IMG/VR virus record: IMGVR_UViG_3300024259_002152
Coordinates: 186,001 to 250,000 of that record
DNA length: 64,000 nt
Direction: 5' to 3' (one strand)
Part shown: in pieces, positions 1-64,000 of the stretch
Layout: each line of letters begins with the position of its first letter
Position numbering within the stretch: the stretch's first letter is position 1
Translations under genes and position numbers: made by a program
The notes under the pieces: model-generated
Database searches by the model: none
What the model was told of the DNA's origin: nothing
The model's input: only the letters and a program-made list of their open reading frames with translations

Positions 1-1
1 A

Positions 2-115
2 TCAATAAAGATTAGGTCGAAGGGTGACGAGTTGGTTAGAGCTTTTACTGTTATCAGGGGAGAAGATTTTAAAAAGGTTATAGAACCATTCATAAAGGTG
101 CGAAATGATATTTAA
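2..115 (+). CDS. 3' end of an upstream gene (partial, unidentified)
   Basis: Frame 2 is open from the window edge (SIKIRSKGDELVRAF...KVRNDI*) to TAA at 113-115 and overlaps the neuC start. Not in the ORF track. Confidence 0.5.
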   Translation, partial: SIKIRSKGDELVRAFTVIRGEDFKKVIEPFIKVRNDI

Positions 116-1238
116 AAAAATATGTTATATTACTTCCAGCCGTTCTGATTATGCTAAAGTAAAAAATCTTCTAAAACAAATAAACGAGGACGATGAGTTT
201 GAGCTGTACATAATAGCCACTAGCGCTCAAATTAAACAAAGATTTGGAGATGGTGTTCAAGAATTAATTGATGATGGTTTAACAATACATAAAAGAGTTG
301 ATTGTATGGTTGAGGGAGACAATAGGCTTGCAATGTTAAAATCATCAGCCATGGAAATATATGAATTAACGAATATTATAGATGAATTAAAACCTGATCT
401 TGGCCTAGTAGTTGGAGATCGTTTTGATATGTTGACTTCTGTATATGTTCTTTCTATGATGAATATACCAATTGCCCATATACAGGGGGGAGAAAAAACA
501 GGAACGATAGATGATGTTATAAGGGATGTTATGACCAAATTTGCTCATATCCATTTTGTTTCAAATGAAGATGCTAGGCAAAGAGTTGAGTCTTTATCGG
601 AAGATAGACAATACATTTATAATGTCGGTTGTCCTAGCTTTGATTATATAAAAAGTTTAGATATACCTGACGATATTGATTATAATATTTTATTGCCTTT
701 TTGTAAAGACGATATTGATATTAGTAAAAAAGATGATTATTTTATTGTAATCGTACACCCAAACGTGGCGATAGAAGAAGATATAGATATGAAAATAATC
801 TTAGATGCATTAGATAATTTTGAGAATAAAAAAGCTATTTTTTATCCAAATACAGATCCATTTCATCAAAAGATTATTAATGCTATTAATAGAAAACACG
901 ATTATATGAAATTTAAACATATCTCTATGGAATGTTTTATGATGTTACTTAAACATTGCAAATGTATGATTGGTAATTCAAGTAGTGGTATCCGAGAAAC
1001 GTGTTTTTTTGGTGTTCCAACAGTTAATATAGGTAGAAGGCAAGAAGGTAGACTGAGTGGAAAGAATGTAGTTAATGTTAAATGCTCTGAGGACGACATC
1101 GTTAGTGGAATAAAATCAGTTTATAATAAAACTTTTGAGCCAGAATATCTTTATGGTAATGGGGCTTCAAGTGATAAGATTGTGGATATTTTGAAATCTT
1201 ATGATAATTTTGAATATAAAAATATATGTATTAAATAA
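105..1238 (+). CDS. neuC: UDP-N-acetylglucosamine 2-epimerase (hydrolysing), NeuC family
   Basis: Motifs ITSSRSDY, GDRFDML, HIQGGEKTGTID, MIGNSSSGIRE, NIGRRQEGR, YGNGASS. Confidence 0.92.
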   Translation: MIFKKICYITSSRSDYAKVKNLLKQINEDDEFELYIIATSAQIKQRFGDGVQELIDDGLTIHKRVDCMVEGDNRLAMLKSSAMEIYELTNIIDELKPDLGLVVGDRFDMLTSVYVLSMMNIPIAHIQGGEKTGTIDDVIRDVMTKFAHIHFVSNEDARQRVESLSEDRQYIYNVGCPSFDYIKSLDIPDDIDYNILLPFCKDDIDISKKDDYFIVIVHPNVAIEEDIDMKIILDALDNFENKKAIFYPNTDPFHQKIINAINRKHDYMKFKHISMECFMMLLKHCKCMIGNSSSGIRETCFFGVPTVNIGRRQEGRLSGKNVVNVKCSEDDIVSGIKSVYNKTFEPEYLYGNGASSDKIVDILKSYDNFEYKNICIK

Positions 1239-1901
1239 ATGAAAACACTGGCAATATATTTAAATGTTAGAAAAAATAGTTCTAGATGCAAAAATAAACT
1301 TCTTAAATTTTTTGCAGGAACATGTTTGTTCGATATCGCCTTAAAGAAGCTAGAACAAGTGAGGTCGGATGAAAAATTTGTTTGTGCTTATGATAGAGAG
1401 TTTTTTGAATATCAACATAATTCTTCTATTAAACATTATGTTAGAAGTAAAGAATCTGTATCTATTGATGGGCCATTAACAAAAGTATTTGAATGTTATA
1501 ATTCTTTTCAGTCTGACTATGTTATGTTTCTCAATCCTTCTCATGCCCATTTAAGAGTAGATACGATACAATCTGCTGTAGATTTTTTTAAAGCATCTAA
1601 TTATGAGTCCATGACATCTGTAGAAAAGATTAATGACTGGATATTTGATAATGATGGGAAGTTATTATATCCTTCTGATTTGGCCCATGGAGATACTAAA
1701 AGAACAGATCCTTCATATAGGGCTGCACATGCTTTTCATATATATAGTAGAAAAAGATTTATAGATAATAATGGATTGATATGGCCATGGCTGAAAAATG
1801 ATCCTCATTTATTTGAAATATCAAAGATAGAATCTTTGGATGTTGATGATGAGGTTGATTTTAAAATTAGTGAGTCTGTATACCTAGCGCATCTCGATTA
1901 A
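1239..1901 (+). CDS. Divergent acylneuraminate (CMP-nonulosonate) cytidylyltransferase, NeuA-like
   Basis: N-terminal VRKNSSRCKNK (ARxGSKxxxxKN-like), C-terminal LDVDDEVDF; directly follows neuC. Confidence 0.72.
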   Translation: MKTLAIYLNVRKNSSRCKNKLLKFFAGTCLFDIALKKLEQVRSDEKFVCAYDREFFEYQHNSSIKHYVRSKESVSIDGPLTKVFECYNSFQSDYVMFLNPSHAHLRVDTIQSAVDFFKASNYESMTSVEKINDWIFDNDGKLLYPSDLAHGDTKRTDPSYRAAHAFHIYSRKRFIDNNGLIWPWLKNDPHLFEISKIESLDVDDEVDFKISESVYLAHLD

Positions 1902-2511
1902 GATTCCAAAACTGATCTTGTTGATATGAGTATATTTTTATATCTTTGTTTATTAAATATACCAAAATTAATTTAAGAAATTTTCTGCTTCTATTTGTTT
2001 TTTCGATGCCTATTTCTTTATCAGCCCCATTGAAATGATGCATAGTTGTCTCTGTAGGTCCATCAAAACCTATTATATGAATATTTTTTGGTTGAAAAAA
2101 TACAGACGACAATAGACAGGCAAAGCCAGACCCTCCTGTTTTATGATTTATATACCCGTTTTGATTAATGTTTATTGTTTTAGTACTTTTAACTTTGTGA
2201 TTATAGTTAAGTAAATAAACGTGGGTTTTGTCTATTTTTTCAGGTACTTTTATTTTTGGGCCAACTATAATATGGTGAGATTCTCCTGGTTTATGAGTTT
2301 TAAGATATTGTTTAAAGAATATCTTATCTAGGAAAAGCATATAATCTACTTCTTTGGTTATCGGAGCTTTACGATTGGAGGATATAGAAGTTGTTTCTTT
2401 ATTATTTAATAAAGTTTCTATTTGTTTCCGATAAATAAGTGATGACGGACCTCCTCCTATGATGATTAAATTATCATAATTAGGAGTAGTATCAAAATTT
2501 AATATTTTCAT
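1867..2511 (-). CDS. DUF115/MAF_flag10 (MptE-like) domain protein
   Basis: IIIGGGPSS near the N-terminus, GGSGFACLLSS...IHIIGFDG; the only sizeable minus-strand gene in the first 62 kb. Confidence 0.6.
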   Translation of the reverse strand: MKILNFDTTPNYDNLIIIGGGPSSLIYRKQIETLLNNKETTSISSNRKAPITKEVDYMLFLDKIFFKQYLKTHKPGESHHIIVGPKIKVPEKIDKTHVYLLNYNHKVKSTKTININQNGYINHKTGGSGFACLLSSVFFQPKNIHIIGFDGPTETTMHHFNGADKEIGIEKTNRSRKFLKLILVYLINKDIKIYSYQQDQFWNLNRDALGIQTH

Positions 2512-2528
2512 AAATATAAGGAATAAGT

Positions 2529-3293
2529 ATGTTATCTTTTAATAAGTATCGACAAAAATCTATCCTTTTCATAGGACCGGGAGAATCAAAACAATATATA
2601 GATATGGAAAAGGCAATGGGAGATTCAGATTATACTGCTAGTCTTAATGATGGTATTTTAGATTATTTGACGGATTTTTATTTTGTAGGAGAAAAATTCA
2701 TATATGATTATGTAGAAAAAAAAGCTGTGTCTTCTTTTTTTGACACAACAGAAAAAATCTTTTTGGGTCTTCATAAGGCTCATAAAACAAGGATTGATCG
2801 TGAGTATTTTGATAATAAACAAAATAATAAGACATTTCATTTTGTAAAATCCATATCAGCATTAAAAGAAGTTTATTCTTATAATCTGGATTTAATTAGA
2901 AGTTTCAATAAGAAGAATATGAGAGTTTTATCTAATTTGTTGAATCATTTTCCATGTAAAAAATGGGAATATATTAGAGCTAGAACTCTGGCAAATTCTT
3001 TACAAATTTTATATAATTTGGGTTTTGAAGAAGTTAGGTTAATAGGATTTATGGATTCTTTTAAGTTTACTAGGCAAAATTATGAAAATCAAAAAGGATA
3101 TATAAAAGAAGCCAGAAAAAAAATAAAAGTTGCTTCTCCTCAAGATAGAAATGAAACAGAATTGAAAACTAGTTTTGAATATCAGGCCCAAATACTTAAA
3201 ACAGTAGATTATGTTTATAAGCTAAATAAAAGGAGAATTTACAATATGTGTCCAAAGGAGAAAAGTCCTCAAAATATATTAGATTATAAATAA
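2529..3293 (+). CDS. DUF115/MAF_flag10-like protein
   Basis: ILFIGPGES, LANSLQILYNLGFEEVRLIGFMDS. Confidence 0.55.
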   Translation: MLSFNKYRQKSILFIGPGESKQYIDMEKAMGDSDYTASLNDGILDYLTDFYFVGEKFIYDYVEKKAVSSFFDTTEKIFLGLHKAHKTRIDREYFDNKQNNKTFHFVKSISALKEVYSYNLDLIRSFNKKNMRVLSNLLNHFPCKKWEYIRARTLANSLQILYNLGFEEVRLIGFMDSFKFTRQNYENQKGYIKEARKKIKVASPQDRNETELKTSFEYQAQILKTVDYVYKLNKRRIYNMCPKEKSPQNILDYK

Positions 3294-3310
3294 GTTGGGA
3301 GAACAATAAA

Positions 3311-4078
3311 ATGAAAGAAACATATATAGGGATTATACCTGCCAGATACCAGTCATCTAGATTTCCAGGAAAACCGTTATGTGATATTTTTGGTAAACCT
3401 ATGATTCAAAGAGTTTATGGGTCAATTATCGATTGGGATAAATGGAAAGCTGTTTATGTGGCTACCGATAATTTGCAAATTAAAGAAAAATGTGACGAAT
3501 TACAAATACCAGTGATCATGACTAAAGATACTCATACAGATTGTTTAGACAGGGCGGCAGAAGTTGCTGAATATTTAGAATCTAATAATAAAGGAGCAGA
3601 TAAATATATCGTTATTCAAGGAGACGAACCATTATTTAATGTAGATACTCTTAATACAGATTTATCCCCTTCTATTGTTAATTTCTATACTGAAGTACAT
3701 GATACATGTGATAAATATGATAGCAACGCTGTTAAGGTAGTTGTTTCTCGTAACGACAAGGCTCTTTATTTCTCGAGATATTCTATTCCCTATCATGATG
3801 AAAAGACAAAAAGGACTAACGATGAAGCAATTATTTTGAAACAAATAGGAGTTTATATGTTTACTGGGGAAATGTTAAAACTTTATAATGGTTTAAAGCA
3901 ATCTCCATTAGAGAATATGGAGGGTATAGGTTTAAATAGATTGTTGGAAAATGATATTGAAATTTATATGAGATATACTAAACATGATAGTATTAGCGTA
4001 GATACTCCTGAAGATAGAGACAGAATTGTAAAATTAATTAAACAATATCATTCTGATGGAGACTCTCATCTCGAATAA
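3311..4078 (+). CDS. kdsB: 3-deoxy-manno-octulosonate cytidylyltransferase (CMP-KDO synthetase)
   Basis: IIPARYQSSRFPGKPL, QGDEP, ALYFSRYSIPY, IGVY, SPLENMEG, SVDTPED. Confidence 0.92.
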   Translation: MKETYIGIIPARYQSSRFPGKPLCDIFGKPMIQRVYGSIIDWDKWKAVYVATDNLQIKEKCDELQIPVIMTKDTHTDCLDRAAEVAEYLESNNKGADKYIVIQGDEPLFNVDTLNTDLSPSIVNFYTEVHDTCDKYDSNAVKVVVSRNDKALYFSRYSIPYHDEKTKRTNDEAIILKQIGVYMFTGEMLKLYNGLKQSPLENMEGIGLNRLLENDIEIYMRYTKHDSISVDTPEDRDRIVKLIKQYHSDGDSHLE

Positions 4079-4169
4079 ATCAGAGGTATTGGAATGGGAA
4101 AAATATGGAGTGAAGTTATCAATAAGTTAAATCTGAAAAAAGTTGAGGAAAATGGTAGGGCAAATTTAT

Positions 4170-4871
4170 ATGGAAAAAGTTACTTTCACTACTACATCTT
4201 GTTGTAGAAGCGATTTACTCTATGAGACTTATAGTAGTTTTGTAAAGAATTTTGAAGGAATAGATTTTAATAAATCTATTTTATTTTTGAATCTAGATTA
4301 TTATGATGGTATAGGAGATATAGACAAAAGTATTACCGTGGCAAAGCAATTTTTTGGTGATGTAGTTCATAATATATCTGATGAGCCTAATTTTGCTAAA
4401 GCCGTTAAGTGGTGTTGGAGGCATAATTTTGATACTTCATATGTTTTTCATTTAGAGGAAGACTGGAAATTATTATCAAAAATTCATATAGAAAATATGA
4501 TTAATATTCTAGAAGGTGAAGATAAAAGTGTAATGAATGTAAGATTGAGACATCGGGGGAGGCTTCCAGAAGGTCGTTCTTCTGATATTACATTGTCTCC
4601 TTCATTATTTAAGAAAGAATTTTTAGAAATATGTGATTATATGCCCGATATATTTAATCCAGAAAAAGTAATAAGTAGATCATATTGCCTTGCAAGAAAA
4701 AAAATGTGTTCTATCTTAGAATTAGCTGTTATCAATTCTTATGTATTTACAAATTTAAATACTAATCTGGGTGAAAAAAATAATAGTATTGTAGAAGATA
4801 TAGGTAGATTATGGAAGAATGAGAATAAAATATATTTACATCCTAAGGGCACAGGATGGAGATTAGGGTAG
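4170..4871 (+). CDS. GT-A fold (GT2-like) glycosyltransferase
   Basis: TFTTTSCCRSDLLYET, YVFHLEEDW (DxD-equivalent). ATG at 4170 preferred to the track's TTG at 4143. Confidence 0.6.
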   Translation: MEKVTFTTTSCCRSDLLYETYSSFVKNFEGIDFNKSILFLNLDYYDGIGDIDKSITVAKQFFGDVVHNISDEPNFAKAVKWCWRHNFDTSYVFHLEEDWKLLSKIHIENMINILEGEDKSVMNVRLRHRGRLPEGRSSDITLSPSLFKKEFLEICDYMPDIFNPEKVISRSYCLARKKMCSILELAVINSYVFTNLNTNLGEKNNSIVEDIGRLWKNENKIYLHPKGTGWRLG

Positions 4872-4973
4872 GTATTTTAATTAGAAAAATACAGTAATAG
4901 ATGAAAAAATTCGATAAGAGAATGTTCTTTCATAAAAATATGAACATCTAATTGATGAGAGGGAAGTTTAAGA

Positions 4974-5954
4974 ATGCATTTAAAAGTATTGTGTTTATCT
5001 TCTTTTAAAAAGGGAACCGCTCTTACTAATTTGATAAATATGACTCATTATAATCATCCTGAAGTAGAATTTATTTCTTATGAGCATGGACAGAAAGGGC
5101 ATGTTTGGCTAGGGAATAACACAACCCTATTTGAAGGGGAATCAAAAATAAGAAAAGTTGTTTTTGTTTGTTCTGTTCCAACTATCAGAAAACGCAATAG
5201 AATGGATGGTTGGGAGAATATGGATCATGTTGTATATCTTTCTGATTTTTGTAAAAATATTATTGAATCTGATCATAAATCAAACAGTAACTCTAAACTT
5301 TTATTTTTTGGTGGGCTTCCTGTCGATAATGATTTAAATCCTATAGATAAGCCTCGACACATTGATGGTCCCATTCAATTTATAGCTATAGCTAAATGGT
5401 ATAAAAGACGCTACAAAAGGCTTAAGCAGATAATTAAGCTTTATAATAGTTATTTGAAAAAAGAATATCCTGGTTCTATATTAAATATTATTGGGGCTGA
5501 AGATTACAGGAAAGACGGAAACATACACTACTATAAAAAATCTTTTCATAACAAAAAATTAATAGATATTTTTAAAAAATCTCATATTCAATTAACTCCT
5601 ACTCCATTTGATACTGGTCCAAAAACTATAGCAGAATCTCTTCACTATAGAGTCCCGTTTATTTGTAGTAACAATTGTGCTGGAATAGAATATATAAAAG
5701 TTTTGGGTAAGTGCGGAATAGAGGTCGATACGGACCCCTATATATCTAGTTTGAGCGATTATAATAAATATCAACCACTCTCTATGGTATCAAAAAATAA
5801 ATTTCATGCTAGACCCATTCCTTATGAAGATTATTTTGAAGCAGTTAAGCAAATAATTAATAATTTTGAAGAGTATACTTCTTGGCAGTGGAATGATAAA
5901 TTTAATTATACAAAACAATCAGATAGTTTATACAATATACTCAAAGGCAAATAA
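4974..5954 (+). CDS. GT-B fold (GT4-like) glycosyltransferase
   Basis: C-terminal IQLTPTPFDTGPKTIAESLHYRVPFICSN resembles the ExFGxxxxEA motif. Confidence 0.7.
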   Translation: MHLKVLCLSSFKKGTALTNLINMTHYNHPEVEFISYEHGQKGHVWLGNNTTLFEGESKIRKVVFVCSVPTIRKRNRMDGWENMDHVVYLSDFCKNIIESDHKSNSNSKLLFFGGLPVDNDLNPIDKPRHIDGPIQFIAIAKWYKRRYKRLKQIIKLYNSYLKKEYPGSILNIIGAEDYRKDGNIHYYKKSFHNKKLIDIFKKSHIQLTPTPFDTGPKTIAESLHYRVPFICSNNCAGIEYIKVLGKCGIEVDTDPYISSLSDYNKYQPLSMVSKNKFHARPIPYEDYFEAVKQIINNFEEYTSWQWNDKFNYTKQSDSLYNILKGK

Positions 5955-6572
5955 ATGGAAAAAATAAAATTAACAGAACATGACAAGAGAGAGCTTTTAA
6001 AGATAGTTAAACTTACTAATAAAAAAAATAGAACAAGTCCATATCAAGCTATCGGAGATTTAAAAGGAACAAGAAAAACAGAATTTAGATACAAATTCAT
6101 GAATTTACCAGAGGATTTTGAAGGTAAATCAGTATTAGATATAGGATGTAATTTAGGGGCTATGTCATACATGGCTAAACAGAGAGGAGCAGGGAGGGTC
6201 GTTGGTATTGATTATAATACAACTCTTTTAGAAACATCATCTAGCATATTTAAAAGACACAATTATGATATATCCCTTATTGGTTACGATTTGAACACAC
6301 AAGGATTTGAGCCATTGGTAAAAATTTTGAGAGAAGAGAAATTCGATTATATATTTGCTTTATCAATTTATCATCATGTTGATGATAAGAAAGTTTTATG
6401 GAATATAATTAACAATTACTGTAGTGATATTTGTTGGTTTGAAGGGCATAAGAGAAATACTAAAGAAGAATTGGAAAAAGAGTTATTATCTAATCTTCAC
6501 GCAAAAAAAATAGAATTCATAGGAAATATAAAAGATCATGTTCGTAGATCAATTTTTAAATGCGTATTTTAG
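5955..6572 (+). CDS. Class I SAM-dependent methyltransferase
   Basis: EGKSVLDIGCNLG...VVGID, FDYIFALSIYHH. Confidence 0.85.
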   Translation: MEKIKLTEHDKRELLKIVKLTNKKNRTSPYQAIGDLKGTRKTEFRYKFMNLPEDFEGKSVLDIGCNLGAMSYMAKQRGAGRVVGIDYNTTLLETSSSIFKRHNYDISLIGYDLNTQGFEPLVKILREEKFDYIFALSIYHHVDDKKVLWNIINNYCSDICWFEGHKRNTKEELEKELLSNLHAKKIEFIGNIKDHVRRSIFKCVF

Positions 6573-6583
6573 AGAGCAAAAAA

Positions 6584-7180
6584 ATGAATAACGAAAGAAA
6601 AAGATTAAAACATCAAGCCAGATTAAAAAGAAGAGAAAAAAGGGCAAAAATATCAGCAAATATTCCTAAAGAAGTAAAAGTTATAGATATGCAATTAGTA
6701 TATTATCCATATCGTCAATGGCAAGATGCGTTTCAAAAATATTGGAGAGAAGGTGATGATACTGTTTTTAAAATCATAAATTCACCATGGGCTTTGTTTG
6801 TTGAAGATTATCTTATATCGGGAGATGAGATATTAAAAAATATAGATGATCATGTTGTTTCTAAATGGGGATTTGAAGCATTTGAAATAGCTAAAAAAAA
6901 TATAGATAATATTCATCCTAAGAAAATGGATAAAAAAAGTCATGCTCGAAGATCTGCAAATAGGTTGATCAATTTAACAAAAAGCATAAAAGAATATGGT
7001 TATTGCGGTGGAGCATATAATTCTAATGATAATCTTATTAATGTTATAAAGAATTATATAGCACCTAACGGAAATAAAGGGTTCAAATTATTATATGGTA
7101 ATCGTAGAGCAGCAGTTTGTTCTGGCTTGGGTATGAAAAAAATAAAAGTTAGATGTTGGGACTATTATAAAACTAGTTAA
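6584..7180 (+). CDS. Hypothetical protein with basic N-terminus and possible ParB/Srx-like C-terminal motif
   Basis: RKRLKHQARLKRREKR; FKLLYGNRRAAVCSGLGMKKIKV. ATG 6584 preferred to 6560. Confidence 0.45.
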   Translation: MNNERKRLKHQARLKRREKRAKISANIPKEVKVIDMQLVYYPYRQWQDAFQKYWREGDDTVFKIINSPWALFVEDYLISGDEILKNIDDHVVSKWGFEAFEIAKKNIDNIHPKKMDKKSHARRSANRLINLTKSIKEYGYCGGAYNSNDNLINVIKNYIAPNGNKGFKLLYGNRRAAVCSGLGMKKIKVRCWDYYKTS

Positions 7181-7206
7181 GCAAAAATAATTATATAGTT
7201 ATACAA

Positions 7207-7620
7207 ATGAAAAATAAAAAAATAGTATTTACTAACGGATGTTTCGATATTATTCATAGAGGTCATATTGACTATTTAGAAGAAGCAAAAAAATTGGGAG
7301 ATATTCTTCTAATAGGTTTGAATAGTGATGAATCAGTGAGAAAATTAAAAGGTGAAAATAGACCTATTAATAATGAAGAGGATAGAAAAAAAGTTTTACT
7401 GGCTTTGAAAAGTGTAGATGAGGTTATTATTTTTAATGAGGAAGACCCCTTAGAATTAGTAAAACAAATAAAACCAGATGTCATTGTCAAGGGGGGCGAT
7501 TGGAAAATAGAAAATATGATTGGTGCTGATTTTGTGATAGAAAATGGAGGAGAAGCATATTCTTTACCTTTCTATGATGGATATTCAACTACTAACATAT
7601 TGAATAAAATGAAAGATTAA
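7207..7620 (+). CDS. rfaE2: Stand-alone D-glycero-beta-D-manno-heptose 1-phosphate adenylyltransferase (HldE C-terminal/RfaE2 type)
   Basis: VFTNGCFDIIHRGH, GLNSDESVRKLKGENRPIN, VKGGDW, YSTTNI. Confidence 0.92.
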   Translation: MKNKKIVFTNGCFDIIHRGHIDYLEEAKKLGDILLIGLNSDESVRKLKGENRPINNEEDRKKVLLALKSVDEVIIFNEEDPLELVKQIKPDVIVKGGDWKIENMIGADFVIENGGEAYSLPFYDGYSTTNILNKMKD

Positions 7621-7663
7621 ATATGAATATTTTTATTGTTGATTGTTATGGAGGTTATTTATA

Positions 7664-8599
7664 ATGAATATATTAATAGGCACACATCCTTTTGGTCAGT
7701 GTGGAGAATTGCCAGTTAAACTGTTAAAAGAAACTGGATGGAATATAAAATATAATCCATTGGGGAGAAGATTAGAAGGTGATGAAGTAAAGGGTATGCT
7801 AAAAGGAATAGATGCTGTAATAGCTGGTACTGAACCTTATAATAAGGATACTATCCAATATGCTAAAGATTTGAAAGTTATTTCTAGAGCTGGTGTAGGA
7901 TTAGATAGTGTGGATTGTGAAGCATGTAAACAAAATAGAATTCAAGTAGCATACACTCCAGAAGCTCCGTCTGATTCCGTAGCAGATTTAACTATTGCTC
8001 AAATTTTTAATTTATTAAGGGGTTTACATCTTGCCAATCAATCGGCTAAAGATGGCGAGTGGGAAAGAATATTAGGTCTTTCTATTAAGCAGATTAATGT
8101 TGGGATACTAGGAGTGGGTAGAATAGGGGGTAGAGTTATTAATAGATTGAAACCTTTTGGTGCTAATATATTGGCTTGCGATATTGCTCCTAATAAGGAT
8201 ATAGATGGGGTTACATGGGTTGATAAAGAGGTTTTATTTGCGGAAAGCGATTTAATTTCTATTCATATTCCTTTGAATGAGGAAAATTATCATTTTATAA
8301 GCTCCAAAGAATTTGACATGATGAAAAAAGGAGCTTACATAATTAACACTTCGAGAGGTAGTATTATTAGAGAATCAGATCTTGAATCGTGTCTTGCAAA
8401 TAATCATTTGGCAGGAGCAGCATTAGATGTTTTTGAGAATGAACCTTATAGCGGGGTAATGCAAGACATGGACAATGTAATATTAACTGCTCATCTTGGA
8501 GCGTCCGATAGACGTTCGAAATACCTGATGGAATTAGGGGCAGTTGAGAATTGTGTAAATCTTCTTAGTGGTAATATTATTAAAGATATAGTTATATAA
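7664..8599 (+). CDS. D-isomer-specific 2-hydroxyacid dehydrogenase (SerA-like, no ACT domain)
   Basis: ISRAGVGLDSVD, GILGVGRIG, INTSRG, ALDVFENEP, TAHLG; GGAGG SD before ATG 7664. Confidence 0.88.
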   Translation: MNILIGTHPFGQCGELPVKLLKETGWNIKYNPLGRRLEGDEVKGMLKGIDAVIAGTEPYNKDTIQYAKDLKVISRAGVGLDSVDCEACKQNRIQVAYTPEAPSDSVADLTIAQIFNLLRGLHLANQSAKDGEWERILGLSIKQINVGILGVGRIGGRVINRLKPFGANILACDIAPNKDIDGVTWVDKEVLFAESDLISIHIPLNEENYHFISSKEFDMMKKGAYIINTSRGSIIRESDLESCLANNHLAGAALDVFENEPYSGVMQDMDNVILTAHLGASDRRSKYLMELGAVENCVNLLSGNIIKDIVI

Positions 8600-8630
8600 A
8601 AAATTAGTCTGATAAAACGAAAGATTAGAT

Positions 8631-9620
8631 ATGAATATTCTTATAACGGGGATCACTGGTTTTGTTGGTAGTCATCTAGCAGATTATTTATTAAAAGAAA
8701 CGGATGCGATGATACATGGTTTAACGAGATGGAGATCTCCAAAGGAGAATATTCTCCATTTGGTTGATCATGATAGAATTGTTTTAGAACATGGCGATTT
8801 AACTGATTTTTCTTCTTTATATAGAATTATTAAAAATGTCAGACCAAATTATATATTTCATTTAGCGGCTCAGTCTTATGTTCCATATAGTTTTAATGTC
8901 CCAGCAGCTACTTTAGATTCTAACGTAGTTGGCACTTGTAATTTGTTAGAGGTTATCAAGCTTGTAAAAATAGATGATGGTTATGACCCAATAGTGCATA
9001 TTTGTTCGTCTTCTGAAGTATATGGCCAAGTGAGAGAAGAAGATATTCCTATTAAAGAAGATTGTCCTTTTAGACCAGCTTCTCCTTATGCTGTTAGTAA
9101 AACAGGAGAAGATATGCTTGGGTTACAATACTGGGTATCATGGAACATCAAGACAATTAGAACAAGAATGTTTACGCATACTGGTCCACGAAGGGGAGAT
9201 GTTTTTGTAGTCGCTGCCTTTGCAAAACAAATAGCTAAAATAGAGGAGGGATTACAAAAACCTATTATTAAAGTAGGTAATTTAGATAGCGTAAGAACTT
9301 TTGCAGATGTACGAGATACTGTTAAGGCATATTGGTTACTTGTGAATAAATGTGATCCTGGAGATGTTTATAATATAGGTGGAAACATCACGATGACTAT
9401 CAGAGACATGTTGACGATGCTGCTTAATAAATCTTATAAATTAAAAGATATTAAAATAGAAGTTGATCCTAATCTTCTTAGACCTTCTGATGTTACATTA
9501 CAAGTTCCATGTGTTGATAAATTTGTAAATAAAACAGGATGGAAACCAGAAATAGAATTTGATAAAACATTACAAGATACTCTTGATTTTTGGAGAGAAT
9601 GCTGGAGAAGAAATGTGTAA
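8631..9620 (+). CDS. gmd: GDP-mannose 4,6-dehydratase/Rmd-like SDR
   Basis: ITGITGFVGSHL, HLAAQSYV, SSSEVYG, PASPYAVSK, RMFTHTGPRRG. Confidence 0.85.
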   Translation: MNILITGITGFVGSHLADYLLKETDAMIHGLTRWRSPKENILHLVDHDRIVLEHGDLTDFSSLYRIIKNVRPNYIFHLAAQSYVPYSFNVPAATLDSNVVGTCNLLEVIKLVKIDDGYDPIVHICSSSEVYGQVREEDIPIKEDCPFRPASPYAVSKTGEDMLGLQYWVSWNIKTIRTRMFTHTGPRRGDVFVVAAFAKQIAKIEEGLQKPIIKVGNLDSVRTFADVRDTVKAYWLLVNKCDPGDVYNIGGNITMTIRDMLTMLLNKSYKLKDIKIEVDPNLLRPSDVTLQVPCVDKFVNKTGWKPEIEFDKTLQDTLDFWRECWRRNV

Positions 9621-10563
9621 ATTTGTAGAATTTTATAAGAAAATGTATCTTATTAGAAAAGTAGAAGATATAATAAGAGATAACTACTATGACGATGAGA
9701 TGAAGACACCTATGCATATGTCAAAAGGTTCTGAGGCAATTGCTGTAGGAGTTTGCTCAGCATTAGGGAATAGAGGGCAATATTTTTCAACATATCGTTC
9801 TCATGCCCCATATTTAGCAAGCGGCGGGAACCTTAATGAATTTTTTGCAGAAATGTATGGGAAAAAAGAGGGGAAATACGCAGGGAAAGCTGGGTCAATG
9901 CACATAGCTTCTCCTAGTACTGGGCACATCTCTTCTTCTGCCATTGTCGCAAGTAATATTCCTGTAGCTGTTGGTGCAGCTTGGGCTAATAAAATACAGG
10001 ATAATGGGAAGATAGTAGTTGTATTTTTTGGAGATGGTGCGTTGGATGAGGGTGGTTTTTGGGAGAGTATCAACATGGCTTGTTTATGGAAACTTCCTAT
10101 AATTTTTGTATGTGAAGATAATAGGTTGGCGGTTCATACTCCTTCTTCTGAAAGGCAAGGATATAATGATATAATAAATGTTGTAAATAATTTTAAAATG
10201 AATACGATTTCTTGTAGCGGATTAGAAGTAGATTTTGTTGAATGTCAATCCAAAAAAGCCATCATGAGCATAGATACAAATGAGTTTCCATTTTTTTTAC
10301 GATTTAGTTATTTTAGATATTTAGAGCATGTCGGGGTAAATTCTGATCTAAAAGAAAGTTATAGAGAAAAAGACTCATGGTGGTTATATGGTGATGATGT
10401 TGATCCTGTTTCGATTATGAGGTGTAAATTAATTGACATGAATATAGATATTAAGAGTATTGAAGATCAGATTTCGAAAAAAGTTAATGCATCTCTTGAT
10501 TTTGCTAAAAATGATGAATTTTCAGATATAAGTGAAGTTTATAAGGATGTGTTTTATGGCTAA
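9613..10563 (+). CDS. ThDP-dependent dehydrogenase E1 alpha-like subunit (sugar-cluster type)
   Basis: STYRSH, GSMH, FFGDGALDEGGFWESINMA...VCEDN, RYLEHVG. ATG 9613 overlaps the gmd stop. Confidence 0.88.
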   Translation: MCKFVEFYKKMYLIRKVEDIIRDNYYDDEMKTPMHMSKGSEAIAVGVCSALGNRGQYFSTYRSHAPYLASGGNLNEFFAEMYGKKEGKYAGKAGSMHIASPSTGHISSSAIVASNIPVAVGAAWANKIQDNGKIVVVFFGDGALDEGGFWESINMACLWKLPIIFVCEDNRLAVHTPSSERQGYNDIINVVNNFKMNTISCSGLEVDFVECQSKKAIMSIDTNEFPFFLRFSYFRYLEHVGVNSDLKESYREKDSWWLYGDDVDPVSIMRCKLIDMNIDIKSIEDQISKKVNASLDFAKNDEFSDISEVYKDVFYG

Positions 10564-11602
10564 AATAAAAACTACTTTTAAAGATGCTATTAATCTTGCT
10601 CTTATTCAGGAGATGGAGAGGGATAAAACCGTTTTCATATATGGTATAGGAGTGCCTGACCATAAAAAGATTTTTGGGACAACTGCTAATTTGGTCGAGA
10701 AATTTGGAAAAAATAGATGTTTTGATACTCCTCTATCAGAAGACGCTCTTACTGGCATGGCATTAGGAGCAGCTCTTAACGGAATGAGACCTATTCTTGT
10801 GCATATGAGAGTAGATTTTTCTTTGCTCGCTATGAATCAATTAATAAATCAAATATCAGCTTTTAGATATATTTCTAATGGAGCATTTAAAGTTCCTATT
10901 GTCATAAGAAATATTATAGGAAGAGGGTGGGGGCAGGGTAGTCAGCATACTAAAACTATGCAATCTTTATTTGCTCATATTCCTGGTTTAAAAGTTGTTA
11001 TGCCAACTACTATAGAAGATGCTAAGGGGCTTACAGCAGCCGCTATAAGAGATAATAATCCAGTTATGCTTATGGAGCATAGATGGTTATATTTTCAAGA
11101 AGGAGAGGTCGAAGAAGAGCCATTTGTACTGCCTCTTAATGAAGCTAGTAAAATAAGAGATGGAAAAGATGTGACAATAGTAGCCACTTCGTGGATGAAT
11201 GTAGAGGCATTGAAAGCATCTGAGGTTATGGCTAGACGAGGAATTGAAGTTGAAATTATTGATGCACGATGCATATCGTCGGTAGATATGAGGACTATTA
11301 GTAGATCTATTCGTAAAACAGGTAGATGTATTATAGCAGATTATGATTGGGTACATTGTGGTTTTAGTGCTGAGTTAGCGGCTCAAATATATCATAAATG
11401 TATAAGTTCTTTGACCGAAAGGGTAGTTAGAATGGGTTTTATTCACACTCCGTGTCCTACTGCAAGACATTTGGAAAATGAATTTTATCCTAGTGCGATA
11501 AACATTATTAAGGAAATAGAAGATTTGTTTGATTTGGAAGAAATTAATCTAGATGGAGAAGAATTTTATAGTTATGAGAAAAAGTTTAAGGGGCCTTTTT
11601 AA
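10556..11602 (+). CDS. ThDP-dependent dehydrogenase E1 beta-like subunit
   Basis: RCFDTPLSE, GRGWGQGSQH, HIPGLKVVMP, GKDVTIVA. Confidence 0.88.
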   Translation: MAKIKTTFKDAINLALIQEMERDKTVFIYGIGVPDHKKIFGTTANLVEKFGKNRCFDTPLSEDALTGMALGAALNGMRPILVHMRVDFSLLAMNQLINQISAFRYISNGAFKVPIVIRNIIGRGWGQGSQHTKTMQSLFAHIPGLKVVMPTTIEDAKGLTAAAIRDNNPVMLMEHRWLYFQEGEVEEEPFVLPLNEASKIRDGKDVTIVATSWMNVEALKASEVMARRGIEVEIIDARCISSVDMRTISRSIRKTGRCIIADYDWVHCGFSAELAAQIYHKCISSLTERVVRMGFIHTPCPTARHLENEFYPSAINIIKEIEDLFDLEEINLDGEEFYSYEKKFKGPF

Positions 11603-12369
11603 TGTTGGAAGATAAGTGCAAATGGTTAAGAGGAGAGATTCTAAATATTCTCATGAGATCTGGGAAGGGACATGTTGGAGGTGCTCTTTCTTGCGTCGAA
11701 ATATTAATATCTCTTTATTATGGGGGTCTTATTGCTGGGGATAATAAGTTTATTCTTAGTAAAGGGCATGTGTCGATAGCTCTTTATCCTATTCTTCATG
11801 ATTTGGGCTATATCAGTGATGAAGATTACAAAGGATGTTATATGAATGGAAATGTGTTAGGGGGACATCCAGATATCAACATCAACGGAATAGAATTTGA
11901 CACTGGTTCATTAGGTCATGGTCTTGGTGTTGCTTGCGGTATGGCAATTGCCAATAAAAATAGGGATGTATACGTATTAATGGGAGATGGGGAGTGTAAC
12001 GAGGGTTCTGTGTGGGAATCTGTTTTATTCGCTGCCAAGCATAAATTAAATAATATTGTTTTAATTATAGATAAGAATAATATTTGTGCTACAGATTTTC
12101 TTAAAAATGCTTGTCCTTTGCGACAATTGAGCGGTCGTCTTCGTCAATGTGGGTGGGTTGTTGCCAATACTGATGGTCATGATGTAGAAAACATAATTTA
12201 CTCTATTAACATGCCAAAAAGGTTATGTTATGATCAACCATTGGCAATCATAGCCAAGACTATTAAAGGAAAAGGTATTTCTTATATGGAGAATAATCCA
12301 AAATGGCATCACGGGGTTCCAAGCAAAGAAGAGTTGGAGATAGCCAGGAGAGAGATAGATGGATCTTAG
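11602..12369 (+). CDS. Transketolase, N-terminal (ThDP-binding) subunit
   Basis: GHVGGALSCVEIL, FILSKGH, GGHP, TGSLGHGLG, GDGECNEGSVWE, TIKGKG. Confidence 0.92.
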   Translation: MLEDKCKWLRGEILNILMRSGKGHVGGALSCVEILISLYYGGLIAGDNKFILSKGHVSIALYPILHDLGYISDEDYKGCYMNGNVLGGHPDININGIEFDTGSLGHGLGVACGMAIANKNRDVYVLMGDGECNEGSVWESVLFAAKHKLNNIVLIIDKNNICATDFLKNACPLRQLSGRLRQCGWVVANTDGHDVENIIYSINMPKRLCYDQPLAIIAKTIKGKGISYMENNPKWHHGVPSKEELEIARREIDGS

Positions 12370-13303
12370 AGATGCTTTTTTTGATAGTTTATACAATTTA
12401 ATAAAAGATGATGATAATTTTTATTTTCTTACAGCAGATATGTGGGCATTTAGTCTGCAAAAGTTTAAAGACAAATTAAATGACAGATTTATAAATGTTG
12501 GTATAGCTGAGCAAAATATGATTAGTGTAGCAGCAGGTCTTGCCCAAGAAGGTAAAAAAGTATGTGTTTATACTATTACTCCATTTGTAACAGAAAGATG
12601 TTTTGAGCAAATTAAGGTTGATTTATGTTGTATGAATTTGCCAGTTATGATTGTTGGAATTGGCTCTGGTTTGACTTATAGTTATGACGGACCGACTCAC
12701 CATACACCATATGATATATCTTTAATGAGATCACTTCCTAATTTATCTATATATAGCCCTTCGACTCCGTTAGTTAATAAATATGTTGCAGAAATAGCAT
12801 ATCGAAATGAAGGTCCTTCTTATATTAGACTAGATAAGGGGAATTTTGAAGATATTTATGATAGTATTCCTTCTCAACAATCCATTGGTATTTTAGGTCC
12901 CTTAGAACCAGAATCTGATTTAGCTATTATGACTACTGGTTCTATAATTTATGAAGTAATAAAAATGATTCCATTTTTAAATCAGGATAAAGGGATTAAT
13001 ACAACTTTGACTGATATCTATCAAATCAAACCTCTAGATGAAGGAAGGTTAGTTAAAATTATATCTGGTCATAAAAGAGTAGTCGTTATAGAGGAACATT
13101 CTTCTATAGGTGGTCTCGGAAGTATTGTGAGTGAAGTTATGATAGATCATAAACTTTATAAGCCATTGATGAAAATTTCTCTCCCTGATGAATTTTGCAA
13201 AAAATATGGAGATAGAAACTGGATAAGAGCAGAATACGGCTTAGATAGTAGTTCTATTATGAATAAAATAATCTGTACGGAGAATGATATTAGTGAGCAA
13301 TAA
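12359..13303 (+). CDS. Transketolase, C-terminal (pyrimidine-binding) subunit
   Basis: DRFINVGIAEQNM, GPTHH, GPSYIRL, VIEEH..GGLGS. Confidence 0.92.
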   Translation: MDLRDAFFDSLYNLIKDDDNFYFLTADMWAFSLQKFKDKLNDRFINVGIAEQNMISVAAGLAQEGKKVCVYTITPFVTERCFEQIKVDLCCMNLPVMIVGIGSGLTYSYDGPTHHTPYDISLMRSLPNLSIYSPSTPLVNKYVAEIAYRNEGPSYIRLDKGNFEDIYDSIPSQQSIGILGPLEPESDLAIMTTGSIIYEVIKMIPFLNQDKGINTTLTDIYQIKPLDEGRLVKIISGHKRVVVIEEHSSIGGLGSIVSEVMIDHKLYKPLMKISLPDEFCKKYGDRNWIRAEYGLDSSSIMNKIICTENDISEQ

Positions 13304-14231
13304 AATATATGATTTAACAGTAGGAGAGTTCTCTAAATTTTTTGGAATAAATAATGAAGAAATGCCACCTGAGTGTGTAGAGATTATTAATAAGCATGAT
13401 TTCAGATATACCTGTTGCAGTAAAATAGAAAGAGATAGGATAATACTAAATTTTGTAAAAAAAATGGATAATAAAATTTATTCACTGTCTGGAAAATATC
13501 AGGAGGAGAGATGGGAAAAGGGGTGGGGAGAGAATTTAAAAAACTTTGTAGAAAATGATTTCGATACTAAATTTTTAATTCCCAAATATAATAAGCAGTC
13601 TTCTTACATAGTTCTAAAAGGGGATTATGTCAAACCTGTTGATTTAAATTTTGAAATCAATTTTATAGAGTTAATTAGGGCTTTTGTATTTTATAGGTAT
13701 TTAAAAGATCAAAATAGTATTCATGAATTTGGATGTGGTTCTGCATATAATTTAGTAGCTTTCTCAGAGATAGATCCAGATAAACAATATTATGGATATG
13801 ATTGGGTTCAACAGTCTATTTCTATTATAGATGCAGTAAGAAAACATCTTGGACATAATGTCCATGGTTCCATTTTTAACATGTTTGATCCTAATCGTGA
13901 TTTGCAAATAAATGGAGGTGTTGCTCTGACCATAGGTGCTCTTGAGCAACTAGGCTCTGATCATCATAAATTTATCGATTTTTTATTGGATAAACCTTTT
14001 TCAAGATATGTTCATTTGAATTCGATATCTGAATTATATGATTCCGATAACAGTCTTGTTGATTATTTGATTCGTCGATTTGAAAAAAGTAGAAATTATT
14101 GTAACGGATTTTTTGGCAGATTGCGTAAGTTGGAGAAAGATGGTGTGATAAACATCTTAAAAATGCAGAAAGTGAGTTGCGGAAGTAAGTATGGAGACGT
14201 TTATTCAATTACAGTTTGGGAGAAAACTTAA
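13284..14231 (+). CDS. Putative SAM-dependent methyltransferase
   Basis: SIHEFGCGSAYNL...YYGYDW (motif I/II-like), LTIGALEQL. Confidence 0.55.
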   Translation: MILVSNKIYDLTVGEFSKFFGINNEEMPPECVEIINKHDFRYTCCSKIERDRIILNFVKKMDNKIYSLSGKYQEERWEKGWGENLKNFVENDFDTKFLIPKYNKQSSYIVLKGDYVKPVDLNFEINFIELIRAFVFYRYLKDQNSIHEFGCGSAYNLVAFSEIDPDKQYYGYDWVQQSISIIDAVRKHLGHNVHGSIFNMFDPNRDLQINGGVALTIGALEQLGSDHHKFIDFLLDKPFSRYVHLNSISELYDSDNSLVDYLIRRFEKSRNYCNGFFGRLRKLEKDGVINILKMQKVSCGSKYGDVYSITVWEKT

Positions 14232-15335
14232 ATGCGATATTCAGTAATAGGTGAAGACTTAGTACCATTAATAGGGCAGGGAGGATCTATTATAGGAGAA
14301 GATCCATCTATTAATTACGATAGGATTCTTAAAACTGGGATAGATAATGGTCTTACATTTATTGATACGGCAGAAGTTTATACGGGGGGAGAATCGGAAA
14401 AAATTATAGGTAGAGCTATCAGTAAATGTAGAGAAAAAGTTTTCATTTGTACTAAAGTCTCTCCAAATCATCTACTATTTAACGACATTATCTCTTCTGC
14501 CGATAATAGTTTAAGAAGACTTAATATTGATACTATTGATTTGTACAAAATTCATTGGCCTAATAATCTTTTGTGTCCCGATGATATATTAAGAGCATTT
14601 GATGATCTCCACAGACATGGCAAGGTAAGATATTTTGGGGTGAGTAATTTTTTACCAATGGATTTTGAGAAATTCAACACTAAAGATACTCGTTTCGGTT
14701 CATTCGTATCCAATCAGATAGAATATAATTTATTTGATCGCTTTGCAGAAATAGGGATAATTCCATATTTTAAAAATAAAGATGTTAAAATAATTGCTTA
14801 TTCTCCTTTAAATAGGGGAAATATTTGTTCCGATAGCGAAGAGATATTAAAAGAACTATCTGCAAAATACCATAAGACGCCAGCCCAAATATCACTAAAT
14901 TGGCTGGCATCTCATGATATTATTTCTGTTCCTTTTTCTTCTAATATAGATCATATAGTAGAGAATGCTACATCTTGTGATTTTGAAATTGATGAACAAG
15001 ATATGGATTTAATTAATAAAGAAGTAAAGGGAAAATTGTTATTTAAAAAAGTATCTGAGATTCAAGTTGCTAAAAACGGTTTTGGAGGTCATAAGGTATA
15101 TAATACAAAGGAAGAGGCATTAGAAAATAGATATAATTTTTGTCCCAGTCCTAGGGATATATCAGATTATTTATTGTCTTTAAGTCGAGAAGAATTGAAT
15201 TATATTAAACCAGTTAGAGTTATGGATGAGAATGGAGTTTTGAATCTTATAGAAGGAAGAGTAAGATATTGGGGATGGAATATAGCTTTTGGAGATGATA
15301 TTCTCCTCCCCGTTTATATTGTAAAGAAAGGTTAA
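14232..15335 (+). CDS. Aldo/keto reductase with a ~100-aa C-terminal extension
   Basis: FIDTAEVY, TKVSP, IDLYKIHWP, GKVRYFGVSNF, NQIEYNL, AYSPL; the extension contains LIEGRVRYW. Confidence 0.85.
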   Translation: MRYSVIGEDLVPLIGQGGSIIGEDPSINYDRILKTGIDNGLTFIDTAEVYTGGESEKIIGRAISKCREKVFICTKVSPNHLLFNDIISSADNSLRRLNIDTIDLYKIHWPNNLLCPDDILRAFDDLHRHGKVRYFGVSNFLPMDFEKFNTKDTRFGSFVSNQIEYNLFDRFAEIGIIPYFKNKDVKIIAYSPLNRGNICSDSEEILKELSAKYHKTPAQISLNWLASHDIISVPFSSNIDHIVENATSCDFEIDEQDMDLINKEVKGKLLFKKVSEIQVAKNGFGGHKVYNTKEEALENRYNFCPSPRDISDYLLSLSREELNYIKPVRVMDENGVLNLIEGRVRYWGWNIAFGDDILLPVYIVKKG

Positions 15336-16096
15336 TGATGGATAATACTGAGTTGGGTGCTAAGGTATATTCTGATAAAGATGAATTAGAAGCAAGGTCA
15401 AAAATAGTTAAATTATTAAAAGAATGTCCTATTCCAAACGATGAGATATTAGATAATTTAGGATTATTTCTTACTTCTAAAAATCTGTCAAGGATATTTT
15501 TTATGAATCATATTTACAAGCAGATTGTGGATGTCCCAGGGGTTGTTTTAGATATGGGAACAAGGTTTGGTAATAATATGTGTTTATTTTCAACTTTTAG
15601 AAGTATGTACGAGCCATTTCATAGACATAGAAAGGTTATAGGTTTCGATACTTTTGACGGTTTTCCAGAAGTAACTAAAGAAGATGGGAATTCTAATTTG
15701 ATGGAAAGGGGGAATTTAAAAGTGGGAGAAAAATATTACAGTTATCTTAATAATATTTTGGAAAATAAAAAATTAAACGAGCCTCTTCCTCATATCAAAA
15801 AATATAATTTAATAAAAGGAAATGCTATTGAAAAGTTAGGTGAATATCTTGAAAAACATCCTCAAACTATCATCGCATTGGCATATTTTGATTTCGATTT
15901 ATACAAACCGACCAAGATGTGTCTAGAAATGATAAGGTCGTTTATTACTAAGGGATCGATTTTAGCTTTCGACGAATTAAATGATGAAGATTCTCCTGGA
16001 GAAACTGTGGCTCTGAAAGAAGTATTTGGTTTGGAAAATATTAGATTAAAAAGAATATCAAATGTATCTAGGGCTTCTTATTTTGTTGTGGAGTAA
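15335..16096 (+). CDS. TylF/MycF-like sugar O-methyltransferase
   Basis: PGVVLDMGTRFG, IGFDTFDGFP, FDFDLYKPT, GSILAFDEL. Confidence 0.78.
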   Translation: MMDNTELGAKVYSDKDELEARSKIVKLLKECPIPNDEILDNLGLFLTSKNLSRIFFMNHIYKQIVDVPGVVLDMGTRFGNNMCLFSTFRSMYEPFHRHRKVIGFDTFDGFPEVTKEDGNSNLMERGNLKVGEKYYSYLNNILENKKLNEPLPHIKKYNLIKGNAIEKLGEYLEKHPQTIIALAYFDFDLYKPTKMCLEMIRSFITKGSILAFDELNDEDSPGETVALKEVFGLENIRLKRISNVSRASYFVVE

Positions 16097-17053
16097 ATGG
16101 TAAATTTTAGAAGAGGAAAGTATGTTGTTTTTGGAGGTTCTGGGCTTATAGGGACATCTGTTCTGTCTTTGTTGAAAGATAAAGATGGGATTGATGTGGT
16201 GTCTACTTATTTTCAAAATACTCCAAAAGTATTAGCGAAGAATATTTACCATGTTCAGAAAGATTTAAGAGGATGCTCTTGCGATGACATATTGTATGGT
16301 GCCGATTATGTCATTCTCTTGGCCTCTAATATAGTTCTTCCATCTTTATCTGAGAAAGAAATTATTAATAAAAATACCGATAATTTGGTTATAACATCTA
16401 GGGTTCTAGAATCTTGTTATCAAGCGAAAATCAAAAGGGTGGTCTGGGCCAGTAGCACTACTGGATTTCCAGACAAAAATGGGAAACTAAAAGAAGAAGA
16501 GATGTTCGTTGGGGACCCAATAGATAAATATTTTTACCTTGGATGGGTGAATAGGTTTATGGAAAAGGTTTGTTTATTTTATGCTAATAAGATCAAACAT
16601 AAAATGAGAATTTCAATTATAAGACCTACTTGCGTATATGGGGAGAATGAGGGGTTTAATTCCGATAAGTGTCATATGCTTCCGACTATGGTAAAAAAAA
16701 TCATAGATGGAGAGCATATAACAATATGGGGAAACGGAGAAAAAATAGTTGATCTTATTCATGCGGACGATGTTGCCGAGATATGTGTTTTGCTATTAGA
16801 TTCGTCTAATGATTTTCAAGTTTTTAATATTGGCACAGGTAAATATTATAGTGTTAATGATATTATAGACATTATTTGTAAGCTAGAGAATATAAATGAC
16901 TTGTCCATTGATAGGGTTGAAACAGAAAAACTGGATAGTAGCAGATTATTTTCTGTGGAAAAGATGGAAAAAGAAATAAAATTTACTCCTCGTATTGGTA
17001 TTGATAGTGGCATAAAAAGATTAATTAGTGAGTATAAAAAACATCATGGTTAA
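16097..17053 (+). CDS. NAD-dependent epimerase/reductase (GDP-fucose-synthase-like SDR), paralogue 1
   Basis: FGGSGLIG, IRPTCVYG, HMLPTMV, WGNG; the YxxxK position reads LGWVN. Confidence 0.8.
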   Translation: MVNFRRGKYVVFGGSGLIGTSVLSLLKDKDGIDVVSTYFQNTPKVLAKNIYHVQKDLRGCSCDDILYGADYVILLASNIVLPSLSEKEIINKNTDNLVITSRVLESCYQAKIKRVVWASSTTGFPDKNGKLKEEEMFVGDPIDKYFYLGWVNRFMEKVCLFYANKIKHKMRISIIRPTCVYGENEGFNSDKCHMLPTMVKKIIDGEHITIWGNGEKIVDLIHADDVAEICVLLLDSSNDFQVFNIGTGKYYSVNDIIDIICKLENINDLSIDRVETEKLDSSRLFSVEKMEKEIKFTPRIGIDSGIKRLISEYKKHHG

Positions 17054-18374
17054 AATAAGTTTCATAGTGCCGACATGGCAATATTTTTCGAATCCATTTA
17101 AGTTGCAGCCGTTACTGGAATTATATTTTTCTACAATAATTAGAGAAGAATTTTCCTCAGATTCTATTTTAATTGATATTATAGATCTTAGAGATTATAG
17201 AAAGCAAAAATTAGATGATGATAATTTAGATTATGATGTTTTTTGTGATTCTATTATACCGCAAAGAGATATCTATTTTTATTGGAGTCCTAAAACTGCC
17301 GATTTTTATGAAGTTGAAAGAGTAGTTAAACTATTAAGGGATAAATATCCAGAGTCTAAACATGTAGCTGGTGGAACTCATGTGGACAATTTTATAGAAG
17401 AATGTTCTTTAATTTTTGATGCAGTAGTAAATGGCCCAGGAGATAGAAGTTTTAGTAGATATATAGATGATTATATTAATGGTTTGACATCTAAAGTTTA
17501 TAAGGACGATTGGAAAGATGTGCATTATAAGGATTTCCCATTTCCAAAAAGAGATTTTTTGCCATTATCATCAATAGTTAATAGAGAGTTATTTACAGAA
17601 TATGGAGGTCTTCTCGGGACTTCTGTATTATTCTCGAGAGGTTGCCCTTTTCAATGTAAATTTTGTGTTTACAATATCCCCAATCGTTTGCAAACTAAAA
17701 CTCCTGGGGATATAAAAGCAGAGATTAATTATTTGAAAGATAATTATCATGTTGAGGCTATTAATGTAAGAGACGAAATGTGTATCGGAATGTCTGAAAA
17801 AATATATATTCCGTTTCTTCATGCTATAGGTGATAGTGACGTGGTGTGGAGGGGTCAAACAAGGGTTGGCATAAATAATAATCTTATATCTTTGGCCAAG
17901 GATAGTGGCTGTGTTGAATTGGTTCTCGGAGTGGAGAGTGTGTGTCAAAATGTTTTAGATGGTATAAATAAAAATCAAACCATCGAACAGTCTATTGATA
18001 CTATTAGATATTGTAAAGAAGTCGATATTAAGACAAGGATAAATTTAATATTAGGATTGCCTGGAGAGCCTCTCGACATTGTGGATAGAACCATTAAATT
18101 TTTTGAGGATTATAAGCCCAATTATGTTAGTATTTCTGGGTTGTGTCCTGTGCCAGGATCTGATATATTTAAGAATCCGAAAAAATATGGAATAAAATAC
18201 ATAGATCGTGATTGGAGCAAGCATTCTCATCTAATGTTTCGATATGGGGAGGATGAAGAGGGTGGATTACCATTCGAATACGATGATATTGAAAACTCTT
18301 TTTCCAGAAAAGAAATAATTGCGAATATAAAGGTATTGCAGGAATATTTGAGGCAAAATAATATGTCCTATTAA
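17046..18374 (+). CDS. B12-binding radical SAM protein 1
   Basis: VAGGTH in the N-terminal domain, SRGCPFQCKFC (CxxxCxxC), LGVES, ILGLPGE, PVPGS. Confidence 0.85.
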   Translation: MVKISFIVPTWQYFSNPFKLQPLLELYFSTIIREEFSSDSILIDIIDLRDYRKQKLDDDNLDYDVFCDSIIPQRDIYFYWSPKTADFYEVERVVKLLRDKYPESKHVAGGTHVDNFIEECSLIFDAVVNGPGDRSFSRYIDDYINGLTSKVYKDDWKDVHYKDFPFPKRDFLPLSSIVNRELFTEYGGLLGTSVLFSRGCPFQCKFCVYNIPNRLQTKTPGDIKAEINYLKDNYHVEAINVRDEMCIGMSEKIYIPFLHAIGDSDVVWRGQTRVGINNNLISLAKDSGCVELVLGVESVCQNVLDGINKNQTIEQSIDTIRYCKEVDIKTRINLILGLPGEPLDIVDRTIKFFEDYKPNYVSISGLCPVPGSDIFKNPKKYGIKYIDRDWSKHSHLMFRYGEDEEGGLPFEYDDIENSFSRKEIIANIKVLQEYLRQNNMSY

Positions 18375-18388
18375 GAAAGGTATATAAT

Positions 18389-19378
18389 ATGATTTCACAG
18401 GAAGTGTTAGAAAGTTTTGGAAGTAAATCTTGTTTAGTTACTGGAGGAACTGGGCTCATAGGCAGACAGGTGGTTAAAATATTATGTGATGCTGGTGCTA
18501 ATGTTACAATTATATCTTTAGATGATATCGATGTTGACAAAAGAGCTATACATTTGGCAGGAGACTTATGCGATTTTAATATTTGTAGGCAAATAACGGC
18601 AGGTAAGGATTATGTGTTTCATATAGCTGGGATAAAAGGATCAGTAAAAGTTACTAGGGAAAAACCATCTAGTTTTTTTGTTCCTTTACTTATGATGAAT
18701 ACCAATATTCTAGAAGCTTGTAGAATTAATAATGTTAAGAAGGTAGTATATACGAGTTCTGTAGGGGCTTATTCTAGCGCTGAGGTATTTAAAGAAGATG
18801 AGAACTTAACAGGAGAACCTATGGACTTGTTCCCTGGATGGGCTAAAAGAATGGCCGAAAAACAAATTGAATCATATGCTATTCAATATGGTTTAAAGAA
18901 CTTTGCAGTTGTTAGACCTGCTAATATATATGGGCCAGGAGACAACTTTGATCCAGATAATGCTATGGTTATTCCTACTCTTATGCAAAGAATATATAAG
19001 AAGGAAGATCCTGTAATTATTTGGGGAGATGGCTCTGCTATAAGGGATTTTGCTTATAGTAAAGATATTGCTGAGGGAATTGTTCAAGCTTTGTGTCATG
19101 GTACTGAAGGAAAATTTGTGAACCTTGGAAGTGGAAAAGGAGTCACAATCAGAGAATTAGTGGAGGCTCTTCATAGCTTTTTAGATTTTAATTATGAGTT
19201 TGATACTAGTAAACCTTCTGGTTTTCCTAGAAGGGTAATGGATATTTCTTTGGCTGAAAAGATGATATGTTACAACCCTTCAACGTCTTTAGTTGACGGG
19301 CTTAAAGAAACATGGGAGTGGTTCGTGAATAATGCCGATGAATATAAAAATAGAAAAAACTATTTTACGGAAGAATAA
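18389..19378 (+). CDS. NAD-dependent epimerase/reductase (GDP-fucose-synthase-like SDR), paralogue 2
   Basis: TGGTGLIG, FHIAG, VRPANIYGPGDNF, WGDGSAIRDF; the YxxxK position reads PGWAK. Confidence 0.85.
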   Translation: MISQEVLESFGSKSCLVTGGTGLIGRQVVKILCDAGANVTIISLDDIDVDKRAIHLAGDLCDFNICRQITAGKDYVFHIAGIKGSVKVTREKPSSFFVPLLMMNTNILEACRINNVKKVVYTSSVGAYSSAEVFKEDENLTGEPMDLFPGWAKRMAEKQIESYAIQYGLKNFAVVRPANIYGPGDNFDPDNAMVIPTLMQRIYKKEDPVIIWGDGSAIRDFAYSKDIAEGIVQALCHGTEGKFVNLGSGKGVTIRELVEALHSFLDFNYEFDTSKPSGFPRRVMDISLAEKMICYNPSTSLVDGLKETWEWFVNNADEYKNRKNYFTEE

Positions 19379-19379
19379 G

Positions 19380-19910
19380 ATGAAGGCAGAAAAAACGAAT
19401 TTACCAGGGGTTTTATTATTTGAACATGAGTGTTTTGAAGATCATCGTGGCACTTATGAAGAATTGTATAATAAAATCAAATTTGATGAAGTATGTCAAG
19501 AATATATTGGTTATACAATAAGTTTTTTAGAAACTAATATAGCATTATCTTCTAAACATGTGTTGAGAGGTATTCATGGAGATGACAGGACTTGGAAATA
19601 TGTAACTTGTTTAAAAGGAAAATATTTTATTAATGTTTTGTGTTATGATAAAGTATCTGAATATTATGGGAAGCACCAAAGTTTTGTTCTGAGCGAACAA
19701 AATAAGAAACAACTTCTTATACCTCCTCTCCATGGTCATGGTTATGTTGTTATGAGTGAGGAAGCCATTTTCTATTATCAACAATCTTGTACTTATAGAG
19801 GTATGGGAGAGCAATTTACCATTAGGTATAATGATGAAAGATTTAATATGTGGTGGCCTATTAAAAATCCAATTTTATCTCAAAGAGATGAGGCTGGAAA
19901 GGTGGTTTAG
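19380..19910 (+). CDS. rmlC: dTDP-4-dehydrorhamnose 3,5-epimerase family (cupin)
   Basis: FEDHRG, HVLRGIHG, LIPPLHGHGY, WPIKNPILSQRD; ATG 19380. Confidence 0.88.
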   Translation: MKAEKTNLPGVLLFEHECFEDHRGTYEELYNKIKFDEVCQEYIGYTISFLETNIALSSKHVLRGIHGDDRTWKYVTCLKGKYFINVLCYDKVSEYYGKHQSFVLSEQNKKQLLIPPLHGHGYVVMSEEAIFYYQQSCTYRGMGEQFTIRYNDERFNMWWPIKNPILSQRDEAGKVV

Positions 19911-19928
19911 TAAAAAAGAAAGGGAATT

Positions 19929-20891
19929 ATGTTTTTTAAAGATAAAAATATTTTAGTAACAGGGGCATCTGGATTTACGGGAACTAATCTTATTAAAAGA
20001 TTGCTAGAAGAAGGTTCTAATGTCAGGGGGGTATTGCATCATAAAGAACCTCAAACTGATTTTGATTCTAATAAAATTAGTTATATGTGGGGTGATTTAA
20101 CTAATAAAGAAGATTGCAAAAAAGTAGTAGATGGAATTGATTATGTTTTTATGTGCTCTGCAAATACATCTGGTGCGGCAGTTATGGAAAGTACCCCTTT
20201 GGCTCATGTTACTCCAAATGTGATTATGAACGCTTTAATGCTAGAAGCTGCTTATGAGGCAGGGGTAAAAAAGTTTATGTTTATGAGTAGTACGACCGTA
20301 TATCCTATTTCTGAATATCCTTTGAAAGAAGATGATATTAGTGACGAGTTTTATAGTAAATATTTTTTTGTTGGGTGGATGAAAAGATTTTCAGAAATTA
20401 TGTGTGAAATGTATGGCAGCAAAATCAAAAAACCAATGACAACAATAATAATTAGACCAGGGAATTTGTATGGAGATTATGATGATTATGAGTGGGATAC
20501 TTCTCATTCGACTGCTGCTTTAATTAGAAGGGTAGTAGAAAGACATGATCCATTGGTGGTTTGGGGAGATGGAAGTGATTTAAAAGATATTACTTATATC
20601 TCTGATTTGATTGATGGAATAATTACTTCTATGGAGAATATCGAAAAATTTACTATTATTAATATAGCTAGCGGTAAATCTTATAGTATTAAAGAAACAT
20701 TAAATACCATTCTGGAAGTAGATGGCTATACAGATGCTAATGTGGAATACGATTTAACTAAACCCACTATGATTCCTAAAAGATTGATAGATATAACTAA
20801 GGCGAAAGAGTTGATAGATTTTAAACCTAAATTTGATTTGAGGTCCGGTATAGAGAGGACCATAAAACATTATAGAGAAAATAATAAATAA
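19929..20891 (+). CDS. NAD-dependent epimerase/reductase (GDP-fucose-synthase-like SDR), paralogue 3
   Basis: TGASGFTG, IRPGNLYG, HSTAALIRR, WGDGS; the YxxxK position reads VGWMK. Confidence 0.85.
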   Translation: MFFKDKNILVTGASGFTGTNLIKRLLEEGSNVRGVLHHKEPQTDFDSNKISYMWGDLTNKEDCKKVVDGIDYVFMCSANTSGAAVMESTPLAHVTPNVIMNALMLEAAYEAGVKKFMFMSSTTVYPISEYPLKEDDISDEFYSKYFFVGWMKRFSEIMCEMYGSKIKKPMTTIIIRPGNLYGDYDDYEWDTSHSTAALIRRVVERHDPLVVWGDGSDLKDITYISDLIDGIITSMENIEKFTIINIASGKSYSIKETLNTILEVDGYTDANVEYDLTKPTMIPKRLIDITKAKELIDFKPKFDLRSGIERTIKHYRENNK

Positions 20892-20919
20892 TGGAAGAAT
20901 TTTTTAAAGGGCAAATAAT

Positions 20920-22305
20920 ATGAAAAATAATTTGGATTTGTTACTAGTAGAACCATGTTTAGATTGGAAGATAAATTTAAAAAGAAAAAAGGGCATGAGA
21001 ATTACTAAGAAGGAGGATGTTAAAGAAGGACTGAAAATATCTACGGCATATCTTATAGCGTCAATTAAAAATAAAGGCTTTAAGGTAAAGTTTATAGATA
21101 TGACTTTGGAAGAAATGAATGCAGATGATCTGATAGAGTATATTAGAAATAATTCTCCCACAATTGTTGGTATGCCTGCTTTTACTTTTCAAATTCCAGT
21201 AGTAATTCAATTATTTTCTCAAATAAAAAAAGCTTTTCCAAATATCATTTTATGTATCGGGGGGTGTCATGTCTCTGCGTTGCCTGAAAGAACATTAGAA
21301 GAGTGTCCTGATGCTGATTTCGTGATTCAGGGAGAAGCAGAAACTAGTATGCCAATGATTATTGAGAGAATCAATGCTGATAAGGACATTTCAGATATAT
21401 CTGGAGTGATTATAAGAGGTCAAAAAAATTCTAATGATGTATTTTTTGAGGATGTTAATAATCTTCCATTTCCAGCGTGGGAAGAATTTAGAATAAATAA
21501 AGATTTACACAATATGAAAAAACCGTGGTTGCCGATAACAACAGGTAGGGGATGCCCTTTTAGATGCGTTTTTTGTTGTAGGCAGTCTGGGGATCATTGT
21601 AGGAGGAGAACTGTGGAATCGGTAATGGAGGAAATAGAAAGAAATATAAGAGACTTCGATTGTAATACAATAAGTTTTATGGATGAAACCTTTATTTTGA
21701 ATAAACGATGGACGGACCATTTTTTGGATTCTATGCTTTCTTCTGGACTGAATAAAAAAATTAAATGGTTATGTGGGACTAGAGTTAATTCAGTGTCATT
21801 AGAATTACTTAAAAGAATGAAAGAAGCAGGTTGTTTTTCTGTTTTTTACGGATTTGAGAATGCTGATGAAAATGTGTTAGATATCATTAAAAAAGGTACT
21901 ACTCCTAAACAGATGCAAAATGCTGTAGAATGGACAAAACAATCGAAGATAGCCCCTCTAGGGTCATTTATAGTAGGTTTGCCAGGGGAGTCTAAAAGCA
22001 CTGTTCTTAAAACAATTGAATTTGGTACAAATTTAGATTTATATTCCATAACATTTCAGATAGCAGTCCCATATCCTGGTACTGAACTTAGAGAAATGGC
22101 TCTTGCGGGAGAATATGGTATGAGGGTAATGTCGGATGATTGGGCAGAATATATAGCTAACGATCATGATATTTATGGAAGGGGAAAGATAGGGCATTTA
22201 GAAAGTGTTGATTTACCATGGCAAGTAAGAAGAGAGTTACAGAAATATGGATATAGTAAAAATCCGAAAAAAGATTTATCAGAATACATACGGTCTTTAA
22301 GTTAA
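20920..22305 (+). CDS. B12-binding radical SAM protein 2
   Basis: CIGGCHVSALP, TGRGCPFRCVFC, MDETF, YGFEN, IVGLPGE, PYPGT. Confidence 0.9.
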   Translation: MKNNLDLLLVEPCLDWKINLKRKKGMRITKKEDVKEGLKISTAYLIASIKNKGFKVKFIDMTLEEMNADDLIEYIRNNSPTIVGMPAFTFQIPVVIQLFSQIKKAFPNIILCIGGCHVSALPERTLEECPDADFVIQGEAETSMPMIIERINADKDISDISGVIIRGQKNSNDVFFEDVNNLPFPAWEEFRINKDLHNMKKPWLPITTGRGCPFRCVFCCRQSGDHCRRRTVESVMEEIERNIRDFDCNTISFMDETFILNKRWTDHFLDSMLSSGLNKKIKWLCGTRVNSVSLELLKRMKEAGCFSVFYGFENADENVLDIIKKGTTPKQMQNAVEWTKQSKIAPLGSFIVGLPGESKSTVLKTIEFGTNLDLYSITFQIAVPYPGTELREMALAGEYGMRVMSDDWAEYIANDHDIYGRGKIGHLESVDLPWQVRRELQKYGYSKNPKKDLSEYIRSLS

Positions 22306-22329
22306 ATAAAAATATAGGAGATATGTAAC

Positions 22330-22764
22330 ATGGAAAGAAAATGGTTACCAAATTTTTCGGAATTAATCGACAGATTGTCGATTCATCAACTAAAAGAAGT
22401 TTTTCTCCCAGAGCATAAGGATAAATATGCTAAAGAGATGAAAGATATTGAGAATGATATTGATATTATTATTAAAGAGAATGATATTAAAATAACTGGA
22501 AAAATGATTAGAACTATTATTATAATGGCACAGATGAATGAGCATATTTGGTATAATGAGTCAAAAGCAAGAAGCGGAGTTGATCAAGATGTTAATTTGC
22601 TTAAACTTACTCATGGGATCAATGGCCTGCGTAATAGGGCTGGTAACTATCTTCTTGAACAGATAGGAGATTGCGAAAAAAGAGATTGGAAGACTGATTG
22701 TCTAGCGGCAGAATTTAAAGATTGGGAAACCAGTTTATTCGATGATGATCTATCATCTGAATAA
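22330..22764 (+). CDS. Conserved hypothetical protein (DUF6165-like helical)
   Basis: SELIDRLSIHQLK...NEHIWYNES...NGLR pattern; AGGAG SD. Confidence 0.5.
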   Translation: MERKWLPNFSELIDRLSIHQLKEVFLPEHKDKYAKEMKDIENDIDIIIKENDIKITGKMIRTIIIMAQMNEHIWYNESKARSGVDQDVNLLKLTHGINGLRNRAGNYLLEQIGDCEKRDWKTDCLAAEFKDWETSLFDDDLSSE

Positions 22765-22866
22765 GGAACAAAAGTTTTTTTAAGAATGTTATCATAGATG
22801 AAATTAATTAGAGATTTATACATGGGCGATACAAAATAAACAAAAATATTTTTAATGGAGAATAAA

Positions 22867-23661
22867 ATGCAAAAAGTGGGTATTATAGGTTATGGGATAA
22901 TAGGTCAAGCAGTAGCTAAGCTATTTACAGGCAAAGCACAGTTGTGTATATATGATTCTAATCCTAGAACTATTTTTAACACAGAAGAGCACAAAAAATC
23001 TATTAATAATTGTAATATAGCTTTTATATGCGTTCCTACTCCTCATAATCAATATGATGGTTTAGATATGTCCATTGTGGAGAGAGTGGTAAAAGAGTTG
23101 AATCCAGGAATATTTGTATGTTGTTCTGCTTTACAACCTGGCACAGCAGATAACTTAACAAAAGAATATAGAAAAAAAATAGTTGTTCAACCAGAATATT
23201 TTGGAGAGACTACCAATCATCCTCTTACTAACTTATCTCAAAGTCCATTTCTGATTTTAGGAGGAGAGAATAAAGATGTAGGTGAAGTTATAAGATTATA
23301 TCAAAAAGTATATAACGCGAGTGTGAGAATAAGAAAGGTAACAGCTTTAGAAGCAGAAGTGATCAAACTTTCAGAGAATAGAGCCATAGCATATAAAGTC
23401 GCTCAGTGTCAAGAACTATACGATGTTTGTCAAAAATCAGGGGTTGATTATGAAACTATTAGACAGGCAGTTTATGGCGATGACCCTAGGTTTAATTTGT
23501 GGTGGACTTTTGTATATGATGATAATAGGGGATTAAATTCTAAATGCATTCCTAAAGATGTTTATGGATGGCACAAATGGGCAGAAGATGCTGGGATAAA
23601 CCCAGAGCTTACCGGAAGTTTATTAGAATATAATAATACTTTGATAAAGAAAGATAAATAA
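22867..23661 (+). CDS. Short UDP-glucose/GDP-mannose dehydrogenase family protein 1 (divergent)
   Basis: IIGYGIIG, FICVPTP, QPEY, EVIKLSEN, SKCIPKD; no C-terminal domain. ATG 22867 has a GGAG SD (track start 22855). Confidence 0.75.
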   Translation: MQKVGIIGYGIIGQAVAKLFTGKAQLCIYDSNPRTIFNTEEHKKSINNCNIAFICVPTPHNQYDGLDMSIVERVVKELNPGIFVCCSALQPGTADNLTKEYRKKIVVQPEYFGETTNHPLTNLSQSPFLILGGENKDVGEVIRLYQKVYNASVRIRKVTALEAEVIKLSENRAIAYKVAQCQELYDVCQKSGVDYETIRQAVYGDDPRFNLWWTFVYDDNRGLNSKCIPKDVYGWHKWAEDAGINPELTGSLLEYNNTLIKKDK

Positions 23662-23663
23662 AT

Positions 23664-24512
23664 ATGAAAAATACAATCGGCGTGATTGGTTGCGGTTTTG
23701 TTGGAAAGGCGGTGACGAAAGGATTCGCGCAATTTTCGGACGTGAAGATATATGATATAGATGAGAAAAAATCAACCCACAATTTTGAAGAAGTAATAAG
23801 TTGTGAGTTTGTATTTTTATGTTTGCCAACTCCTATGATTTCCGCAGAAGGTGGAAAAACTAATTTAACTATATTTGAAAAATGTATTGCAGATATAGAT
23901 AATATTAAAGATAGAAATAAGGGCTCTATTTATATTATTAAATCTACAGTGCCAATAGGAACGACTAAAAGACTATCTGCACAATACCCACATATGCATT
24001 TAGTGCATTGTCCAGAATTTTTAACAGCTCGTTCCTATCTGATTGATTTTATTTGTCCATCTAGGAATATAGTTGGATGTGAAAATATATTTGTAGGGGG
24101 GAAAGTTAAAAGCTTGTTAGAAGATAGATTTCCAGGAACTCTATGTATAATGATGACATCTCAAGAGTCTGAAACAGTTAAATATATGTCAAATGCCTTT
24201 TTGGCAACCAAAGTTATGTTTTTTAACGAGATGAAATTACTAACTGATAAAAAGAATTTATCCTGGGACAAAATTTTAGAAGGAGTTATGAGTGATGGAA
24301 GAATAGGGACATCGCACTATCAAGTGCCAGGGCATGATGGGCAAATGGGATTTGGGGGTGTGTGTTTTCCTAAGGATATTAATTCTTTGATTGATACAAT
24401 GGAAAAGAGCGGTATTGATCCGATAGTTTTAAAGGCAGTGTGGGAACAAAATAAAAAGATCAGAAAAAATTGGGGTTGGGAAAATGATACTTCTGCTGTC
24501 ATGAAAGATTAA
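23664..24512 (+). CDS. Short UDP-glucose/GDP-mannose dehydrogenase family protein 2
   Basis: VIGCGFVG, LPTP, KSTVPIGT, CPEFL, ETVKYMSNAFLATKV, GFGGVCFPKD; ends soon after PKD. Confidence 0.88.
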   Translation: MKNTIGVIGCGFVGKAVTKGFAQFSDVKIYDIDEKKSTHNFEEVISCEFVFLCLPTPMISAEGGKTNLTIFEKCIADIDNIKDRNKGSIYIIKSTVPIGTTKRLSAQYPHMHLVHCPEFLTARSYLIDFICPSRNIVGCENIFVGGKVKSLLEDRFPGTLCIMMTSQESETVKYMSNAFLATKVMFFNEMKLLTDKKNLSWDKILEGVMSDGRIGTSHYQVPGHDGQMGFGGVCFPKDINSLIDTMEKSGIDPIVLKAVWEQNKKIRKNWGWENDTSAVMKD

Positions 24513-24520
24513 TAGTAAGT

Positions 24521-25360
24521 ATGCATTTAAACAGGAAGAAAATCAAACAAAATAAATTGAAGATTTCTCCTAGGGGAGGGAAAAAAAAGAAGATAAAAAT
24601 AGCTGATCCAAAACCAGTTGTTAGACCCGTCAAAAGATCTAAAAAGAAAAATAAACAATTAAGAATTAGTAAGACATCTGGTTTAAATAGTATAGATATT
24701 AAGAATTTTGGGGATAAGTCACTTTATAAACCAATTCGTGAATGGAAAAGCTTATTAGAAGGACAAGCAGCTTTTATATTGGGGAATGCTCCCAGCATAA
24801 CGAGACAGAATCTAGATATTTTGAATCCGTATTTTACGATAGGTGTTAATAGGATATTATATATTTTTACTCCGACTATATTGATTTGGCAAGATATTCA
24901 GATGTGGAATAGCGAAAAGAAAAAAATAGCTAATAATAAATCGTTAAAAATATGTAATAGCGTTAGTGATCCTCGTAAGGCATTTCTAAATTTTAAAGTT
25001 AAGGGTGGAAATTTTAAATTCGGGAATGATCCTTCCATATTGCATGGTACAGGGAATACTACAGCTTTAGCAGCTCAACTAGCTGTTAATTTAGGTTGTT
25101 CGGATATAATTTTATTAGGAACAGATTGTCAATATCAATCTGGAAAAACAGATTTTTATGGCAAGAATAAAGATCATAAATCATATACGTTAAAAATGTG
25201 TAACGTGGCTATGGAGTGGATGAGAGACAATTGTCCTATTCCTGTACATAATTGTAGTAAGAATAAGCTCTGGCCTGAAGAAAATATAGTAGATGTTATA
25301 AAAAAATTAGGCCCTAAGAAACTAAATAGAAAAGAATATATTAGAAAGTTTAAACGATAA
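24521..25360 (+). CDS. DUF115/MAF_flag10-like protein with Lys/Arg-rich N-terminus
   Basis: FILGNAPSI, TIGVNR, GNTTALAAQLAVNLGCSDIILLGTDCQY. Confidence 0.7.
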   Translation: MHLNRKKIKQNKLKISPRGGKKKKIKIADPKPVVRPVKRSKKKNKQLRISKTSGLNSIDIKNFGDKSLYKPIREWKSLLEGQAAFILGNAPSITRQNLDILNPYFTIGVNRILYIFTPTILIWQDIQMWNSEKKKIANNKSLKICNSVSDPRKAFLNFKVKGGNFKFGNDPSILHGTGNTTALAAQLAVNLGCSDIILLGTDCQYQSGKTDFYGKNKDHKSYTLKMCNVAMEWMRDNCPIPVHNCSKNKLWPEENIVDVIKKLGPKKLNRKEYIRKFKR

Positions 25361-25623
25361 TGTATGGAATAGATTTTAATAATCAATTAGTTGATTACTT
25401 ACTAGATGATGATAGAAAAATTCCTAAAGCACATCTAGAAGGGGTATGTAAAATCGAGCAAAAAGATAAAACATGTCGATTTATTGCTTTGTCAAAGATA
25501 GGATATGTGTGCATGAAAAAAAGTCCTGCTAAGGTTAAGCTAGATGAAATGGCAAAAGATGGAAATATGGTGGCACAGTCCGACAACTGCGAGGGGTTGG
25601 GAGATATATATGGTAAAAGTTAA
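25360..25623 (+). CDS. Small Cys-containing hypothetical protein
   Basis: 87-aa ORF coupled to both neighbours; four Cys (VCK, TCRF, VCMK, DNCEG). Confidence 0.6.
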   Translation: MYGIDFNNQLVDYLLDDDRKIPKAHLEGVCKIEQKDKTCRFIALSKIGYVCMKKSPAKVKLDEMAKDGNMVAQSDNCEGLGDIYGKS

Positions 25624-26473
25624 TAATAAAAAGACTTTAAAAGTGAAAAAGAAGACGGTAAACTTAAAAAGTAAAGCAGTTAAGAAGAAAGCAGTTAAGA
25701 AGAAAGCAGTTAAGAAGAAAGCAGTTAAGAAGAAAGCAGTTAAGAAGAAAGCAGTTAAGAAGAAAGCAGTTAAGAAGAAAGCAGTTAAGAAGAAAGCAGT
25801 TAAGAAGAAAGTAGTTAAGAAGAAAGCAGTTAAGAAGAAAGCAGTTAAGAAGAAAGCAGTTAAGAAGAAAGCAGTTAAGAAGAAAGCATTTAAGAAGAAA
25901 GCAGTTAAGAAGAAAGTAGTTAAGAAGAAAGTAGTTAAGAAGAAAGTAGTTAAGAAGAAAGCAGTTAAGAAGAAAGCAGTTAAGAAGAAAGCAGTTAAGA
26001 AGAAAGCAGTTAAGAAGAAAGCAGTTAAGAAGAAAGCAGTTAAGAAGAAAGCAGTTAAGAAGAAAGTAGTTAAGAAGAAAGTAGTTAAGAAGAAAGTAGT
26101 TAAGAAGAAAGCAGTTAAGAGAGTTGCTAAACAAAAGGCTGTTAAAAAGAAAACAACTAGGAAAAAGGAAGTAAAAAAGAAAGCTAGAAAAAGAGTTTCT
26201 AGAAAGAAAATATTAATGGAAGATATTTATTCGATTATCAATAAGGCTCAATTTGGTAAAAGAAAAATAACATTTGTGACTGATCTGGCTGATGCTCCAA
26301 CCATAGAGAACAATATTAAAGATGTGGAGTTAAAATACGATAAAGTAGAGATGAAAACACAAGTAGTTTTTACTTTATACCCTAATGAGAAGAAATATGA
26401 TGAAGTAATGGATACTATACATTTTGATATTATGGACGATGAAATACCTGATATTGGACAAATTTTTGGATAA
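25610..26473 (+). CDS. Histone H1-like lysine-rich repeat protein with acidic C-terminal domain
   Basis: (A/V)VKKK pentapeptide x29 followed by a unique ~115-aa tail; ATG 25610 with GGAG SD. Confidence 0.75.
   Translation: MVKVNNKKTLKVKKKTVNLKSKAVKKKAVKKKAVKKKAVKKKAVKKKAVKKKAVKKKAVKKKAVKKKVVKKKAVKKKAVKKKAVKKKAVKKKAFKKKAVKKKVVKKKVVKKKVVKKKAVKKKAVKKKAVKKKAVKKKAVKKKAVKKKAVKKKVVKKKVVKKKVVKKKAVKRVAKQKAVKKKTTRKKEVKKKARKRVSRKKILMEDIYSIINKAQFGKRKITFVTDLADAPTIENNIKDVELKYDKVEMKTQVVFTLYPNEKKYDEVMDTIHFDIMDDEIPDIGQIFG
25676..26120 (+). repeat. Tandem 15-bp repeat G(C/T)AGTTAAGAAGAAA, 29 full units plus a partial unit
   Basis: Directly visible; variants are GCA/GTA and one GTT>TTT; no spacers. Confidence 0.98.
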
Positions 26474-26525
26474 GTCCTTTGTTAATAAGTACTTATGTTA
26501 ATTTTCTATATTGTTAAAAAAACAT

Positions 26526-26553
26526 TTGAAAGTGAAAATGAATACTTTATAAT
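26526..26553 (+). promoter_or_regulatory. Sigma70-type promoter, motif copy 1
   Basis: TTGAAA-GTGAAAATGAATACTT-TATAAT (16-nt spacer), intergenic. Confidence 0.7.
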
Positions 26554-26621
26554 GATAGTTGGTATGAAATGTAGAGATATTGTCCAAAAGTAAGCAGTAG
26601 CAGATAGGATGAAGCATAAAA

Positions 26622-27509
26622 GTGAAAGATGAACAATTATTAAATAATTCCCTCTTATATCCTGATTTTCTTTGTGAGTCAGGTAGCCATTTATATGGAA
26701 TGGTTACGCCTACATCAGATTATGATTTGAGGGGATTTGTATTTCCTCCATTTTCATATCTTGTTGGGATTAAGAAATTTGAGTGCCAAGAAATGGAAGG
26801 AGATAAGAAAATTTATAGTGCTGCTCATTTTCTTAGATTGGCAATGAAGGGAGATCCTCAATGTTCGGAAAGTTTTTTTGCAAATAAAGAGAATATTGTG
26901 CAATGTTCGGAATTGGGCAAAGAAATAATGGATCTAAAGGATGATATTATTAGTAATGCCATTTATGGAAGAATCATGGGATATAGTACAGGAGAATGGC
27001 GTAAGGCAATGGCGGTTAAATTAGTTTCGACTAAATTTAATAAAACTAAAAAAGAGATTATAAATGATGTGCGTAATCATTGGACTCTTAATAAAGAGAA
27101 TATGGATAGGATTATCGAAATTCTCGATTCCGTAGATAAGAAAAAATGTGTTTCTTCAATGACTGGTCTTGGGGCTAAAAGAAAGGCAGATATTGAGCAA
27201 TATGGTTTTTGCAGGAAGAGTGCTGCCCATTCGATTCGTCTTGTAAGGCAGTTGACAGAGCTTATGGAAACGGGAACGATGACATTTCCTCGCCCCGATA
27301 AGGATGTGCTTTTAGATATCAGGAACGGTAAATACACAAAAGAAGATATGGAAGTAATGCATGATGAATCTGTTGCCCAAGCAGAAAGAATGCGTGATAA
27401 GTCTGTCCTTCCTGATAGGCCTAATGAAAAAAGAGTTTGGAAAAAGTATTCAGAGTTAGTTGCAAATGTTATCCAGAAGGATGTAAAATTTTTGCAACTT
27501 GTACAATAA
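26622..27509 (+). CDS. DNA polymerase beta-superfamily nucleotidyltransferase (phage type)
   Basis: ESGSHLYGMVTPTSDYDLRG (GS...DxD), KSAAHSIRL, LLDIRNGKY. Confidence 0.85.
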   Translation: MKDEQLLNNSLLYPDFLCESGSHLYGMVTPTSDYDLRGFVFPPFSYLVGIKKFECQEMEGDKKIYSAAHFLRLAMKGDPQCSESFFANKENIVQCSELGKEIMDLKDDIISNAIYGRIMGYSTGEWRKAMAVKLVSTKFNKTKKEIINDVRNHWTLNKENMDRIIEILDSVDKKKCVSSMTGLGAKRKADIEQYGFCRKSAAHSIRLVRQLTELMETGTMTFPRPDKDVLLDIRNGKYTKEDMEVMHDESVAQAERMRDKSVLPDRPNEKRVWKKYSELVANVIQKDVKFLQLVQ

Positions 27510-27535
27510 TGTTGTTATTTTGTTAGGATGGTAAT

Positions 27536-27940
27536 ATGGAACAGAAGAGAAATTTCAGAGGATTAAAAAAATATGAATCTTTGTTGAAAACAATTTGTAT
27601 GGTAGATGATTATGGTCATTTACCCGAGGCGGAATGGGAGGGTTGTTTAGGGATAGCTTGTGTTATTTCTGTGATAGAAGGAGCGACTCCTAATCTATTT
27701 TCTTTGTCAAAACATCTAGATATTCCTCATTATAATATCAATCTACAAAATGCTTTTGAGAGATTGAGAATTAGCGGTATATTTAATGCTAGACATGATA
27801 TCAAAAATGATCCTTTATTAATTGGAAATGGAGTTGATGGCAAATGGAGAACTGCTGCTGAGGCAGAAAGGGGAGCGTGGTGCCATGTCTCAGGGGTTGC
27901 TGGGGGACTCATTGGTCTAGGAAAAACGCTTGAAAAGTGA
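27536..27940 (+). CDS. Hypothetical protein
   Basis: 134-aa ORF with protein-like composition; no family recognised. Confidence 0.55.
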   Translation: MEQKRNFRGLKKYESLLKTICMVDDYGHLPEAEWEGCLGIACVISVIEGATPNLFSLSKHLDIPHYNINLQNAFERLRISGIFNARHDIKNDPLLIGNGVDGKWRTAAEAERGAWCHVSGVAGGLIGLGKTLEK

Positions 27941-27957
27941 AAGTAAAGTAGTATAAT
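27930..27957 (+). promoter_or_regulatory. Sigma70-type promoter, motif copy 2
   Basis: TTGAAA-AGTGAAAGTAAAGTAG-TATAAT; overlaps the stop of the preceding gene. Confidence 0.75.
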
Positions 27958-27995
27958 AAGTAGTATATTAGTTGTTATTTTATTAGGAGAACCAT

Positions 27996-28211
27996 ATGAG
28001 AGTTCAAAAAAGAAGAGTTAATACGAAAAGACACACAATTGGCTGGAAAATTGGCGGAAAATGGGTATCGCGTAGAGATGCCTGGGACCTTGCTCGACAA
28101 GGGAGGGTCGAAGGGGTTGTTGCTTGTCGAGGGGAAAGTGGAGTATATATTCAATCACACCCTAATGCATCGACGAGACTTTATGACCTTGATGAGGTTG
28201 TAGACGCTTAG
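27996..28211 (+). CDS. Small DUF3892-like protein
   Basis: WVSRRDAWDLARQGRVEGV...YIQSHPN...LYDL; AGGAG SD. Confidence 0.55.
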   Translation: MRVQKRRVNTKRHTIGWKIGGKWVSRRDAWDLARQGRVEGVVACRGESGVYIQSHPNASTRLYDLDEVVDA

Positions 28212-28277
28212 AAGGTATAGGAAAATATTGTTTTTCATCCTCCTCCGTGGCATGGGCGTGTAAATTTTTACATTTAT

Positions 28278-29885
28278 GTGCCTATGCTATTTTTATTAAG
28301 GGCTTTAAAATTGTTTTATAATACTCCTGAAGAAGTGCGATATTATTTAGACATCTATAAAAGCTCGTATGAACCAAAAATATTATGTCAAAATGATAAA
28401 GTAAAATATTTTTTTCAGAGAATACAAAAAGAACTTTTTTATTACACTTCCGATGAAAATATAAATCTTATCGATTTTGATGAATTTTCTATTGTTGACA
28501 ATATAAATAGAAATTTTCAAATTTTGCAGATAGGGACATTTGCAGCTCCTCGATTTGTTTGGTCATGTTGGTTAGGATTATTTTTATTACAAAGTCAAAT
28601 TATATATAGTGCTCAGAAAACTCAAGGACCTAATGGAGATACTGTATGGGGAGCGTATCTTAAAACAGTTGTAAGAGATCCTAATGAATTTTTTAAAGAT
28701 TTCTGTCAAAATACGATTGGTGTTGGATATGAAAATGCTAGTTGCGATGGAATGCTATTGCAATTTAATTGGAAAGATATGAATGAATATCTTCATATTA
28801 TAGATAATGAGGATTTTCCAGGTTATAAATGTAAAGTGCAATATTTCAGATTTGATAGTAGAGGGGAAAATAATCATGATTATAATGCAAAGTTATTTAT
28901 AAAAGCGAAAAATAGATTAAGAAAATTTTTATGGGATAATAGTCGTGGGTTTGAGGGATTTGATATATTATTTAACTATTTCGGGGAAATGGGGCTTAAT
29001 GCGGTTCCTTTAGATAACTTTTGTCATTTTTCTTATAAAGAATTGAATCATAAAACTAAAGCATCTGATATAATAAAAATATTAGCTAAAAAGGGTCTTA
29101 CGATATCTTCTCAAAGGGCTAAAAATATACAAACATTTATTGGTGGAATTGTGAGAGATCCATCTTTTACCAATTTTAATTCTATTGGTTTTAGAAGGCT
29201 TATAATAGGAAAATCTATTATTCCAGAGATTGAAGAAAAAAATAGTCATTCTATATCTGTATATTTAACGAGTTTACCAGGGAACAGACGTTCTATATTA
29301 AATACTACTAAAAAAGAAGTTCTGAAAAGATACGGCTATAGTTGTTTTAATAAGGGTAAAAGCGAATTTGATAGTTATGAGTGTGCTTCAGAATATATGC
29401 GTATAAGGACTTGTGCGAAGGTGTTTGGTATGCAATCTAATGAATATATAACTAGTGGGGGCTCAGTGGTATCATGCATCAGAGAACTTAGAAGGAAAAC
29501 AAATTGGGATATTATTTGGGACACATTTGAATTAGATAAAAAAATGTCGTATCATTTTCATCATGTTGTTTTTAAAAAAACTCTTTTATCTAAAGGAGCA
29601 GATTGGATAGATTGTAATGATAGAGCATTTCTTATCCCCATGAATAGTCATGAGCATATTAAAACTCCTCATAATAATGAATATGAAACTACTATCTATA
29701 TGATTCAAAAAGGATGGATCTCTTATTCAGAAGCTTGCTATTTATGGAAAAATATTATGGAAAGAATAATTTCTATGACTCCTCCTGGCGTTAGGGAGAA
29801 TAGCGATCTTATCGGTTATCTCAATACATTAGTTGGTGAATTTTTAAGGGAAGGAATAGATGGCAAAATATCTAGTAATTGTTGA
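28278..29885 (+). CDS. Large hypothetical protein, possible C-terminal HNH-like motif
   Basis: 535 aa; FHHVVFKK...CND...LIPMNSHEHIKTPH near the C-terminus. Confidence 0.45.
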   Translation: MPMLFLLRALKLFYNTPEEVRYYLDIYKSSYEPKILCQNDKVKYFFQRIQKELFYYTSDENINLIDFDEFSIVDNINRNFQILQIGTFAAPRFVWSCWLGLFLLQSQIIYSAQKTQGPNGDTVWGAYLKTVVRDPNEFFKDFCQNTIGVGYENASCDGMLLQFNWKDMNEYLHIIDNEDFPGYKCKVQYFRFDSRGENNHDYNAKLFIKAKNRLRKFLWDNSRGFEGFDILFNYFGEMGLNAVPLDNFCHFSYKELNHKTKASDIIKILAKKGLTISSQRAKNIQTFIGGIVRDPSFTNFNSIGFRRLIIGKSIIPEIEEKNSHSISVYLTSLPGNRRSILNTTKKEVLKRYGYSCFNKGKSEFDSYECASEYMRIRTCAKVFGMQSNEYITSGGSVVSCIRELRRKTNWDIIWDTFELDKKMSYHFHHVVFKKTLLSKGADWIDCNDRAFLIPMNSHEHIKTPHNNEYETTIYMIQKGWISYSEACYLWKNIMERIISMTPPGVRENSDLIGYLNTLVGEFLREGIDGKISSNC

Positions 29886-31860
29886 ATCTCCTAAAAAGAC
29901 AGGATATATTAAGAAATTCCTGGGAAAAGATTATGATGTGACAGCTTCAGTGGGGCATATAGCAGATCTACCGAAGAAAAAAATCGGAGTGAGTATAAAA
30001 GATGATTTTAAACCAACCTACGAAGTAAATGCTGATAAAAAAGATGTAGTTAAAAATATAATAGCTAAAGCTAAAAAAGCAGAACTTGTCTATATAGCAA
30101 CCGATCTTGACAGAGAGGGTGAGGGCATCGCTCAACATATAGCTAATATACTTCCGCAAGGAACTAGTTACAAAAGAATAGTTTATGGTTCAGTTACGAA
30201 AAAAGCAGTAGAAGATGCTATAAAAAATGCTGGAGAGATTAATGGAGATATGGTTGATAGCTATGAATGTAGGAGGATACTTGATAGACTATGCGGCTAT
30301 AAGGCGTCCTTTCCCGTTACTCAAGCTACAGGTGGCCCTTCAGCAGGTAGAGTGCAAAGTGCAGCTTTAAGAGTGCTTGCCGAAAGAGAAAAAGAAATAC
30401 AAAGTTTTGTTCCTCAAGAATATTGGCCTATCGAAGTAGAATTAGAAAGGGAGAATGGAGAAAGAGTAATAGCCATTGTTAAAGTCCCGAAACCTCTGGA
30501 TATAAAGAATGAAAGTGAAGCTAATGCTATTATAGATGTTCTGAAAAAGGAGAAATGGACTGTCTCTAAATATGAAGCAAAAGAAAAATCTAATAGAGCT
30601 TATGCTCCATTCATAACATCTACTCTATATCAGGCAGCTTCTTCTGTTCTTGGTTGGGGGTCTAAAAAAACAGCTTCAGTAGCTCAAATGCTATATGAAC
30701 AAGGAAGCATCACGTATATTCGTAGCGACTCAACATATATTGTTCCTGACTTCGTAGAAGGAATTAGAAGTACAATCCCCACAAAATACGGATGTGATTA
30801 TTTATCTAATAAAATTAATACGTGGTCGAATAAGGCGTCTGCCCAGGAAGCTCATGAAGCTATTAGAATCACCGATACTGCCATAGAGAATGTGGGTGGT
30901 GGGGATACTCGAAAGCTCTACGAACTCATATGGAGACGAACTGTGGCTTCTCAGATGGCAAATATGGTGCAGTTTGCAGGTAGTGCTGAGTTTGATTGTG
31001 ATAAATATAAATTCGGAGCTAATGGAAGTAGAGTTATCTTTGATGGGTGGAAAAAAGTATGGACTTATGGGTCATATTCTGACTCAGTTTTGCCAGAATT
31101 TGTAGTCGGAGAAGAACTGAAACTTGTAAATGTAACAACTGAACAAAAATTTACTTCTCCTCCACCAAGATACTCAGAATCTTCTCTCACAAAAGAATTA
31201 GAAAAAAGAGGAATTGGTCGTCCTAGTACATATGCTTCTATCCCTAATACCTTATTTGCCAGAGGGTATATAGAAAAACAGAAAAATATTATTCATACAA
31301 CGGAGATGGGAGTTAGAGTATCTGATTTTTTAATAGGAGTTGATTTTTGTTTTGTAGATCTAGACTTCACAAAATCTATGGAAGATGATCTTGATAAAAT
31401 AGCCAATAAACAAGCTTGTAAATTACAAGTTTTGACATGTTTTTGGGATAGATTGAAAAGTGATATTGAAAATGCTAAAAAGAAGAGGGAAGAAGATAGT
31501 CAGACTGATTATAAGTGTCCAGAGTGTGGGGCTAATCTCTTAAGAAAGCATAGTAAGTATGGACCATTCTATGCTTGCTCTAACAGAACTAATAAAACCA
31601 TAGAATGTCAATATAAATGTCAGATAGGTGAAAATGGAGAACCATTTGAGCCTCCTAAACCAGAGGTAGAAGAAAGTAGTTTTAATTGCCCTAGTTGTGG
31701 AGAGCTATTGCTTAAAAAGACAAGTAAGAAAAATTGGGAATATCTCAGTTGCCGCAACTGGAATAAGACGGAAGAATGCAAAGGATTTTTTGACAAAGAT
31801 AGTGCGGAGAAAATAGTATTTAAAAAGAAAAAATTTAAAAAATGGAAAAAGAAAAAATGA
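29860..31860 (+). CDS. topA: DNA topoisomerase I (type IA) with C-terminal Zn ribbons
   Basis: LVIVESP, SVGHI, ATDLDREGE, SAGRVQS, ITYIRSDS (catalytic Tyr), QEAHEAIR, GIGRPSTYA, CPECG/CPSCG. Confidence 0.96.
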   Translation: MAKYLVIVESPKKTGYIKKFLGKDYDVTASVGHIADLPKKKIGVSIKDDFKPTYEVNADKKDVVKNIIAKAKKAELVYIATDLDREGEGIAQHIANILPQGTSYKRIVYGSVTKKAVEDAIKNAGEINGDMVDSYECRRILDRLCGYKASFPVTQATGGPSAGRVQSAALRVLAEREKEIQSFVPQEYWPIEVELERENGERVIAIVKVPKPLDIKNESEANAIIDVLKKEKWTVSKYEAKEKSNRAYAPFITSTLYQAASSVLGWGSKKTASVAQMLYEQGSITYIRSDSTYIVPDFVEGIRSTIPTKYGCDYLSNKINTWSNKASAQEAHEAIRITDTAIENVGGGDTRKLYELIWRRTVASQMANMVQFAGSAEFDCDKYKFGANGSRVIFDGWKKVWTYGSYSDSVLPEFVVGEELKLVNVTTEQKFTSPPPRYSESSLTKELEKRGIGRPSTYASIPNTLFARGYIEKQKNIIHTTEMGVRVSDFLIGVDFCFVDLDFTKSMEDDLDKIANKQACKLQVLTCFWDRLKSDIENAKKKREEDSQTDYKCPECGANLLRKHSKYGPFYACSNRTNKTIECQYKCQIGENGEPFEPPKPEVEESSFNCPSCGELLLKKTSKKNWEYLSCRNWNKTEECKGFFDKDSAEKIVFKKKKFKKWKKKK

Positions 31861-32264
31861 ATAAAAAATATGTAAATATAGCTCATTATGATGACAGGGG
31901 AGATCCATCTCCCCCTAATAATTACCGTCCTGAATTAGTAGTTGGTAATTATACCTTTCTTTTAGAGGGTTGTAGAGATGCTTATAATGGTTGTATGCCC
32001 GTAAAAGAGGCATCAAAAATAGCTTATAAAATAGGTTCTCTTTTAAAATTAGAAGTTAAGGACTCGTGGTCGGTAGATACTGAAGTTGTTGGGAAAATAG
32101 AGATATATTATATTTATAAAAATGGCGATAAAATCGCCTATGCCATTGAAAGGAAACCTTATTCCAAAGAACAATGGGATCTTTATATTGGGGAAAATAA
32201 AGAATGTCAAGAATGTGGATCATTAGATGAATGTTTTGAGGTTTTACAAACAAAGGCGAAATGA
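31857..32264 (+). CDS. Hypothetical protein
   Basis: ATGA overlap with the topA stop; CxxC near the C-terminus. Confidence 0.55.
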   Translation: MNKKYVNIAHYDDRGDPSPPNNYRPELVVGNYTFLLEGCRDAYNGCMPVKEASKIAYKIGSLLKLEVKDSWSVDTEVVGKIEIYYIYKNGDKIAYAIERKPYSKEQWDLYIGENKECQECGSLDECFEVLQTKAK

Positions 32265-32279
32265 AATAGAAAAATTCTG

Positions 32280-32489
32280 ATGAAAAAGAACAAAACAATG
32301 GCACGAAAACCACGTAAAGATCGTCATATTTATGATACTAATAGAACGATGGCACGAAGACCTAAAAGAGGTAGTGGATGGTGTAGCAGTTGCGACAGGG
32401 CAATAGTTGGTAATGGTCAAAAATGTCCTGTTTGTAAGGTGAGAAGTGGAACAAGAGGTGATAAAAAAGGAGATAATGAAGAAGAGTGA
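32280..32489 (+). CDS. Small basic Zn-ribbon protein
   Basis: CSSCD...CPVCK; internal duplication MARKPRK/MARRPKR. Confidence 0.55.
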   Translation: MKKNKTMARKPRKDRHIYDTNRTMARRPKRGSGWCSSCDRAIVGNGQKCPVCKVRSGTRGDKKGDNEEE

Positions 32490-32742
32490 TATAAAAATGT
32501 TAGAAGATTTTGATAATCATTTAATTGAATGGACAGAAGAATTTGAAAAAATGATTATAGAAAATATTTGTCCTAAATGTGAGTGGGAGCCAGATTGTGG
32601 TGATTATATAATTTCATATGGTCCGAAGGAATATTCTTACCATTTATCTTTATTATCTTCTTTTCCTCAATATGTTTGGGCTGAGGTCTATGAATGTCCC
32701 AATTGCAATACGGTATTTAAAGTTGAAGCTGAATCTATATAA
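32476..32742 (+). CDS. Small Zn-ribbon protein
   Basis: CPKC...CPNC; AAGGAG SD before ATG 32476. Confidence 0.6.
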   Translation: MKKSDIKMLEDFDNHLIEWTEEFEKMIIENICPKCEWEPDCGDYIISYGPKEYSYHLSLLSSFPQYVWAEVYECPNCNTVFKVEAESI

Positions 32743-32758
32743 TAGAAAAAGAATAAAA

Positions 32759-33445
32759 ATGAAATATCCAATTCCAAAAGATACATATAAGAAAGTAGAA
32801 ATAGATAAAAATATAAGTGTTACAGGTTTTAGATCTACAACTTATGATTTTCAAGATAAACTTATTCCTGATCTTATTCAATTAACTATTCAAACAGATA
32901 CTCATGATGCATCTTTTAAATTTAATATTCGTGGGAGAGATAAAATACTTGAGTTAAAAGAAGTGATTGAGTTTGCATTAGAAATAGATGAAGAAAGGGA
33001 AAGAATTAGACGTGAAAATAATAAAAAGGTAAATGAAGAAATAAGAGATCGTGCAATAGAAAGAGATAAAAAAGCAAATAGAAAAAATGGAGATAGCAAT
33101 GTTCCACGAAATTTAGAAGAATGTTTATCTTTATTTGAAGATTTTTTTACGCCTGAAGGGATTAAAGAAATAAAAAAGATGGACGAAAGAGATATGTGTG
33201 TTTTGCATCATGAAATAGGAAGATGGTTGAGGAATAATTGGGGACTTTGGAGAACTGAATCTAATTTGTGCAAATGGTTTCAAGAACAGGGAGTTTTCCA
33301 TCCAGATGATATGTCTGATATTATTTTGAAATCATTTTGGAGAAAAATGAATGATAAATCTATTAAATTAGATGAACAGATACAATGTTGTAAAATATAT
33401 TGGGAAAAAAGAAACAAATCAGATGATAAAACTTTCGGACATTAA
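32759..33445 (+). CDS. DUF6794-like domain protein
   Basis: HHEIGRWLRNNWGLW...GVFHPDDMSDIILKSFWR; ATG 32759. Confidence 0.7.
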   Translation: MKYPIPKDTYKKVEIDKNISVTGFRSTTYDFQDKLIPDLIQLTIQTDTHDASFKFNIRGRDKILELKEVIEFALEIDEERERIRRENNKKVNEEIRDRAIERDKKANRKNGDSNVPRNLEECLSLFEDFFTPEGIKEIKKMDERDMCVLHHEIGRWLRNNWGLWRTESNLCKWFQEQGVFHPDDMSDIILKSFWRKMNDKSIKLDEQIQCCKIYWEKRNKSDDKTFGH

Positions 33446-34280
33446 AAATATAGCGACTATCATAAAGACAAAATATGGTAATAATCTTTATAAGATGAAT
33501 TTTATATTTTGTGTTCAAAAAGATGCTAATTCATATTTTATTTTCCAAGAAATTCAAGGAATGCCAATTAGAAGAATCGTTTATCATGAATCAAATAATT
33601 CAGTTACTTTTACAGCTAGTTGGTCAGCATGGGCTAATCCATTTGCTATAGTAGCAGATGCTAATTGTGAGCAAATAGAAAATTGGAAAGATGTATTAGA
33701 TAGAAGTAGACCATATAATTCTTATATAGATGTCGAAGGAGGGTTTAATAAACAAGAATGGAAATCAGTTGATAAGATAAATAGAACAGAAAAAAAGAAA
33801 CGCCATAAGCATAAGACAGATACTTTTGTTGAGTTTAGAGTTGATAGGATACAAAGAGCAATTTTTAATGAGTGGGGTTTTGAACTATATAGTCCTACTA
33901 TTAGCATGATAGGTTTCAAATCACGACATTCTTTTCCACATGAAGTTTTTGACGTGCCAGGAACTTCTGACGACGAATTTGACGATGATGGTCCTACATT
34001 AGATGAGAATGAAGTTTTTGCATATGTAACAACGTGGCAAGGAGGAACGTTTCGTATCACAGAATTTGAAAACAATTCTGACGAAATATCTCAAATATCA
34101 GCAGAATCTAATGCATTTTTCAATTATGATCTATCAAGCTATTGGGATATAAATGAGAGTGATGAAGAAAATGAGAAATTCGATGAAGAGATGGCAAGTG
34201 TGTTTCTTGATGAGAGAGAAGATGATGAAACTATTTTTGATGTTGGGCAGAAAAAAGTAAATTTATATTTTGACGATTAA
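33423..34280 (+). CDS. Hypothetical protein with acidic C-terminus
   Basis: Long ORF; ATG 33423 overlaps the upstream gene end. Confidence 0.55.
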   Translation: MIKLSDIKNIATIIKTKYGNNLYKMNFIFCVQKDANSYFIFQEIQGMPIRRIVYHESNNSVTFTASWSAWANPFAIVADANCEQIENWKDVLDRSRPYNSYIDVEGGFNKQEWKSVDKINRTEKKKRHKHKTDTFVEFRVDRIQRAIFNEWGFELYSPTISMIGFKSRHSFPHEVFDVPGTSDDEFDDDGPTLDENEVFAYVTTWQGGTFRITEFENNSDEISQISAESNAFFNYDLSSYWDINESDEENEKFDEEMASVFLDEREDDETIFDVGQKKVNLYFDD

Positions 34281-34301
34281 AAACTTATAGGAGTAAATAG
34301 T

Positions 34302-34835
34302 ATGAATGAATTAGAAGGTATCAGATTGTTTTTGAGCGGACCTATCGATCGGGTTAAAGATGATGGAGTTGGATGGAGAAAAGAATTTCAAGACAAATGT
34401 AAAAAATTACAATTGCCTTTTGATTTTTTCGACCCTTGTCATAAACCAAAAGGGATGGGGTCAGAAATAGGAGATGAAAAAATTAGAATACAGAATTTGA
34501 TGAAAAAAAGAAAATGGGAGCAAGCCCAATCTGAAGTTAAAGTATTCGGAAGATACGACTTAAGGATGGTAGATCTTAGTCATGTTCTTGTTCTTTATTG
34601 TGATATTGACGTCCACCTCTGTGGGTCGTATGAGGAATTCGTAACGGCAAAAAGGCAGCATAAGCCCTGTTTTGTTATTATGGGGGAAGGACAATCGAAA
34701 TATGATATCCCTTCATGGCTTATTCAGCATGTGGATGAAGATGAGGTGTTTAATAATGTAGATGAGTGTGTTGAGCACCTTAAACTGATACATGAAGGTA
34801 AAATAGTTCCTGATGATAGATGGGTGATAGTGTAG
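34302..34835 (+). CDS. Nucleoside 2-deoxyribosyltransferase/nucleotide hydrolase-like protein
   Basis: LFLSGPID, FFDP, YDLRMVDLSHVLV, GSYEEFVTA..QHKP. Confidence 0.72.
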   Translation: MNELEGIRLFLSGPIDRVKDDGVGWRKEFQDKCKKLQLPFDFFDPCHKPKGMGSEIGDEKIRIQNLMKKRKWEQAQSEVKVFGRYDLRMVDLSHVLVLYCDIDVHLCGSYEEFVTAKRQHKPCFVIMGEGQSKYDIPSWLIQHVDEDEVFNNVDECVEHLKLIHEGKIVPDDRWVIV

Positions 34836-34843
34836 ATTTGTAT

Positions 34844-34872
34844 TTGCAAAGTGAAAGTGAATGGATAATAAT
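34844..34872 (+). promoter_or_regulatory. Sigma70-type promoter, motif copy 3 (degenerate)
   Basis: TTGCAA-AGTGAAAGTGAATGGA-TAATAAT. Confidence 0.55.
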
Positions 34873-34924
34873 GATTGACAGAATGAAACGTGTCTTAAAA
34901 TAGATCAAACATAGGAGATTAAAC

Positions 34925-35374
34925 ATGGCACAAGAAAAGCCTAATTACGAAGTAAATGATGAGTTTAATAATATGGCAGTTCAACTTGTCGAAAAGTATG
35001 CAGAAAAGTTTGACAATATTGAAGTTGGCAAAGTTTGCTGTGTTAATTTAACGAACAAAGATCGTAAAGAAGTAGAAGGAGCAGTAGATCGAATATGGAA
35101 GCTCAAAGCAGTCAAGATGCCTGAAGCTATTCATAATCCTTTCGGGTGGTATGTGATCCTTCATTCCAATGATTGGGACGATATGAGCGACAAGCATAAA
35201 CTTGCCCTTGTAGCTGATGTTCTGCATGGAATACCAAATGAGACAGATAACGATGGTAGAGTTAATCCTTGTAACGTTAAGGGCTATCTTCCTGTCTTCG
35301 AGACCTTAGGAATCAAATATCTTGATGATCCTGATATTCCTCATCTTCTTGATGAAGATGTCGTATGGAAGTAG
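34925..35374 (+). CDS. Phage metallopeptidase-like (PhageMetallopep) protein with degenerate metal site
   Basis: WYVILHSNDWDDMSDKHKLALVADVLHGI matches the family pattern except that HELxH is replaced. Confidence 0.55.
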   Translation: MAQEKPNYEVNDEFNNMAVQLVEKYAEKFDNIEVGKVCCVNLTNKDRKEVEGAVDRIWKLKAVKMPEAIHNPFGWYVILHSNDWDDMSDKHKLALVADVLHGIPNETDNDGRVNPCNVKGYLPVFETLGIKYLDDPDIPHLLDEDVVWK

Positions 35375-35377
35375 ACT

Positions 35378-35596
35378 ATGTATAGAATAGATAAATTTTT
35401 ACAATACTACAATAGTCTCAAGGGTGTTGATATGGAAATCTCTCCAGGGGTTTGGGTCCATGCCCGACCCCTACCATTTTATTATAGTCTTTTCACAAAA
35501 GGATTTTGGAGAGAAAGAAAACAAAGAAAAAAAGATGCTAGAGCTGTCCTGAGGGGAGAAGCAATAGCAGTGACATGGAATTTAGATAAGGATTAA
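35378..35596 (+). CDS. Small hypothetical protein
   Basis: 72-aa ORF in operon spacing. Confidence 0.55.
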   Translation: MYRIDKFLQYYNSLKGVDMEISPGVWVHARPLPFYYSLFTKGFWRERKQRKKDARAVLRGEAIAVTWNLDKD

Positions 35597-35598
35597 AA

Positions 35599-36057
35599 AT
35601 GGCAAAGTTTCAATTATGGTCAAGAGATGAGTATGGACAAGGTAGCATTATAATGACCTCAGAAGATATAGATGAGGTTATTAAGAGAGGTAAGCAGGAA
35701 GTTACTGATCTTAATGTTCAAAATGCTTTAACTTCTACTGATAGAGAAAATAACTGGGAAGCATATTTTGTAAATGTCAAAACTTCGGCAAAACGTTCTC
35801 AAACAAAATATGCTTATGGATCAACTGATGTTCATACTAAGGATAGGGTTTATGCTATTGCAGATAGTGGTGTAAAATCTATTATACTTTCGGAAGTTCC
35901 GAAAGCAGTTGTTGAGATTTATCTTGGTAATATTTCTACGAAGAGAAAAGAGGAGAAAGATTGGATCGGGACAGATTTGAGAGCCAGACCAATTGACAAT
36001 GTAGATCATCCTGATTTACAAGGTAAGACATTGTTTTTTGTTAAGAAGGTTGGATAA
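35599..36057 (+). CDS. Hypothetical protein
   Basis: 152-aa ORF with SD, coupled to the next gene. Confidence 0.6.
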   Translation: MAKFQLWSRDEYGQGSIIMTSEDIDEVIKRGKQEVTDLNVQNALTSTDRENNWEAYFVNVKTSAKRSQTKYAYGSTDVHTKDRVYAIADSGVKSIILSEVPKAVVEIYLGNISTKRKEEKDWIGTDLRARPIDNVDHPDLQGKTLFFVKKVG

Positions 36058-36473
36058 TGGCAAAAAAATTTGATAGTGTAAAAGATAGTGGAGCGCGTGA
36101 GGAATTCTCTACAGGAGCCAGGAGAGATACGCAGGAAGGTAAGGGACGTTTTGACTTGTTGCCTATTAATGCGATGTTTCGGTTGTCTCGTCATTTTGAG
36201 AACGGAGCCGTGAAATATGGAGATTCAAATTGGCTCAAGGGTATACCCTTAAAGAGGTATTTAGATTCCCTATTAAGGCATACTTTCAAATTTGCGGGAG
36301 GTTTAGAAGGGGAAGATCATCTGTGTGCGATTATCTGGAACGCTTGTTGTTTATTGGAAACTCAAGAACTTATTAGACAAGGAAAATTGCCAAAAGAACT
36401 TGATAATTTGCCAGATCCCGTTTTGGACCCAAAGGAATTTAATGAGGAGATAAGAGATTCTGATTCCAAGTAA
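36057..36473 (+). CDS. dATP/dGTP diphosphohydrolase-domain protein (DUF5664)
   Basis: KDSGAREEFSTGARRD..GKGRFDLLP, GAVKYGDSNWLKGIP, YLDSLLRH, EDHL..IIWNA. Confidence 0.88.
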   Translation: MAKKFDSVKDSGAREEFSTGARRDTQEGKGRFDLLPINAMFRLSRHFENGAVKYGDSNWLKGIPLKRYLDSLLRHTFKFAGGLEGEDHLCAIIWNACCLLETQELIRQGKLPKELDNLPDPVLDPKEFNEEIRDSDSK

Positions 36474-36550
36474 TTAAAATGAAGGATTTTTTTCAATATA
36501 GTCGTTCAGCGATTAATAGGACGACGAAATCAAATAGAAAGGTTATGTAA

Positions 36551-36841
36551 ATGAAAAATTTAACTATCGGTATCGACGTTAATGGTATTGGAATAATAGA
36601 GATGTCTGTAATAGCTTTGCAGGTTTATGATAGGAAAGAAATAACAAAGGAACAATTGTCAAAAATTATCGAAATAGATTTTGATAAAGGGGAACGAACT
36701 GGCAAAGGTTATCCAGGAGATAGTGCCACACCATGCGCATTGTCTCATTTAGTAATACAACTGTATGATAGGGAGTTGATAACAAAAAACATTTTGTTAA
36801 AAATGCTATTTGGAATGGAAGCAGAGGTCCAAAATGATTAA
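36551..36841 (+). CDS. Hypothetical protein with internal duplicated motif
   Basis: LQVYDRKEITKEQL and IQLYDRELITKNIL recur. Confidence 0.55.
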   Translation: MKNLTIGIDVNGIGIIEMSVIALQVYDRKEITKEQLSKIIEIDFDKGERTGKGYPGDSATPCALSHLVIQLYDRELITKNILLKMLFGMEAEVQND

Positions 36842-37151
36842 AGTTAAAGAAGCAGAAGTATGTCTTTCAGAGACAACGGTTAGGGAATTATTAAGAGCAA
36901 TCGAAGAAGCGAAGAAGACTATTGTTTTCTCAGGAGAGATGAAACCCATGCCTGATGGGGATATGTCCACATATCAATATGAATTGGAGCAAAGAAAAAG
37001 AGGAAATATCATAGTCTCTTCTCCTCATGGAGATATAAAATTTAGAGTTGAGGTAGAAACCCTCCCTAATACTCAAGAAAGTTTAGGATACAAATTAGAA
37101 AAACCGAAAGAACTAGAAGAGTCTAATTGGTCTGATGTAAGTATTTATTGA
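36834..37151 (+). CDS. Hypothetical protein
   Basis: ORF coupled to the upstream gene; ATG 36834. Confidence 0.5.
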   Translation: MIKVKEAEVCLSETTVRELLRAIEEAKKTIVFSGEMKPMPDGDMSTYQYELEQRKRGNIIVSSPHGDIKFRVEVETLPNTQESLGYKLEKPKELEESNWSDVSIY

Positions 37152-37168
37152 AAGTGAAGGAATAAAAA

Positions 37169-37396
37169 ATGAAAGTTTGGATAAGCAGAGATAACATGGA
37201 TAGTGTAAGGGATATTATAAAAGTATGGGAAAGAAAACCCAACAAGACAAGCGATAGTTGCTTTTATGATTCAATTTCTAGTAGCTCAGGGTGGTTAATC
37301 ATGTCTGCGAATGATTTTAAGGAGAGGTTTGGTTTCCGTCCTCGCAAAGGAAGCTGTAAAGAATATAATCTAGTGCTGGCAGCCCTTCGTAGATAG
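37169..37396 (+). CDS. Small hypothetical protein
   Basis: 75-aa ORF, AAGGA SD. Confidence 0.55.
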   Translation: MKVWISRDNMDSVRDIIKVWERKPNKTSDSCFYDSISSSSGWLIMSANDFKERFGFRPRKGSCKEYNLVLAALRR

Positions 37397-37408
37397 AAGA
37401 TAATAAAA

Positions 37409-37828
37409 ATGACATTTAGTAAAACTCTATTAACAGAAATTCAACAAAAAGTTCATCCAAATTGTGTAATATGCAGTCAGAATAACCCAAAAGGATTAAA
37501 ATTAGATTTTAAATTATCAGATGATGGAAGTATTTCATCTATATTTAATTTTGGTAAAGAATACGAAGGGCATAGTGGTGTTTTACATGGGGGCATAATT
37601 TCAGCTATTTTAGATGGAGCCATGGGTAATTGTTTATTTGCTCATGGGCACGTAACTTACACAGCAGATTTTCGTTTACGTTTCAAACATGCGGTCCTTA
37701 TAGGTAAACCTTTAACAGCACATGCGTGGATCACCAAAGTTAGACCGCCTCTATATAAAACCAAAGCAGAAATTTATCAAGACACTATGATAAAAGTAAT
37801 TGCAACCGCTAAATTTATGGAGAAGTAA
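37409..37828 (+). CDS. PaaI-family thioesterase (HotDog fold)
   Basis: HPNCVICSQNNPKGL, GHSGVLHGGIISAILDGAMG, TADFRLRFK. Confidence 0.88.
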   Translation: MTFSKTLLTEIQQKVHPNCVICSQNNPKGLKLDFKLSDDGSISSIFNFGKEYEGHSGVLHGGIISAILDGAMGNCLFAHGHVTYTADFRLRFKHAVLIGKPLTAHAWITKVRPPLYKTKAEIYQDTMIKVIATAKFMEK

Positions 37829-37831
37829 AAA

Positions 37832-38080
37832 ATGAAAATTATTATGGTTCTCTATCCTGATTGGGATGCTATTTATGTAGATGGTATTTGTAAAAAAGAG
37901 AATGATAATTTAAGTGCGGGAGATATTCTTGAAATATTGGAAAATTATCTTCCCTGTTCTATAGAGAGTATCGAAACAAAAGAGGTAGATGAGGGGTGGT
38001 GGGAACAAAGATATAATAAAGGTATAGATTGCTACCCTGAAAAAATTGAAGATATAGTTTTTCAGAATGAGGAAAGTTGA
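37832..38080 (+). CDS. Small hypothetical protein
   Basis: 82-aa ORF; DWDAIYVDG motif. Confidence 0.55.
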   Translation: MKIIMVLYPDWDAIYVDGICKKENDNLSAGDILEILENYLPCSIESIETKEVDEGWWEQRYNKGIDCYPEKIEDIVFQNEES

Positions 38081-38296
38081 ATGAAAGTTAATTTTAAAAA
38101 GCCAGAAAACGGGAATAAGGACAATGATGCTCTTTTAGATTATGAGATAATTGACTCTAAAGATAAAAACACTTTAGAGATATGGCATCACAACGCAGAT
38201 GATGGTTATTATTCTTATGGTTTTGAAGTAACAGGAACAGATGAAGAAATAAAAGTTATTAAAGAATTTTGTGATAAAATTACGGAGGCTAAATAA
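38081..38296 (+). CDS. Small hypothetical protein
   Basis: 71-aa ORF abutting both neighbours. Confidence 0.55.
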   Translation: MKVNFKKPENGNKDNDALLDYEIIDSKDKNTLEIWHHNADDGYYSYGFEVTGTDEEIKVIKEFCDKITEAK

Positions 38297-39406
38297 GTGA
38301 AAGTTGAAACCCCCTTATCTCTCAAGTATCGTCCTAAAAAATTATCTCAGGTAGTAGGGCAACCAGTAGTAGTTAGAGCATTTACTAATGCTTTCAAAAT
38401 AAATAATCTGCATCATGCTTATATTCTAGCAGGTCAATTTGGTTGCGGAAAAACGACAGTTGCTAGAATTGTTGCGGCAACTGAAAATTGTTTAGAGAAT
38501 AAAAAAGATCCATGTGGTAAGTGTAATAATTGTCAAGAAATTTTTGCTGGGAAATCCTATGAAGTTCTTGAGATAGATGCGGGAAGTGAAGGTAAGGTTG
38601 ATAATATCAGAGCATTACACAAATCTTTACATCAATGTCCCGTAGAATGCAAAACAAAATATGTTATTATTGATGAGGCACATTCTTTAACAGGTTCAGC
38701 AGCAGAAGCGTCTTTAAAGATGATAGAGGAACCTCCTCCTATGGTTAGATTTATCTTAGCCACTACTGAGCCACAGGCGTTTAAGGAAACCATTCATAGT
38801 CGTTGCATTATGTGGAGTTTCAACAAGGTTGGTAGGGCTGATATATTCAGTCATTTGCAAAATATTTCTCAGCAGGAGCAAATTGGTTGTGATGATAAAA
38901 CTCTTCAATTAATTGCCAGATATTCCAAAGGGTCAGTGAGAAATTCTTTACAACATCTTCAGAAAATTATGAATTATGTGGGAGATGATTCAATAACATA
39001 TGAATCTGCGGTAGAAGCTCTTGGAGTGATAGATGATGTATTATATTTTGATCTTTTCGATGGCATTATAGCAAAAGATGCCATGAAATGCTTTATGACT
39101 ATTAACAAGATATTTTGCGATGGTAAAGAAGCTAAATTGGTTATAGATGGAGTTTATGAGCATTTGAATAATTTGCTGGTTACGAGGACATGTCGAAAAG
39201 ATCTAGATTCTTTTGATTTTACACAGGAAGAAGCTAAGAGATATATACATCAAAACTCTACAATAGCTAAGAGTGGTGGAGATGATATACTAAGAATGAT
39301 GAACCTATTAAGCAATGTCTCATTTGGGGTAGAGTATAGTTTAAATCCAGCACAATTGCTGAATAAGTTTGCGGTAGAATCTATCCGTATGTTTGCTAAA
39401 AGATAG
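38297..39406 (+). CDS. dnaX: DNA polymerase III gamma/tau-like clamp-loader ATPase (gamma-length)
   Basis: KYRP...VVGQ, HAYILAGQFGCGKTT, PCGKCNNC, EIDAGS, IIDEAH, FILATTE, IHSRC. Confidence 0.92.
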   Translation: MKVETPLSLKYRPKKLSQVVGQPVVVRAFTNAFKINNLHHAYILAGQFGCGKTTVARIVAATENCLENKKDPCGKCNNCQEIFAGKSYEVLEIDAGSEGKVDNIRALHKSLHQCPVECKTKYVIIDEAHSLTGSAAEASLKMIEEPPPMVRFILATTEPQAFKETIHSRCIMWSFNKVGRADIFSHLQNISQQEQIGCDDKTLQLIARYSKGSVRNSLQHLQKIMNYVGDDSITYESAVEALGVIDDVLYFDLFDGIIAKDAMKCFMTINKIFCDGKEAKLVIDGVYEHLNNLLVTRTCRKDLDSFDFTQEEAKRYIHQNSTIAKSGGDDILRMMNLLSNVSFGVEYSLNPAQLLNKFAVESIRMFAKR

Positions 39407-39427
39407 CAAAAATGAACTTTAATACAA

Positions 39428-39474
39428 TTTCAATCATATGTCGATATAAATGTGTGATTTATATATGATTGAAA
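39428..39474 (+). promoter_or_regulatory. Inverted repeat/hairpin abutting the sigma-factor SD
   Basis: TTTCAATCATAT (39428-39439) / ATATGATTGAAA (39463-39474) is a perfect 12-bp IR; inner ATAAAT/ATTTAT stem; contains TCGATATAAA. Confidence 0.6.
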
Positions 39475-39483
39475 GGAGTTCAT

Positions 39484-40203
39484 ATGGGTAAACGCAGACC
39501 CGTTAAGCGGATCTTTGGCCCACTTGAAAAACTAGAATATGAAGATTTAGTAGATGTTGTAAGAGGTAGATCGAGAACTAAAAGGAAAAATAACGCTTAT
39601 AATGAGATAGAGAAAAGAATAAAAGTCAAAGTATTTTATATTACAAGGCAATTTTATATTCCTGGTCTTAATTTTGATGATATATTGCAAGAAGCTTTGT
39701 TTGCTTTAAGATTTAAAGCTATTCCTGATTATGATAAAGATAAAGGACATGGTGATCGACCTTATCCTTTTGACAAATTCGCTATGCTTTGTATCAGGAG
39801 GCATCTATCAACTTTATTAAAAAGTAGTTTTCGTAATAAAGAGAAGGCCCTAAATACTAGTTTTTCTTTGGATCAAGATAGAAGTACCCACGATGACGAA
39901 AATTTATATTTAGTAGATATTCTTTCTGTCACAAAAGGTTCGTTAGTTGATAAGGTTGGACAGCAAGAGTATTATCGTAATTTGATAGAGAGATTATATA
40001 AAAGACTCTCCAAGTTGGAGAAAAATGTCTTTGTTTTGTATACTTGTAGATATTCATATGATGAAATAACTGATAAAATTAATAAGTTTTATAAGTCCCG
40101 AGGTAGAAAAAGAAAAGTAAATGTTAAAAGTGTGGACAACGCTTTGAGTCGAATTAAAATAAAAGCTAAAGAGATTTTTGATAAATATGATGGAGAGATA
40201 TAG
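39484..40203 (+). CDS. Sigma-70 family (SigH-like) RNA polymerase sigma factor
   Basis: FYIPGLNFDDILQEAL, FAMLCIRRHLSTLLK...KEKALN.S.SLD, SYDEI, KSVDNALSRIK; AGGAG SD before ATG 39484. Confidence 0.85.
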   Translation: MGKRRPVKRIFGPLEKLEYEDLVDVVRGRSRTKRKNNAYNEIEKRIKVKVFYITRQFYIPGLNFDDILQEALFALRFKAIPDYDKDKGHGDRPYPFDKFAMLCIRRHLSTLLKSSFRNKEKALNTSFSLDQDRSTHDDENLYLVDILSVTKGSLVDKVGQQEYYRNLIERLYKRLSKLEKNVFVLYTCRYSYDEITDKINKFYKSRGRKRKVNVKSVDNALSRIKIKAKEIFDKYDGEI

Positions 40204-40238
40204 TAAACAGGGGTAGTAAAAAATGATTTAAAAAGAAA

Positions 40239-40266
40239 TTGAAAAGTGAAAACAATCCCATATAAT
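40239..40266 (+). promoter_or_regulatory. Sigma70-type promoter, motif copy 4
   Basis: TTGAAA-AGTGAAAACAATCCCA-TATAAT. Confidence 0.75.
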
Positions 40267-40308
40267 AAAGTAGTAAGAATTGTAGATATTTTCCACAAGG
40301 AGTAAAGT

Positions 40309-41616
40309 ATGATTTTCGAAGTTAATAGAGAAGAATTCACAAGGGCTATTAAACCCGCTGTAGAGATTGCAACCAAAAACACACTCAAGGATTTCAAATA
40401 TGAGAATTTATTAACGATAAAAGCTGAACAGGATCAGGTTGTTTTGGTTTCTTATGGAGGCACATTAAGTATTGTCGCTCCTATATCAGGAAATAATTTT
40501 GGAGCACTAGATTATAGTTGCGAAGAAGAAGGGCAAACTACTGTTTATGCTGATGACTTATTGACATTTATGCAATCTCTTCCTAAAAGCTACGACAAAG
40601 TAAAGATTTCATTAGTGTCTAATCAGCTTAAATTATCTTCCGCTTCAAAGAAAACTGACGGCAAGAAGGCTAGTTCAGAACGATCTATGCCTACGGTGAC
40701 TGATATTGTTCGTCTTCCAAAAATTGGGACAACTTTTGACCAAGATATTGAATTGGATAGAGAGGTTTTTGTAAATGGTATTGATAGCGTCCTGTTTGCT
40801 CCAGCATACGAAGAAAAATATTTTTCTTATATGTGTATGTTATTTGAAGCAAGTTCTGGCACAGATCAAGAGATGAGATTTTCAGCAGGTTCAGGAGGAA
40901 GGTTTGCGATTAAATCTGTTAAAGGCAAGAATATAGTGCTGAATCAGAATGAAGCGAAGATGATTTTTCCAAAGAACAGTCTTTCTTCTATATTTAAGAT
41001 TTTATCAAGCGCAACAGAATCTTCCATTCGTATTAAATCTATAGGCGTAGATCAAACAAAAAATATTTCTGAGCAAATTCTGGTTGAGTGTGATGGAATG
41101 ACTATATGTGTATTTGGATTAGAGCATTTTACTAAATATCCTGATTTAAGTAAAATTTTAGCACATCAATATTCTAATAGAGTTTATAGTAGTTTGGAAG
41201 ATTGGCAGTCTATTGAGAAGACAATTGAGGGAACACGACACAGATGGAATGATAGTATTCATAATACGGAGATCATCATTGAAGAGAGTGATGAAGTTTT
41301 TAAAGTAACTCCTAAAACTCCTCATGCGAGTCCTACATTTATTGGAATGGTAGATACAAATGATTGTATTATCAAGGGTGATAAGATATGGTTCTGTTGT
41401 AATTCTGATTACCTGAGAGAGATGGTTGTTCAAGGTGGGGGTAAGGGTCGTATTCAGTTGAATTTTGAAAGTCAGTCGATATTGGAAGGGATAACAGATG
41501 ACAAACAGGCTCAGAAAATGATGAAACCAGTCCTGGTCAAATTTCCAGAAAATGTTGATGACGCCAAAAATACTGTTGATAACTTTTATATGTTCTTCTC
41601 AATTTCTACTAAATAA
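40309..41616 (+). CDS. dnaN: Divergent DNA polymerase III beta sliding clamp
   Basis: MIFEVNREEF N-terminus, KYPDLSKI and CNSDYL motifs at DnaN-like positions, size and context next to dnaX. Confidence 0.65.
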   Translation: MIFEVNREEFTRAIKPAVEIATKNTLKDFKYENLLTIKAEQDQVVLVSYGGTLSIVAPISGNNFGALDYSCEEEGQTTVYADDLLTFMQSLPKSYDKVKISLVSNQLKLSSASKKTDGKKASSERSMPTVTDIVRLPKIGTTFDQDIELDREVFVNGIDSVLFAPAYEEKYFSYMCMLFEASSGTDQEMRFSAGSGGRFAIKSVKGKNIVLNQNEAKMIFPKNSLSSIFKILSSATESSIRIKSIGVDQTKNISEQILVECDGMTICVFGLEHFTKYPDLSKILAHQYSNRVYSSLEDWQSIEKTIEGTRHRWNDSIHNTEIIIEESDEVFKVTPKTPHASPTFIGMVDTNDCIIKGDKIWFCCNSDYLREMVVQGGGKGRIQLNFESQSILEGITDDKQAQKMMKPVLVKFPENVDDAKNTVDNFYMFFSISTK

Positions 41617-41635
41617 CGTTGTAATGTGATTTGAA

Positions 41636-42808
41636 ATGAATAAGGTAATAGTTTTAGAAGGTAATATAATTGAACGTAAAAGAGTCCTTAAAAAAATTAA
41701 GGACTCTTTTATGGACGATTACGAAACAGTAGTCTTCGATAAAAAAGATTCGTACGACTGTGTTTCTCATGCTCTTACCGAGATTTCATGTTTTTCTGGA
41801 GATAAGTTATTTATTATGAGAGGGCTTCCTGCCGTTGATGCTCCTACTGATGCTCAGGCAAGAACTAAAGTTTTAAATTATTTAAAAAAACTATTTCCCA
41901 CAATTCCTGCGGGAAATGTTCTAGTAATGGATAATATTGGCATATCTGGAGAATCATTTTTAAAGGAAGTTAGAAAATATGGAGAAGTTCATAAGTTTCA
42001 GCAAAAGATTAATAAATCTGATGGTAATCAAATAGCTAGTAGCTATTTTAAAAATAAGAAGATTGTGATTGACGATGCCATTTCTCAACTTTTGGTAGAT
42101 TCGTTAAATTTTAATGGTGATGAAATAGATGTTGATAAATTATATTTGATTTTGAAGAAATTTTATCAATACGTTTATGGGAAAAATAAGATAGTTAAAG
42201 AAGATGTATATGCTATTTGTTCTTCTAAAGAATTTATTATTTGGTCCCTTTATAATATGTTAGATGATGTTAGTTCTTCCGAAGATAAGAATATTGGGTC
42301 TATTATCAGTTTTATTTATAATCATTTGGATAATGCTAAGTATTTTGAACATGAAGTAGTAATGATTTTAAGAGCGATGATATGGAGATATGGCTTATTA
42401 TTGCTGGCCAAGAGTGAAGTAAATAATAAAAGATCTCAGCAGGAAATTAGTGATAATATCTCTAATATAATTAAATTAGAGAGTCATGGTAGATCTTATA
42501 AGATACAAATGAATCCCAAAACGTCTAAAGACGCGTCTATTCCTGAGTATTCGAAGAAAATGATCAACTCTGTGATGAATAGTTATTATGGTAGGGCTCC
42601 ATTAGCTTGTTATACCTACGGGCAGTTATTGTTGATATATTATACTGCTATAAAGACTCTTTTAAAGATAAGATCTGGTTGCACTGGATCTGAGATAAGG
42701 ATAGCAATATCCATTATGATTTCAGTCGTTTGTGGGATAATAACCAAACAAAATACGATAGATGGCATATTGGAGCACAAAAAACTTATATATGGAATTA
42801 ATAGATAA
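41636..42808 (+). CDS. Divergent DNA polymerase III delta (HolA)-like subunit
   Basis: VIVLEG N-terminus, LTEISCFSGDKLFI (L..lPfF.++rlv-like), IWSLYNML; context after dnaX and dnaN. Confidence 0.5.
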   Translation: MNKVIVLEGNIIERKRVLKKIKDSFMDDYETVVFDKKDSYDCVSHALTEISCFSGDKLFIMRGLPAVDAPTDAQARTKVLNYLKKLFPTIPAGNVLVMDNIGISGESFLKEVRKYGEVHKFQQKINKSDGNQIASSYFKNKKIVIDDAISQLLVDSLNFNGDEIDVDKLYLILKKFYQYVYGKNKIVKEDVYAICSSKEFIIWSLYNMLDDVSSSEDKNIGSIISFIYNHLDNAKYFEHEVVMILRAMIWRYGLLLLAKSEVNNKRSQQEISDNISNIIKLESHGRSYKIQMNPKTSKDASIPEYSKKMINSVMNSYYGRAPLACYTYGQLLLIYYTAIKTLLKIRSGCTGSEIRIAISIMISVVCGIITKQNTIDGILEHKKLIYGINR

Positions 42809-43080
42809 TGGAAGAAATTTATAAAAGTGTACTACTATTGATCCATTCTCTAACTCAATTGTCTGGAACGACTTACAAGTATAAAGAGGAGCCGAATGAG
42901 GAGAATGGGGAAAAAATAGTTACAATAGTAGATAAATGTGAAAATAAGTTCTTGAAAGTGAAAGAAGAAATAGTTAGAATGGTTCAAGAAGTAGAAGATG
43001 GTCAAAAAACAGAAGAGATAGAAGAAACAGAAGAGATTGAGACAATCCCTACAGAACAAGGTTTTTTAATAAAGGAATAA
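42808..43080 (+). CDS. Acidic hypothetical protein
   Basis: 90-aa ORF, coupled start. Confidence 0.5.
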   Translation: MEEIYKSVLLLIHSLTQLSGTTYKYKEEPNEENGEKIVTIVDKCENKFLKVKEEIVRMVQEVEDGQKTEEIEETEEIETIPTEQGFLIKE

Positions 43081-43086
43081 CATATC

Positions 43087-43281
43087 ATGGCAGGATTCAA
43101 AACAATTAAAGTGCTGATTAATGATGATGGAACAGTCGAATTTGACCAAGTTGGATGGACAGGAAAGAAGTGCGCAAATGACATTCAATCATTAATCGAT
43201 GCTATGGGAGAAGAAAAATCAGTACAGAAAAAAGATGAATATTATAAGGACAATAAGGTTCAGATTCAACAAAGATTTTAA
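43087..43281 (+). CDS. DUF2997-like small protein
   Basis: IKVLINDDGTVEFDQVGWTGKKC...DEYY pattern. Confidence 0.7.
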   Translation: MAGFKTIKVLINDDGTVEFDQVGWTGKKCANDIQSLIDAMGEEKSVQKKDEYYKDNKVQIQQRF

Positions 43282-43292
43282 AGGATAGATTT

Positions 43293-43712
43293 ATGCCATT
43301 TAAAAAAGTTATAACATCGGACGGTCAGCCTATAGTTATAGGAACAACTCTTGGCGAGGATATTAAATTCCCTCCTGGTTTTTGCTATAGAATAGGAGGG
43401 CTTATCTACACAGTTAAAGAAGATGTGACACAAGATCGAAGCTCTCCTATGAGAGAGATAAGTGTTAGTGATGGTTCAACAGAAATTATGACTGTAGCTA
43501 GTATTACTAATGATTTGAAAGCTCATGGGTGTCAAGTTATGCCAATGGATAAGAGATTTGCTAAAAAAGAAGAGACTCAGACAGAAGAAGTAGAAGTAGT
43601 TGAGAAAAAGATCTCAAAAAAAAAGCCTCAAAAAACGAGCGTCCAAAAAAAAGTGGTCAGGGATAAAAAGGTGGCCAAGAAGGTAACCAAGAAAACCAAT
43701 GGAACTAAGTAA
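43293..43712 (+). CDS. Hypothetical protein with Lys-rich C-terminal tail
   Basis: ...KKISKKKPQKTSVQKKVVRDKKVAKKVTKK. Confidence 0.55.
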   Translation: MPFKKVITSDGQPIVIGTTLGEDIKFPPGFCYRIGGLIYTVKEDVTQDRSSPMREISVSDGSTEIMTVASITNDLKAHGCQVMPMDKRFAKKEETQTEEVEVVEKKISKKKPQKTSVQKKVVRDKKVAKKVTKKTNGTK

Positions 43713-43905
43713 GATTGCATTAGATATCCTCCCAAGTGGTCATATAAGATTTAGACGGGGAGATAGAGAATATAACAAGCGGATGAGAGAAATCATATCG
43801 TTCGTTGTTGATAATGACGAGACTGTTTTGAGAGAGATAGATGATTTCTTAATAGGATCAGAAGATGTAGAATTGTTAATAGGGGATACAATTCTCTGCG
43901 GATGA
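43699..43905 (+). CDS. Small hypothetical protein
   Basis: 68-aa ORF overlapping the upstream stop. Confidence 0.55.
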   Translation: MELSKIALDILPSGHIRFRRGDREYNKRMREIISFVVDNDETVLREIDDFLIGSEDVELLIGDTILCG

Positions 43906-43928
43906 TTATTCTATTTTGTTCTTTTTTC

Positions 43929-43950
43929 ACATCGCTCTCGACTGCGATGT
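43929..43950 (+). terminator. Stem-loop (possible terminator)
   Basis: ACATCGC / GCGATGT followed by TCTTT. Confidence 0.4.
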
Positions 43951-43958
43951 TCTTTAAT

Positions 43959-43992
43959 ATAGCCATATGGTTTAGATCATATGGCTATTTTT
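43959..43992 (+). terminator. Intrinsic terminator-like hairpin with TTAG loop
   Basis: ATAGCCATATG-GT-[TTAG]-AT-CATATGGCTAT followed by a T-run. Confidence 0.65.
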
Positions 43993-44001
43993 ATGAAATG
44001 A

Positions 44002-44046
44002 ATCTCCTAAGTCGATATATATAAAAAGTATATTGATTTAGGAGAT
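44002..44046 (+). promoter_or_regulatory. 18-bp hairpin sequestering the resolvase ribosome-binding site
   Basis: ATCTCCTAAGTCGATATA (44002-44019) pairs with TATATTGATTTAGGAGAT (44029-44046), with 2 G-U pairs; the right arm holds AGGAG. Confidence 0.7.
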
Positions 44047-44683
44047 GAGTGTGGCTAATAAATTTGAAGTTATTATAGGCGTAGATCCAGGAGTAGTTGG
44101 TGGCATATCTATTATTTATAAAAATGGAGTAATTGATATTAATAGAATACCAGTAAAAAAGGTAGTAGTTAATAAGAAAAATAAAAAAACCTATGATTTA
44201 GTTGGTATATCCGAGATATTTGAACCATTTATTAATAAAAAAGTTTTATTTGTCCAAGAGAAAGTATCATCACATCCTGGGGAAGGAAGCGTATCGGCGT
44301 TCAATTTCGGTCGATCTTCGGGATATACTATCGGTATGGCTCATGCTTTGGGTTTCGAGGTAGTAGAGGTGACTCCTCAAGCTTGGAAGAAACACTTTCC
44401 AGAGCTTGTTACTCAAGAGATATTAGTAAAAAAAGAAGAGATTAAGAAATTAAGAGTATTATCTAAAACATTAAAGGATAAACCCTCCCAAAAATTGAAT
44501 AAAAAAGAGATAGATAAGCTAAATAGGCAAATTAAGACGTTAGCCAAAGAAGAAGCTAGGAGTTTAGCTTCTTCTCTATATCCTCAATCAGCAGGTGAAT
44601 TTAAGCAGAAAAATAGTGATGGGATAGCAGAGAGCCTATTAATCTCATTATATGGTAGGGATAATCAAAATGAATTGGTTTAA
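44045..44683 (+). CDS. RuvC-like Holliday junction resolvase (phage type) with a coiled-coil insertion
   Basis: IIGVDPGVVGG, QEKV...GSVSAFNFGRSSG, VTPQAWKK, DGIAESLLI. GTG at 44051 fits SD spacing better than ATG 44045. Confidence 0.82.
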   Translation: MSVANKFEVIIGVDPGVVGGISIIYKNGVIDINRIPVKKVVVNKKNKKTYDLVGISEIFEPFINKKVLFVQEKVSSHPGEGSVSAFNFGRSSGYTIGMAHALGFEVVEVTPQAWKKHFPELVTQEILVKKEEIKKLRVLSKTLKDKPSQKLNKKEIDKLNRQIKTLAKEEARSLASSLYPQSAGEFKQKNSDGIAESLLISLYGRDNQNELV

Positions 44684-45032
44684 ATTTGCAAAAGATTTTG
44701 GTGATAGAAATACGATTAATTCTAAAATAAGGTATCTCAAGATACTAAAAGAAACGATATCTTCTAATTCTAAAATAGTTTTTCAGAGTGGTAAAACAGC
44801 TAAGGATTCGACCTATAGTATCATAACGTCGTCTAAAATTACGTCTTATCCCTCATTGCATGAGGTTCTAATACGAGCAGATTCTTTAGTATTAGATAGT
44901 CCTTGGAAATTTGGAGAATTATGTAGTGATGCCATTAACAAAATAGATCAATTAATATATGCTCTTATAGAAGAGAGAAAAGAGATTACTTATGAAGGAA
45001 AGAAAAAGGGGCCTAAGAAAGGTTGGGTATAA
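44670..45032 (+). CDS. Hypothetical protein with N-terminal MNWFKFAK motif
   Basis: ATG 44670 overlaps the resolvase end. Confidence 0.6.
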   Translation: MNWFKFAKDFGDRNTINSKIRYLKILKETISSNSKIVFQSGKTAKDSTYSIITSSKITSYPSLHEVLIRADSLVLDSPWKFGELCSDAINKIDQLIYALIEERKEITYEGKKKGPKKGWV

Positions 45033-45691
45033 TGTCAAAGAAAAATGATGTGGAACAACATTCTGTCGTAGTAACTAATGCTCCAAATGCAAATGTCGTC
45101 CCGTATTTGTTCAGTTTAGATAGAATAGAAAAAACAAATTGTAATTTATGTCAATGTGAATTTAGGGATGAAGCTGAAGATATCTATGAGAATCAAAAAA
45201 GAAAAAACTATTCGGAGATAAAAAGAAGATTAAAACAAAACCATGATTTTGATGCAACGGTTGGTGGTATAAAAAATCATATGTTGTTTCATTATAAAGC
45301 TGCTCAAAATAATGCTGCTTTGCAGGAATATGCTGAAGATGTGCAGCAATGGGTTAATATGCAGACCAATAAGCTGGTAGCGATGAAATCAAGGATAGCA
45401 GTGCTAGAAAGAGAAATGTTTACTCTTGGTAAAGAGAGTGAAGAATTAGATATTTCTGAAAGAAGAAAAAATGCCGAAACAATGAAAAAATTAGCAGAAA
45501 CTATTCTTACTTATGAAAATAAATTATCAGAATATCAGGAAGAGGTAAAACCTGTGAATCTTGTATTTAATCAGTTAAAAGTCATTGTCAATGATGAGCT
45601 TGCACATGTTGATAATATCAAAACAAGGACTGTGGTAAGCACTATTTTGAAAAGATTGAATGATAGTGTCGGAGAGATGATGATTGAATAA
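45032..45691 (+). CDS. Hypothetical protein: CxxC...HxxxH putative Zn/HTH region plus coiled coil
   Basis: CNLCQC...IKNHMLFH followed by a long heptad-rich region. Confidence 0.5.
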   Translation: MSKKNDVEQHSVVVTNAPNANVVPYLFSLDRIEKTNCNLCQCEFRDEAEDIYENQKRKNYSEIKRRLKQNHDFDATVGGIKNHMLFHYKAAQNNAALQEYAEDVQQWVNMQTNKLVAMKSRIAVLEREMFTLGKESEELDISERRKNAETMKKLAETILTYENKLSEYQEEVKPVNLVFNQLKVIVNDELAHVDNIKTRTVVSTILKRLNDSVGEMMIE

Positions 45692-45864
45692 TGAAAGTAT
45701 GGAATTTTAAAAAACAAAAGATAGAGAATGGGACAGAGTCTCCTGGTTGTAATAGTGTAGATGGAGTTAAAGATTATAAGCCCGTCTTTATGAGTTATAA
45801 GGAGAACGGAGAAAATAGAGTAATTTCAATTAAGGACAATCAAAATGAAACAGATAGAAAGTGA
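45691..45864 (+). CDS. 57-aa ORF missed by the track
   Basis: ATG overlaps the upstream TAA; MKVWNFKKQKIENGTESPGC...NETDRK*; fills the gap and overlaps the next start. Confidence 0.5.
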   Translation: MKVWNFKKQKIENGTESPGCNSVDGVKDYKPVFMSYKENGENRVISIKDNQNETDRK

Positions 45865-46033
45865 AAGTTTAATATATACTCAGAAGAATATTGTGGTGGG
45901 AGATAGAAAGAGAAATGTTATTACTATTGATAAAAAGCCAGGGGCTCAACTGGGTCAAAAAGTAGTGGATAATAAGGTTGTGACAGTAAAGAAAAGAAAA
46001 TGTAGCGGTTGCTCGAGGAGAAGGAAAGGGTAA
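45845..46033 (+). CDS. Small basic hypothetical protein
   Basis: 62 aa ending KKRKCSGCSRRRKG. Confidence 0.55.
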   Translation: MKQIESESLIYTQKNIVVGDRKRNVITIDKKPGAQLGQKVVDNKVVTVKKRKCSGCSRRRKG

Positions 46034-46034
46034 C

Positions 46035-48548
46035 GTGAATAAAGATTTTATCTTATCGGTTTTGAAGAAAGTGAGATTTTTGTTTCCTTTCGTGGTGGAC
46101 TCACCTCATGAGGTTCTTGGGGAGTTGGCGCAAATAATTCCATCTCGATATATGATATTTCCTTGTGATATTATAGATCTTAGACAGTTTATTAGAGAGG
46201 ATAAGATTTCATCTTCGAATCCTATACTGTTTTTTTCTCAAAAATTTGCAGATAAATATTTGAAAGAATATTCAGTGTTTTTAGTTCTTGACTCTCATGT
46301 AGATGTTGTGAATGATCTATACGGAGGTGTTCAAGTTAATTATTGCGATGAACTCCCTTTGTCTCATCTACTTGTTAGAATCCTTATTAACGAACCATCT
46401 GCAAATAACTCTTTCGATGTTGTTAAAAACTTAATGGAAGAATTTAATTTAGGGGTAGAATGTTTGGTATCAAATAGTGTTCCTGGTATTTCTGGTCCTA
46501 GCAAAAAATTGTCATATATAATAGAACCTAAAAAGGCACAAAGAACTATAGGTGTTCCTTCAGACCTCCCTCTTACTCCAAAAGAAAACGATATATTTGA
46601 GTTCTTGAGACAAGTTAAAAAAGATTACAATCTTGATATTCAAATGAGGGTGGCAGGAGGATGGGTCAGAGATAAGATTCTTGGTAAAGAAAGTGATGAT
46701 ATAGATATAGCTGTAGATATGCCAGGTTATGATTTTGCTAAATTGGTGGCCCAAGCTGCCTTTAAGAGCAATATATCTCATGACCCTAAAGCGTATAATG
46801 TTAGTTTAGACAAAGATGCAGACCCAGCCACGAGAGTTGATGATGACAATCTGATGGTAGGGGCTGTAGATTTATTTGGTCAGAAAATAGAATTTGTTCC
46901 AATGAGAACAGAGCACTATCCTGATCCTCAAAGCAGAAAACCTAAAATTACCACAACGAATGATCCAAGAGAAGATGTGAAAAGAAGAGATCTTACAATC
47001 AATTCTATTTATTATAATATAGATACTGGTCAAGTAGATGATTTTGTAGGAGGAGTAGAGGATTTAGGTTTGGAAAGCGGAAAAATGATATTAAGAACAC
47101 CAGATGATGCCAAAAAAACTTATGAAGAAGATCCATTAAGGTTGCTGAGAGCTTTGCGCTTTCATAGTCGTTATCCCAATAGCGAATTAGATCCAGATAT
47201 AATCAAATCAATGTCAGACCCAGACATACAAGAATCTTATGTCAAGAAAGTTGCTGCGTCAAGAGCTGGACCTGAGATAATGAAAATGTTAGTGGGGGAT
47301 AATCCTACTGCATCTTTAAAACTATTATTTGAGAGCGGTTTATATAGGAAAGTTTTTGATGTTCCTGCAATGGGGAATATTAATCCTGATGGTATAGAGA
47401 TGGATCAAAAATCTCCTTATCACAAATATAGTTTATTAGATCATACGATAGAAGTGGTGTCTAATCTTAATAGTATTATGAAAGAGAATGAAGAGCCCGA
47501 TGATATGAGAGGACTTATGAATCTTGCTGCTGTTTTTCATGATTTCGGAAAAATGGATAACAAAGTTGCAAGACCTCATAAACGTCCAAGAGTTCCTGGA
47601 CATACTACTTATGTTGGGCACGAAAGAAGCTCAGAAGATATGGCAGAAGCCATATTGAAATCTATTAACGTGCCAAAAGAAAAAAGAAATTTAGTTAATA
47701 CTGTTATTAAAACACATATGTATCCTCATGATGCTTCGGATTGGAGTAGTAAAAATAAAGGTCCAGGTAATTTTATTGAAAAATTAAAAATAAAAGGCAA
47801 AGGTGGAGTAGATGATTTGTGGAAGTATGTGTTTTATCATGGTCAAGCTGATGCCATGTCGTCTAATCCTGAGACATATGATGAGCAAAAATATAATCAA
47901 GGAAAAGAGTGGTTTGAGCAATATCGTTCTGAACCATCGACAGAATTTACCAGATTTCAAGGAACGTTAATAGATGGTAACGTAGTGGATAATCTCAGGC
48001 AGCAAATAGAGCAGCAGAGACAAGTTCGTATCAGAAAAAACATTATCAGTGATGCTTTACATTTTATTTTACAACAGCAATATACAGGTAATATTGATAT
48101 GTCTTTTGCTTCATTGCCAGAAGGAGCAGATAGAGAGAAAGCTATGAATAAGTCTATTAATGATGCTACTAATAAAGTCAAAGGGTGGATGCTTAATGTG
48201 CATAATAAATATTTAGAACCACCTAAGGGAGGACAGGTTATGGGGTCTAATTGGTTTAAAAAAGTAAAAACTGCACAAGTAGCTGCTCTATCAGGAGATG
48301 TGCAAACTCAAGATCCAGAGATAAAGAAAGGTCCAAAAGAAGCTCTTCCAAAATATCAAGTTGGTATGAAGGTAAGAGATAGAAGAAATTCTGTATCTCA
48401 ACAACAGACCTATGGGGTGGTAGAAGCAATAAAAGGTAATAAAATGAAGATAGTTTGGAATCCTGATAGTAAAGAAAAAAGACAAGAAGAAGTTGTCGAT
48501 ATGGTGGAAAATACTGAAATTTTATCTTTAATTGTTGCGGAGGTATAA
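46035..48548 (+). CDS. cca: Class II CCA tRNA nucleotidyltransferase with HD domain and N- and C-terminal extensions
   Basis: RVAGGWVRD...DDIDIA, EFVPMRTE, DVKRRDLTINS, EDPLRLLRALRF, LLDHT, FHDFGK, YVGHE. Confidence 0.9.
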   Translation: MNKDFILSVLKKVRFLFPFVVDSPHEVLGELAQIIPSRYMIFPCDIIDLRQFIREDKISSSNPILFFSQKFADKYLKEYSVFLVLDSHVDVVNDLYGGVQVNYCDELPLSHLLVRILINEPSANNSFDVVKNLMEEFNLGVECLVSNSVPGISGPSKKLSYIIEPKKAQRTIGVPSDLPLTPKENDIFEFLRQVKKDYNLDIQMRVAGGWVRDKILGKESDDIDIAVDMPGYDFAKLVAQAAFKSNISHDPKAYNVSLDKDADPATRVDDDNLMVGAVDLFGQKIEFVPMRTEHYPDPQSRKPKITTTNDPREDVKRRDLTINSIYYNIDTGQVDDFVGGVEDLGLESGKMILRTPDDAKKTYEEDPLRLLRALRFHSRYPNSELDPDIIKSMSDPDIQESYVKKVAASRAGPEIMKMLVGDNPTASLKLLFESGLYRKVFDVPAMGNINPDGIEMDQKSPYHKYSLLDHTIEVVSNLNSIMKENEEPDDMRGLMNLAAVFHDFGKMDNKVARPHKRPRVPGHTTYVGHERSSEDMAEAILKSINVPKEKRNLVNTVIKTHMYPHDASDWSSKNKGPGNFIEKLKIKGKGGVDDLWKYVFYHGQADAMSSNPETYDEQKYNQGKEWFEQYRSEPSTEFTRFQGTLIDGNVVDNLRQQIEQQRQVRIRKNIISDALHFILQQQYTGNIDMSFASLPEGADREKAMNKSINDATNKVKGWMLNVHNKYLEPPKGGQVMGSNWFKKVKTAQVAALSGDVQTQDPEIKKGPKEALPKYQVGMKVRDRRNSVSQQQTYGVVEAIKGNKMKIVWNPDSKEKRQEEVVDMVENTEILSLIVAEV

Positions 48549-48549
48549 A

Positions 48550-49440
48550 ATGTTACAGGTTGGTTATGGAGGTTATTATTTGGTAGGGGGCAACGTAACA
48601 GAATATGTCGATTCTCCGACATATTATGAGCCTGGTTTTAATGTTATGTACCCAATAGAAATAGCCGCTCCTAAGTCAGATCGTTTTTTCATTCTTATCA
48701 GGAAAAGAGAAGATGAGTCGGGAGATGGTTTTGCCAATTTGGTTGCTACAAATGTTTCAGCGACAGCAGTTGACGCCACTAATGGAGAAAGTCTATTAGT
48801 AAGGACTTCTAATAACACTTTACATCCCGCTTGGAATCAAGATCCATCTTCTACTACTCCTGTTCTCCTACAGATAGATAATCAGTTGGACATGGTTAAT
48901 ACTATTTTAAGAGTAAGAGTAATTGATTGTAAAGTGAAAGATTCGACAGATAATAGTTTTATCAATTTTAGAGTGATTATAGAAGAAGATCCTGAAGATT
49001 TATATTTCAATTATATTCCTGTGCATAGGAGAATATATCCCGATAGAAATACTTTTAGTATTGCTGGTAGGTCAGCATATGTAACATTAAGAAATGATAG
49101 CGATGCTTATTTATTAGTGTCCCCCTATGCTTGGTTAAAGGAAGACACAAAGGATAAGTCAGATTTTTCTTATCCTCAAGATACATTTTATTATCAAATA
49201 GAGAATACTTACAATAGCGAAGACTTTACATTTGCATTATCAAGTTATAGTGATTCTTTTGTGGCTGAACATGTGTCTGTGTTAAATGTCCCAGGGAACA
49301 AAAAAGTAGCTCTTATTTTAATAGATAATGCTATTTATGATTATATATTTCAGTTGAGAAGTGGCGTAAGTTTAGTAATATCTGTTGTGGGAGAACTTAG
49401 TGGTATAGAAGATACGTTTACGGTCAACCTTAATGTATAG
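48550..49440 (+). CDS. Beta-rich hypothetical protein (possibly structural)
   Basis: GGAGG SD before ATG 48550; aromatic, Asn/Thr-rich composition. Confidence 0.55.
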   Translation: MLQVGYGGYYLVGGNVTEYVDSPTYYEPGFNVMYPIEIAAPKSDRFFILIRKREDESGDGFANLVATNVSATAVDATNGESLLVRTSNNTLHPAWNQDPSSTTPVLLQIDNQLDMVNTILRVRVIDCKVKDSTDNSFINFRVIIEEDPEDLYFNYIPVHRRIYPDRNTFSIAGRSAYVTLRNDSDAYLLVSPYAWLKEDTKDKSDFSYPQDTFYYQIENTYNSEDFTFALSSYSDSFVAEHVSVLNVPGNKKVALILIDNAIYDYIFQLRSGVSLVISVVGELSGIEDTFTVNLNV

Positions 49441-49449
49441 GAGCGGGTA

Positions 49450-49962
49450 ATGGGATGGTTTAAAGAGTCACAAAATGAAAATTTTATAGAAAAAGTAAAG
49501 GATATTTTAAAAAAACATTCTTTCACTAACGCAATATCTAACTACTATCATATTCCCATTAGTGAAGTCGATACTCATCTAGAAATAGAGGTGTGTGATC
49601 TTCATGGGAAATTTGCAGAAGGAAATGGTAAATTAATAAGAATAGATAAAAAGTTGTTAGATAATGACTTCTTTGATGAAAATTTTCACTTTGTGATCCA
49701 CGAATTTTTCCATTGGTTGAAGAGAAGGTCAGAAAATAAATTTTACTTCAACGATCCAGAAGAAGTCCAAAGTTTTGTTTTGCAGATGGCTTGGAATTTG
49801 ATAAATGGGAAAAGCGAAGAAGAAGTAACTAGAAAGATTTATCCCATCATTAAGGCTCATTTTAAAGATCAAAATAAATTTGAAGATGTATTTACAGAAA
49901 TGTTAAATAAAGCAATTAATCTCTATCAGATTTATCAGAGAGGGGGAGAATTTTCGATTTAA
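49450..49962 (+). CDS. Putative zincin metallopeptidase with N-terminal MGWFKESQ motif
   Basis: VIHEFFHW (HExxH) with downstream DPEEVQSF. Confidence 0.65.
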   Translation: MGWFKESQNENFIEKVKDILKKHSFTNAISNYYHIPISEVDTHLEIEVCDLHGKFAEGNGKLIRIDKKLLDNDFFDENFHFVIHEFFHWLKRRSENKFYFNDPEEVQSFVLQMAWNLINGKSEEEVTRKIYPIIKAHFKDQNKFEDVFTEMLNKAINLYQIYQRGGEFSI

Positions 49963-49992
49963 ATATAAATAGATATTTTTTACGGAGATATT

Positions 49993-50709
49993 ATGAAAAG
50001 AATAAAAGTAACGCATTTTTTGCAAGATCCTGCACTTTGTGCAGTAGCCGCAGTCGCTGTTGTAGCAAATTTTTATAATCCAGAGATAACTTATGAGCAT
50101 GTGAAGAAAGTGGCTCATAGAAAAATTAGTAAAAAAATATCCGATGATGGACTATATTCTTCTCAAATATGTATGCTCCTTAATCTTCTAGGATTTCAGA
50201 ATGTATCTTTAGTTACTAGTGATTTTTCATGTATAGATTATTCCTGGTGTGATTATGGAAAAAGAAAGATGAAAGAAGTCCTAGAACAATCAATTTATAC
50301 TAAAAAAGAGAAAGAAGAGAGAGCTTTAACCAAAAATCTTTATAAATGGTATACGTTACAAGGTTATAACAATAGTATTAAAATTGATTATAATTTTGGC
50401 AGGTATATTAGAAAGCAATTAAATAAAAGAAAGCCTCTCATTTTGTCTTTTAATTGGACTATGTTTTTTAAGTTTGCTAAAGAGGGAGAAGTCGGACCAG
50501 ATCCAATAAATGGGGAGTCTGAGGAGCATGCTGTAGTTGCGAATGGTTATGATAAAAATGGAGTATGGGTAGTGGACTCTCATCATAATTACTACACCTA
50601 TAATAGGAAAAAGTATAGAAGAGGTTTTTACAAGATATCTTGGGAAAATTTATTCACTATTATGGGTGAGGGAGATGTGATTATTCCTAATGATTATTAT
50701 ATTGAATAA
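49993..50709 (+). CDS. C39-like (papain-fold) cysteine peptidase
   Basis: HFLQDPALCAVAA (Gln/Cys), KPLIL, EHAVVANGYD...VVDS (His/Asp). Confidence 0.78.
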   Translation: MKRIKVTHFLQDPALCAVAAVAVVANFYNPEITYEHVKKVAHRKISKKISDDGLYSSQICMLLNLLGFQNVSLVTSDFSCIDYSWCDYGKRKMKEVLEQSIYTKKEKEERALTKNLYKWYTLQGYNNSIKIDYNFGRYIRKQLNKRKPLILSFNWTMFFKFAKEGEVGPDPINGESEEHAVVANGYDKNGVWVVDSHHNYYTYNRKKYRRGFYKISWENLFTIMGEGDVIIPNDYYIE

Positions 50710-50721
50710 GAGAAAATATTT

Positions 50722-52296
50722 ATGGCTTTTGACAGATATGTAGAGGGGTTTGATCAGTGCGAGCCTCCTGTATGTCCTGAAGATATAGTTATAACTATTA
50801 TCAGTGTTAGTTGCACAGAAGACAAGATGCTGCATGTAGAATGGTTGGTTACCGATAAATATAATAGAGATATTAATGGTAACTATTTAGCATGGTCTTG
50901 TGATAATCAGGATTTAGATACTACTGTTTTTCCTTCCATAGGTCCTACTTCTTATGTCTCTTATTTTGATATCTCTAGCTGTATGGGGATTATTTATTTT
51001 AAAATAAAGGTAAGAATTGGAACTACTTTTTTTGAGGGGGATTTAGAAGCGTTCGATACAGCACTATGTACGTCAAGCGATACAGCAGTTCCAGCATCAT
51101 GGTGCGGGGATTGTCCTGATGGAGTTTCTACACCTCCTCCATATCTACTGTATGTGATATCATCTACTGTTCCTTCATATCCTACATATTTTGACTATGC
51201 AGGGTTATGCTGGTATGTAGATGATAATGAGAATGAAATTTCTATAAGGGATTTGCCAGAAGGAGCTATTTTAACTGGAGCAAGTGAAATATATTCATCT
51301 TGTGAAGACTGTTGCTTACAATTAGATTGTCCTAGTCCTTGGGTAGAATTGCCAGCAGATATTCAAGCATTTGCGGGAGAAAAGGTGGGAGTCTTTTATT
51401 TTGAATATCAGACTTATGATGTTGCAGATCAGTTATTCGTTATTAGGAACTTTTTTGAGCCAGATGATTGTCTCACTGATGATGATGGAAATCTTTTACC
51501 TCCCCCTGATAATAAGATACTATTTGATACGGGTTGTGTGAGTACTAATTTACAGGATTGTCCATCTTTTTTCGTAGATGATCCCCTCTGTATGGATTTT
51601 GCTGCTGCTACTTATGGTTTTTGTGTTAGGGTTAGGGAGGGAGAGTTACCAATAGGTATTCTTAATGTTTGTAATTGTAATGATACCGAAGGCACTTATT
51701 GGAGAATATGTAGTATAGATCCTGATCGCAACATTTCTAATTGGGAAGGTGGAGATGAATGTTTATGCACGGATATGAGTTCTTCAAGCAGTTCTAGCTT
51801 AAGTAGTTCAAGTAGTTCAAGTTCAAGTTCAAGTTCAAGTAGTTCTAGTTCTAGTAGTTCTAGTTCTAGTTCTAGTAGCTCTAGTTCTAGTAGTTCTAGT
51901 TCTAGTTCTAGTTCTAGTTCTAGTTCTAGTAGTTCTAGTAGTTCTAGTAGTTCTAGTTCTAGCAGTTCTAGTTCTAGTAGTTCTAGTAGTTCTAGTAGTT
52001 CAAGTAGTTCAAGTAGTTCTAGTAGTTCTAGTAGTTCAAGTTCAAGTAGTTCTAGCAGTTCGAGTTTAAGTAGTTCGAGTAGCTCTCAAAACTTATGGTA
52101 TCATGCGGCTACAGGATGGACGGGGTCAGGATGCACAGGTATACCTGCTGGTTTGGTGCTCATCTGTCTTCCATCAGGTGTTGCGAATGGAAGATGTTAT
52201 AATGGAAGCTTCTCGGGTCTTCCGAGCGGATGCACAACCCTCGGACCAACAACTCCGTGCTCTGCAATAGATGGGACATATACTGGACCTTGTTAG
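50722..52296 (+). CDS. Cys-rich protein with poly-Ser tract and unique C-terminal tip (paralogue A1)
   Basis: MAFDRYVEGFDQCEPPVCP N-terminus; ~350-aa conserved Cys-rich region; Ser tract; ~70-aa Cys/Gly/Thr tip. Confidence 0.8.
   Translation: MAFDRYVEGFDQCEPPVCPEDIVITIISVSCTEDKMLHVEWLVTDKYNRDINGNYLAWSCDNQDLDTTVFPSIGPTSYVSYFDISSCMGIIYFKIKVRIGTTFFEGDLEAFDTALCTSSDTAVPASWCGDCPDGVSTPPPYLLYVISSTVPSYPTYFDYAGLCWYVDDNENEISIRDLPEGAILTGASEIYSSCEDCCLQLDCPSPWVELPADIQAFAGEKVGVFYFEYQTYDVADQLFVIRNFFEPDDCLTDDDGNLLPPPDNKILFDTGCVSTNLQDCPSFFVDDPLCMDFAAATYGFCVRVREGELPIGILNVCNCNDTEGTYWRICSIDPDRNISNWEGGDECLCTDMSSSSSSSLSSSSSSSSSSSSSSSSSSSSSSSSSSSSSSSSSSSSSSSSSSSSSSSSSSSSSSSSSSSSSSSSSSSSSSSSSSSSSSSSSSSSSSSSLSSSSSSQNLWYHAATGWTGSGCTGIPAGLVLICLPSGVANGRCYNGSFSGLPSGCTTLGPTTPCSAIDGTYTGPC
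51778..52086 (+). repeat. Poly-Ser coding tract (103 codons: 101 Ser, 2 Leu by hand count)
   Basis: Mosaic of AGT TCT, AGT AGT TCT, AGT TCA and AGT TCG units. Confidence 0.95.
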
Positions 52297-52327
52297 GTGT
52301 AAAAATATTAAATAAGAGAAAAATAAT

Positions 52328-54010
52328 ATGTTAGATTGTCAAGTAATAACAGAAAACGATGATATCTTTATTTGTAAAAAGATGGGAGAAAGAACCCATT
52401 TTAAAGATTTTAAAATACACAAATCTCAATGTGAGCAGTGCGTGAAAGATGAAGAAATAGTGCTAAGACAGTTTGAAAATAATTTTTATTTTAGCTGTTT
52501 GATAAGTGTCGATCAAATAGATAAATTAGAGAATAAAGAAGAGATTATAGAAAATACTTTAGAATATTTTAGGCATTCTGAAAATGATCCAGATTTAGTA
52601 AATAAATTAAAATCTATGTTATTCTATTTTGTTATGAATCCTAGATTTAAATTTGATCCTATGGACAAATTGAGGTTGGAATATATTTTAAATAATATTG
52701 AAAATTTGAATTTATCGGAATCAATGGAAAGTTTTATTAACGATGATGAAAATTTATATAATTTTTATAAAAAGAACTTATTGGATTTAATGAGTAGTAA
52801 TATAGATGTTTTTAAAAATAGTATTAAACAACAATTAGAAATGGTGGTCGTTACAAAAGATTTTGCTATTCGATTTTTTGGGGAAAATAAAGACAAATTT
52901 GATGATGCTTTTTGTGCCGATTTTCATAAGTCTTTAAAAGAGTATGATAATAATATGGGGAGGATGAAGAAAGATCCTAATTTCGTTCCTGTTTTTAAAG
53001 TATCTTTAATAGATAAAATAAAGGGGGCAAAAGAAGCATTTAAAAGAATAGTAAAGAAATCTAAAGAAGAAGGAAAAGATGCTTTATGGATCAGCGAGAA
53101 AAAAATAATAGAAAGGCAAGTTTGTTGTACTACCTGCACGGATGGAGGAAGTTGTCCTTATTGTGGTTGCCAGATAAAGAAATCATGGTTTTTACCGCTA
53201 GGAAAATCAGAATTGTCAACTGAGGGCTGTCCCAATCTCAATACTTATCCCCATCTTAAAATCTTTCCCTCAAAAAATTATTGGGAAGTGTGTGAAGAAA
53301 AAACTTCTGTGATTATAGTCGCAAGAAATGAAGAAAATTTGAATAAAACTCTTGGAAGTCTTATTGCTAATGCAACAGGAGAAATAGAAATATTAGTTGG
53401 ATTAGATGGGTGCAGATATGATGTTATAAATAATGAAAAAGTTGCTACTTTACAATTTAATCAACATATAGGTAGGAGAAAAATATCTAATCAATTAGTT
53501 AAGTTGGCTACTGGGAAATACTTATTTGAAGTTGATGCTCATTGTGCTGTTTCTTATGGGTGGGATACTAGGTTAAAATGTGTGTGTGATGATAATATTA
53601 TTGTCGGATGTTCTGTTAATTCTATCGATGAAAAATTATGGGGATGTGATGAGGATATTAAATGGGTGGGAGGGAAAATAATAGAAGATGCAAAATGGAA
53701 ATGGGATAAAATTGATAATAATGTTGAGAAGATAGAAGAGGTAGAGAGTTTTAATGCTTGCGGATGGATGATAAGAAAAGATTATTTTGAAAAATTAGAT
53801 GGTCATGATGAAGATCTTGGAGAATGGGGATGGGAGAATGTTGAGTGGACATTAAAGAATAAATCTAATAGTGGTAGAATTATTATAAGAACAGATGTTA
53901 TAGTATCACATCTGTTTCGGAAACAGTATCCCTATGAAATAAAAGGATTAAAGTATAATGATGTAATACAAATATTAAAAAATAAAGACATTTACAAACA
54001 GGGTGTCTAA
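52328..54010 (+). CDS. Glycosyltransferase with polypeptide-GalNAc-transferase-like GT-A domain and Cys-cluster N-terminal region
   Basis: TSVIIVARNE, DAHC (DxH), WGWENVE, SHLFRK; upstream CCTTC...CPYCGC...GCP cluster. Confidence 0.78.
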   Translation: MLDCQVITENDDIFICKKMGERTHFKDFKIHKSQCEQCVKDEEIVLRQFENNFYFSCLISVDQIDKLENKEEIIENTLEYFRHSENDPDLVNKLKSMLFYFVMNPRFKFDPMDKLRLEYILNNIENLNLSESMESFINDDENLYNFYKKNLLDLMSSNIDVFKNSIKQQLEMVVVTKDFAIRFFGENKDKFDDAFCADFHKSLKEYDNNMGRMKKDPNFVPVFKVSLIDKIKGAKEAFKRIVKKSKEEGKDALWISEKKIIERQVCCTTCTDGGSCPYCGCQIKKSWFLPLGKSELSTEGCPNLNTYPHLKIFPSKNYWEVCEEKTSVIIVARNEENLNKTLGSLIANATGEIEILVGLDGCRYDVINNEKVATLQFNQHIGRRKISNQLVKLATGKYLFEVDAHCAVSYGWDTRLKCVCDDNIIVGCSVNSIDEKLWGCDEDIKWVGGKIIEDAKWKWDKIDNNVEKIEEVESFNACGWMIRKDYFEKLDGHDEDLGEWGWENVEWTLKNKSNSGRIIIRTDVIVSHLFRKQYPYEIKGLKYNDVIQILKNKDIYKQGV

Positions 54011-55839
54011 TGGCTTTTGACAGATATGTAGAGGGGTTTGATCAGTGCGAGCCTCCTGTATGTCCAACGGATATAACGATTGAGATTATTAATGTTGTGT
54101 GTGTATCTAATACTTTATATGTTACATGGAGTATTGTAGATAATACCAGCCAGAATTTACTAGATAATCTTAATTCCAATGATCTGCTATGGTCTTGTGA
54201 TAATCAAGATTTTGATAATATTGTTTCTCCTGGATACTCTTCTACCAATATTTATACTGTTTCTTTTGATGTTTCCACTTGTGATGGAGTCATTTATTTA
54301 AAAGTAAAAGCAAAAATAGTTACTACTTTTTTTGAAAGTGGTATAGAAACATTTGATACATCGGGATGTATTGATGTTAGTAATCTAGCAGTTCCTGCAA
54401 TTTGGTGTGGAGATTGTCCTGATATAGTTTCTACTCCTCCTCCATATTTATTATATGTGAGATCTTCTACTGTCCCTTCGTACCCTACATATTTTGATTA
54501 CGGAGGTTTATGCTGGTATGTAAATAGCAGTAATAATGAGATTATGATAGAAGATTTACCAGTAGGGGCCATTTTGACTGGAGCAAGTGAAATATATTCA
54601 TCTTGTGAAGACTGTTGCTTACAATTAGATTGTCCTAGTCCTTGGGTAGAATTACCATCAGACATTCAAGCATTTAATGGAGAAAAGGTAGGAGTCTTTT
54701 ATTTTGAATATAAAACTTATCTCGTTGCTGATAGAATATATGTAGTTAGAAATTTTGATCCAGATGATTGTGATGCAGAAGGACCTTGGACTCCTCCGTC
54801 TGAAAAAATATTATTTGATACAGGTTGTGTAAGTACTAGTGCAGGTCCTTGTCCATCTTTTTTTGTAAGTGATCATTTGTGTTTAAGTTATGGTTCTTCT
54901 ACTTATGGTTTTTGCGTTCGGGTTAGGGAGAGCGAGTTACCTATAGGTCTTGTTAATGATTGTAACTGTAATGATGAGACTACAGATACTAATTGGGAAA
55001 TATGTAGTGTAGATCCTGATGGTGTTATCTCTAATTGGGAAGGTGGGAACGATTGTTTGTGTGAAGATGCCATGTCTTCCAGTAGTTCAAGTTCAAGTAT
55101 AAGCTCAAGCAGTTCAAGCAGTTCAAGTAGTTCAAGCAGTTCAAGTAGTTCAAGTTTGAGTAGCTCGAGTAGTTCTAGCTCGAGTAGTTCTAGTTCAAGC
55201 AGTTCTAGTTCAAGTAGTTCTAGTTCAAGCAGTTCTAGTTCAAGTAGCTCTAGTTCAAGTAGCTCTAGTTCTAGTAGCTCTAGTTCAAGTAGTTCTAGTT
55301 CAAGTAGTTCGAGTTCGAGTAGTTCGAGTTCGAGTAGTTCGAGTTCGAGTAGTTCGAGTTCGAGTAGTTTTAGTAGTTCGAGTTCAAGTAGTTCGAGTTC
55401 AAGTAGTTCGAGTTCAAGTAGTTCGAGTAGCTTAAGTTCGAGTAGTTCGAGTTCAAGTAGTTCGAGTAGCTCAAGTTCGAGTAGCTCAAGTCACGCTGCT
55501 GAGGGTTGTCCCGCTACGTGTGGAGATTGTAGCGAAACTTATAATGTAGAAATAACAGGTTTTACTACTAGTCCTGAGCATAATATTTCTACCACCGTTA
55601 CACGAATTAGTGGATGTCAATGGATAACTGCTGGGATGGGTTTCGGAATGGCAGGAGCAGCTATTGAATGTGCTGGAGGAGTATGGGTAGTGCGTGAATA
55701 TTATTTATTCCCATATGTAATGGCTATAATTCCATCTGGTACAGAACCTCTCGCTTATACTAATGATTGCCCTACTACTAATTCTCCATATAACTTACTA
55801 AGTGCCATAGGAGATACTGGGATAGCAACGGTATCTTAA
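54010..55839 (+). CDS. Cys-rich protein with poly-Ser tract and unique C-terminal tip (paralogue A2)
   Basis: First 56 nt identical to A1; same Cys framework; different ~115-aa tip. Confidence 0.8.
   Translation: MAFDRYVEGFDQCEPPVCPTDITIEIINVVCVSNTLYVTWSIVDNTSQNLLDNLNSNDLLWSCDNQDFDNIVSPGYSSTNIYTVSFDVSTCDGVIYLKVKAKIVTTFFESGIETFDTSGCIDVSNLAVPAIWCGDCPDIVSTPPPYLLYVRSSTVPSYPTYFDYGGLCWYVNSSNNEIMIEDLPVGAILTGASEIYSSCEDCCLQLDCPSPWVELPSDIQAFNGEKVGVFYFEYKTYLVADRIYVVRNFDPDDCDAEGPWTPPSEKILFDTGCVSTSAGPCPSFFVSDHLCLSYGSSTYGFCVRVRESELPIGLVNDCNCNDETTDTNWEICSVDPDGVISNWEGGNDCLCEDAMSSSSSSSSISSSSSSSSSSSSSSSSSSLSSSSSSSSSSSSSSSSSSSSSSSSSSSSSSSSSSSSSSSSSSSSSSSSSSSSSSSSSSSSSSSSSSSSSSFSSSSSSSSSSSSSSSSSSSSLSSSSSSSSSSSSSSSSSSSHAAEGCPATCGDCSETYNVEITGFTTSPEHNISTTVTRISGCQWITAGMGFGMAGAAIECAGGVWVVREYYLFPYVMAIIPSGTEPLAYTNDCPTTNSPYNLLSAIGDTGIATVS
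55075..55491 (+). repeat. Poly-Ser coding tract (139 codons, 135 Ser by hand count)
   Basis: AGT/AGC-TCN mosaic with I, L, F, L interruptions. Confidence 0.95.
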
Positions 55840-55880
55840 AAGATAAAAAGGAAAAATTGTACAAAATGAGGAACAAAAAT

Positions 55881-55920
55881 ATGTTAGACTGTTAAATAAA
55901 AACAGAAAATGGTAATATTT
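55881..55920 (+). pseudogene. 5' remnant of a second copy of the glycosyltransferase gene
   Basis: ATGTTAGACTGTTAAATAAAAACAGAAAATGGTAATATTT vs 52328 ATGTTAGATTGTCAAGTAATAACAGAAAACGATGATATCT: 32/40 identical, MLDC*IKTENGNI vs MLDCQVITENDDI. Confidence 0.65.
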
Positions 55921-55946
55921 GAGAAATAAAAAAGGAACAAAATATT

Positions 55947-56996
55947 ATGACTTTTAATAGATATACAGAAGGATTTGATCAATGCGGACCGCCATCATGT
56001 CCTGAGGATGTGATAGTAGAAATTACAAATAAGACATGCACTAATGATAACACATTGCATATAGAATGGACTGTCGTAGACAGGTATAACAGAAATCTAG
56101 ATCTAAATTCTGTTTTATGGTCTTGTGATAATCAGAATTTTAATAATACTTCTTACCCAGAAAATGATTTTCAGCCATATGAAACTTCTTTTGATGTTTC
56201 TAGTTGTGAAGGTATTATTTATTTAAAAGCAAAGGTAAGAATTGGTACAACTCTTATAGAAAGTAAGGTAGAAACATGCGATACGGCTTTGTGTGATACA
56301 ATTAGTAATCTAGCAGTTCCTGCAATTTGGTGTGGAGATTGTCCTGATACTGTTTCTAATCCTCCTTTATACTTATTGTATGTGAGATCTATGACTGTCC
56401 CTTCATATCCTGCATATTTTGATTACGGAGGGTTTTGCTGGCATTTAACTAATGATAATAACGAGGTATCTACGGATGATTTACCAGAAGGGGCTATTTT
56501 AACTGATATAGATACCTCTTATCTATATTGCAATGATTGTTGTTTAAAATTAGATTGTCCCAGTTCGTGGGTGGAGTTGTCGGCTGATGCCCAAGAAACC
56601 CCAGGAGAAAGGGTGGGAGTTTTTTACTTTGAATATCAAACGACTATTTGTCCTGATAGATTTTATGTTATTAAGAATTTTGTGGATAGTGATTGCACTG
56701 CTGCGGGGGCATGGACTCCAGAGTCAGATAAAATATTATTTGATACGGGTTGTATCGCAACTAGTTTAGAAGAGGGTCCATCATTTTTTGCTGGTAATCA
56801 TTTATGTTTAGATTATGGAGAGCCCACATATGGTTTTTGTTTAACTGTTAGAGAGGGAGATTTACCTATAGGTATTGTTAATGATTGCGATTGTTCAGAT
56901 AATTGCAATACTACTTGGAAAATATGTAGTGTAGATCCTGATGGTAGCATTCTTAATTGGGAAGGTAGTAATGAATGTCTATGTGAGGAAATTTAG
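55947..56996 (+). CDS. Cys-rich paralogue A3 lacking the Ser tract and tip
   Basis: MTFNRYTEGFDQCGPPSCP; 25 Cys by hand count; ends CLCEEI* exactly where A1/A2 enter poly-Ser. Confidence 0.8.
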   Translation: MTFNRYTEGFDQCGPPSCPEDVIVEITNKTCTNDNTLHIEWTVVDRYNRNLDLNSVLWSCDNQNFNNTSYPENDFQPYETSFDVSSCEGIIYLKAKVRIGTTLIESKVETCDTALCDTISNLAVPAIWCGDCPDTVSNPPLYLLYVRSMTVPSYPAYFDYGGFCWHLTNDNNEVSTDDLPEGAILTDIDTSYLYCNDCCLKLDCPSSWVELSADAQETPGERVGVFYFEYQTTICPDRFYVIKNFVDSDCTAAGAWTPESDKILFDTGCIATSLEEGPSFFAGNHLCLDYGEPTYGFCLTVREGDLPIGIVNDCDCSDNCNTTWKICSVDPDGSILNWEGSNECLCEEI

Positions 56997-57019
56997 GTTT
57001 TCACTAGTTAAAAAATATT

Positions 57020-57385
57020 ATGGAGTATCAAACAATGACGTTTAAAAATATATGTAAAAATTATTTTGATAGGAATAAAAAATATCTGCTATCAGATCAC
57101 ATTATTTACGAGATGAATGGGGCTGTGTTATGTAAGACAAGCAATGCTATTTTTGATTTTCATGAAATAGCAATAAAAAATATTATAGATTATTGCAAAG
57201 AGGCAGGATATGAAAAAATAGATAAAGTAGTTTTTGTTTCTTCTTATGATGTAGATATTGTTGAAGATGCTCCCAAATTACAACTAAAAATGCAAGCTGA
57301 TTCTAAAATAAGTATAATAAAAGAAAATGACAGATTTATAGCAATGGTTTGTATTGGAGAATGGGTGGAGATTAATGAAAAATAA
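57020..57385 (+). CDS. Hypothetical protein
   Basis: 121-aa ORF. Confidence 0.55.
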   Translation: MEYQTMTFKNICKNYFDRNKKYLLSDHIIYEMNGAVLCKTSNAIFDFHEIAIKNIIDYCKEAGYEKIDKVVFVSSYDVDIVEDAPKLQLKMQADSKISIIKENDRFIAMVCIGEWVEINEK

Positions 57386-59459
57386 TATAAAACAGAGTAT
57401 ATTCTTAGTGGGTTTTTTAATCATTTTTATTTCTTTTGTGCTGTCATGGAGGGTATTGACTTATAAAAAACTAGAAAATACTATTGTATTGAATACTCAA
57501 GAGAGGCTAGTGACTGTCGTTGAATCGGAATCAGTAATTATCAGTCAATTGATAAATAATTATTTTGTAGAGGACGATTGGTTGGCATTTATGAATGATT
57601 TCAATGGGAGAACGGGAAAAATAGGAAAAGATGGATATATGTGGATAATAGATGATAAGGGAATAGTAAAATATCATCCATATCAACAATACATCGGTAA
57701 AAGTGCAATTATTTTAAGAAGGAATATATTGGATGATGGAGGTTGTAAGAATTTTGAAGATATTATTGGTAGAATGAAAAGAGGAGAAAAAGGATATGGA
57801 GATTATACATCTATTTGGAGCAATAAAGATCAAAAAAAAGTGAAAAAAATAGTAGCATTTTGCCCTCTTGAAGTAAATAAAAACAAATGGTCGATTGCTG
57901 TTTCTATTGGTTATGTGGAGATCTCGTCTCCTATAGTCATAAATAAATATATGGATATTTTCGGCGTAATTGTTATATTTATTTTTACTTGTATTGTGGG
58001 TTATATTTTTTATAAGAAACAAAAGAAAATAGATGAAACAAGTATATTTGTTCAAACAGAACACGAGTTAAGGGAAAGTAAAGATTTTATAAGAAGAGTT
58101 ATTGATACTATTCCTCTTTTAGTTTTTGTAAAAGATTATGAGGGACATTACATATTAGCTAATCAAACATTGGCAGACATGCTAGGCGTAACAGTAGAAA
58201 AAATAGAGGGGAAAAAAGACATCGATTTCATGGGTAGCACTGAGGTTGAGGAAGCAAATCGGTATACAGATGCAGATAAAAAAGTCATTACAACTCAGGA
58301 AGAGATGCATATTTATGAAGAAAAATCTACGGACTCTAAGGGCAATATCGTATATTTTAACACAATAAAATATCCTTTAACTATTGGGGAGAAATCTGAT
58401 TACGTTCTAGGAGTATCTACTAATATCACAGAAAGAAAAATGGCAGAAGAGAAAATAGAGTCTTTGGCAAAATTTCCAGGAGAAAATAGCAATCCAGTGT
58501 TGAGAATAGATCATGATGGCAAACTTATTTATGCTAATAATGCTAGTGAAGCTTTATTAGAACTATGGGGTAGTAACGTGGGAGGATATGTGCCATCATC
58601 TTTTACTCATATAATAAAAGAGTGTTTGTTAGAGCATATAGTAAAAACTAAAGATATAAAAATTAATGGTAATATTTTGACATTGAGTTTCACTCCTATC
58701 CGTGATGATTATATTAATATTTATGGATCAGATATCACAGACATAAAAGCAGCAGAAGAAGAATTGAGAAAAGCAAACGAGGGGTTAGAGGAATTTGCTT
58801 ATATTACTTCTCATGATTTACAAGAACCATTAAGAACTGTTTTTGCATATTCTCAGTTATTGAAAAATTCTTGTTACGATAGATTGAGTGAAGAAGAACA
58901 AAAATTTCTTAACTATTTAATGAGCGGCAGCCAACGGATGAAGATACTTGTAAAAGAGTTGCTTGATTACTCAAGAGTTGGGAAAAGTCGAGATGCATCA
59001 GGAATTGAAAGAGTGAATATAGGGATGTTATTGGATGAGATCTTTGAAGACTCTCAAGTATATATTAAAGAAACAAATGCTATTATTACTGTTCAAAAAC
59101 ATATGCCTACAATTATTGGTTCTCGTTTGAGAATAAAACAGTTATTTCATAATCTAATTAGTAATGCATTGAAATTTAGAGGACAACAACAACCTATCAT
59201 AAAAATAGGTTATCGCGAGTTAGATGATGCAAATTATTGGGAGTTTTATGTTGAAGATAATGGGATAGGAATTGATCCTCAATTTCATGATCGTATTTTT
59301 GGTATTTTTAAAAGGTTGTATTCTAGAGAAGAATATCCTGGAACAGGTATAGGATTAGCTTTGTGTAAAAAGATTGTAGAAACTCATGCAGGTGATATAT
59401 GGGTAGAGTCTGAAGCGAATAAAGGGACTATAATCTATTTTACAATTGCTAAATCATAA
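57375..59459 (+). CDS. Membrane sensor histidine kinase (TM-Cache-TM-PAS-PAS-HisKA-HATPase)
   Basis: Two hydrophobic segments; GYMWIIDDKGIVKYHP; EEFAYITSHDLQEPLR; NLISNALKF; DNGIGID; GTGIGLALCKKIV. Confidence 0.92.
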   Translation: MKNNIKQSIFLVGFLIIFISFVLSWRVLTYKKLENTIVLNTQERLVTVVESESVIISQLINNYFVEDDWLAFMNDFNGRTGKIGKDGYMWIIDDKGIVKYHPYQQYIGKSAIILRRNILDDGGCKNFEDIIGRMKRGEKGYGDYTSIWSNKDQKKVKKIVAFCPLEVNKNKWSIAVSIGYVEISSPIVINKYMDIFGVIVIFIFTCIVGYIFYKKQKKIDETSIFVQTEHELRESKDFIRRVIDTIPLLVFVKDYEGHYILANQTLADMLGVTVEKIEGKKDIDFMGSTEVEEANRYTDADKKVITTQEEMHIYEEKSTDSKGNIVYFNTIKYPLTIGEKSDYVLGVSTNITERKMAEEKIESLAKFPGENSNPVLRIDHDGKLIYANNASEALLELWGSNVGGYVPSSFTHIIKECLLEHIVKTKDIKINGNILTLSFTPIRDDYINIYGSDITDIKAAEEELRKANEGLEEFAYITSHDLQEPLRTVFAYSQLLKNSCYDRLSEEEQKFLNYLMSGSQRMKILVKELLDYSRVGKSRDASGIERVNIGMLLDEIFEDSQVYIKETNAIITVQKHMPTIIGSRLRIKQLFHNLISNALKFRGQQQPIIKIGYRELDDANYWEFYVEDNGIGIDPQFHDRIFGIFKRLYSREEYPGTGIGLALCKKIVETHAGDIWVESEANKGTIIYFTIAKS

Positions 59460-59509
59460 GGGTATTATATGTAATAACTTATAGTAAATAAAGTTTATTA
59501 TTTTTTATG

Positions 59510-59537
59510 TTGAAAAGTGAAAGTGTAGTGGTATAAT
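59510..59537 (+). promoter_or_regulatory. Sigma70-type promoter, motif copy 5
   Basis: TTGAAA-AGTGAAAGTGTAGTGG-TATAAT with an AT-rich upstream tract. Confidence 0.78.
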
Positions 59538-59572
59538 ATTTTTATTAAAGTATTTTGCTGTTGTTTGTCGAA

Positions 59573-59625
59573 TAGTAAGATAGTTAGTTTAGTTTAGTCT
59601 AGTTTAGTTTAGTAAGGAGTTACAA
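59573..59625 (+). repeat. (T)TTAG tandem-repeat leader running into the SD
   Basis: TAG TTAG TTTAG TTTAG TCTAG TTTAG TTTAG TAAGGAGTTACAA-ATG. Confidence 0.9.
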
Positions 59626-60243
59626 ATGAAAAAAAACAAGGCGGAATTAGTGTTTATTGTGGACCGTTCCGGCTCCATGATGTCAATTGCTTCTGATATG
59701 CAGGGAGCAATCAAGTCAGTTCTATCAGACCAAAAGAAAAACCTCAAAGGTGATATAAATGTGACCTTTGTACGTTTTGACTCTGAATACGAGGAAGTAT
59801 TCAGTGGTCGATCTATCAATGATGTTTCTGAAACGGATTTAGAAATTAATCCAAGAGGAATGACATCTTTGTTGGATGCAATGGGAAAAACTCTTAATAC
59901 TTTTGAAAGAAGATTTTCTGAAACAGATGAGAAGAATAGGCCTAAGAGGGTTTTATTCCTTATTATTACTGATGGACAAGAAAATAATAGCAAAGAGTAT
60001 TCGAGAGATAAAGTTTTTGGCATGATTAAAACTTTGGAAAGAGATCACGAATGGGGATTTACTTTTATTGGTGCTAACCAAGATGCTATTTCTGAAGGTA
60101 GTAGTATTGGTGTAGCAAGAGGAAAATCTCTTAATTATGCAGCTTCGACGAAGGGAGTTAGGTGTATGGCACGATCTGTTAGTAATTTTACAGCAGATTA
60201 TCTTGAGAGTGGTGATGCAAGTTACTCTGACGGTGATGAGTAA
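59626..60243 (+). CDS. von Willebrand factor A domain protein
   Basis: VDRSGSM (DxSxS MIDAS), PRGMTSLLDA, ITDGQENNSKEY, FTFIGANQDA. Confidence 0.9.
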   Translation: MKKNKAELVFIVDRSGSMMSIASDMQGAIKSVLSDQKKNLKGDINVTFVRFDSEYEEVFSGRSINDVSETDLEINPRGMTSLLDAMGKTLNTFERRFSETDEKNRPKRVLFLIITDGQENNSKEYSRDKVFGMIKTLERDHEWGFTFIGANQDAISEGSSIGVARGKSLNYAASTKGVRCMARSVSNFTADYLESGDASYSDGDE

Positions 60244-60245
60244 TT

Positions 60246-60283
60246 TTTAGTTTAGTTTAGTTTAGTTTAGTAAGGAGTTACAA
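60246..60283 (+). repeat. (TTTAG)5 leader plus identical TAAGGAGTTACAA SD block
   Basis: Shares 29 bp AGTTTAGTTTAGTAAGGAGTTACAAATGA with 59601-59629. Confidence 0.9.
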
Positions 60284-61153
60284 ATGAGTTATGATCAGAA
60301 AATCCAGTCCGCTCGTAAAGTCATTGACGAGCATAATGCAAATGCTGACAATCAAATCAATTTTGAGGAATTTACCAAAAAGCTTATTAATTTGGGAGGT
60401 TCTTCAGAAGAATCTCTAAAAGCAGTGAGTTGGGAAGATTTACAAGATTGTGGACTTCCTAAAATTATTGCTAGGAGATTAACATTTCTCTTCAGGCAAG
60501 ATTCCGACAATGAGGGAGGTAAATCTACTTATGTCTCTGAAAAGAAAGTTGGAACACTTTCTTATAGGGAGTTAGTAGAACGCTACAATCCAAAAGATGT
60601 TAAAAATCCTGTGGGCAAAAGATTAAAAGATCTTTCGGATAACAAGAAGTTTATTGTTTTCGATGATAATAGTAAAGTTATTATTGATGAAACAATAAGG
60701 TTGCTGGAAGATATTGTTAATGGGTTGCCTGAAGTAGAAACGGCTTTTGTGAATAAAAGACCTCTTCAAACCTATAGCGTTGGAGAGCGTCCTGATTTTT
60801 ATGCAGAAGAAAATCCGATTTATCCTGGGAGAGCATTACGTTCTAATGAAACGTGCGATCAAACAGGGCGTTCTTGGCAAGGGGTTTCTATAGAAATCCG
60901 TCAATTACTATATTTGGCTATTGACACAGATGAATTTGTCATTTCGTCTGTATCGGATGCTCACGATATCTTAGATAAAGTTTTATCAAAAGAGTGCTCT
61001 TTTGATAGGTTGAGAGGAAGATATCCTGAAGCATCTAAGGCTTTTGATGAGGCTAGTAAAATCGGGACACTTCCTCTTCTGAAAATCAAAATAGGGGATC
61101 ACGGAAGTGCAGAAAAAGGTAATAATCCTTTTGGTAGGAACACTATCTATTAA
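60284..61153 (+). CDS. Hypothetical protein, possible SAM/HhH-like helical motif
   Basis: SWEDLQDCGLPKIIARRL. Confidence 0.55.
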   Translation: MSYDQKIQSARKVIDEHNANADNQINFEEFTKKLINLGGSSEESLKAVSWEDLQDCGLPKIIARRLTFLFRQDSDNEGGKSTYVSEKKVGTLSYRELVERYNPKDVKNPVGKRLKDLSDNKKFIVFDDNSKVIIDETIRLLEDIVNGLPEVETAFVNKRPLQTYSVGERPDFYAEENPIYPGRALRSNETCDQTGRSWQGVSIEIRQLLYLAIDTDEFVISSVSDAHDILDKVLSKECSFDRLRGRYPEASKAFDEASKIGTLPLLKIKIGDHGSAEKGNNPFGRNTIY

Positions 61154-61164
61154 TATTAATTATG

Positions 61165-61195
61165 GGTGGGCAGCTTAGGTTGCCCACCTTTATTT
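61165..61195 (+). terminator. Intrinsic terminator-like hairpin with TTAG loop
   Basis: GGTGGGCAGC-[TTAG]-GTTGCCCACC-TTTATTT. Confidence 0.7.
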
Positions 61196-61207
61196 AGGAG
61201 ATATAAT

Positions 61208-62467
61208 ATGTCACAAGAAATGTCAGTAAAACAAGATTTAAAATGTATTTTTAATATGCCTGAGCAATTAAATAGCTCGTTTGATAGAGATCAAGAGGAA
61301 TTTCATAGTCTACCTCCTCATGCTCCCGTAGATGTTTATCCTGTAGATGAATATGAAAGTTGCCCCGCAAATTGGACACATGGTTCTGATGTGGCAAGTA
61401 GTTATTTTGTTGGAGTAAAAGAAAAACATGGCATGTGGTTAGATTTTAATGAGTGTTTTTATCATACTCATGATGTCGCGATTGTTATTTCAATTCAAGG
61501 TATTAATCCAATAACAGGACAAAAGATGGTAGCAGAAAAAGCTCTAAAGTTGGAGCAATATCATAAAAAATGTCCTATTCATAATGTTGATTATAAACAA
61601 GATAGATATTGTGAGAAGTGTGGGTTCAAATGGCCAGGACAAAATTATCTTGCCACCACAGGAACACCTGAAATGATGTTGTGGTTAGATGGTTTTAGAA
61701 CTCCAGAAGGAACAGTAAGGCAATACATTTTTACAGAAGATGAAATCAGGGGAGTGGCTTCTCAATTAATTGGTAAAGAAAGAGTATTTGCCATAGGTAT
61801 TGCTTATTATCTGAGTAAAAATAAAAAACCTTATACCCTACAACGTCCTGAAGAAAGAGTATTTACAGATAGTTATGCAGGACGTAAGTTTTTTAGTCCT
61901 ATGCATACCTCGGGGAATTGGAGTAAGGCTGCTCGCATCGGTGCGAGTGGATGTGATTCTAAGTCCTCGGGTTCTGATATAAAGATGGAGGCACTTGATC
62001 TATCTGATGAAATATCCATGCTTTTTGATGATTCTCCGAGTTATACAGAATCTTTAGGTGTAGATGATTCTGATATGATGATAGGAGCTTCAGATAATGA
62101 TGATTTATCGACCAACGGATTATTGAAGGGGATAATTACCCCTGATGCGGGAGATGATGGAGATAGAGCTACGGTTTGTACTGTGAACGGTTCGGCAATG
62201 CCTTCTTCCTCTACTCCTACTTCGAGTTCTGCTTTGAGACAAAGAAAGTCCATTACTCCTGTCAAGCAATTAGAGATAGGCGCAGGAGCATTAATACAAC
62301 AACGTGTTTATGATGATCCTAAGGTATTGACTTATTGGGAAGAAAAACCTGCTGGTATGATTTATATCAATTACTGCGATGAAGAAACAAAGAAACGAAT
62401 TTTAGATGCTGGTAGAAGAGCAGATGAAAAAGACGGATTTATGCAGGATATTAAAGTAGGTGGATGA
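61208..62467 (+). CDS. Conserved-looking hypothetical protein with a low-complexity middle
   Basis: GMWLDF...QGINPITG, WLDGFRTPEGTVRQY, IGAGALIQQRVYDD...W; AGGAG SD before ATG 61208. Confidence 0.6.
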   Translation: MSQEMSVKQDLKCIFNMPEQLNSSFDRDQEEFHSLPPHAPVDVYPVDEYESCPANWTHGSDVASSYFVGVKEKHGMWLDFNECFYHTHDVAIVISIQGINPITGQKMVAEKALKLEQYHKKCPIHNVDYKQDRYCEKCGFKWPGQNYLATTGTPEMMLWLDGFRTPEGTVRQYIFTEDEIRGVASQLIGKERVFAIGIAYYLSKNKKPYTLQRPEERVFTDSYAGRKFFSPMHTSGNWSKAARIGASGCDSKSSGSDIKMEALDLSDEISMLFDDSPSYTESLGVDDSDMMIGASDNDDLSTNGLLKGIITPDAGDDGDRATVCTVNGSAMPSSSTPTSSSALRQRKSITPVKQLEIGAGALIQQRVYDDPKVLTYWEEKPAGMIYINYCDEETKKRILDAGRRADEKDGFMQDIKVGG

Positions 62468-62494
62468 TAGGGCTCAATAGAGAGAGCAGGACAT

Positions 62495-62537
62495 AAAGGG
62501 ACTATTTTTTACATAATGTGGGAATAGTCCCTTTTAT
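62495..62537. terminator. Bidirectional terminator between convergent genes
   Basis: AAAGGGACTATT (62495-62506) / AATAGTCCCTTT (62523-62534). Confidence 0.72.
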
Positions 62538-62947
62538 ATTGATACAGATTTTAAAGTTGCAAAAGTTAAAGCTCTTGAGAGATCTTTTGTTTGTATTTCA
62601 TCTTTGATAAGATAGTCTTTGATACCTAGTAGCCATGCTTTTCTACCAACGGAGTAATCTTCTAATCCTGTTAAGACAATAACTGGTGTGTTCTGGTTGT
62701 GTTTTTCTAGGTGCTCTAATGTAGTTTCTACTGTTTCTATCCCATCTGTTTCGGGCAATCCTAAGTCAAGGATGATAGCATCGAAAGTAGTCGAGGCCAT
62801 TTTTTTAAGTCCATCTTGTAGGCAATTTGATTCATCACAAACCATTACTCTTCCGTTCATTTGTTTAAGATGATTAATGATTAGATCTCTATCTTCTTTA
62901 CTGTCATCTATTATTAATATCTTCATTTTACTCAATGTCCTTTCCAT
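62534..62947 (-). CDS. Stand-alone response regulator receiver domain
   Basis: ILIIDDSKED, ILDLGLPETDG, PVIVLTG, DYLIK. Confidence 0.88.
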   Translation of the reverse strand: MERTLSKMKILIIDDSKEDRDLIINHLKQMNGRVMVCDESNCLQDGLKKMASTTFDAIILDLGLPETDGIETVETTLEHLEKHNQNTPVIVLTGLEDYSVGRKAWLLGIKDYLIKDEIQTKDLSRALTFATLKSVSI

Positions 62948-63398
62948 CTATAAAGCAAAAATTGTTATTATTGGGCAATTCATTTGATTTAAACCAATAC
63001 TTTCCTATAAGACCAACTTTATCATATAACTCTTGAATATCAAAAGTTTTAGTGATATATGAGTTGGCATGTAATTTGTATGTTTCTTCTATGTCAGGAG
63101 GAAAATCAGAAGTGGTGAATATAATAACTGGTATTACTTTATAGGCGTCATCAGTTTTAATAATTTTTAATATTTCTTTGCCATTAATATTTGGTATATT
63201 TATATCTAAAATAATGATATGGGGAGTTGGAGCAGACTCAAAGTTGCCTTTTTTATAGAGAAAATTTAAAGCATCGCTTCCATTACTAATATTTATCACA
63301 TCTAATGAAAGATTTGGGATCTTAGATAGAGCTTGTCTAAGTAGCTCAAAATCGGCTTCATTATCCTCTATAGATAATATTGTAAATCTCTTAGCCAT
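62928..63398 (-). CDS. Stand-alone Rcp1-type response regulator
   Basis: IEDNEAD, ILDINIPNINGKEIL, IPVIIFTTS...DIEETYKLHANSYITK. Confidence 0.92.
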   Translation of the reverse strand: MAKRFTILSIEDNEADFELLRQALSKIPNLSLDVINISNGSDALNFLYKKGNFESAPTPHIIILDINIPNINGKEILKIIKTDDAYKVIPVIIFTTSDFPPDIEETYKLHANSYITKTFDIQELYDKVGLIGKYWFKSNELPNNNNFCFIDGKDIE

Positions 63399-63473
63399 AT
63401 TTTTAGATTCCTAATTCATATGGGAACGAATACTTATAGATTTCAGTATTTTTACTTGGAATCCTTTTTTTAT

Positions 63474-63501
63474 TTGAAAGTGAAAATAAGTTGATTATAA
63501 T
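63474..63501 (+). promoter_or_regulatory. Sigma70-type promoter, motif copy 6
   Basis: TTGAAA-GTGAAAATAAGTTGAT-TATAAT. Confidence 0.75.
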
Positions 63502-63539
63502 GTGAAAATGAATAAAACTTATAGATATAAGGAGAAAAT

Positions 63540-64000
63540 ATGAATAAAGGTAATATTCCTGTGATAAATATTAGTGGAAAAACCATCCCTGAGGCTTGGG
63601 AAAAGGCTGTTTTGGCTGTTTGGGAGAGTGGTTCGAAAGTGAAAACCCAATATGATAAACCAGAAGATCCCCCAAGTTGTGACGCTACGGTTATTGTGAC
63701 AGTGGAGAATCCTTTTGCTGAGCCAAGAATTCATAAGAATTTTCCTGGGGGCCCAGAGGAGTTAGAATCTTATAGACAAGAGGTTGTAGAGGGCATACAT
63801 GATCATTGGATTAATCCTGAGGAGAAAAAATGGACTTATACATATCATGAGAGATTATTTAGATATACTCCTTGTGAAGATTTAAGTAAATCTGATTCTC
63901 CTCGTCCTTTTATACCTATTGACCAGATACAATATATCATAGATTATATGGCTAAATCAGGCTATACAAGACGAGCACAAGCCATTACGTGGCAGCCTAC
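63540..64000 (+). CDS. thyA: Thymidylate synthase family protein (5' part; runs off the window; not in ORF track)
   Basis: Hand translation MNKGNIPVINISGKTIPEAWEKAV...WTYTYHERLF...IDQIQYII...TRRAQAITWQP; AAGGAG SD. Confidence 0.8.
   Translation, partial: MNKGNIPVINISGKTIPEAWEKAVLAVWESGSKVKTQYDKPEDPPSCDATVIVTVENPFAEPRIHKNFPGGPEELESYRQEVVEGIHDHWINPEEKKWTYTYHERLFRYTPCEDLSKSDSPRPFIPIDQIQYIIDYMAKSGYTRRAQAITWQP

Follow-up and report, generated by a model that had tools for sequence, protein, structure and literature searches.

A GT27-like glycosyltransferase encoded between poly-serine proteins as part of a candidate protein O-glycosylation cassette in phages

Does a phage that encodes a polypeptide GalNAc-transferase-like enzyme between two genes for serine-tract proteins use the one to modify the others? 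We analysed a window of 64,000 nucleotides that is part of a 350,866-bp IMG/VR phage contig, and in which such an enzyme (hereafter GT) is flanked by the genes for A1 and A2, whose products contain 101 and 135 serines in dense tracts. This arrangement had been pointed out in a first-pass annotation of the DNA, which had also listed four GT27-type motifs in the enzyme, seen no ricin lectin domain in it, and distinguished a conserved Cys-rich base from a variable tip in the neighboring proteins; each of these features was recovered here. We put at about 60% the probability that these genes are a phage-encoded protein O-glycosylation cassette acting in the host cytoplasm, in which GT would modify the Ser tracts of A1 and A2 to form the stalk of a fibre.

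The cassette and its surroundings are laid out in Table 1. The GT stop codon overlaps the ATG of A2 (TAATG), and the gene directly upstream of A1 encodes a cysteine peptidase in whose translation Q-x5-C, close to the N-terminus, and HAVV can be recognised as motifs. The peptidase gene is kept beside the cassette in the related loci L002, L011 and L028 and in the marine relatives L004-6 and L019/20, where a radical-SAM gene lies between GT and the peptidase gene, and we infer that this C39-like peptidase has a part in the cassette. The 121-aa protein that follows the cassette in all relatives listed for it in the table (112-124 aa there) had no family match in Pfam or PHROG. Likewise, no family match was found in Pfam or PHROG for the products of the 302-aa and 170-aa upstream genes, which are syntenic in L002, L011 and L020 and whose membership of the system is uncertain. 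The huge-phage cassette is surrounded by replication and regulatory genes, not structural ones. Upstream, the window also carries a large nucleotide-sugar cluster, which may contribute to the system.

Table 1. Features of the cassette and adjoining genes, in positions of the window.
Feature	Residues	Nucleotides	Strand	Basis or detail
Two conserved upstream genes: 302-aa protein of unknown function; 170-aa protein with HEFFH (HExxH-like) motif		48532..49962	+	
Stand-alone papain-fold cysteine peptidase (Peptidase_C39_2-like), 238 aa		49993..50709	+	Pfam PF13529, E = 6e-11
A1, 524 aa: Cys-rich base, poly-Ser, tip		50722..52296	+	translation
A1 Cys-rich base	1-352	50722-51777		
A1 poly-Ser	353-456	51778-52089		101 Ser in 104 residues
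A1 tip		52090-52293		68 aa, Cys-containing
GT, 560 aa: GT27-like retaining-type GT-A glycosyltransferase		52328..54010	+	Pfam PF00535, PDB profile searches, AF2/Foldseek
GT N-terminal Cys-containing helical domain	1-~250			
GT Cys cluster CCTTCxDGxSCPYCGC	266-281 plus C301	~53123-53230		
GT catalytic domain	~325-540	53300-53947		
GT motif DAH		53534-53542		
GT motif WGWENVE		53825-53845		
GT motif SHLFR		53906-53920		
A2, 609 aa: base, poly-Ser, tip		54010..55839	+	translation
A2 base		54010-55074		
A2 poly-Ser	356-495	55075-55494		135 Ser in 140 residues
A2 tip		55495-55836		114 aa
A3, 349 aa: base-only paralog without Ser tract or tip		55947..56996	+	translation
121-aa protein of unknown function, conserved		57020..57385	+	synteny in L001, L002, L004, L011, L020

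The GT open reading frame contains the motifs TSVIIVARNE, DAHC (D403/H405), WGWENVE (residues 500-506) and SHLFRK (H528) in this order, and WGWENVE and SHLFR align with WGGENLE and GHVFR of GalNAc-T2. Metal-binding and catalytic residues are conserved: none of D403, H405, E503, E506 and H528 varies among the ten closest homologues, and across 56-81 family members there is little or no variation at DxH, at the last Glu of WGxExxE or at the C-terminal His. The first positions of WGxExxE are degenerate in distant relatives. DxH in place of DxD has been reported as specific to GT27 and GT60, both of which carry out polypeptide Ser/Thr O-glycosylation (PMC7185993). Pfam detected no C-terminal ricin-type (beta-trefoil) lectin domain in GT, which stops ~20 residues past the catalytic domain, and no transmembrane segment was found (top 19-residue hydropathy = 1.19). 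The lack of both a lectin domain and a membrane anchor points to a cytoplasmic enzyme of a GT27-like clade.

Family placement was based on rankings against PDB, Pfam and BFVD. At E <= 0.03, the glycosyltransferases returned by a phmmer search of PDB with GT were 15 sequences, all of them GT27. A 6-sequence profile matched GT27 at 8e-16 to 3e-7, and the strongest match outside GT27 (1.3e-3) covered the N-terminal half only. When the profile was built from 81 sequences, the first 16 distinct PDB sequences were all GT27 (4e-26 to 2e-10), the Toxoplasma enzyme 8uhv (PMC11074326) among them, and non-GT27 matches spanned only ~80 N-terminal positions. Ordinary GT2 enzymes aligned with the nucleotide-binding half only. 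In Foldseek, the top 50 PDB matches of an AF2 model of the catalytic domain (pLDDT 90.7, pTM 0.90) were all GT27 (E 4e-15 to 2e-12), at TM 0.57-0.64 (~0.6) and 17-24% identity. GT27 is thus the best and only full-length match of GT by both sequence profile and fold, its nearest relatives of known structure being the animal enzymes that initiate mucin-type glycosylation, and the GalNAc-transferase assignment of the first-pass annotation held against GT2 in both comparisons. Pfam places GT in the broad GT2 family only (PF00535). Unlike the GT27 structures, the Pfam model for GT60 (PF11397, 'GlcNAc') did not match GT at E <= 0.1, and it matched only 4 of 56 relatives (best E = 0.032); uncultured-phage proteins named 'Glycosyltransferase, GlcNAc' scored TM 0.51-0.56 against the model at 12-14% identity, below the GT27 structures. 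By these profile and model rankings the enzyme is GT27-like and not an ordinary GT2, a resemblance that does not establish membership of GT27 proper.

The A proteins are modular. A base of ~350 aa with more than 20 conserved Cys is common to A1, A2 and A3 (57-68% identity), while the tips of the paralogs are unlike each other. The first ~20 residues, with the motif M-x-F-x-R-Y-x-x-G-F-D-Q-C-x-P-P-V-C-P, are strongly conserved even in the otherwise divergent L020 protein, and base-only paralogs equivalent to A3 are present in L002, L011 and L028, and no huge-phage relative seen is without them. Serine in the tracts is encoded by a mixture of AGT, AGC, TCT, TCA and TCG rather than by a pure trinucleotide run, so it is at the protein level that the tracts are kept; in a second sample the A2 tract is 10 Ser shorter within 21.6 kb of otherwise identical sequence. 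A1 had no match in Pfam, PHROG or NCBIfam, family searches found no recognisable relative of the base domain, and neither the A proteins nor GT have a detectable signal peptide or membrane segment. The abundance of cysteines in a cytoplasmic protein speaks against the proposed cassette, although they could be zinc ligands or pair as disulfides once the cell has lysed.

We then compared the neighbors of GT across 11 related loci. Of the 21 ORFs adjacent to GT, 9 had a dense Ser/Thr tract, compared with 0 of the 157 remaining ORFs (Fisher p = 7e-10, with no correction for the relatedness of the loci), and the presence of these tracts beside GT is not due to chance. They are poly-Ser in the window, L001 and L011, poly-Thr in L012 and L014, (T5A)n in L013, (TP)n over ~110 aa in L015, and TP and SPT repeats in L020. 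Since tract chemistry varies by lineage, the conserved feature is a hydroxy-amino-acid tract and not a sequence. Tracts moreover recur in non-homologous proteins, on the base family of huge phages and in Cys-rich proteins of small phages. The suggestion that GT and poly-Ser genes would be linked in other phages therefore stood for most relatives, among them very different phages, but not for L026, where GT is 73% identical and both flanking base-family proteins are without a Ser/Thr tract. A lectin-tipped paralog in L028, from the same sample, is likewise tract-less, and L016 has a T5 run only. The L026 paralogs indicate that the constant partner of GT in huge phages is the Cys-rich base family, the tract being optional; GT and this family co-occur wherever the context is readable. 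In small phages, the pair of GT and tract gene follows tape-measure and minor-tail genes at the end of the tail module, and among the tips of relatives are a ConA-like lectin domain and propeller-like repeats; this gene position and these tips both fit a fibre or spike. PHROG gave no match, and because the base domain has no recognisable relative, the virion role rests on analogy.

The tract-less proteins of L026 and L028 and the short run of L016 raise the alternative that the acceptor sits elsewhere, such that GT glycosylates neighboring Cys-rich or other phage proteins outside the tracts and the tracts are flexible, unglycosylated spacers. Poly-Ser linkers of bacterial carbohydrases are usually regarded as such spacers, and the conservation of A3 and its equivalents, together with the constant company of GT and the base family, would suit this explanation. 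We nevertheless consider it unlikely, as dense Ser/Thr tracts occurred among 178 ORFs solely beside GT, recur in mutually non-homologous proteins, and show in their Thr and TP chemistry the acceptor preference of the GT27/GT60 clade. Distinctly unlikely, in our judgement, is a role outside the virion, in which the cassette would mature adhesins or effectors released or displayed by the infected cell in a RiPP/glycocin-like process on large proteins, with GT (and the radical-SAM enzyme in marine relatives) modifying the A proteins and the C39-like peptidase cutting at the N-terminal motif. Glycocin/sublancin-type clusters do encode a GT-A enzyme, a C39-type cysteine peptidase and Cys-rich substrates together, and the peptidase gene that accompanies the cassette in every huge-phage and every marine relative, the radical-SAM gene, the conserved A-protein N-terminus and the distance of the cassette from recognisable structural genes all agree with such a process. 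However, glycocin precursors are short and have double-glycine leaders, whereas the A proteins are not peptides but span 350-600 aa (349-609 aa in the window) and lack a GG site within their conserved N-terminal motif, and the glycocin peptidase is fused to an ABC exporter, whereas the one found here stands alone with no transporter seen nearby. The small-phage pair belongs to the tail module, and a family scan reaching no farther downstream than GT brought out neither a peptidase nor a radical-SAM gene there.

Full-length similarity restricted to polypeptide transferases speaks against a further reading, in which GT would target a non-protein acceptor, such as a polysaccharide or lipid of the host envelope (excluding superinfecting phages or bringing about seroconversion) or phage DNA that carries modifications, and its adjacency to the Ser-rich genes would be incidental. 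Such a target might be expected from the broad GT2 assignment in Pfam, from the many family members that are automatically named 'glycosyltransferase involved in cell wall biosynthesis' and fused to sugar O-methyltransferase-like domains, and from the nucleotide-sugar cluster in the window. Given that GT has no membrane segment, that it stays next to Ser/Thr-tract genes even in distant phages and in the window overlaps one of them, stop codon on start codon, and that a broader family member was found within a phage structural module, we regard this reading as highly improbable.

Among known systems, GT27 enzymes (human GalNAc-T1, T2 and T4; Toxoplasma GalNAc-T3) share with GT the GT-A fold, DxH, WGxExxE and the C-terminal His in xHxFR, and their acceptors are mucin tracts rich in Ser/Thr and Pro. 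They differ from this enzyme of prokaryotic virus origin, beyond the low identity, in having a beta-trefoil lectin domain, a type II membrane anchor and a luminal location, and in lacking the N-terminal helical domain and CCTTC Cys cluster. GT60, which includes the Dictyostelium Skp1 GlcNAc-transferase Gnt1 and the mucin ppGlcNAc-transferases of Trypanosoma and Dictyostelium, belongs like GT to the DxH clade and is without a lectin domain; its members O-glycosylate polypeptide Ser/Thr (or Hyp), some of them in the cytoplasm. The family is reported from prokaryotes and protists (PMC7185993). In phages, glycosyltransferases encoded by mycobacteriophage Che8 and its relatives are reported to decorate the phages' own structural proteins (Freeman et al., 2023, cited through PMC11256854). 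That system resembles the proposed cassette in the cytoplasmic modification of its own proteins and in the resulting glycan coat. A tblastn search with three family members found no match in 50,697 deposited phage genomes, and hence no sequence similarity to the mycobacteriophage glycosyltransferases. The acceptors of the latter are reportedly proteins of the capsid and tail tube rather than stalks made of a homopolymer for this purpose. Ser-rich repeat adhesins of Gram-positive bacteria (GspB, Fap1, SraP) similarly have a stalk of long, glycosylated Ser-rich tracts, with an anchor on one side and a binding region on the other, and GtfA/GtfB is, as we propose for GT, a dedicated, adjacent, cytoplasmic O-glycosyltransferase. 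In contrast to the GT-A, DxH-clade phage enzyme, GtfA/GtfB is a GT-B (GT4-type) heterodimer coupled with accessory Sec export, of which no family (SecA2/SecY2) was present in the Pfam lists of the window, and the adhesin tracts are dipeptide repeats rather than homopolymers.

In the O-glycosylation cassette that we favor, GT would be a metal-dependent GT-A enzyme of the DxH clade, otherwise composed of GT27 and GT60, and would move a hexosamine-type sugar from a UDP-sugar donor to the Ser-tract hydroxyls of the co-transcribed A1 and A2, with Thr, TP or SPT repeats as the equivalent acceptor tracts in relatives. The Cys cluster, along with the helical N-terminal domain in huge phages, probably replaces the lectin domain for substrate docking, which could occur, for instance, where the A proteins carry their conserved N-terminal motif. 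Within these proteins, the Cys-rich base may be the anchor or oligomerisation part, followed by the Ser tract and lastly the variable tip. Once densely glycosylated, the tract would form a stiff, mucin-like and protease-resistant stalk, some 25-35 nm in length, that keeps the variable binding tip at a distance from the particle, in an assembly that would most likely be a tail or surface fibre. A GT27-like enzyme with such serine-laden neighbors thus suggests that the phage probably produces stalks with a sugar coat, a type of structure for which no phage description is known.

The glycosyltransferase gene (GT) lies between two paralogous genes, A1 and A2, with a third paralog, A3, downstream, and the GT stop codon overlaps the A2 start codon (TAATG). 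The four motifs that the first-pass annotation had read in this enzyme were found in the order given there, and its count of about 101 and 135 serines in the flanking genes was borne out. A1, A2 and A3 have in common a Cys-rich N-terminal base of ~350 aa with >20 conserved cysteines and nearly identical N-termini, and their C-terminal tips are mutually unrelated, as expected from the conserved base and variable tip proposed earlier. The base had no relative in Pfam, PHROG, NCBIfam or PDB sequences. Between base and tip, the serine codons of the tracts are mixed (AGT, AGC, TCT, TCA and TCG), which points to selection at the protein level and not to a pure triplet run. A stand-alone Peptidase_C39_2-like gene (Pfam, E = 6e-11) is directly upstream of A1, and this C39-like peptidase and a 121-aa protein are conserved companions of the cassette. 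Promoter and terminator scans returned sites in numbers no higher than in shuffled sequence. Just upstream of the peptidase is a conserved protein with an HEFFH (HExxH-like) motif, syntenic in two huge-phage relatives (L002, L011) and a marine one (L020), which may be a second peptidase.

Coordinates and contents of the cassette, its surroundings and related loci (window positions unless a locus is named)
Feature	Coordinates	Length	Remarks
A1	50722-52296	524 aa	residues 353-456 hold 101 Ser
GT	52328-54010	560 aa	TSVIIVARNE, DAHC, WGWENVE, SHLFRK, in this order
A2	54010-55839	609 aa	residues 356-495 hold 135 Ser
A3	55947-56996	349 aa	base alone
A2 Ser tract, window	55075-55494		135 Ser
A2 counterpart, L007	11683-13482		125 Ser in tract
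Nucleotide-sugar cluster	105 to about 25,400	~25 kb	two CTP_transf_3 cytidylyltransferases, two transketolase/E1-like pairs, aldo-keto reductase, RmlC-like isomerase, several SDR epimerases/dehydratases, two UDP-glucose-dehydrogenase-like genes, two radical-SAM enzymes (one with B12-binding domain), and the three genes below
UDP-GlcNAc 2-epimerase	105-1238		PF02350, E = 1e-63
GT-B	4974-5954		weak match
MptE/Maf-like protein	24521-25360		E = 1.3e-7, below Pfam cut-off
CCA-adding/poly(A) polymerase family enzyme	46035-48548	837 aa	with HD region
HEFFH protein	49450-49962	170 aa
Signalling genes	57354-59459, 59626-60243, 62534-63398		minus strand
Radical-SAM protein, L004	1507-2172
Radical-SAM protein, L019	11143-11778
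Radical-SAM protein and truncated paralog, L020	8810-9445 and 9524-10114
GT with extra C-terminal region, L012	7725-9581
GT with extra C-terminal region, L014	7677-9683
Cys-rich protein before GT, L012			T17
Cys-rich protein before GT, L013			T11 + (T5A)n
Cys-rich protein before GT, L014			T13
Cys-rich protein before GT, L015			~110 residues of (TP)n
Cys-rich protein before GT, L016			T5 only
DxH GT with CmcI-type methyltransferase, L029	8001-9410
Ser/Thr-rich protein, L029	11555-14524	989 aa	31% Ser+Thr

In Pfam, GT matched the broad GT2 family alone (PF00535, E = 8e-6), and an NCBIfam hit to HfsG, which scored 22.6 bits where the cut-off is 500, was put down to nonspecific local GT-A similarity. 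Searched against the PDB, the single GT sequence matched 15 distinct polypeptide GalNAc-transferase (GT27) sequences and no other glycosyltransferase. A 6-sequence profile matched GT27 over the whole catalytic domain (8e-16 to 3e-7), the best non-GT27 match reaching 1.3e-3 over the N-terminal half only. When the profile was widened to 81 sequences, GT27 took the first 16 places among distinct PDB sequences (4e-26 to 2e-10), one of them 8uhv, Toxoplasma GalNAc-T3 (PMC11074326). Ordinary GT2 enzymes matched about 80 positions in the nucleotide-binding half only, and the whole catalytic domain was matched by GT27 alone. A catalytic-domain AlphaFold2 model built from the 81-sequence alignment (pLDDT 90.7, pTM 0.90) agreed, its best 50 Foldseek matches in the PDB all being GT27 (E 4e-15 to 2e-12; TM about 0.6; 17-24% identity). 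A full-length AlphaFold2 model built from 10 sequences only had a catalytic domain with pLDDT <50 and was uninformative in Foldseek, as was its confident N-terminal helical domain. Whether 56 or 81 family members were aligned, little or no variation was seen at the Asp and His of DxH, the last Glu of WGxExxE and the His of xHxFR; in GalNAc-T2, the metal ligands are the DxH Asp and His together with the C-terminal His. According to Taujale et al. (PMC7185993), replacement of DxD by DxH is specific to GT27 and GT60, the polypeptide GlcNAc-transferases, and Ser/Thr O-glycosylation of polypeptides is common to both families.

The PDB matches of GT included no structure from GT60, so the PDB alone cannot tell GT27 from GT60. 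The GT60 Pfam model PF11397 gave no match to the window GT and matched 4 of 56 relatives (best E = 0.032), and PF02709, the C-terminal model common to GT7 and GT27, matched 21 of the 56. In the viral structure library, A0A516LS96, a viral protein in UniProt, matched the GT model best (E = 1.5e-20). Phage proteins in that library with the name 'Glycosyltransferase, GlcNAc' fit the model (TM 0.51-0.56, 12-14% identity) less well than GT27 structures do. Together, the Pfam models and this library favour a GT that is more GT27-like than GT60-like. GT lacks two features that define GT27, the membrane anchor and the lectin domain; the first-pass annotation had likewise seen no ricin lectin domain. 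Instead, a Cys cluster (CCTTCxDGxSCPYCGC) and one further conserved Cys precede the catalytic domain, and huge-phage members have a confidently predicted helical N-terminal domain of ~250 aa, so we call the enzyme GT27-like and not a GT27 member. The earlier ppGalNAc-T-like assignment stands for the catalytic domain, in profile and in fold. We regard GT as representing a GT27-like viral clade of its own within the DxH group (GT27 and GT60 together).

We then compared the gene neighbourhoods of related loci. Among huge-phage relatives, L001 encodes a base, 42 Ser and a Cys-rich tip, and GT comes next downstream; L011, on a 298-kb contig, has the order C39_2 peptidase, base-only paralog, GT and a base that carries 56 Ser ahead of a Cys-rich tip. 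L002 shares this order, and its assembly has a gap at the expected tract site. In the marine L020, where GT is 365 aa, the N-terminal motif of the A proteins opens the gene directly upstream, whose product is homologous to them over ~110 residues (E = 1e-6), after which come TP and SPT repeats totalling ~130 residues. The GTs of small phages (13-40-kb phage contigs) are just 39-45% identical and lie directly 3' of a Cys-rich protein unrelated to the huge-phage A proteins, three to four genes past tape-measure and minor-tail genes; near-identical or related loci were also found on Planctomycetota and Pirellulales MAG contigs. Homology between the small-phage Ser/Thr-tract proteins and the huge-phage base was not detectable, and a weak BLAST match that linked the base to the gene preceding the small-phage poly-Thr proteins did not hold up in profile-profile comparison (probability 0.1) and was set aside. 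Among plus-strand ORFs of at least 100 aa at 11 loci, a dense Ser/Thr tract was present in 9 of 21 adjacent to GT versus 0 of 157 others (Fisher p = 7e-10, uncorrected for relatedness). The tract switches among Ser, Thr and Thr-Pro beside non-homologous flanking domains, which is the behaviour expected of an acceptor region.

The linkage of GT to poly-Ser genes, as first proposed, holds in this count but not in every relative. In L026, from marine sediment, a GT with 73% identity has a base-family protein on either side; the tip is Cys-rich in one and a propeller-like repeat in the other, and a Ser/Thr tract is absent from both. L028, from the same sample, likewise has no Ser/Thr tract; it encodes a C39_2 peptidase and two base-family proteins, one of them base-only and the other tipped with a ConA-like lectin domain. 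What stays constant beside GT in huge phages is therefore the base family, whereas a tract may or may not be inserted between base and tip. These relatives do not contradict glycosylation of the tract where it is present, and they leave room for acceptor sites elsewhere. Tract length also differed between samples: the window and L007, a contig from another sample, share 21.6 kb with zero mismatches and a single 30-nt indel, which falls inside the A2 Ser tract. This 10-Ser difference suggests that stalk length can vary; the indel may instead be an assembly artefact.

A word-based search returned 10 close homologues of GT only, whereas an exhaustive profile search at E <= 1e-3 returned 2,749 representatives, of which 150 passed E <= 1e-30, and the CCTTC (or CCSTC) cluster is present in about 25 of the 147 new representatives listed. 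Many family members are fused to a CmcI-type or class-24 methyltransferase domain; one such fusion (L029) lies inside an SU10-like podovirus structural module, two genes upstream of a Ser/Thr-rich protein. Three family members had no tblastn match in 50,697 deposited phage genomes, and 24 kb of the window, searched with megablast, had none among deposited phages. In the genome collection, matches were confined to L017 and L018, contigs from MAGs classified as Planctomycetota and Pirellulales. L018 and the IMG/VR phage contig of L013 represent nearly one and the same element of 40 kb, which hints at Planctomycetota/Pirellulales as the small-phage host. Some small-phage GTs (L012, L014) extend ~200-250 aa beyond the GT27-like domain, and this region, which had no Pfam match, may be a second transferase or docking domain. 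In the marine relatives L004, L019 and L020, a small radical-SAM protein (CxxxCxxC and a Cys-rich C-terminus) lies between GT and the C39-like peptidase, with a truncated paralog besides in L019 and L020; the window has no radical-SAM gene at this position.

The contig, IMGVR_UViG_3300024259_002152 in IMG/VR, is 350,866 bp, and the window has 32% GC with nearly all genes on one strand. Neighbours are typical of very large phages (topoisomerase I, clamp-loader subunit, thymidylate synthase, vWA protein) and include a CCA-adding enzyme, a sensor kinase and two response regulators. The CCA-adding enzyme is unusually long and is kept upstream of the cassette in all huge-phage relatives. Besides the vWA protein, the signalling genes encode a sensor histidine kinase (sCache/PAS/HisKA/HATPase) and two response regulators, each of a single domain; L001, L002 and L007 also have the kinase and the regulators, L011 keeps kinase-like and vWA-like ORFs, and L019 and L020 keep response regulators with no kinase called. 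The upstream sugar cluster resembles a pathway that would make a branched sugar or one of the nonulosonic-acid type. Two further contigs, that of L011 and one of 219 kb, also carry its Maf-like gene. Maf-type enzymes transfer nonulosonic acids onto Ser/Thr of flagellin, and by this analogy a link between sugar cluster and cassette is conceivable.

As neither GT nor the A proteins have a signal peptide or membrane segment, modification would take place in the host cytoplasm. GT would transfer a sugar from a UDP-sugar to tract hydroxyls, the sugar probably being a HexNAc by analogy with the DxH clade. Assuming about 2.5 Å per residue, the usual value for mucin domains, full extension would give a glycosylated tract of 101-135 residues a length of roughly 25-35 nm. 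The lectin-like and propeller-like variable tips of relatives suggest binding, and the tail-module position of the pair in small phages suggests a fibre. We assign this glycosylation mechanism a probability of roughly 0.6. The interpretation first put forward is supported in part: the GT27-like family resemblance and the gene linkage are solid, and transfer activity, sugar, acceptor and virion location are inferred. It is rather doubtful that the phage enzymes, from 350-kb phages to ~40-kb siphovirus-like phages on Planctomycetota MAG contigs, form a prokaryotic-virus branch of the GT27/GT60 clade that builds mucin-like virion glycoprotein fibres with adjacent Ser, Thr or TP-repeat proteins.

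Cytoplasmic glycosylation of the Ser-rich stalks of bacterial adhesins is known. To our knowledge, mucin-type O-glycosylation is regarded as a eukaryotic invention, and glycosylation of phage-particle proteins has so far been shown mainly in mycobacteriophages, with unrelated enzymes. The first-pass annotation knew of no phage equivalent, and our literature searches, including a review of viral O-glycosylation, likewise turned up no account of phages with a GT27-like enzyme or with homopolymeric Ser/Thr substrates for glycosylation. Since virion glycosylation (in mycobacteriophages; Freeman et al., 2023, as cited in PMC11256854) and adhesin-stalk glycosylation were already known, what is new here is a viral clade of DxH polypeptide transferases and its presumed substrate class. 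A soluble, lectin-less GT27-like enzyme with adjacent presumed substrates would offer a simple model of Ser/Thr-tract recognition by the DxH clade and a compact enzyme-plus-tag pair for densely O-glycosylated polypeptides made in bacteria. The same pair suggests that phages have glycan bottle-brush stalks whose length is changeable by repeat slippage, the 10-Ser difference being the only one in 21.6 kb between two samples; if so, these would be tunable, length-variable stalks for adhesion or shielding. The GT27-like phage clade is relevant, too, to where GT27 and GT60 came from, and, if the proposed activity is true, it would be a viral or prokaryotic counterpart of mucin-type O-glycosylation, possibly its root.

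What the first reader, a model, noticed from the sequence alone, without database searches (positions are those of the whole stretch)
50722..56996. Modular paralogue family: constant Cys-rich base, optional Ser stalk, swappable tip
Seen: A1, A2 and A3 share a ~350-aa framework (25 Cys in A3) ending WEG..(E/D)CLC. A1 and A2 continue into poly-Ser and unrelated Cys-containing tips (~70 and ~115 aa); A3 stops three residues later. No signal peptides are visible. Inference: a heterotrimer or alternative fibres with different reach and receptor specificity, with A3 as a stalk-less cap or adaptor. So many Cys in a cytoplasmically made protein implies metal binding or post-lysis disulfide formation.
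Basis: partly seen in the sequence, partly recalled or inferred. Interest (0 to 1): 0.6.

Follow-up and report, generated by a model that had tools for sequence, protein, structure and literature searches.

The report
Huge-phage modular Cys-rich, Ser-stalked tip proteins
A marine huge phage carries three tandem copies of an undescribed cysteine-rich protein whose constant base is followed by an optional poly-serine stalk and an exchangeable end domain, next to an enzyme resembling the one that starts mucin-type sugar attachment, so they are probably sugar-coated adhesive fibrils.

Summary
A1 (50722-52296), A2 (54010-55839) and A3 (55947-56996) share a ~350-aa base with 23, 23 and 25 Cys. A1 and A2 continue into 103- and 139-aa poly-Ser tracts and unrelated 69- and 115-aa tips. 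A3 stops three residues after CLC.

The window lies in a 351-kb seawater phage contig. The family matches no Pfam, PHROG or NCBIfam model and no cultured phage. A profile search finds 90 metagenomic clusters.

- **Base.** It has three modules: an FN3-like D1, a Cys-rich D2 and a beta-sandwich D3. D2 also occurs as tandem repeats in a siphophage protein three genes after the tape measure.
- **Locus.** Relatives sit in one hypervariable cassette inside a conserved frame. Each cassette holds 1-3 members.
- **Tips and stalks.** There are at least 25 unrelated tip types, including lectin-like and propeller domains. Ser stalks span 14-162 aa.
- **Other cargo.** It is mostly glycan enzymes (also radical SAM-type genes and a papain-like peptidase). 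The window's GT2 matches, among solved structures, almost only polypeptide GalNAc-transferases.
- **Cysteines.** They appear and vanish in pairs, which points to disulfides.

Best reading: extracellular, probably virion-borne, O-glycosylated fibrils with swappable binding tips. Virion location, glycosylation and the proposed heterotrimer are untested.

The parts
50722..51777 (+). A1 base (residues 1-352): conserved N-terminal peptide and motif, FN3-like D1, Cys-rich D2, beta-sandwich D3; 23 Cys
51778..52086 (+). A1 poly-Ser stalk, 103 aa with 101 Ser, encoded by alternating AGT/AGC and TCN codons in imperfect 6-15-nt repeats
52087..52296 (+). A1 tip, 69 aa with 6 Cys, and its stop codon. It is a small Cys-rich module with no relative in any other family member.
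52328..54010 (+). Glycosyltransferase, 560 aa. The GT-A catalytic part (about residues 318-540) is like polypeptide GalNAc-transferases (GT27), with the DxH and Gal/GalNAc-T motifs aligned. The N-terminal ~320 aa are unique and contain a CC..C....C..C.C cluster. Its stop overlaps the A2 start codon.
54010..55074 (+). A2 base (residues 1-355), 23 Cys
55075..55491 (+). A2 poly-Ser stalk, 139 aa with 135 Ser
55492..55839 (+). A2 tip, 115 aa with 6 Cys, and its stop codon. It is marginally similar to the tip of the distant member P0027 (pairwise E 0.001).
55947..56300 (+). A3 D1 (residues 1-118): a disordered but conserved N-terminal peptide, the [FY]-D-x-C-x-P-P-x-C motif, and an FN3-like domain
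56301..56555 (+). A3 D2 (residues 119-203): a Cys-rich ~60-80-aa module. The same module occurs as 4-5 tandem repeats in other phage proteins such as P0082.
56556..56996 (+). A3 D3 (residues 204-349) and stop codon: a beta-sandwich that ends WEG..ECLC. There is no stalk and no tip.
49993..50709 (+). Peptidase_C39_2-like cysteine peptidase. It lies directly upstream of the cassette in most relatives but is absent in the distant subgroup seen in L035.
49450..49962 (+). Conserved 170-aa frame gene with an HEFFH (HExxH) motif. It has no family match.
48532..49440 (+). Conserved 302-aa beta-rich frame gene of unknown function
57020..57385 (+). Conserved 121-aa gene that closes the cassette on the 3' side in all relatives seen whole

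Best explanation
A1, A2 and A3 belong to an undescribed, lineage-specific family of modular extracellular proteins of marine huge phages.

**Domain roles (inferred).** The N-terminal base is a conserved disordered peptide followed by FN3-like D1, D2 and D3. I take it to be the constant structural and anchoring part, stabilised by disulfides that form once the protein leaves the reducing cytoplasm. The poly-Ser tract is a flexible spacer. The likeliest enzyme to O-glycosylate it is the polypeptide-GalNAc-transferase-like enzyme encoded between A1 and A2, which would make an extended mucin-like stalk. The C-terminal tip is an exchangeable binding module. The three paralogues would then give one phage three variants with different reach and specificity: two tipped variants and one bare base.

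**Location (inferred).** Most likely they are fibrils or decorations on the virion.

**Shown.**
- The paralogy and the domain architecture.
- The diversity of tips and stalks among relatives.
- The hypervariable cassette in a conserved frame.
- The GT27-like motifs of the glycosyltransferase.
- Glycan enzymes as recurrent cassette cargo.
- Gain and loss of Cys in pairs.

**Inferred.**
- Virion location.
- Actual glycosylation of the Ser tract.
- Disulfide formation.
- A binding function for the tips.
For: **Family and architecture.**
- A profile search found 90 cluster representatives. The base is always at the extreme N-terminus.
- The base is built from three separable modules.
- Tips include Laminin_G_3, LVIVD propellers, DUF6242/Kelch-like repeats, BNR-like repeats (recognised by eye, no Pfam hit), small Cys-rich modules and a recurrent 65-80-aa helical domain.

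**Locus.**
- At least 12 distinct contigs keep the same order: CCA enzyme, p302, p170, C39_2, cassette, p121, His kinase. They include IMG/VR contigs of 298 kb and 548 kb.
- The cassette runs from 1.6 to 8.6 kb and holds 1-3 members.

**Glycosylation.**
- Of 17 PDB matches at E<=1, the 15 best are polypeptide GalNAc-transferases (best E 1.5e-9). The DxH motif and the WG.EN.E...V.H.FR motif align.
- Other cassettes carry Gly_transf_sug, Glyco_tranf_2_4, a polysaccharide pyruvyl transferase, a sulfotransferase and radical SAM genes.
- A GT27-like gene also sits directly before the Ser-stalked member P0027 in L037.
- The window's first 25 kb is a nucleotide-sugar biosynthesis island.

**Extracellular character.**
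- Cys columns co-vary in pairs: C327-C344, C129-C195 and C31-C116 without discordance, then C235-C320 and C60-C87.
- By established knowledge, poly-Ser linkers, FN3 domains and lectin-like tips are typical of extracellular proteins.

**Virion link.**
- D2-like repeats make up a 614-aa protein that lies three genes after the tape measure in an unrelated 34-kb siphophage contig.
- D1 is FN3-like (Z about 10). By established knowledge, Ig-like and FN3 domains in phages occur mainly in structural proteins.
Against: - The cassette does not lie among recognisable structural genes. Its neighbours are a CCA-adding enzyme, a clamp loader, a His kinase and a vWA protein.
- No sheath, terminase or baseplate Pfam family was detected in the 73%-complete record.
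- No homologue exists in any cultured phage, so there is no proteomic support.
- Glycan enzymes do not track the Ser stalks. Three complete cassettes with Ser stalks have none (L010, L013, L032). L005 has the GT27-like gene but no Ser-stalked member in the part seen.
- The sugar genes could serve DNA or host-surface modification instead.
- The Cys pairing signal comes from 24 related sequences and is partly phylogenetic.
- The oligomer test gave no verdict.
Confidence: 0.45

Rival explanations
1. The proteins are made in the infected cell and released at lysis as free, non-virion proteins. Examples would be soluble lectin-like binders, decoys, or matrix and particle adhesins. The modular logic is the same, but nothing is attached to the particle.
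For: - The locus lies outside any recognisable structural module.
- There is no signal peptide and no anchor motif.
- The commonest tip is a small acidic helical domain rather than a lectin.
Against: - The N-terminal peptide and motif are conserved in every member, which suggests docking to a conserved partner.
- The D2 module is reused in a protein at the tail-fibre position of a siphophage.
- Tip hypervariability in otherwise syntenic genomes is the usual signature of receptor-binding proteins.
Confidence: 0.2
2. A1, A2 and A3 co-assemble through their bases into one hetero-oligomeric fibre, such as a heterotrimer, with A3 as a stalk-less cap or adaptor.
For: - Tipless or truncated members never occur alone in a fully seen cassette.
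- D2 and the D2/D3 junction are kept nearly identical between A1 and A2, at up to 97% nucleotide identity. That fits a shared interface, or gene conversion.
Against: - Complete cassettes with a single member exist (L010, L032), so hetero-assembly is not required.
- The number of members varies from 1 to 3.
- The fold is FN3 plus beta-sandwich beads followed by a disordered Ser tract, not a trimeric shaft.
- The complex prediction gave no verdict and counts neither way.
Confidence: 0.12
3. The proteins work inside the cell as metal-binding (Zn or Fe-S) scaffolds that act on host processes. The Cys would be metal ligands, not disulfides.
For: - CxxC and CxC spacings are frequent in the base.
- The proteins are made in the cytoplasm without a signal peptide.
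- Neighbouring genes are non-structural.
Against: - Cys are gained and lost two at a time, not in sets of three or four.
- The FN3 domain, poly-Ser linkers, and lectin and propeller tips are extracellular hallmarks.
- A protein O-glycosyltransferase-like gene is embedded in the cassette.
Confidence: 0.08
4. The family members are substrates of a RiPP-like or glycocin-like maturation pathway. The C39 peptidase would remove the short N-terminal peptide, and the GT2 and radical SAM enzymes would modify Cys or Ser residues.
For: - A C39-like peptidase lies immediately upstream in most loci. GT2 and radical SAM genes occur in cassettes.
- A few members have Gly-Gly just before the first Cys motif.
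Against: - The proteins are 350-1030 aa, not peptides.
- The segment before the motif is only 9-15 aa, and Gly-Gly is not general.
- No ABC transporter is fused or adjacent.
- The C39 gene is absent in the L035 subgroup.
- Radical SAM genes sit beside members with helical, Cys-free tips.
Confidence: 0.05

Closest known systems
Modular phage receptor-binding proteins and tail fibres (conserved N-terminal anchor, exchangeable C-terminal tip)
   Same: - The N-terminus is constant and the C-terminus is hypervariable.
- There are several paralogues per genome, and tips are shuffled between otherwise syntenic genomes.
- The tips are lectin-like or propeller domains.
- The D2 module is reused in a gene at the tail-fibre position.
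   Different: - The locus is not in a recognisable structural module.
- The base is FN3 plus two unmatched beta domains rich in Cys, not a trimeric shaft.
- Stalks are poly-Ser of 100-140 aa.
- There is no sequence or fold match to any known fibre.
Mucin-type O-glycoproteins with polypeptide GalNAc-transferases (GT27), eukaryotic
   Same: - The embedded glycosyltransferase aligns best to GalNAc-T catalytic domains (15 of 17 PDB matches at E<=1), including the DxH and Gal/GalNAc-T motifs.
- Its neighbours carry long Ser-only tracts that would make ideal acceptors.
   Different: - The enzyme has no ricin-type lectin domain and no membrane anchor.
- It has a unique 320-aa N-terminal part.
- The acceptor tract is almost pure Ser, without Thr or Pro.
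- The system is in a bacteriophage.
- The donor sugar and the acceptor are unknown.
Virion glycosylation in mycobacteriophages (Freeman et al. 2023, as cited in PMC12619734)
   Same: Phage-encoded glycosyltransferases act on C-terminal extensions of phage structural proteins. I know this only from the citing text.
   Different: - There the substrates are capsid and tail-tube subunits.
- Here the candidates are a separate modular family with 100-140-aa poly-Ser tracts and a GT27-like enzyme.
- Nothing has been shown experimentally here.
Serine-rich repeat glycoproteins (SRRPs) of Gram-positive bacteria
   Same: A Ser-rich stalk carries a binding region, and dedicated glycosyltransferases are encoded alongside.
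   Different: - There is no signal peptide, no LPxTG and no SecA2/Y2 genes.
- The binding module is C-terminal to the stalk.
- The tract is homopolymeric Ser rather than SxSx dipeptide repeats.
Polyserine linkers of secreted carbohydrate-active enzymes in marine Gammaproteobacteria (Saccharophagus, Cellvibrio; from my own knowledge)
   Same: Long poly-Ser spacers encoded by mixed codons join independently folding extracellular modules, and small Cys-containing binding modules often sit at the end.
   Different: There is no signal peptide, no catalytic glycoside hydrolase domain, and the context is a phage.
Ig-like/FN3 decoration proteins such as T4 Hoc, and the FN3 string of the T5 central fibre pb4
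   Same: - D1 is FN3-like (Z about 10).
- T5 pb4 is the top Foldseek row for the whole model, at E 1.6e-4 but TM only 0.23.
   Different: The resemblance is limited to the common FN3 fold. There is no sequence relation, and D2-D3 are unmatched.

Membership tests
Phage tail fibre / receptor-binding protein | Conserved N-terminal attachment region with a variable C-terminal binding region | tested here: met
   The base is at the N-terminus in all members. There are at least 25 unrelated tip clusters.
Phage tail fibre / receptor-binding protein | Encoded within or next to the tail or baseplate gene module | tested here: not met
   The neighbours are a CCA enzyme, two putative peptidases, a His kinase and a vWA protein. 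No sheath, baseplate or terminase Pfam hits occur in the 351-kb record, which is 73% complete. Structural genes of huge phages are often scattered and divergent, so this is weak negative evidence.
Phage tail fibre / receptor-binding protein | Presence in purified virions | not testable with these tools
   No cultured relative exists.
Phage tail fibre / receptor-binding protein | Homo- or hetero-trimeric assembly | tested here: inconclusive
   Complex prediction on the three D2-D3 parts returned no verdict.
Polypeptide GalNAc-transferase (GT27), for the gene at 52328-54010 | GT-A catalytic domain with the DxH metal motif and the Gal/GalNAc-T motif | tested here: met
   The 15 best of 17 PDB matches are GalNAc-Ts, and both motifs align. 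Pfam places it only in Glycos_transf_2, at 26.2 bits against a cut-off of 23.3.
Polypeptide GalNAc-transferase (GT27), for the gene at 52328-54010 | C-terminal ricin-type lectin domain and a type II membrane anchor | tested here: not met
   The protein ends about 20 residues after the catalytic match. There is no lectin Pfam hit and no hydrophobic segment.
Polypeptide GalNAc-transferase (GT27), for the gene at 52328-54010 | Transfers GalNAc from UDP-GalNAc to protein Ser/Thr | not testable with these tools
   This needs an enzyme assay.
Serine-rich repeat glycoproteins (SRRP) | Long N-terminal signal peptide, LPxTG anchor and an accessory Sec system | tested here: not met
   No hydrophobic N-terminus and no LPxTG were found. 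No SecA2/Y2 genes lie in the neighbourhood.
Double-glycine leader substrates of C39 peptidases (bacteriocins, glycocins) | A 15-30-aa leader ending in Gly-Gly, and a C39 domain fused to an ABC exporter | tested here: not met
   The segment before the motif is 9-15 aa, and Gly-Gly occurs only in a few members. The peptidase is a stand-alone 238-aa Peptidase_C39_2 and is absent in L035.
Fibronectin type III domain (D1 only) | Seven-stranded beta-sandwich superposable on FN3 domains | tested here: met
   VIA-align gives Z 9-10.5 at rmsd 2.5-3.0 over 90-100 residues with many FN3 domains. There is no Pfam fn3 sequence hit.

The most novel reading that the evidence does not exclude
A lineage of marine huge phages builds its own mucin-like glycoproteins. 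A GT27-like polypeptide O-glycosyltransferase would turn 100-140-residue poly-Ser tracts of a phage-specific, disulfide-rich protein family into glycan bottle-brush stalks. In relatives, further glycosyltransferases, a sulfotransferase and a pyruvyl transferase would add to this, fed by a phage-encoded sugar-nucleotide island. The stalks would hold exchangeable lectin-like tips away from the particle. If so, this would be, to my knowledge, the first mucin-type protein O-glycosylation system described in a bacteriophage, and a new type of virion appendage.
Probability: 0.3. Interest if true: 0.8.

Novelty: new variant of a known kind. Interest (0 to 1): 0.62.

Why it matters
- **Host range and particle adhesion.** Huge phages are known almost only from metagenomes, and how they recognise hosts is unknown. 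This locus is a clearly delimited hypervariable cassette in a conserved frame. Its exchangeable tips make it the best candidate in this lineage for the determinant of host range or of adhesion to particles.
- **Phage protein glycosylation.** A polypeptide-GalNAc-transferase-like enzyme sits between long poly-Ser proteins, glycan-modifying enzymes recur in relatives' cassettes, and a 25-kb sugar-nucleotide island lies nearby. Together they make phage-directed protein O-glycosylation directly testable with two genes.
- **New domains.** The family adds three uncatalogued domains (D2, D3 and the helical tip) to the list of phage protein modules.

Tried and rejected
- **Family scans.** Pfam, PHROGs and NCBIfam gave no family for A1, A2, A3, p302, p170 or p121.
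- **Cultured phages.** tblastn of the base, of p302 and of the glycosyltransferase against 50,697 phage records found nothing.
- **Cellular genomes.** With alignment A1 it found no relative. The patterns were narrow, so this is weak evidence of absence from cellular genomes.
- **Fold searches on D2-D3 (model pLDDT 90).** PDB Foldseek and BFVD gave no row with E <= 0.001. The best VIA-align hit was Z 6.8, a calcium-dependent carbohydrate-binding module aligned on D3. That is within the range the tool calls common arrangement.
- **ESM Atlas.** The searches by structure and by features gave only weak rows.
- **Complex prediction.** The three D2-D3 parts together returned no verdict, with score 0.00 and the partner poorly folded. 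This is not evidence either way.
- **Structural genes.** Pfam sheath, terminase and baseplate families were not found in the phage record.
- **Promoters and terminators.** Counts were at chance level.
- **Helical tip.** A profile of this domain matched nothing in PDB or Pfam.
- **Reads.**
  - Only Logan contigs were available, and they break at the Ser tracts.
  - One-codon insertions inside the tracts appear in contigs of four runs, but they cannot be told apart from misassembly or from other Ser-tract genes.
  - A joint that would remove A3 (55859 to 56929) appears in two runs, but its shorter side is only 20 letters.
- **Ser stalks and glycan enzymes.** I looked for a statistical link between the two within cassettes. 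There is none at this sample size, because nearly every cassette has a Ser-stalked member anyway.
- **Literature.** Four searches found no description of this family. The 'moraphage' paper describes another lineage and was used only for its citation on virion glycosylation.
  - No alternative genetic code was used.
  - The large profile search was run only after the word search and family scans left the protein open.

Full report
**1. Check of the observation**

ORF calling reproduces the three genes exactly: A1 at 50722-52296 (524 aa), A2 at 54010-55839 (609 aa) and A3 at 55947-56996 (349 aa).

- Their first ~350 residues align without large gaps. A1 is 68% identical to A2 and 57% to A3.
- Searching the whole phage record with A3 finds just these three copies, at E 7e-147 for A2 and 1.5e-138 for A1.
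- A3 has 25 Cys. The A1 and A2 bases have 23 each and their tips 6 each.
- All three bases end NWEG..(E/D)CLC, and A3 stops three residues later.
- The Ser tracts are 103 aa (101 Ser) and 139 aa (135 Ser). They are encoded by alternating AGT/AGC and TCN codons in imperfect 6-15-nt units.
- The 69-aa and 115-aa tips are unrelated to each other.
- There is no signal-peptide-like segment, no membrane-spanning segment and no LPxTG.
- A3 is the most Cys-rich ORF over 300 aa in the genome, at 7.2% against a median of 1.75%.

**2. Where it lies**

The window is bases 186001-250000 of a 350,866-bp IMG/VR virus record, estimated 73% complete. The record is contig Ga0233437_1000033.

- GC is about 32% and nearly all genes are on the + strand.
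- PHROG hits include a clamp loader, a sliding clamp and a tRNA nucleotidyltransferase, so this is a huge phage.
- Identical sequence occurs in contigs of several independent seawater metagenomes.

**3. The family**

No Pfam, PHROG or NCBIfam model matches the proteins. No cultured phage has a relative.

- The word search found six relatives, all from metagenome assemblies (sample records).
- The exhaustive profile search found 90 cluster representatives at E <= 1e-3.
- In all of them the base starts at the very N-terminus with the motif [FY]-D-x-C-x-P-P-[VI]-C.
- The 9-15 residues before that motif are conserved, but AlphaFold models them as disordered.

The base is three separable modules:

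| Module | A3 residues | What it is |
|---|---|---|
| D1 | 1-118 | FN3-like, VIA-align Z 9-10.5 |
| D2 | about 122-203 | Cys-rich module; also 4-5 tandem repeats in otherwise unrelated proteins |
| D3 | 204-349 | Beta-sandwich; duplicated in some members |

- D2 is absent from some members.
- Short members of about 200 aa, with D1-D2 only, recur.
- A model of D2-D3 built on 34 sequences is confident (pLDDT 90.3, pTM 0.70). It has no significant match in PDB or BFVD.
- The base is therefore neither a known enzyme nor an S-layer fold.

**4. Tips and stalks**

Among 121 non-identical members and fragments, 28 have Ser-rich stalks of 14-162 aa. The tips fall into at least 25 sequence-unrelated clusters. 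They include:

- Laminin_G_3, LVIVD propellers and DUF6242/Kelch-like repeats.
- BNR-like repeats, larger beta-rich Cys-containing domains and small 65-100-aa modules with 6-17 Cys. These were classified by eye.
- A 65-80-aa acidic helical domain. It is the commonest tip, in about 13 of the 15 members of its BLAST cluster, the other two being long repeat tips. It has no known relative.

The A2 tip is marginally similar to the tip of the distant member P0027. The A1 tip has no relative.

**5. A hypervariable cassette in a conserved frame**

At least 12 distinct phage contigs were fetched by protein identity or by pattern. They include IMG/VR contigs of 298 kb and 548 kb. All show the same gene order:

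CCA-adding enzyme, p302, p170 (HExxH motif), Peptidase_C39_2, [cassette], p121, PAS His kinase, (vWA), p289, p433.

- The cassette varies from 1.6 to 8.6 kb and holds 1-3 family members.
- Every cassette seen whole has at least one tipped member. Tipless or truncated members never stand alone. Seven of eight complete cassettes have a Ser-stalked member.
- A more distant subgroup (L035) keeps CCA, p302 and p170 but lacks the C39 gene. The peptidase is therefore not obligatory.
- Within the window, A1 and A2 are mosaics: 47-49% nucleotide identity in the FN3 part and up to 97% at the D2/D3 junction. This fits recombination between paralogues or strong local constraint.

**6. Glycan enzymes are the main recurrent non-family cargo**

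The gene between A1 and A2 (52328-54010) passes the Pfam Glycos_transf_2 cut-off only narrowly.

- Against all solved structures at E<=1 it gives 17 matches. The 15 best are polypeptide N-acetylgalactosaminyltransferases (best E 1.5e-9); the other two are marginal and unrelated.
- The DxH metal motif and the Gal/GalNAc-T motif (WG.EN.E...V.H.FR) align.
- It lacks the lectin domain and membrane anchor of the eukaryotic enzymes. It has a unique N-terminal 320 aa.
- Its stop codon overlaps the A2 start codon.
- Orthologues sit in the cassettes of L012, L005, L021 and L025, and directly before the Ser-stalked P0027 in L037.

Other cassettes carry different glycan enzymes:

- L020: two Gly_transf_sug genes and a radical SAM-like gene.
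- L027: a radical SAM gene, a polysaccharide pyruvyl transferase and Glyco_tranf_2_4.
- L018: a sulfotransferase.
- L007: DUF6625, radical SAM, Gly_transf_sug, Glyco_tranf_2_4 and Peptidase_C1.

Glycan enzymes do not track Ser stalks cassette by cassette. L010, L013 and L032 have stalks but no such enzyme in the cassette. The link is therefore functional logic, not statistics.

Separately, the first 25 kb of the window is a nucleotide-sugar biosynthesis island. The phage clearly invests in glycans.

**7. Cysteines**

In 24 full-length bases, Cys columns are gained and lost in pairs.

- C327-C344, C129-C195 and C31-C116 show no discordance.
- C235-C320 and C60-C87 are nearly as clean. C60-C87 lies inside the FN3 sandwich.

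This pattern is expected for disulfides rather than for three- or four-ligand metal sites. It is partly confounded by phylogeny.

**8. Link to virions**

P0082 consists of five D2-like repeats followed by a short Ser-rich stretch.

- It is encoded in a 34-kb siphophage-like contig.
- It is the third gene after the tape measure protein, downstream of head-tail adaptor and collagen-like fibre genes. That is the usual place of a tail-tip or fibre gene.

This positional evidence is the only direct pointer to a virion role. Apart from it there is only the general rule that FN3 and Ig-like domains of phages occur in structural proteins (established knowledge).

Against a virion role, the cassette's own neighbours are not structural. 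No structural Pfam family was detected in the record.

**9. Interpretation**

The best-supported reading is a family of extracellular, disulfide-stabilised modular proteins made of a constant base, a flexible and probably O-glycosylated Ser spacer, and an exchangeable binding tip.

- They are most likely displayed on the particle. The three paralogues would give three variants.
- I put this at about 0.45. The uncertainty is mainly about virion location and actual glycosylation.
- The complex prediction gave no verdict and is not used.

**10. Comparison and novelty**

In logic this resembles modular receptor-binding proteins. In chemistry it resembles mucin-type glycoproteins, SRRPs and poly-Ser-linked secreted enzymes.

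It fails the defining features of each of those families that I could test: structural-module location, signal peptide or LPxTG, lectin domain and membrane anchor, and a double-glycine leader.

Neither the family nor the association with a GT27-like enzyme is described in the literature I could search. I rate it a new variant of a known kind, with interest 0.62.

Noticed in passing
window 105-25360: A nucleotide-sugar biosynthesis island of about 25 kb. It holds:
- a UDP-GlcNAc 2-epimerase, two cytidylyltransferases, a GT1-like gene and a methyltransferase;
- a 2-hydroxyacid dehydrogenase and an NDP-sugar 4,6-dehydratase;
- two TPP-dependent E1 and transketolase-type gene pairs, and an aldo-keto reductase;
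- three further epimerase/dehydratase genes and a dTDP-4-dehydrorhamnose 3,5-epimerase;
- two radical SAM genes, one with a B12-binding domain;
- two UDP-glucose/GDP-mannose dehydrogenase-like genes;
- an MptE-like hit just under the Pfam cut-off. From memory, that family includes Maf flagellin glycosyltransferases.

The island suggests synthesis of unusual, perhaps nonulosonic or branched, sugars.
   Followed up: partly
window 57354-59459: A phage-encoded sensor histidine kinase with Cache, PAS, HisKA and HATPase domains. It is conserved just downstream of the cassette across the lineage. L010 also carries two response-regulator genes.
   Followed up: no
window 46035-48548: An 837-aa CCA-adding enzyme / poly(A) polymerase-type nucleotidyltransferase with an HD domain and long N- and C-terminal extensions. 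It is the conserved upstream frame gene.
   Followed up: no
L007 11587-11922 (also L008): A 111-aa ORF with a Cas12f1-like_TNB hit sits between two family members inside the cassette. It may be a remnant of a TnpB-type mobile element at the variable site.
   Followed up: no
L010 13306-15405: A 699-aa gene with Hint, intein-splicing and LAGLIDADG hits (all weak or faint), which suggests an intein-containing gene, in a related phage contig.
   Followed up: no
window 55859-56929: Contigs of two independent seawater runs (X3, X4) show a joint that would skip 1069 bases and remove nearly all of A3. The shorter side of the joint is only 20 letters, so this may be an artefact.
   Followed up: no
window 51778-52086 and 55075-55491: Public assemblies break at both Ser tracts. 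Their contigs carry one-codon insertions (AGT, TCG, TCA, TAG-phase) inside the tracts. This may be stalk-length polymorphism, but contigs cannot separate it from assembly error.
   Followed up: partly
window 29860-31860; 38297-39406; 40309-41616; 26622-27509: A topoisomerase I-like gene (phrog_13226; annotated topA in other phages), a clamp loader, a sliding-clamp-like processivity factor and an RlaP-family nucleotidyltransferase. Together they form a replication and RNA-repair block upstream of the cassette.
   Followed up: no
L034 216-1910 and 10001-11845: An unrelated 34-kb siphophage contig carries a collagen-repeat tail-fibre-like gene and the D2-repeat protein P0082. P0082 also ends its repeats with a short Ser-rich stretch.
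   Followed up: partly

What the first reader, a model, noticed from the sequence alone, without database searches (positions are those of the whole stretch)
57375..63398. Complete two-component signalling set on a probable phage, split around an inserted operon
Seen: an intact membrane Cache/PAS/PAS kinase (+) and two stand-alone receivers (-) with all phospho-site residues converge on the vWA operon. Established: the SHDLQEPLR-type kinase, Rcp1-type receiver and DLGLP-type receiver are typically consecutive in bacteria, the last usually fused to an output domain. Here it ends right after helix 5 (LSRALTFA). Inference: a captured and trimmed module with no DNA-binding output, which could sense an extracytoplasmic ligand and act by protein contact or by draining host phosphorelays.
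Basis: partly seen in the sequence, partly recalled or inferred. Interest (0 to 1): 0.6.

Follow-up and report, generated by a model that had tools for sequence, protein, structure and literature searches.

The report
Two-component sensor system kept by huge phages
A family of very large seawater phages has long carried, under purifying selection, its own bacterial-style sensor kinase plus two small receiver proteins with no DNA-binding part, which suggests that the phage itself senses conditions during infection.

Summary
Window 57375-59459 (+) encodes an intact sensor histidine kinase: two membrane helices around an sCache_2 domain, then PAS, a PAS-like stretch, HisKA and HATPase_c. Window 62534-63398 (-) encodes two stand-alone receivers with complete phospho-acceptor pockets. 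A vWA gene and two unknown genes (X, Y) lie between them.

The contig is a 351-kb IMG/VR virus record (CheckV 73% complete) from seawater. No capsid or terminase gene was found, so the phage call rests on indirect evidence.

The "captured, trimmed, split by an inserted operon" reading is mostly wrong:
- The same layout (pre, kinase, [variable slot], X, Y, two receivers on the opposite strand, thymidylate synthase) recurs in at least eight related huge-phage contigs (2.8-548 kb).
- All module genes co-diverge (46-76% identity) with dN/dS about 0.1-0.35.
- X-Y(-vWA) is older phage backbone and occurs without the kinase and receivers in more distant relatives.
- The second receiver is stand-alone in every orthologue. 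A relative that CheckV rates 100% complete has one kinase, two receivers and no regulator with an output domain.
- The kinase core is conserved, but its sensor end differs between lineages. Only this phage among those sampled has the Cache/membrane version.

Function is inferred: phage-run phosphosignalling acting through protein contacts. No paper in the searched library describes this.

The parts
57020..57385 (+). 'pre': 121-aa backbone gene overlapping the kinase start. It is not specific to the signalling set.
   Evidence: It precedes the kinase in every relative. No Pfam, PHROG or NCBIfam hit. The profile search gave 88 representatives, nearly all 100-130 aa. In the distant relative L113 it is followed by RtcB, not a kinase.
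57375..59459 (+). Sensor histidine kinase, 694 aa: TM1, sCache_2, TM2, PAS, PAS-like, HisKA (His480, codon 58812-58814), HATPase_c.
   Evidence: Pfam; hydropathy; motifs. The closest solved cores are 8f71 and bacteriophytochrome kinase modules. The identical protein is on 7 public contigs.
57618..57923 (+). sCache_2 domain, predicted extracytoplasmic, flanked by membrane helices at about 57384-57464 and 57930-58016.
   Evidence: PF17200 at 33.9 bits against a cut-off of 25. Kyte-Doolittle 19-residue means above 1.8 at residues 4-30 and 186-214. None of the orthologous kinases examined has it.
58788..59447 (+). Conserved catalytic core (HisKA + HATPase_c), shared with all phage orthologues.
   Evidence: 46-60% identity to orthologues; H-box and N/G1/F/G2 boxes invariant. 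The phage kinases form one clade.
59510..59537 (+). Promoter-like site (TTGAAA, 16 nt, TATAAT, with TG) ahead of vWA.
   Evidence: 11 of 12 matches. The total count in the region does not exceed shuffles, so this is only a lead.
59626..60243 (+). vWA protein, 205 aa, with a DxSxS MIDAS motif. Phage family phrog_7371. Optional between relatives.
   Evidence: Pfam VWA 35.2 bits; phrog_7371 184 bits. Present at this position in some relatives and absent in L021, L022 and L023.
60284..61153 (+). X: 289-aa conserved huge-phage protein of unknown function. Its N-terminal 79 residues form an HhH/SAM-like helical bundle.
   Evidence: 112 homologues at 35-76% identity on contigs up to 548 kb. One homologue is in LR756511.1, an uncultured phage of 595 kb. 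Model pLDDT 83. VIA Z 5-7.2 for residues 1-79 only.
61164..61189 (+). Terminator-like hairpin between X and Y.
   Evidence: 11-bp stem with 7 GC pairs, followed by a T-run.
61208..62467 (+). Y: 419-aa conserved huge-phage protein. It is a beta-rich fold built from residues 1-225 and 345-410, with a CPxH...CxxC site and a disordered insert at 232-339.
   Evidence: More than 426 homologues; one is fused to vWA (P0345). Invariant C122, C135, C138 and near-invariant H125. Model. No solved fold match.
62495..62534 (.). 12-bp inverted repeat between the convergent Y and REC2 genes, resembling a bidirectional terminator.
   Evidence: Sequence. Folding gives -19.6 and -16.5 kcal/mol, z -4.9 and -5.2, with no shuffle as stable.
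62534..62926 (-). REC2: stand-alone receiver, 130 aa (137 aa from the upstream ATG at 62947). D7 D8 D54 T86 K108.
   Evidence: Response_reg 61.5 bits. Orthologue alignment and invariant columns. Start 1 nt after the REC1 stop.
62928..63398 (-). REC1: stand-alone Rcp1-type receiver, 156 aa. E11 D12 D65 T96 K117.
   Evidence: Response_reg 66.4 bits. PDB RcpA/Rcp1/RcpB at E 1e-24 to 2e-26. Invariant columns.
63540..63998 (+). Start of thymidylate synthase (ThyA), the conserved right-hand neighbour of the module. It runs off the window.
   Evidence: PF00303 on the full gene. ThyX replaces it at the same position in some relatives.

Best explanation
This is a working two-component signalling set that belongs to a lineage of huge phages from seawater and other metagenomes. 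It is not a recent fragment of host DNA.

Evolution: an ancestor of the clade acquired one histidine kinase of the bacteriophytochrome/Cph1-like core type, plus an Rcp1-type and a second single-domain receiver. The set has been inherited vertically since then. The kinase sits in a variable slot between the backbone genes 'pre' and X. The receiver pair sits on the opposite strand between Y and the thymidylate synthase gene. The kinase core and both receivers are held constant, while the sensor end of the kinase is exchanged between lineages: none, one PAS, two PAS, or here a membrane-anchored extracytoplasmic sCache_2 plus two PAS.

Inferred mechanism: during infection the kinase is inserted into the host inner membrane. 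It binds a small extracellular ligand through Cache, with PAS adding cytoplasmic input, and autophosphorylates His480. It then passes the phosphoryl group to Asp65 of REC1 and/or Asp54 of REC2. Neither receiver has an output domain, so they would act by phosphorylation-dependent protein contacts on phage or host targets. One of them may instead serve as a phosphate sink that shapes the response.

Shown: the genes, domains, catalytic residues, conservation, co-divergence and purifying selection. Inferred: expression, phosphotransfer, the ligand and the targets.
For: Domains and residues:
- Pfam domains and all catalytic and phospho-acceptor residues are intact.
- Membrane topology fits an extracytoplasmic Cache domain.
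- REC1 is Rcp1/RcpA/RcpB-type, and the kinase core is closest to bacteriophytochrome kinase modules.

Conservation:
- The same gene order occurs in eight further related contigs: a 7.9-kb Logan contig, L021 (85 kb), a JGI contig (227 kb), L022/L028 (548 kb, CheckV 100%), L023 (387 kb), L027 (298 kb), L029 (219 kb) and L111.
- Identity to L021/L022/L023 is similar across module genes: kinase core 60/47/46%, X 76/60/55%, Y 72/54/46%, REC2 76/61/55%, REC1 76/56/53%.
- dN/dS is 0.1-0.35 with dS at or above 1.
- The phage kinases form one clade. Its sister P0044 also lies on a pre-kinase-X contig.
- Each of four virus records holds exactly one HisKA kinase, two classical stand-alone receivers and one cREC.
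- The sensor ends vary from 250 to 694 aa.

Viral nature:
- IMG/VR record with a CheckV estimate.
- 428 of 459 ORFs lie on one strand, and there is a 31-tRNA array. A tmRNA is present.
- PHROG hits to a minor tail protein, weakly to a tape measure, and to HNH and LAGLIDADG endonucleases.
- X has a homologue in the GenBank uncultured phage LR756511.1, which carries a Terminase_6N gene.
Against: - No capsid, portal, sheath or terminase gene was recognised in this record. Terminase_6N was also not found in the 548-kb relative.
- There is no RNA evidence. All 24 runs that hold the stretch are DNA.
- Phosphotransfer is untested.
- These phages are broadly collinear, so conserved neighbourhood does not by itself show that the kinase, the receivers and X/Y/vWA work together.
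- The kinase and the receivers are about 3 kb apart, on opposite strands and under separate control. That is unusual for cognate pairs.
- The closest cellular relatives are only 39% (REC2) to 48% (kinase core) identical and scattered over phyla, so the origin is unresolved.
Confidence: 0.7

Rival explanations
1. One reading: a host two-component cassette was captured, its last receiver lost an output domain, and a vWA operon later inserted into the cassette and split it.
For: Cellular genomes do carry kinase -> Rcp1-like receiver -> REC2-like receiver on one strand (L033, L070). In the pattern-selected sample, 52 of 68 cellular REC2-like proteins are longer than 165 aa. The REC1-then-REC2 order on their own strand matches the cellular order.
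Against: X-Y(-vWA) occurs without kinase or receivers in more distant relatives, so it predates the set. vWA is optional within the clade. REC2 is stand-alone in all orthologues and in the L033 and L034 cellular examples. The kinase occupies a slot that holds other genes in relatives (RtcB, ADP-ribosylglycohydrolase). That pattern fits insertion of the signalling genes around the backbone, not the reverse.
Confidence: 0.1
2. Host takeover by cross-talk. The phage kinase phosphorylates or dephosphorylates host response regulators. The phage receivers act as decoy sinks that drain host kinases or phosphorelays, and do not form a closed phage pathway.
For: No output domain exists anywhere in the phage genomes. 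The kinase and the receivers are separately transcribed on opposite strands. Single-domain receivers acting as sinks are established in bacteria (own knowledge: CheY sinks in Sinorhizobium).
Against: The kinase core and both receivers co-diverge at similar rates across the clade, as expected for partners that must keep matching each other. Hosts probably differ across such divergence. Nothing here measures specificity.
Confidence: 0.2
3. The signalling set specifically controls the flanked vWA-X-Y proteins. In this model the phosphorylated receivers bind X, Y or vWA.
For: The kinase and receivers bracket X-Y in every carrier. The receivers converge on the operon across a shared hairpin. Y and vWA are fused in one homologue, so these proteins work together. 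X has a possible HhH/SAM-like interaction or DNA-binding domain.
Against: X-Y(-vWA) functions without the set in other phages. Variable genes separate the kinase from X. Whole-region collinearity (Peptidase_C39_2 upstream, Thy and RNA ligase downstream) can explain the adjacency. No fold or family hint links X or Y to receivers.
Confidence: 0.15
4. The contig is not a phage but a cellular or plasmid-like element, for example a reduced symbiont or a giant extrachromosomal element. In that case an ordinary two-component system is unremarkable.
For: No capsid, portal, sheath or terminase was recognised. There are many cell-like genes: polysaccharide synthesis, topoisomerase I, DnaX, a clamp-like protein and a CCA/poly(A) polymerase. 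One X homologue sits in a MAG labelled Patescibacteria.
Against: IMG/VR and CheckV class it and three relatives as viral, one of them as 100% complete at 548 kb. PHROG tail and homing-endonuclease hits are present. A 10-kb array holds 31 tRNAs and transcription is almost unidirectional. Short DnaE-type polymerases like this one are common in phages. X occurs in a GenBank huge phage that has a terminase.
Confidence: 0.08

Closest known systems
Cph1-Rcp1 and bacteriophytochrome-RcpA/RcpB two-component pairs of cyanobacteria and other bacteria
   Same: The kinase core carries the SHDLQEPLR H-box, and its best solved relatives include bacteriophytochrome kinase modules at 119 bits. REC1 is a single-domain Rcp-type receiver: RcpA at E 2e-26 and Rcp1 at 1e-25. 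Neither has a DNA-binding output.
   Different: There is no PAS-GAF-PHY photosensory module. The input here is sCache_2 plus PAS. The receiver is not co-transcribed with the kinase; it lies 3 kb away on the other strand. A second receiver is present. The whole set is encoded by a phage.
Branched bacterial pathways with one kinase and several single-domain response regulators (CheA-CheY1/CheY2, DivJ/PleC-DivK, Spo0F-type relays)
   Same: One kinase and two stand-alone receivers with full phospho-acceptor pockets. The output must go through protein contact or phosphate-sink behaviour.
   Different: No Hpt protein, CheA-type P1 domain or known downstream partner was found. The resemblance is functional and rests on my own knowledge, not on homology beyond the REC fold.
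Cellular kinase / Rcp1-like / REC2-like gene trio in Nitrosomonadaceae MAG L033
   Same: The same three components occur, with a stand-alone REC2-like protein of 149 aa.
   Different: All three genes lie on one strand and are contiguous. Identity to the phage proteins is low, at 34-36% for REC2. That kinase is not the nearest branch to the phage clade in the core tree.
Kinase-like and receiver-like families already in phage databases (phrog_10912 'kinase', phrog_857, phrog_731, phrog_5982), and kinase-like genes in LR756501 and Microcoleus phage My-WqHQDG
   Same: HisKA/HATPase and REC domains do occur in deposited phage or prophage sequences.
   Different: Those hits cover only the catalytic half at 25-33% identity, and many lie in unannotated or possibly host-contaminated records. 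None is described as a conserved kinase plus two-receiver set. No paper found reports one.
cREC (cyclic-phosphate processing receiver) of jumbo phages (Iyer et al. 2021, PMC7824862)
   Same: It is a receiver-fold protein encoded by jumbo phages. This genome also has one, at G000 146,093-146,488.
   Different: cREC is stated never to occur with histidine kinases. REC1 and REC2 are classical Response_reg domains above the Pfam cut-off and sit with a HisKA kinase.

Membership tests
Classical two-component system (histidine kinase + response regulator) | HisKA dimerisation/phosphoacceptor domain with the conserved H-box histidine | tested here: met
   PF00512 at 42.9 bits against a cut-off of 26.9. 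SHDLQEPLR with His480 is invariant in orthologues.
Classical two-component system (histidine kinase + response regulator) | HATPase_c catalytic domain with N, G1, F and G2 boxes | tested here: met
   PF02518 at 88.8 bits. NLISNALKF, DNGIGI, IFGIFKR and GTGIGLALCK are present and conserved.
Classical two-component system (histidine kinase + response regulator) | Receiver domain with acidic pair, phospho-acceptor Asp, Thr/Ser and Lys | tested here: met
   REC1 has E11 D12 D65 T96 K117 and REC2 has D7 D8 D54 T86 K108, all invariant. Both exceed the PF00072 cut-off.
Classical two-component system (histidine kinase + response regulator) | Phosphotransfer from the kinase to the receiver | not testable with these tools
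   This needs biochemistry. The single complex prediction gave no verdict and is not used as evidence.
Classical two-component system (histidine kinase + response regulator) | Response regulator with an effector/output domain (typical, not obligatory) | tested here: not met
   The only classical REC hits in G000, G001 (100% complete), G002 and G003 are two open frames of 137-160 aa each.
Phytochrome-type pair (Cph1/Rcp1, BphP/RcpA) | Rcp-type single-domain receiver | tested here: met
   The best PDB matches are RcpA, Rcp1 and RcpB at E 2e-26 to 3e-24, well above CheY.
Phytochrome-type pair (Cph1/Rcp1, BphP/RcpA) | PAS-GAF-PHY photosensory module on the kinase | tested here: not met
   Pfam finds sCache_2 and PAS only, with no GAF or PHY. 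The PDB matches to bacteriophytochromes cover residues 442-693 only.
Phytochrome-type pair (Cph1/Rcp1, BphP/RcpA) | Kinase and receiver adjacent in one operon | tested here: not met
   They are 3 kb apart, on opposite strands, and separated by three genes and a hairpin.
Cache-domain transmembrane sensor kinase | Cache domain between two membrane helices (extracytoplasmic) | tested here: met
   PF17200 at 33.9 bits against a cut-off of 25, residues 82-183. Hydrophobic segments at residues 4-30 and 186-214. The topology is predicted, not shown.
Tailed huge phage (Caudoviricetes, over 200 kb) | Major capsid protein, portal and large terminase | tested here: inconclusive
   No Pfam Terminase_6N/6C, Phage_capsid or sheath hit in G000. 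39 large ORFs scanned against PHROGs gave none. The record is only 73% complete and the clade is very divergent.
Tailed huge phage (Caudoviricetes, over 200 kb) | Other phage signatures and classification as viral | tested here: met
   IMG/VR record with a CheckV estimate. phrog_290 minor tail protein at E 8e-22, and HNH and LAGLIDADG endonucleases. 31 tRNAs, and 93% of ORFs on one strand. A tmRNA is present. Relatives of 219-548 kb are in IMG/VR. X has a homologue in GenBank phage LR756511.1.
TerY-P type vWA / phosphatase / kinase triad (considered for vWA-X-Y) | vWA protein followed by a PP2C phosphatase and a Ser/Thr kinase | tested here: not met
   X and Y have no Pfam, NCBIfam or PHROG domain. 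Their models match no phosphatase or kinase fold.
cREC (PF20274) | Divergent receiver never linked to histidine kinases | tested here: not met
   REC1 and REC2 match PF00072 above the cut-off. A separate gene elsewhere in the genome is the cREC.

The most novel reading that the evidence does not exclude
A clade of huge marine phages runs its own environmental sensing. A phage-encoded receptor kinase has an exchangeable sensor end, which in this phage is an extracytoplasmic Cache domain placed in the host membrane. It reads an outside or metabolic cue during infection and, through two phage-encoded single-domain receivers, tunes the infection programme (timing of replication or lysis, or reprogramming of host physiology). 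That would be a virus-owned two-component pathway, not a borrowed host gene or a decoy.
Probability: 0.35. Interest if true: 0.8.

Novelty: new variant of a known kind. Interest (0 to 1): 0.58.

Why it matters
Known cases of phages reading signals use peptide (arbitrium) or quorum-sensing receptors that are transcription factors. A complete histidine-kinase pathway would be a different kind of viral decision circuit. Here such a pathway is kept under purifying selection across phages whose module proteins are only about half identical, and its sensor end is swapped between lineages.

It also offers a compact natural example of signalling through single-domain receivers only, whose targets could be found. 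Reviews of jumbo phages, including one from 2026, do not mention histidine kinases or response regulators. The finding therefore fills a gap in what huge phages are known to encode.

The work also defines a conserved, uncharacterised huge-phage gene pair, X-Y, often accompanied by a vWA gene, with hundreds of homologues.

Tried and rejected
- Capsid, terminase and sheath searches. Pfam Terminase_6N, Terminase_6C, Phage_capsid and Phage_sheath_1 gave nothing in the own genome. Terminase_6N was absent in three relatives and present only in LR756511.1. That terminase, used as a protein query, found nothing in G000-G003. PHROG scans of 39 large ORFs gave tail, replication and endonuclease hits but no head or packaging genes.
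- Complex prediction of the kinase core (455-694) with REC1: no verdict, score 0.13. It is not evidence either way.
- Function of X and Y. Foldseek against the PDB found nothing at E <= 0.001. VIA-align gave only an HhH/SAM-like N-terminal bundle for X (Z up to 7.2) and at most Z 4.6 for Y. BFVD gave weak matches to uncharacterised viral proteins. The TerY-P triad idea was rejected.
- 'pre' as a kinase accessory protein. This was rejected because it occurs without a kinase in L113 and L114. The profilin-like Atlas lead (0.89) is below the level to trust.
- Donor or host. REC2 relatives in 185,579 species genomes are at most 39% identical and spread over many phyla. The kinase tree gives only a polytomy with Bacteroidota MAG kinases (a quick tree, because the careful search did not finish). 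The context look-up for P0041 failed.
- X alone in IMG/VR found nothing. Y had no match in GenBank phages.
- RNA evidence: no RNA run holds the stretch.
- Records behind L113, L024 and L025 are not held for whole-record searches.

Full report
**1. What is in the window**

- The kinase (57375-59459, +, 694 aa from the ATG) has sCache_2, PAS_4, HisKA and HATPase_c above the Pfam cut-offs.
- Two strongly hydrophobic segments (residues 4-30 and 186-214) bracket the Cache domain, so that domain is predicted to face outward.
- The H-box reads SHDLQEPLR (His480), and the N, G1, F and G2 boxes are intact.
- Pfam does not call a second PAS. The stretch at about residues 360-455 does align with the PAS domain of orthologous kinases.
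- Two receivers lie on the minus strand: REC1 (62928-63398, 156 aa) and REC2.
- REC2 most likely starts at 62926 (130 aa), one base after the REC1 stop, as in its orthologues.
- Both receivers have the full acidic pocket, phospho-acceptor Asp, Thr and Lys.
- Between kinase and receivers lie a vWA gene with a DxSxS motif and two genes without any family match, here called X (289 aa) and Y (419 aa).
- A stable hairpin (z about -5) sits between the convergent Y and REC2 genes.

**2. What the contig is**

The window is bases 186,001-250,000 of a 350,866-bp IMG/VR virus record, linear, with a CheckV estimate of 73% complete.
- GC is 33%, and 428 of 459 ORFs are on one strand. 31 tRNA genes sit in a 10-kb array. 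A tmRNA is present.
- PHROG scans found a minor tail protein (E 8e-22), a weak tape-measure match, HNH and LAGLIDADG homing endonucleases, a short DnaE-type polymerase and helicases.
- I did not find a capsid, portal, sheath or terminase gene by Pfam or PHROG profiles. The terminase of a distant GenBank relative also found nothing.
- The viral assignment is therefore probable, not proven.
- The stretch occurs in 24 seawater or marine metagenome runs. None is an RNA run.

**3. The module is conserved in a clade of huge phages**

The identical kinase occurs on seven public contigs. Its best non-identical relative is only 54% identical, and it sits in the same gene order.

X has 112 homologues (35-76% identity) and Y more than 426, on contigs of up to 548 and 584 kb. 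Context look-ups and local profile mapping show the order pre - kinase - [variable slot] - X - Y - REC2(-) - REC1(-) - thymidylate synthase in these relatives:
- L021 (85 kb)
- a JGI contig (227 kb)
- L022/L028 (548 kb, CheckV 100%)
- L023 (387 kb)
- L027 (298 kb)
- L029 (219 kb)
- a 7.9-kb contig
- in part, L111

More distant relatives carry X-Y and/or vWA but no kinase or receiver nearby: L024, L025, GenBank LR756511.1 and the TARA contig L113. LR756511.1 has none anywhere in its 595 kb.

In L113 the slot after 'pre' holds RtcB and an ADP-ribosylglycohydrolase instead of a kinase.

X-Y(-vWA) and 'pre' are therefore backbone genes, and the signalling genes were added around them.

**4. Selection and inheritance**

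Identity of the window's proteins to L021/L022/L023:

| Gene | L021 | L022 | L023 |
|---|---|---|---|
| Kinase core | 60% | 47% | 46% |
| X | 76% | 60% | 55% |
| Y | 72% | 54% | 46% |
| REC2 | 76% | 61% | 55% |
| REC1 | 76% | 56% | 53% |

- The signalling genes diverge in step with the backbone.
- Nei-Gojobori estimates give dN/dS of 0.1-0.35, with dS saturated at or above 1. This is an upper bound that still shows purifying selection.
- In a quick IQ-TREE of 129 kinase cores, the seven phage kinases form one clade (aLRT 85). Their sister P0044 (99) also lies on a pre-kinase-X contig.
- The next branches are an unresolved set that includes Bacteroidota MAG kinases.
- A single old acquisition is the simplest reading, and no donor can be named.
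- REC2 relatives in species genomes reach only 39% identity.

**5. What varies and what does not**

- The kinase core is constant. The sensor end ranges from none (250 aa), through one or two PAS domains (372-488 aa), to the Cache-TM-PAS-PAS form seen here.
- Every virus record searched holds exactly one HisKA kinase, two classical stand-alone receivers and one unrelated cREC. This includes the 100%-complete 548-kb genome.
- The lack of an output domain is therefore a stable property of the system, not a truncation in this copy.
- REC2 ends at the same helix-5 motif in all orthologues.

**6. Types**

- REC1 is clearly Rcp1/RcpA/RcpB-like.
- The best solved relatives of the kinase core include bacteriophytochrome kinase modules.
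- REC2 is generic.
- In a pattern-selected sample of 68 cellular REC2-like proteins, 16 stand alone and 52 are longer. A neighbouring Rcp1-like receiver occurs in only two of the 68 loci, L033 and L070. In L033 the REC2-like protein is also stand-alone.

**7. X, Y and vWA**

- X folds with pLDDT 83. Only its first 79 residues resemble known folds, namely HhH/SAM-like bundles at Z 5-7.2, which is within the range of chance arrangements.
- Y gives a confident beta-rich fold made from its two ends, with a CPxH...CxxC site and a disordered insert. It has no solved counterpart.
- One Y homologue is fused to vWA, which supports a joint function of these proteins.
- vWA belongs to phage family phrog_7371.
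- Their function remains unknown. I found nothing that ties them mechanistically to the receivers.

**8. Mechanism, with its status**

Shown:
- intact catalytic machinery;
- long-term retention under purifying selection;
- a stable one-kinase, two-receiver composition.

Inferred:
- The kinase is made in the infected cell and sits in the membrane.
- It responds to a ligand through Cache and PAS.
- It phosphorylates REC1 and/or REC2, which then act by protein contact or as a sink.

The one complex prediction gave no verdict.

Alternatives that remain open are cross-talk with host pathways and local control of X/Y/vWA.

**9. Literature**

Full-text searches found no paper on classical two-component systems in jumbo or huge phages.
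- The comparative survey of 224 jumbo phages reports only the cREC, stated never to accompany histidine kinases.
- A 2026 review of jumbo phage biology and three marine or aquatic large-phage papers do not mention these terms.
- Kinase- and receiver-like families do exist in PHROGs and in a few deposited phage records, so single genes are not unprecedented.

**10. Verdict**

- The phage context is probable.
- The evolutionary story is corrected: an old, vertically inherited, selected system placed around backbone genes.
- I class it as a new variant of a known kind, of moderate to good interest.

Noticed in passing
G000 264,710-265,057 (locus L012 15211-15558), outside the window: The phage record carries a full-length tmRNA gene (Rfam RF00023, 124.7 bits). 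ARAGORN did not report it in my script run.
   Followed up: no
G000 327,905-338,016 (locus L016): An array of 31 tRNA genes within about 10 kb covers most amino acids. One has an odd two-base anticodon call.
   Followed up: no
G000 146,093-146,488 (locus L009 8093-8488): A 131-aa cREC (PF20274, 49.5 bits), the divergent receiver that Iyer et al. 2021 describe in jumbo phages. One copy also appears in each of G001-G003.
   Followed up: partly
window 63540-63998 and the same position in relatives (L021, L022, L023, JGI 227-kb contig): The gene just downstream of the receiver pair is ThyA in some relatives and the unrelated ThyX in others. This is a non-orthologous replacement at a fixed position.
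   Followed up: no
window 105-27,500: A long run of sugar and polysaccharide genes and radical-SAM genes: UDP-GlcNAc 2-epimerase, GDP-mannose-dehydratase-like epimerase, a split transketolase, an aldo/keto reductase, B12-binding radical SAM enzymes and glycosyltransferases.
   Followed up: no
G000 37,800-92,427 (loci L003-L006): About 54 kb of consecutive giant ORFs (1,047-2,221 aa) with almost no PHROG match. They may be structural or fibre genes.
   Followed up: partly
window 46035-50709: An 837-aa CCA-adding/poly(A) polymerase-like protein with an HD domain, followed by a Peptidase_C39_2 protein. Both are conserved upstream of the module in relatives, including the distant L113.
   Followed up: no
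L113 4745-5902 and L114 4745-5902 (-): A TnpB/IS605 OrfB (Cas12f-like) gene is inserted just upstream of 'pre' in a TARA Oceans relative.
   Followed up: no
L024 11049-13667: A distant 401-kb relative has an intein-containing ResIII helicase next to its X-Y-vWA genes.
   Followed up: no
protein P0345 (593 aa, ENA contig): A natural fusion of a Y homologue with a vWA domain (PF13519, PF05762). This is Rosetta-stone evidence that Y and vWA act together.
   Followed up: no
G000 339,106-340,776 (locus L016 14106-15776): A 556-aa protein has only an N-terminal GHKL ATPase signature (HATPase_c_3, about 24 bits, just below the Pfam cut-off) and no HisKA. It is not a second sensor kinase.
   Followed up: partly
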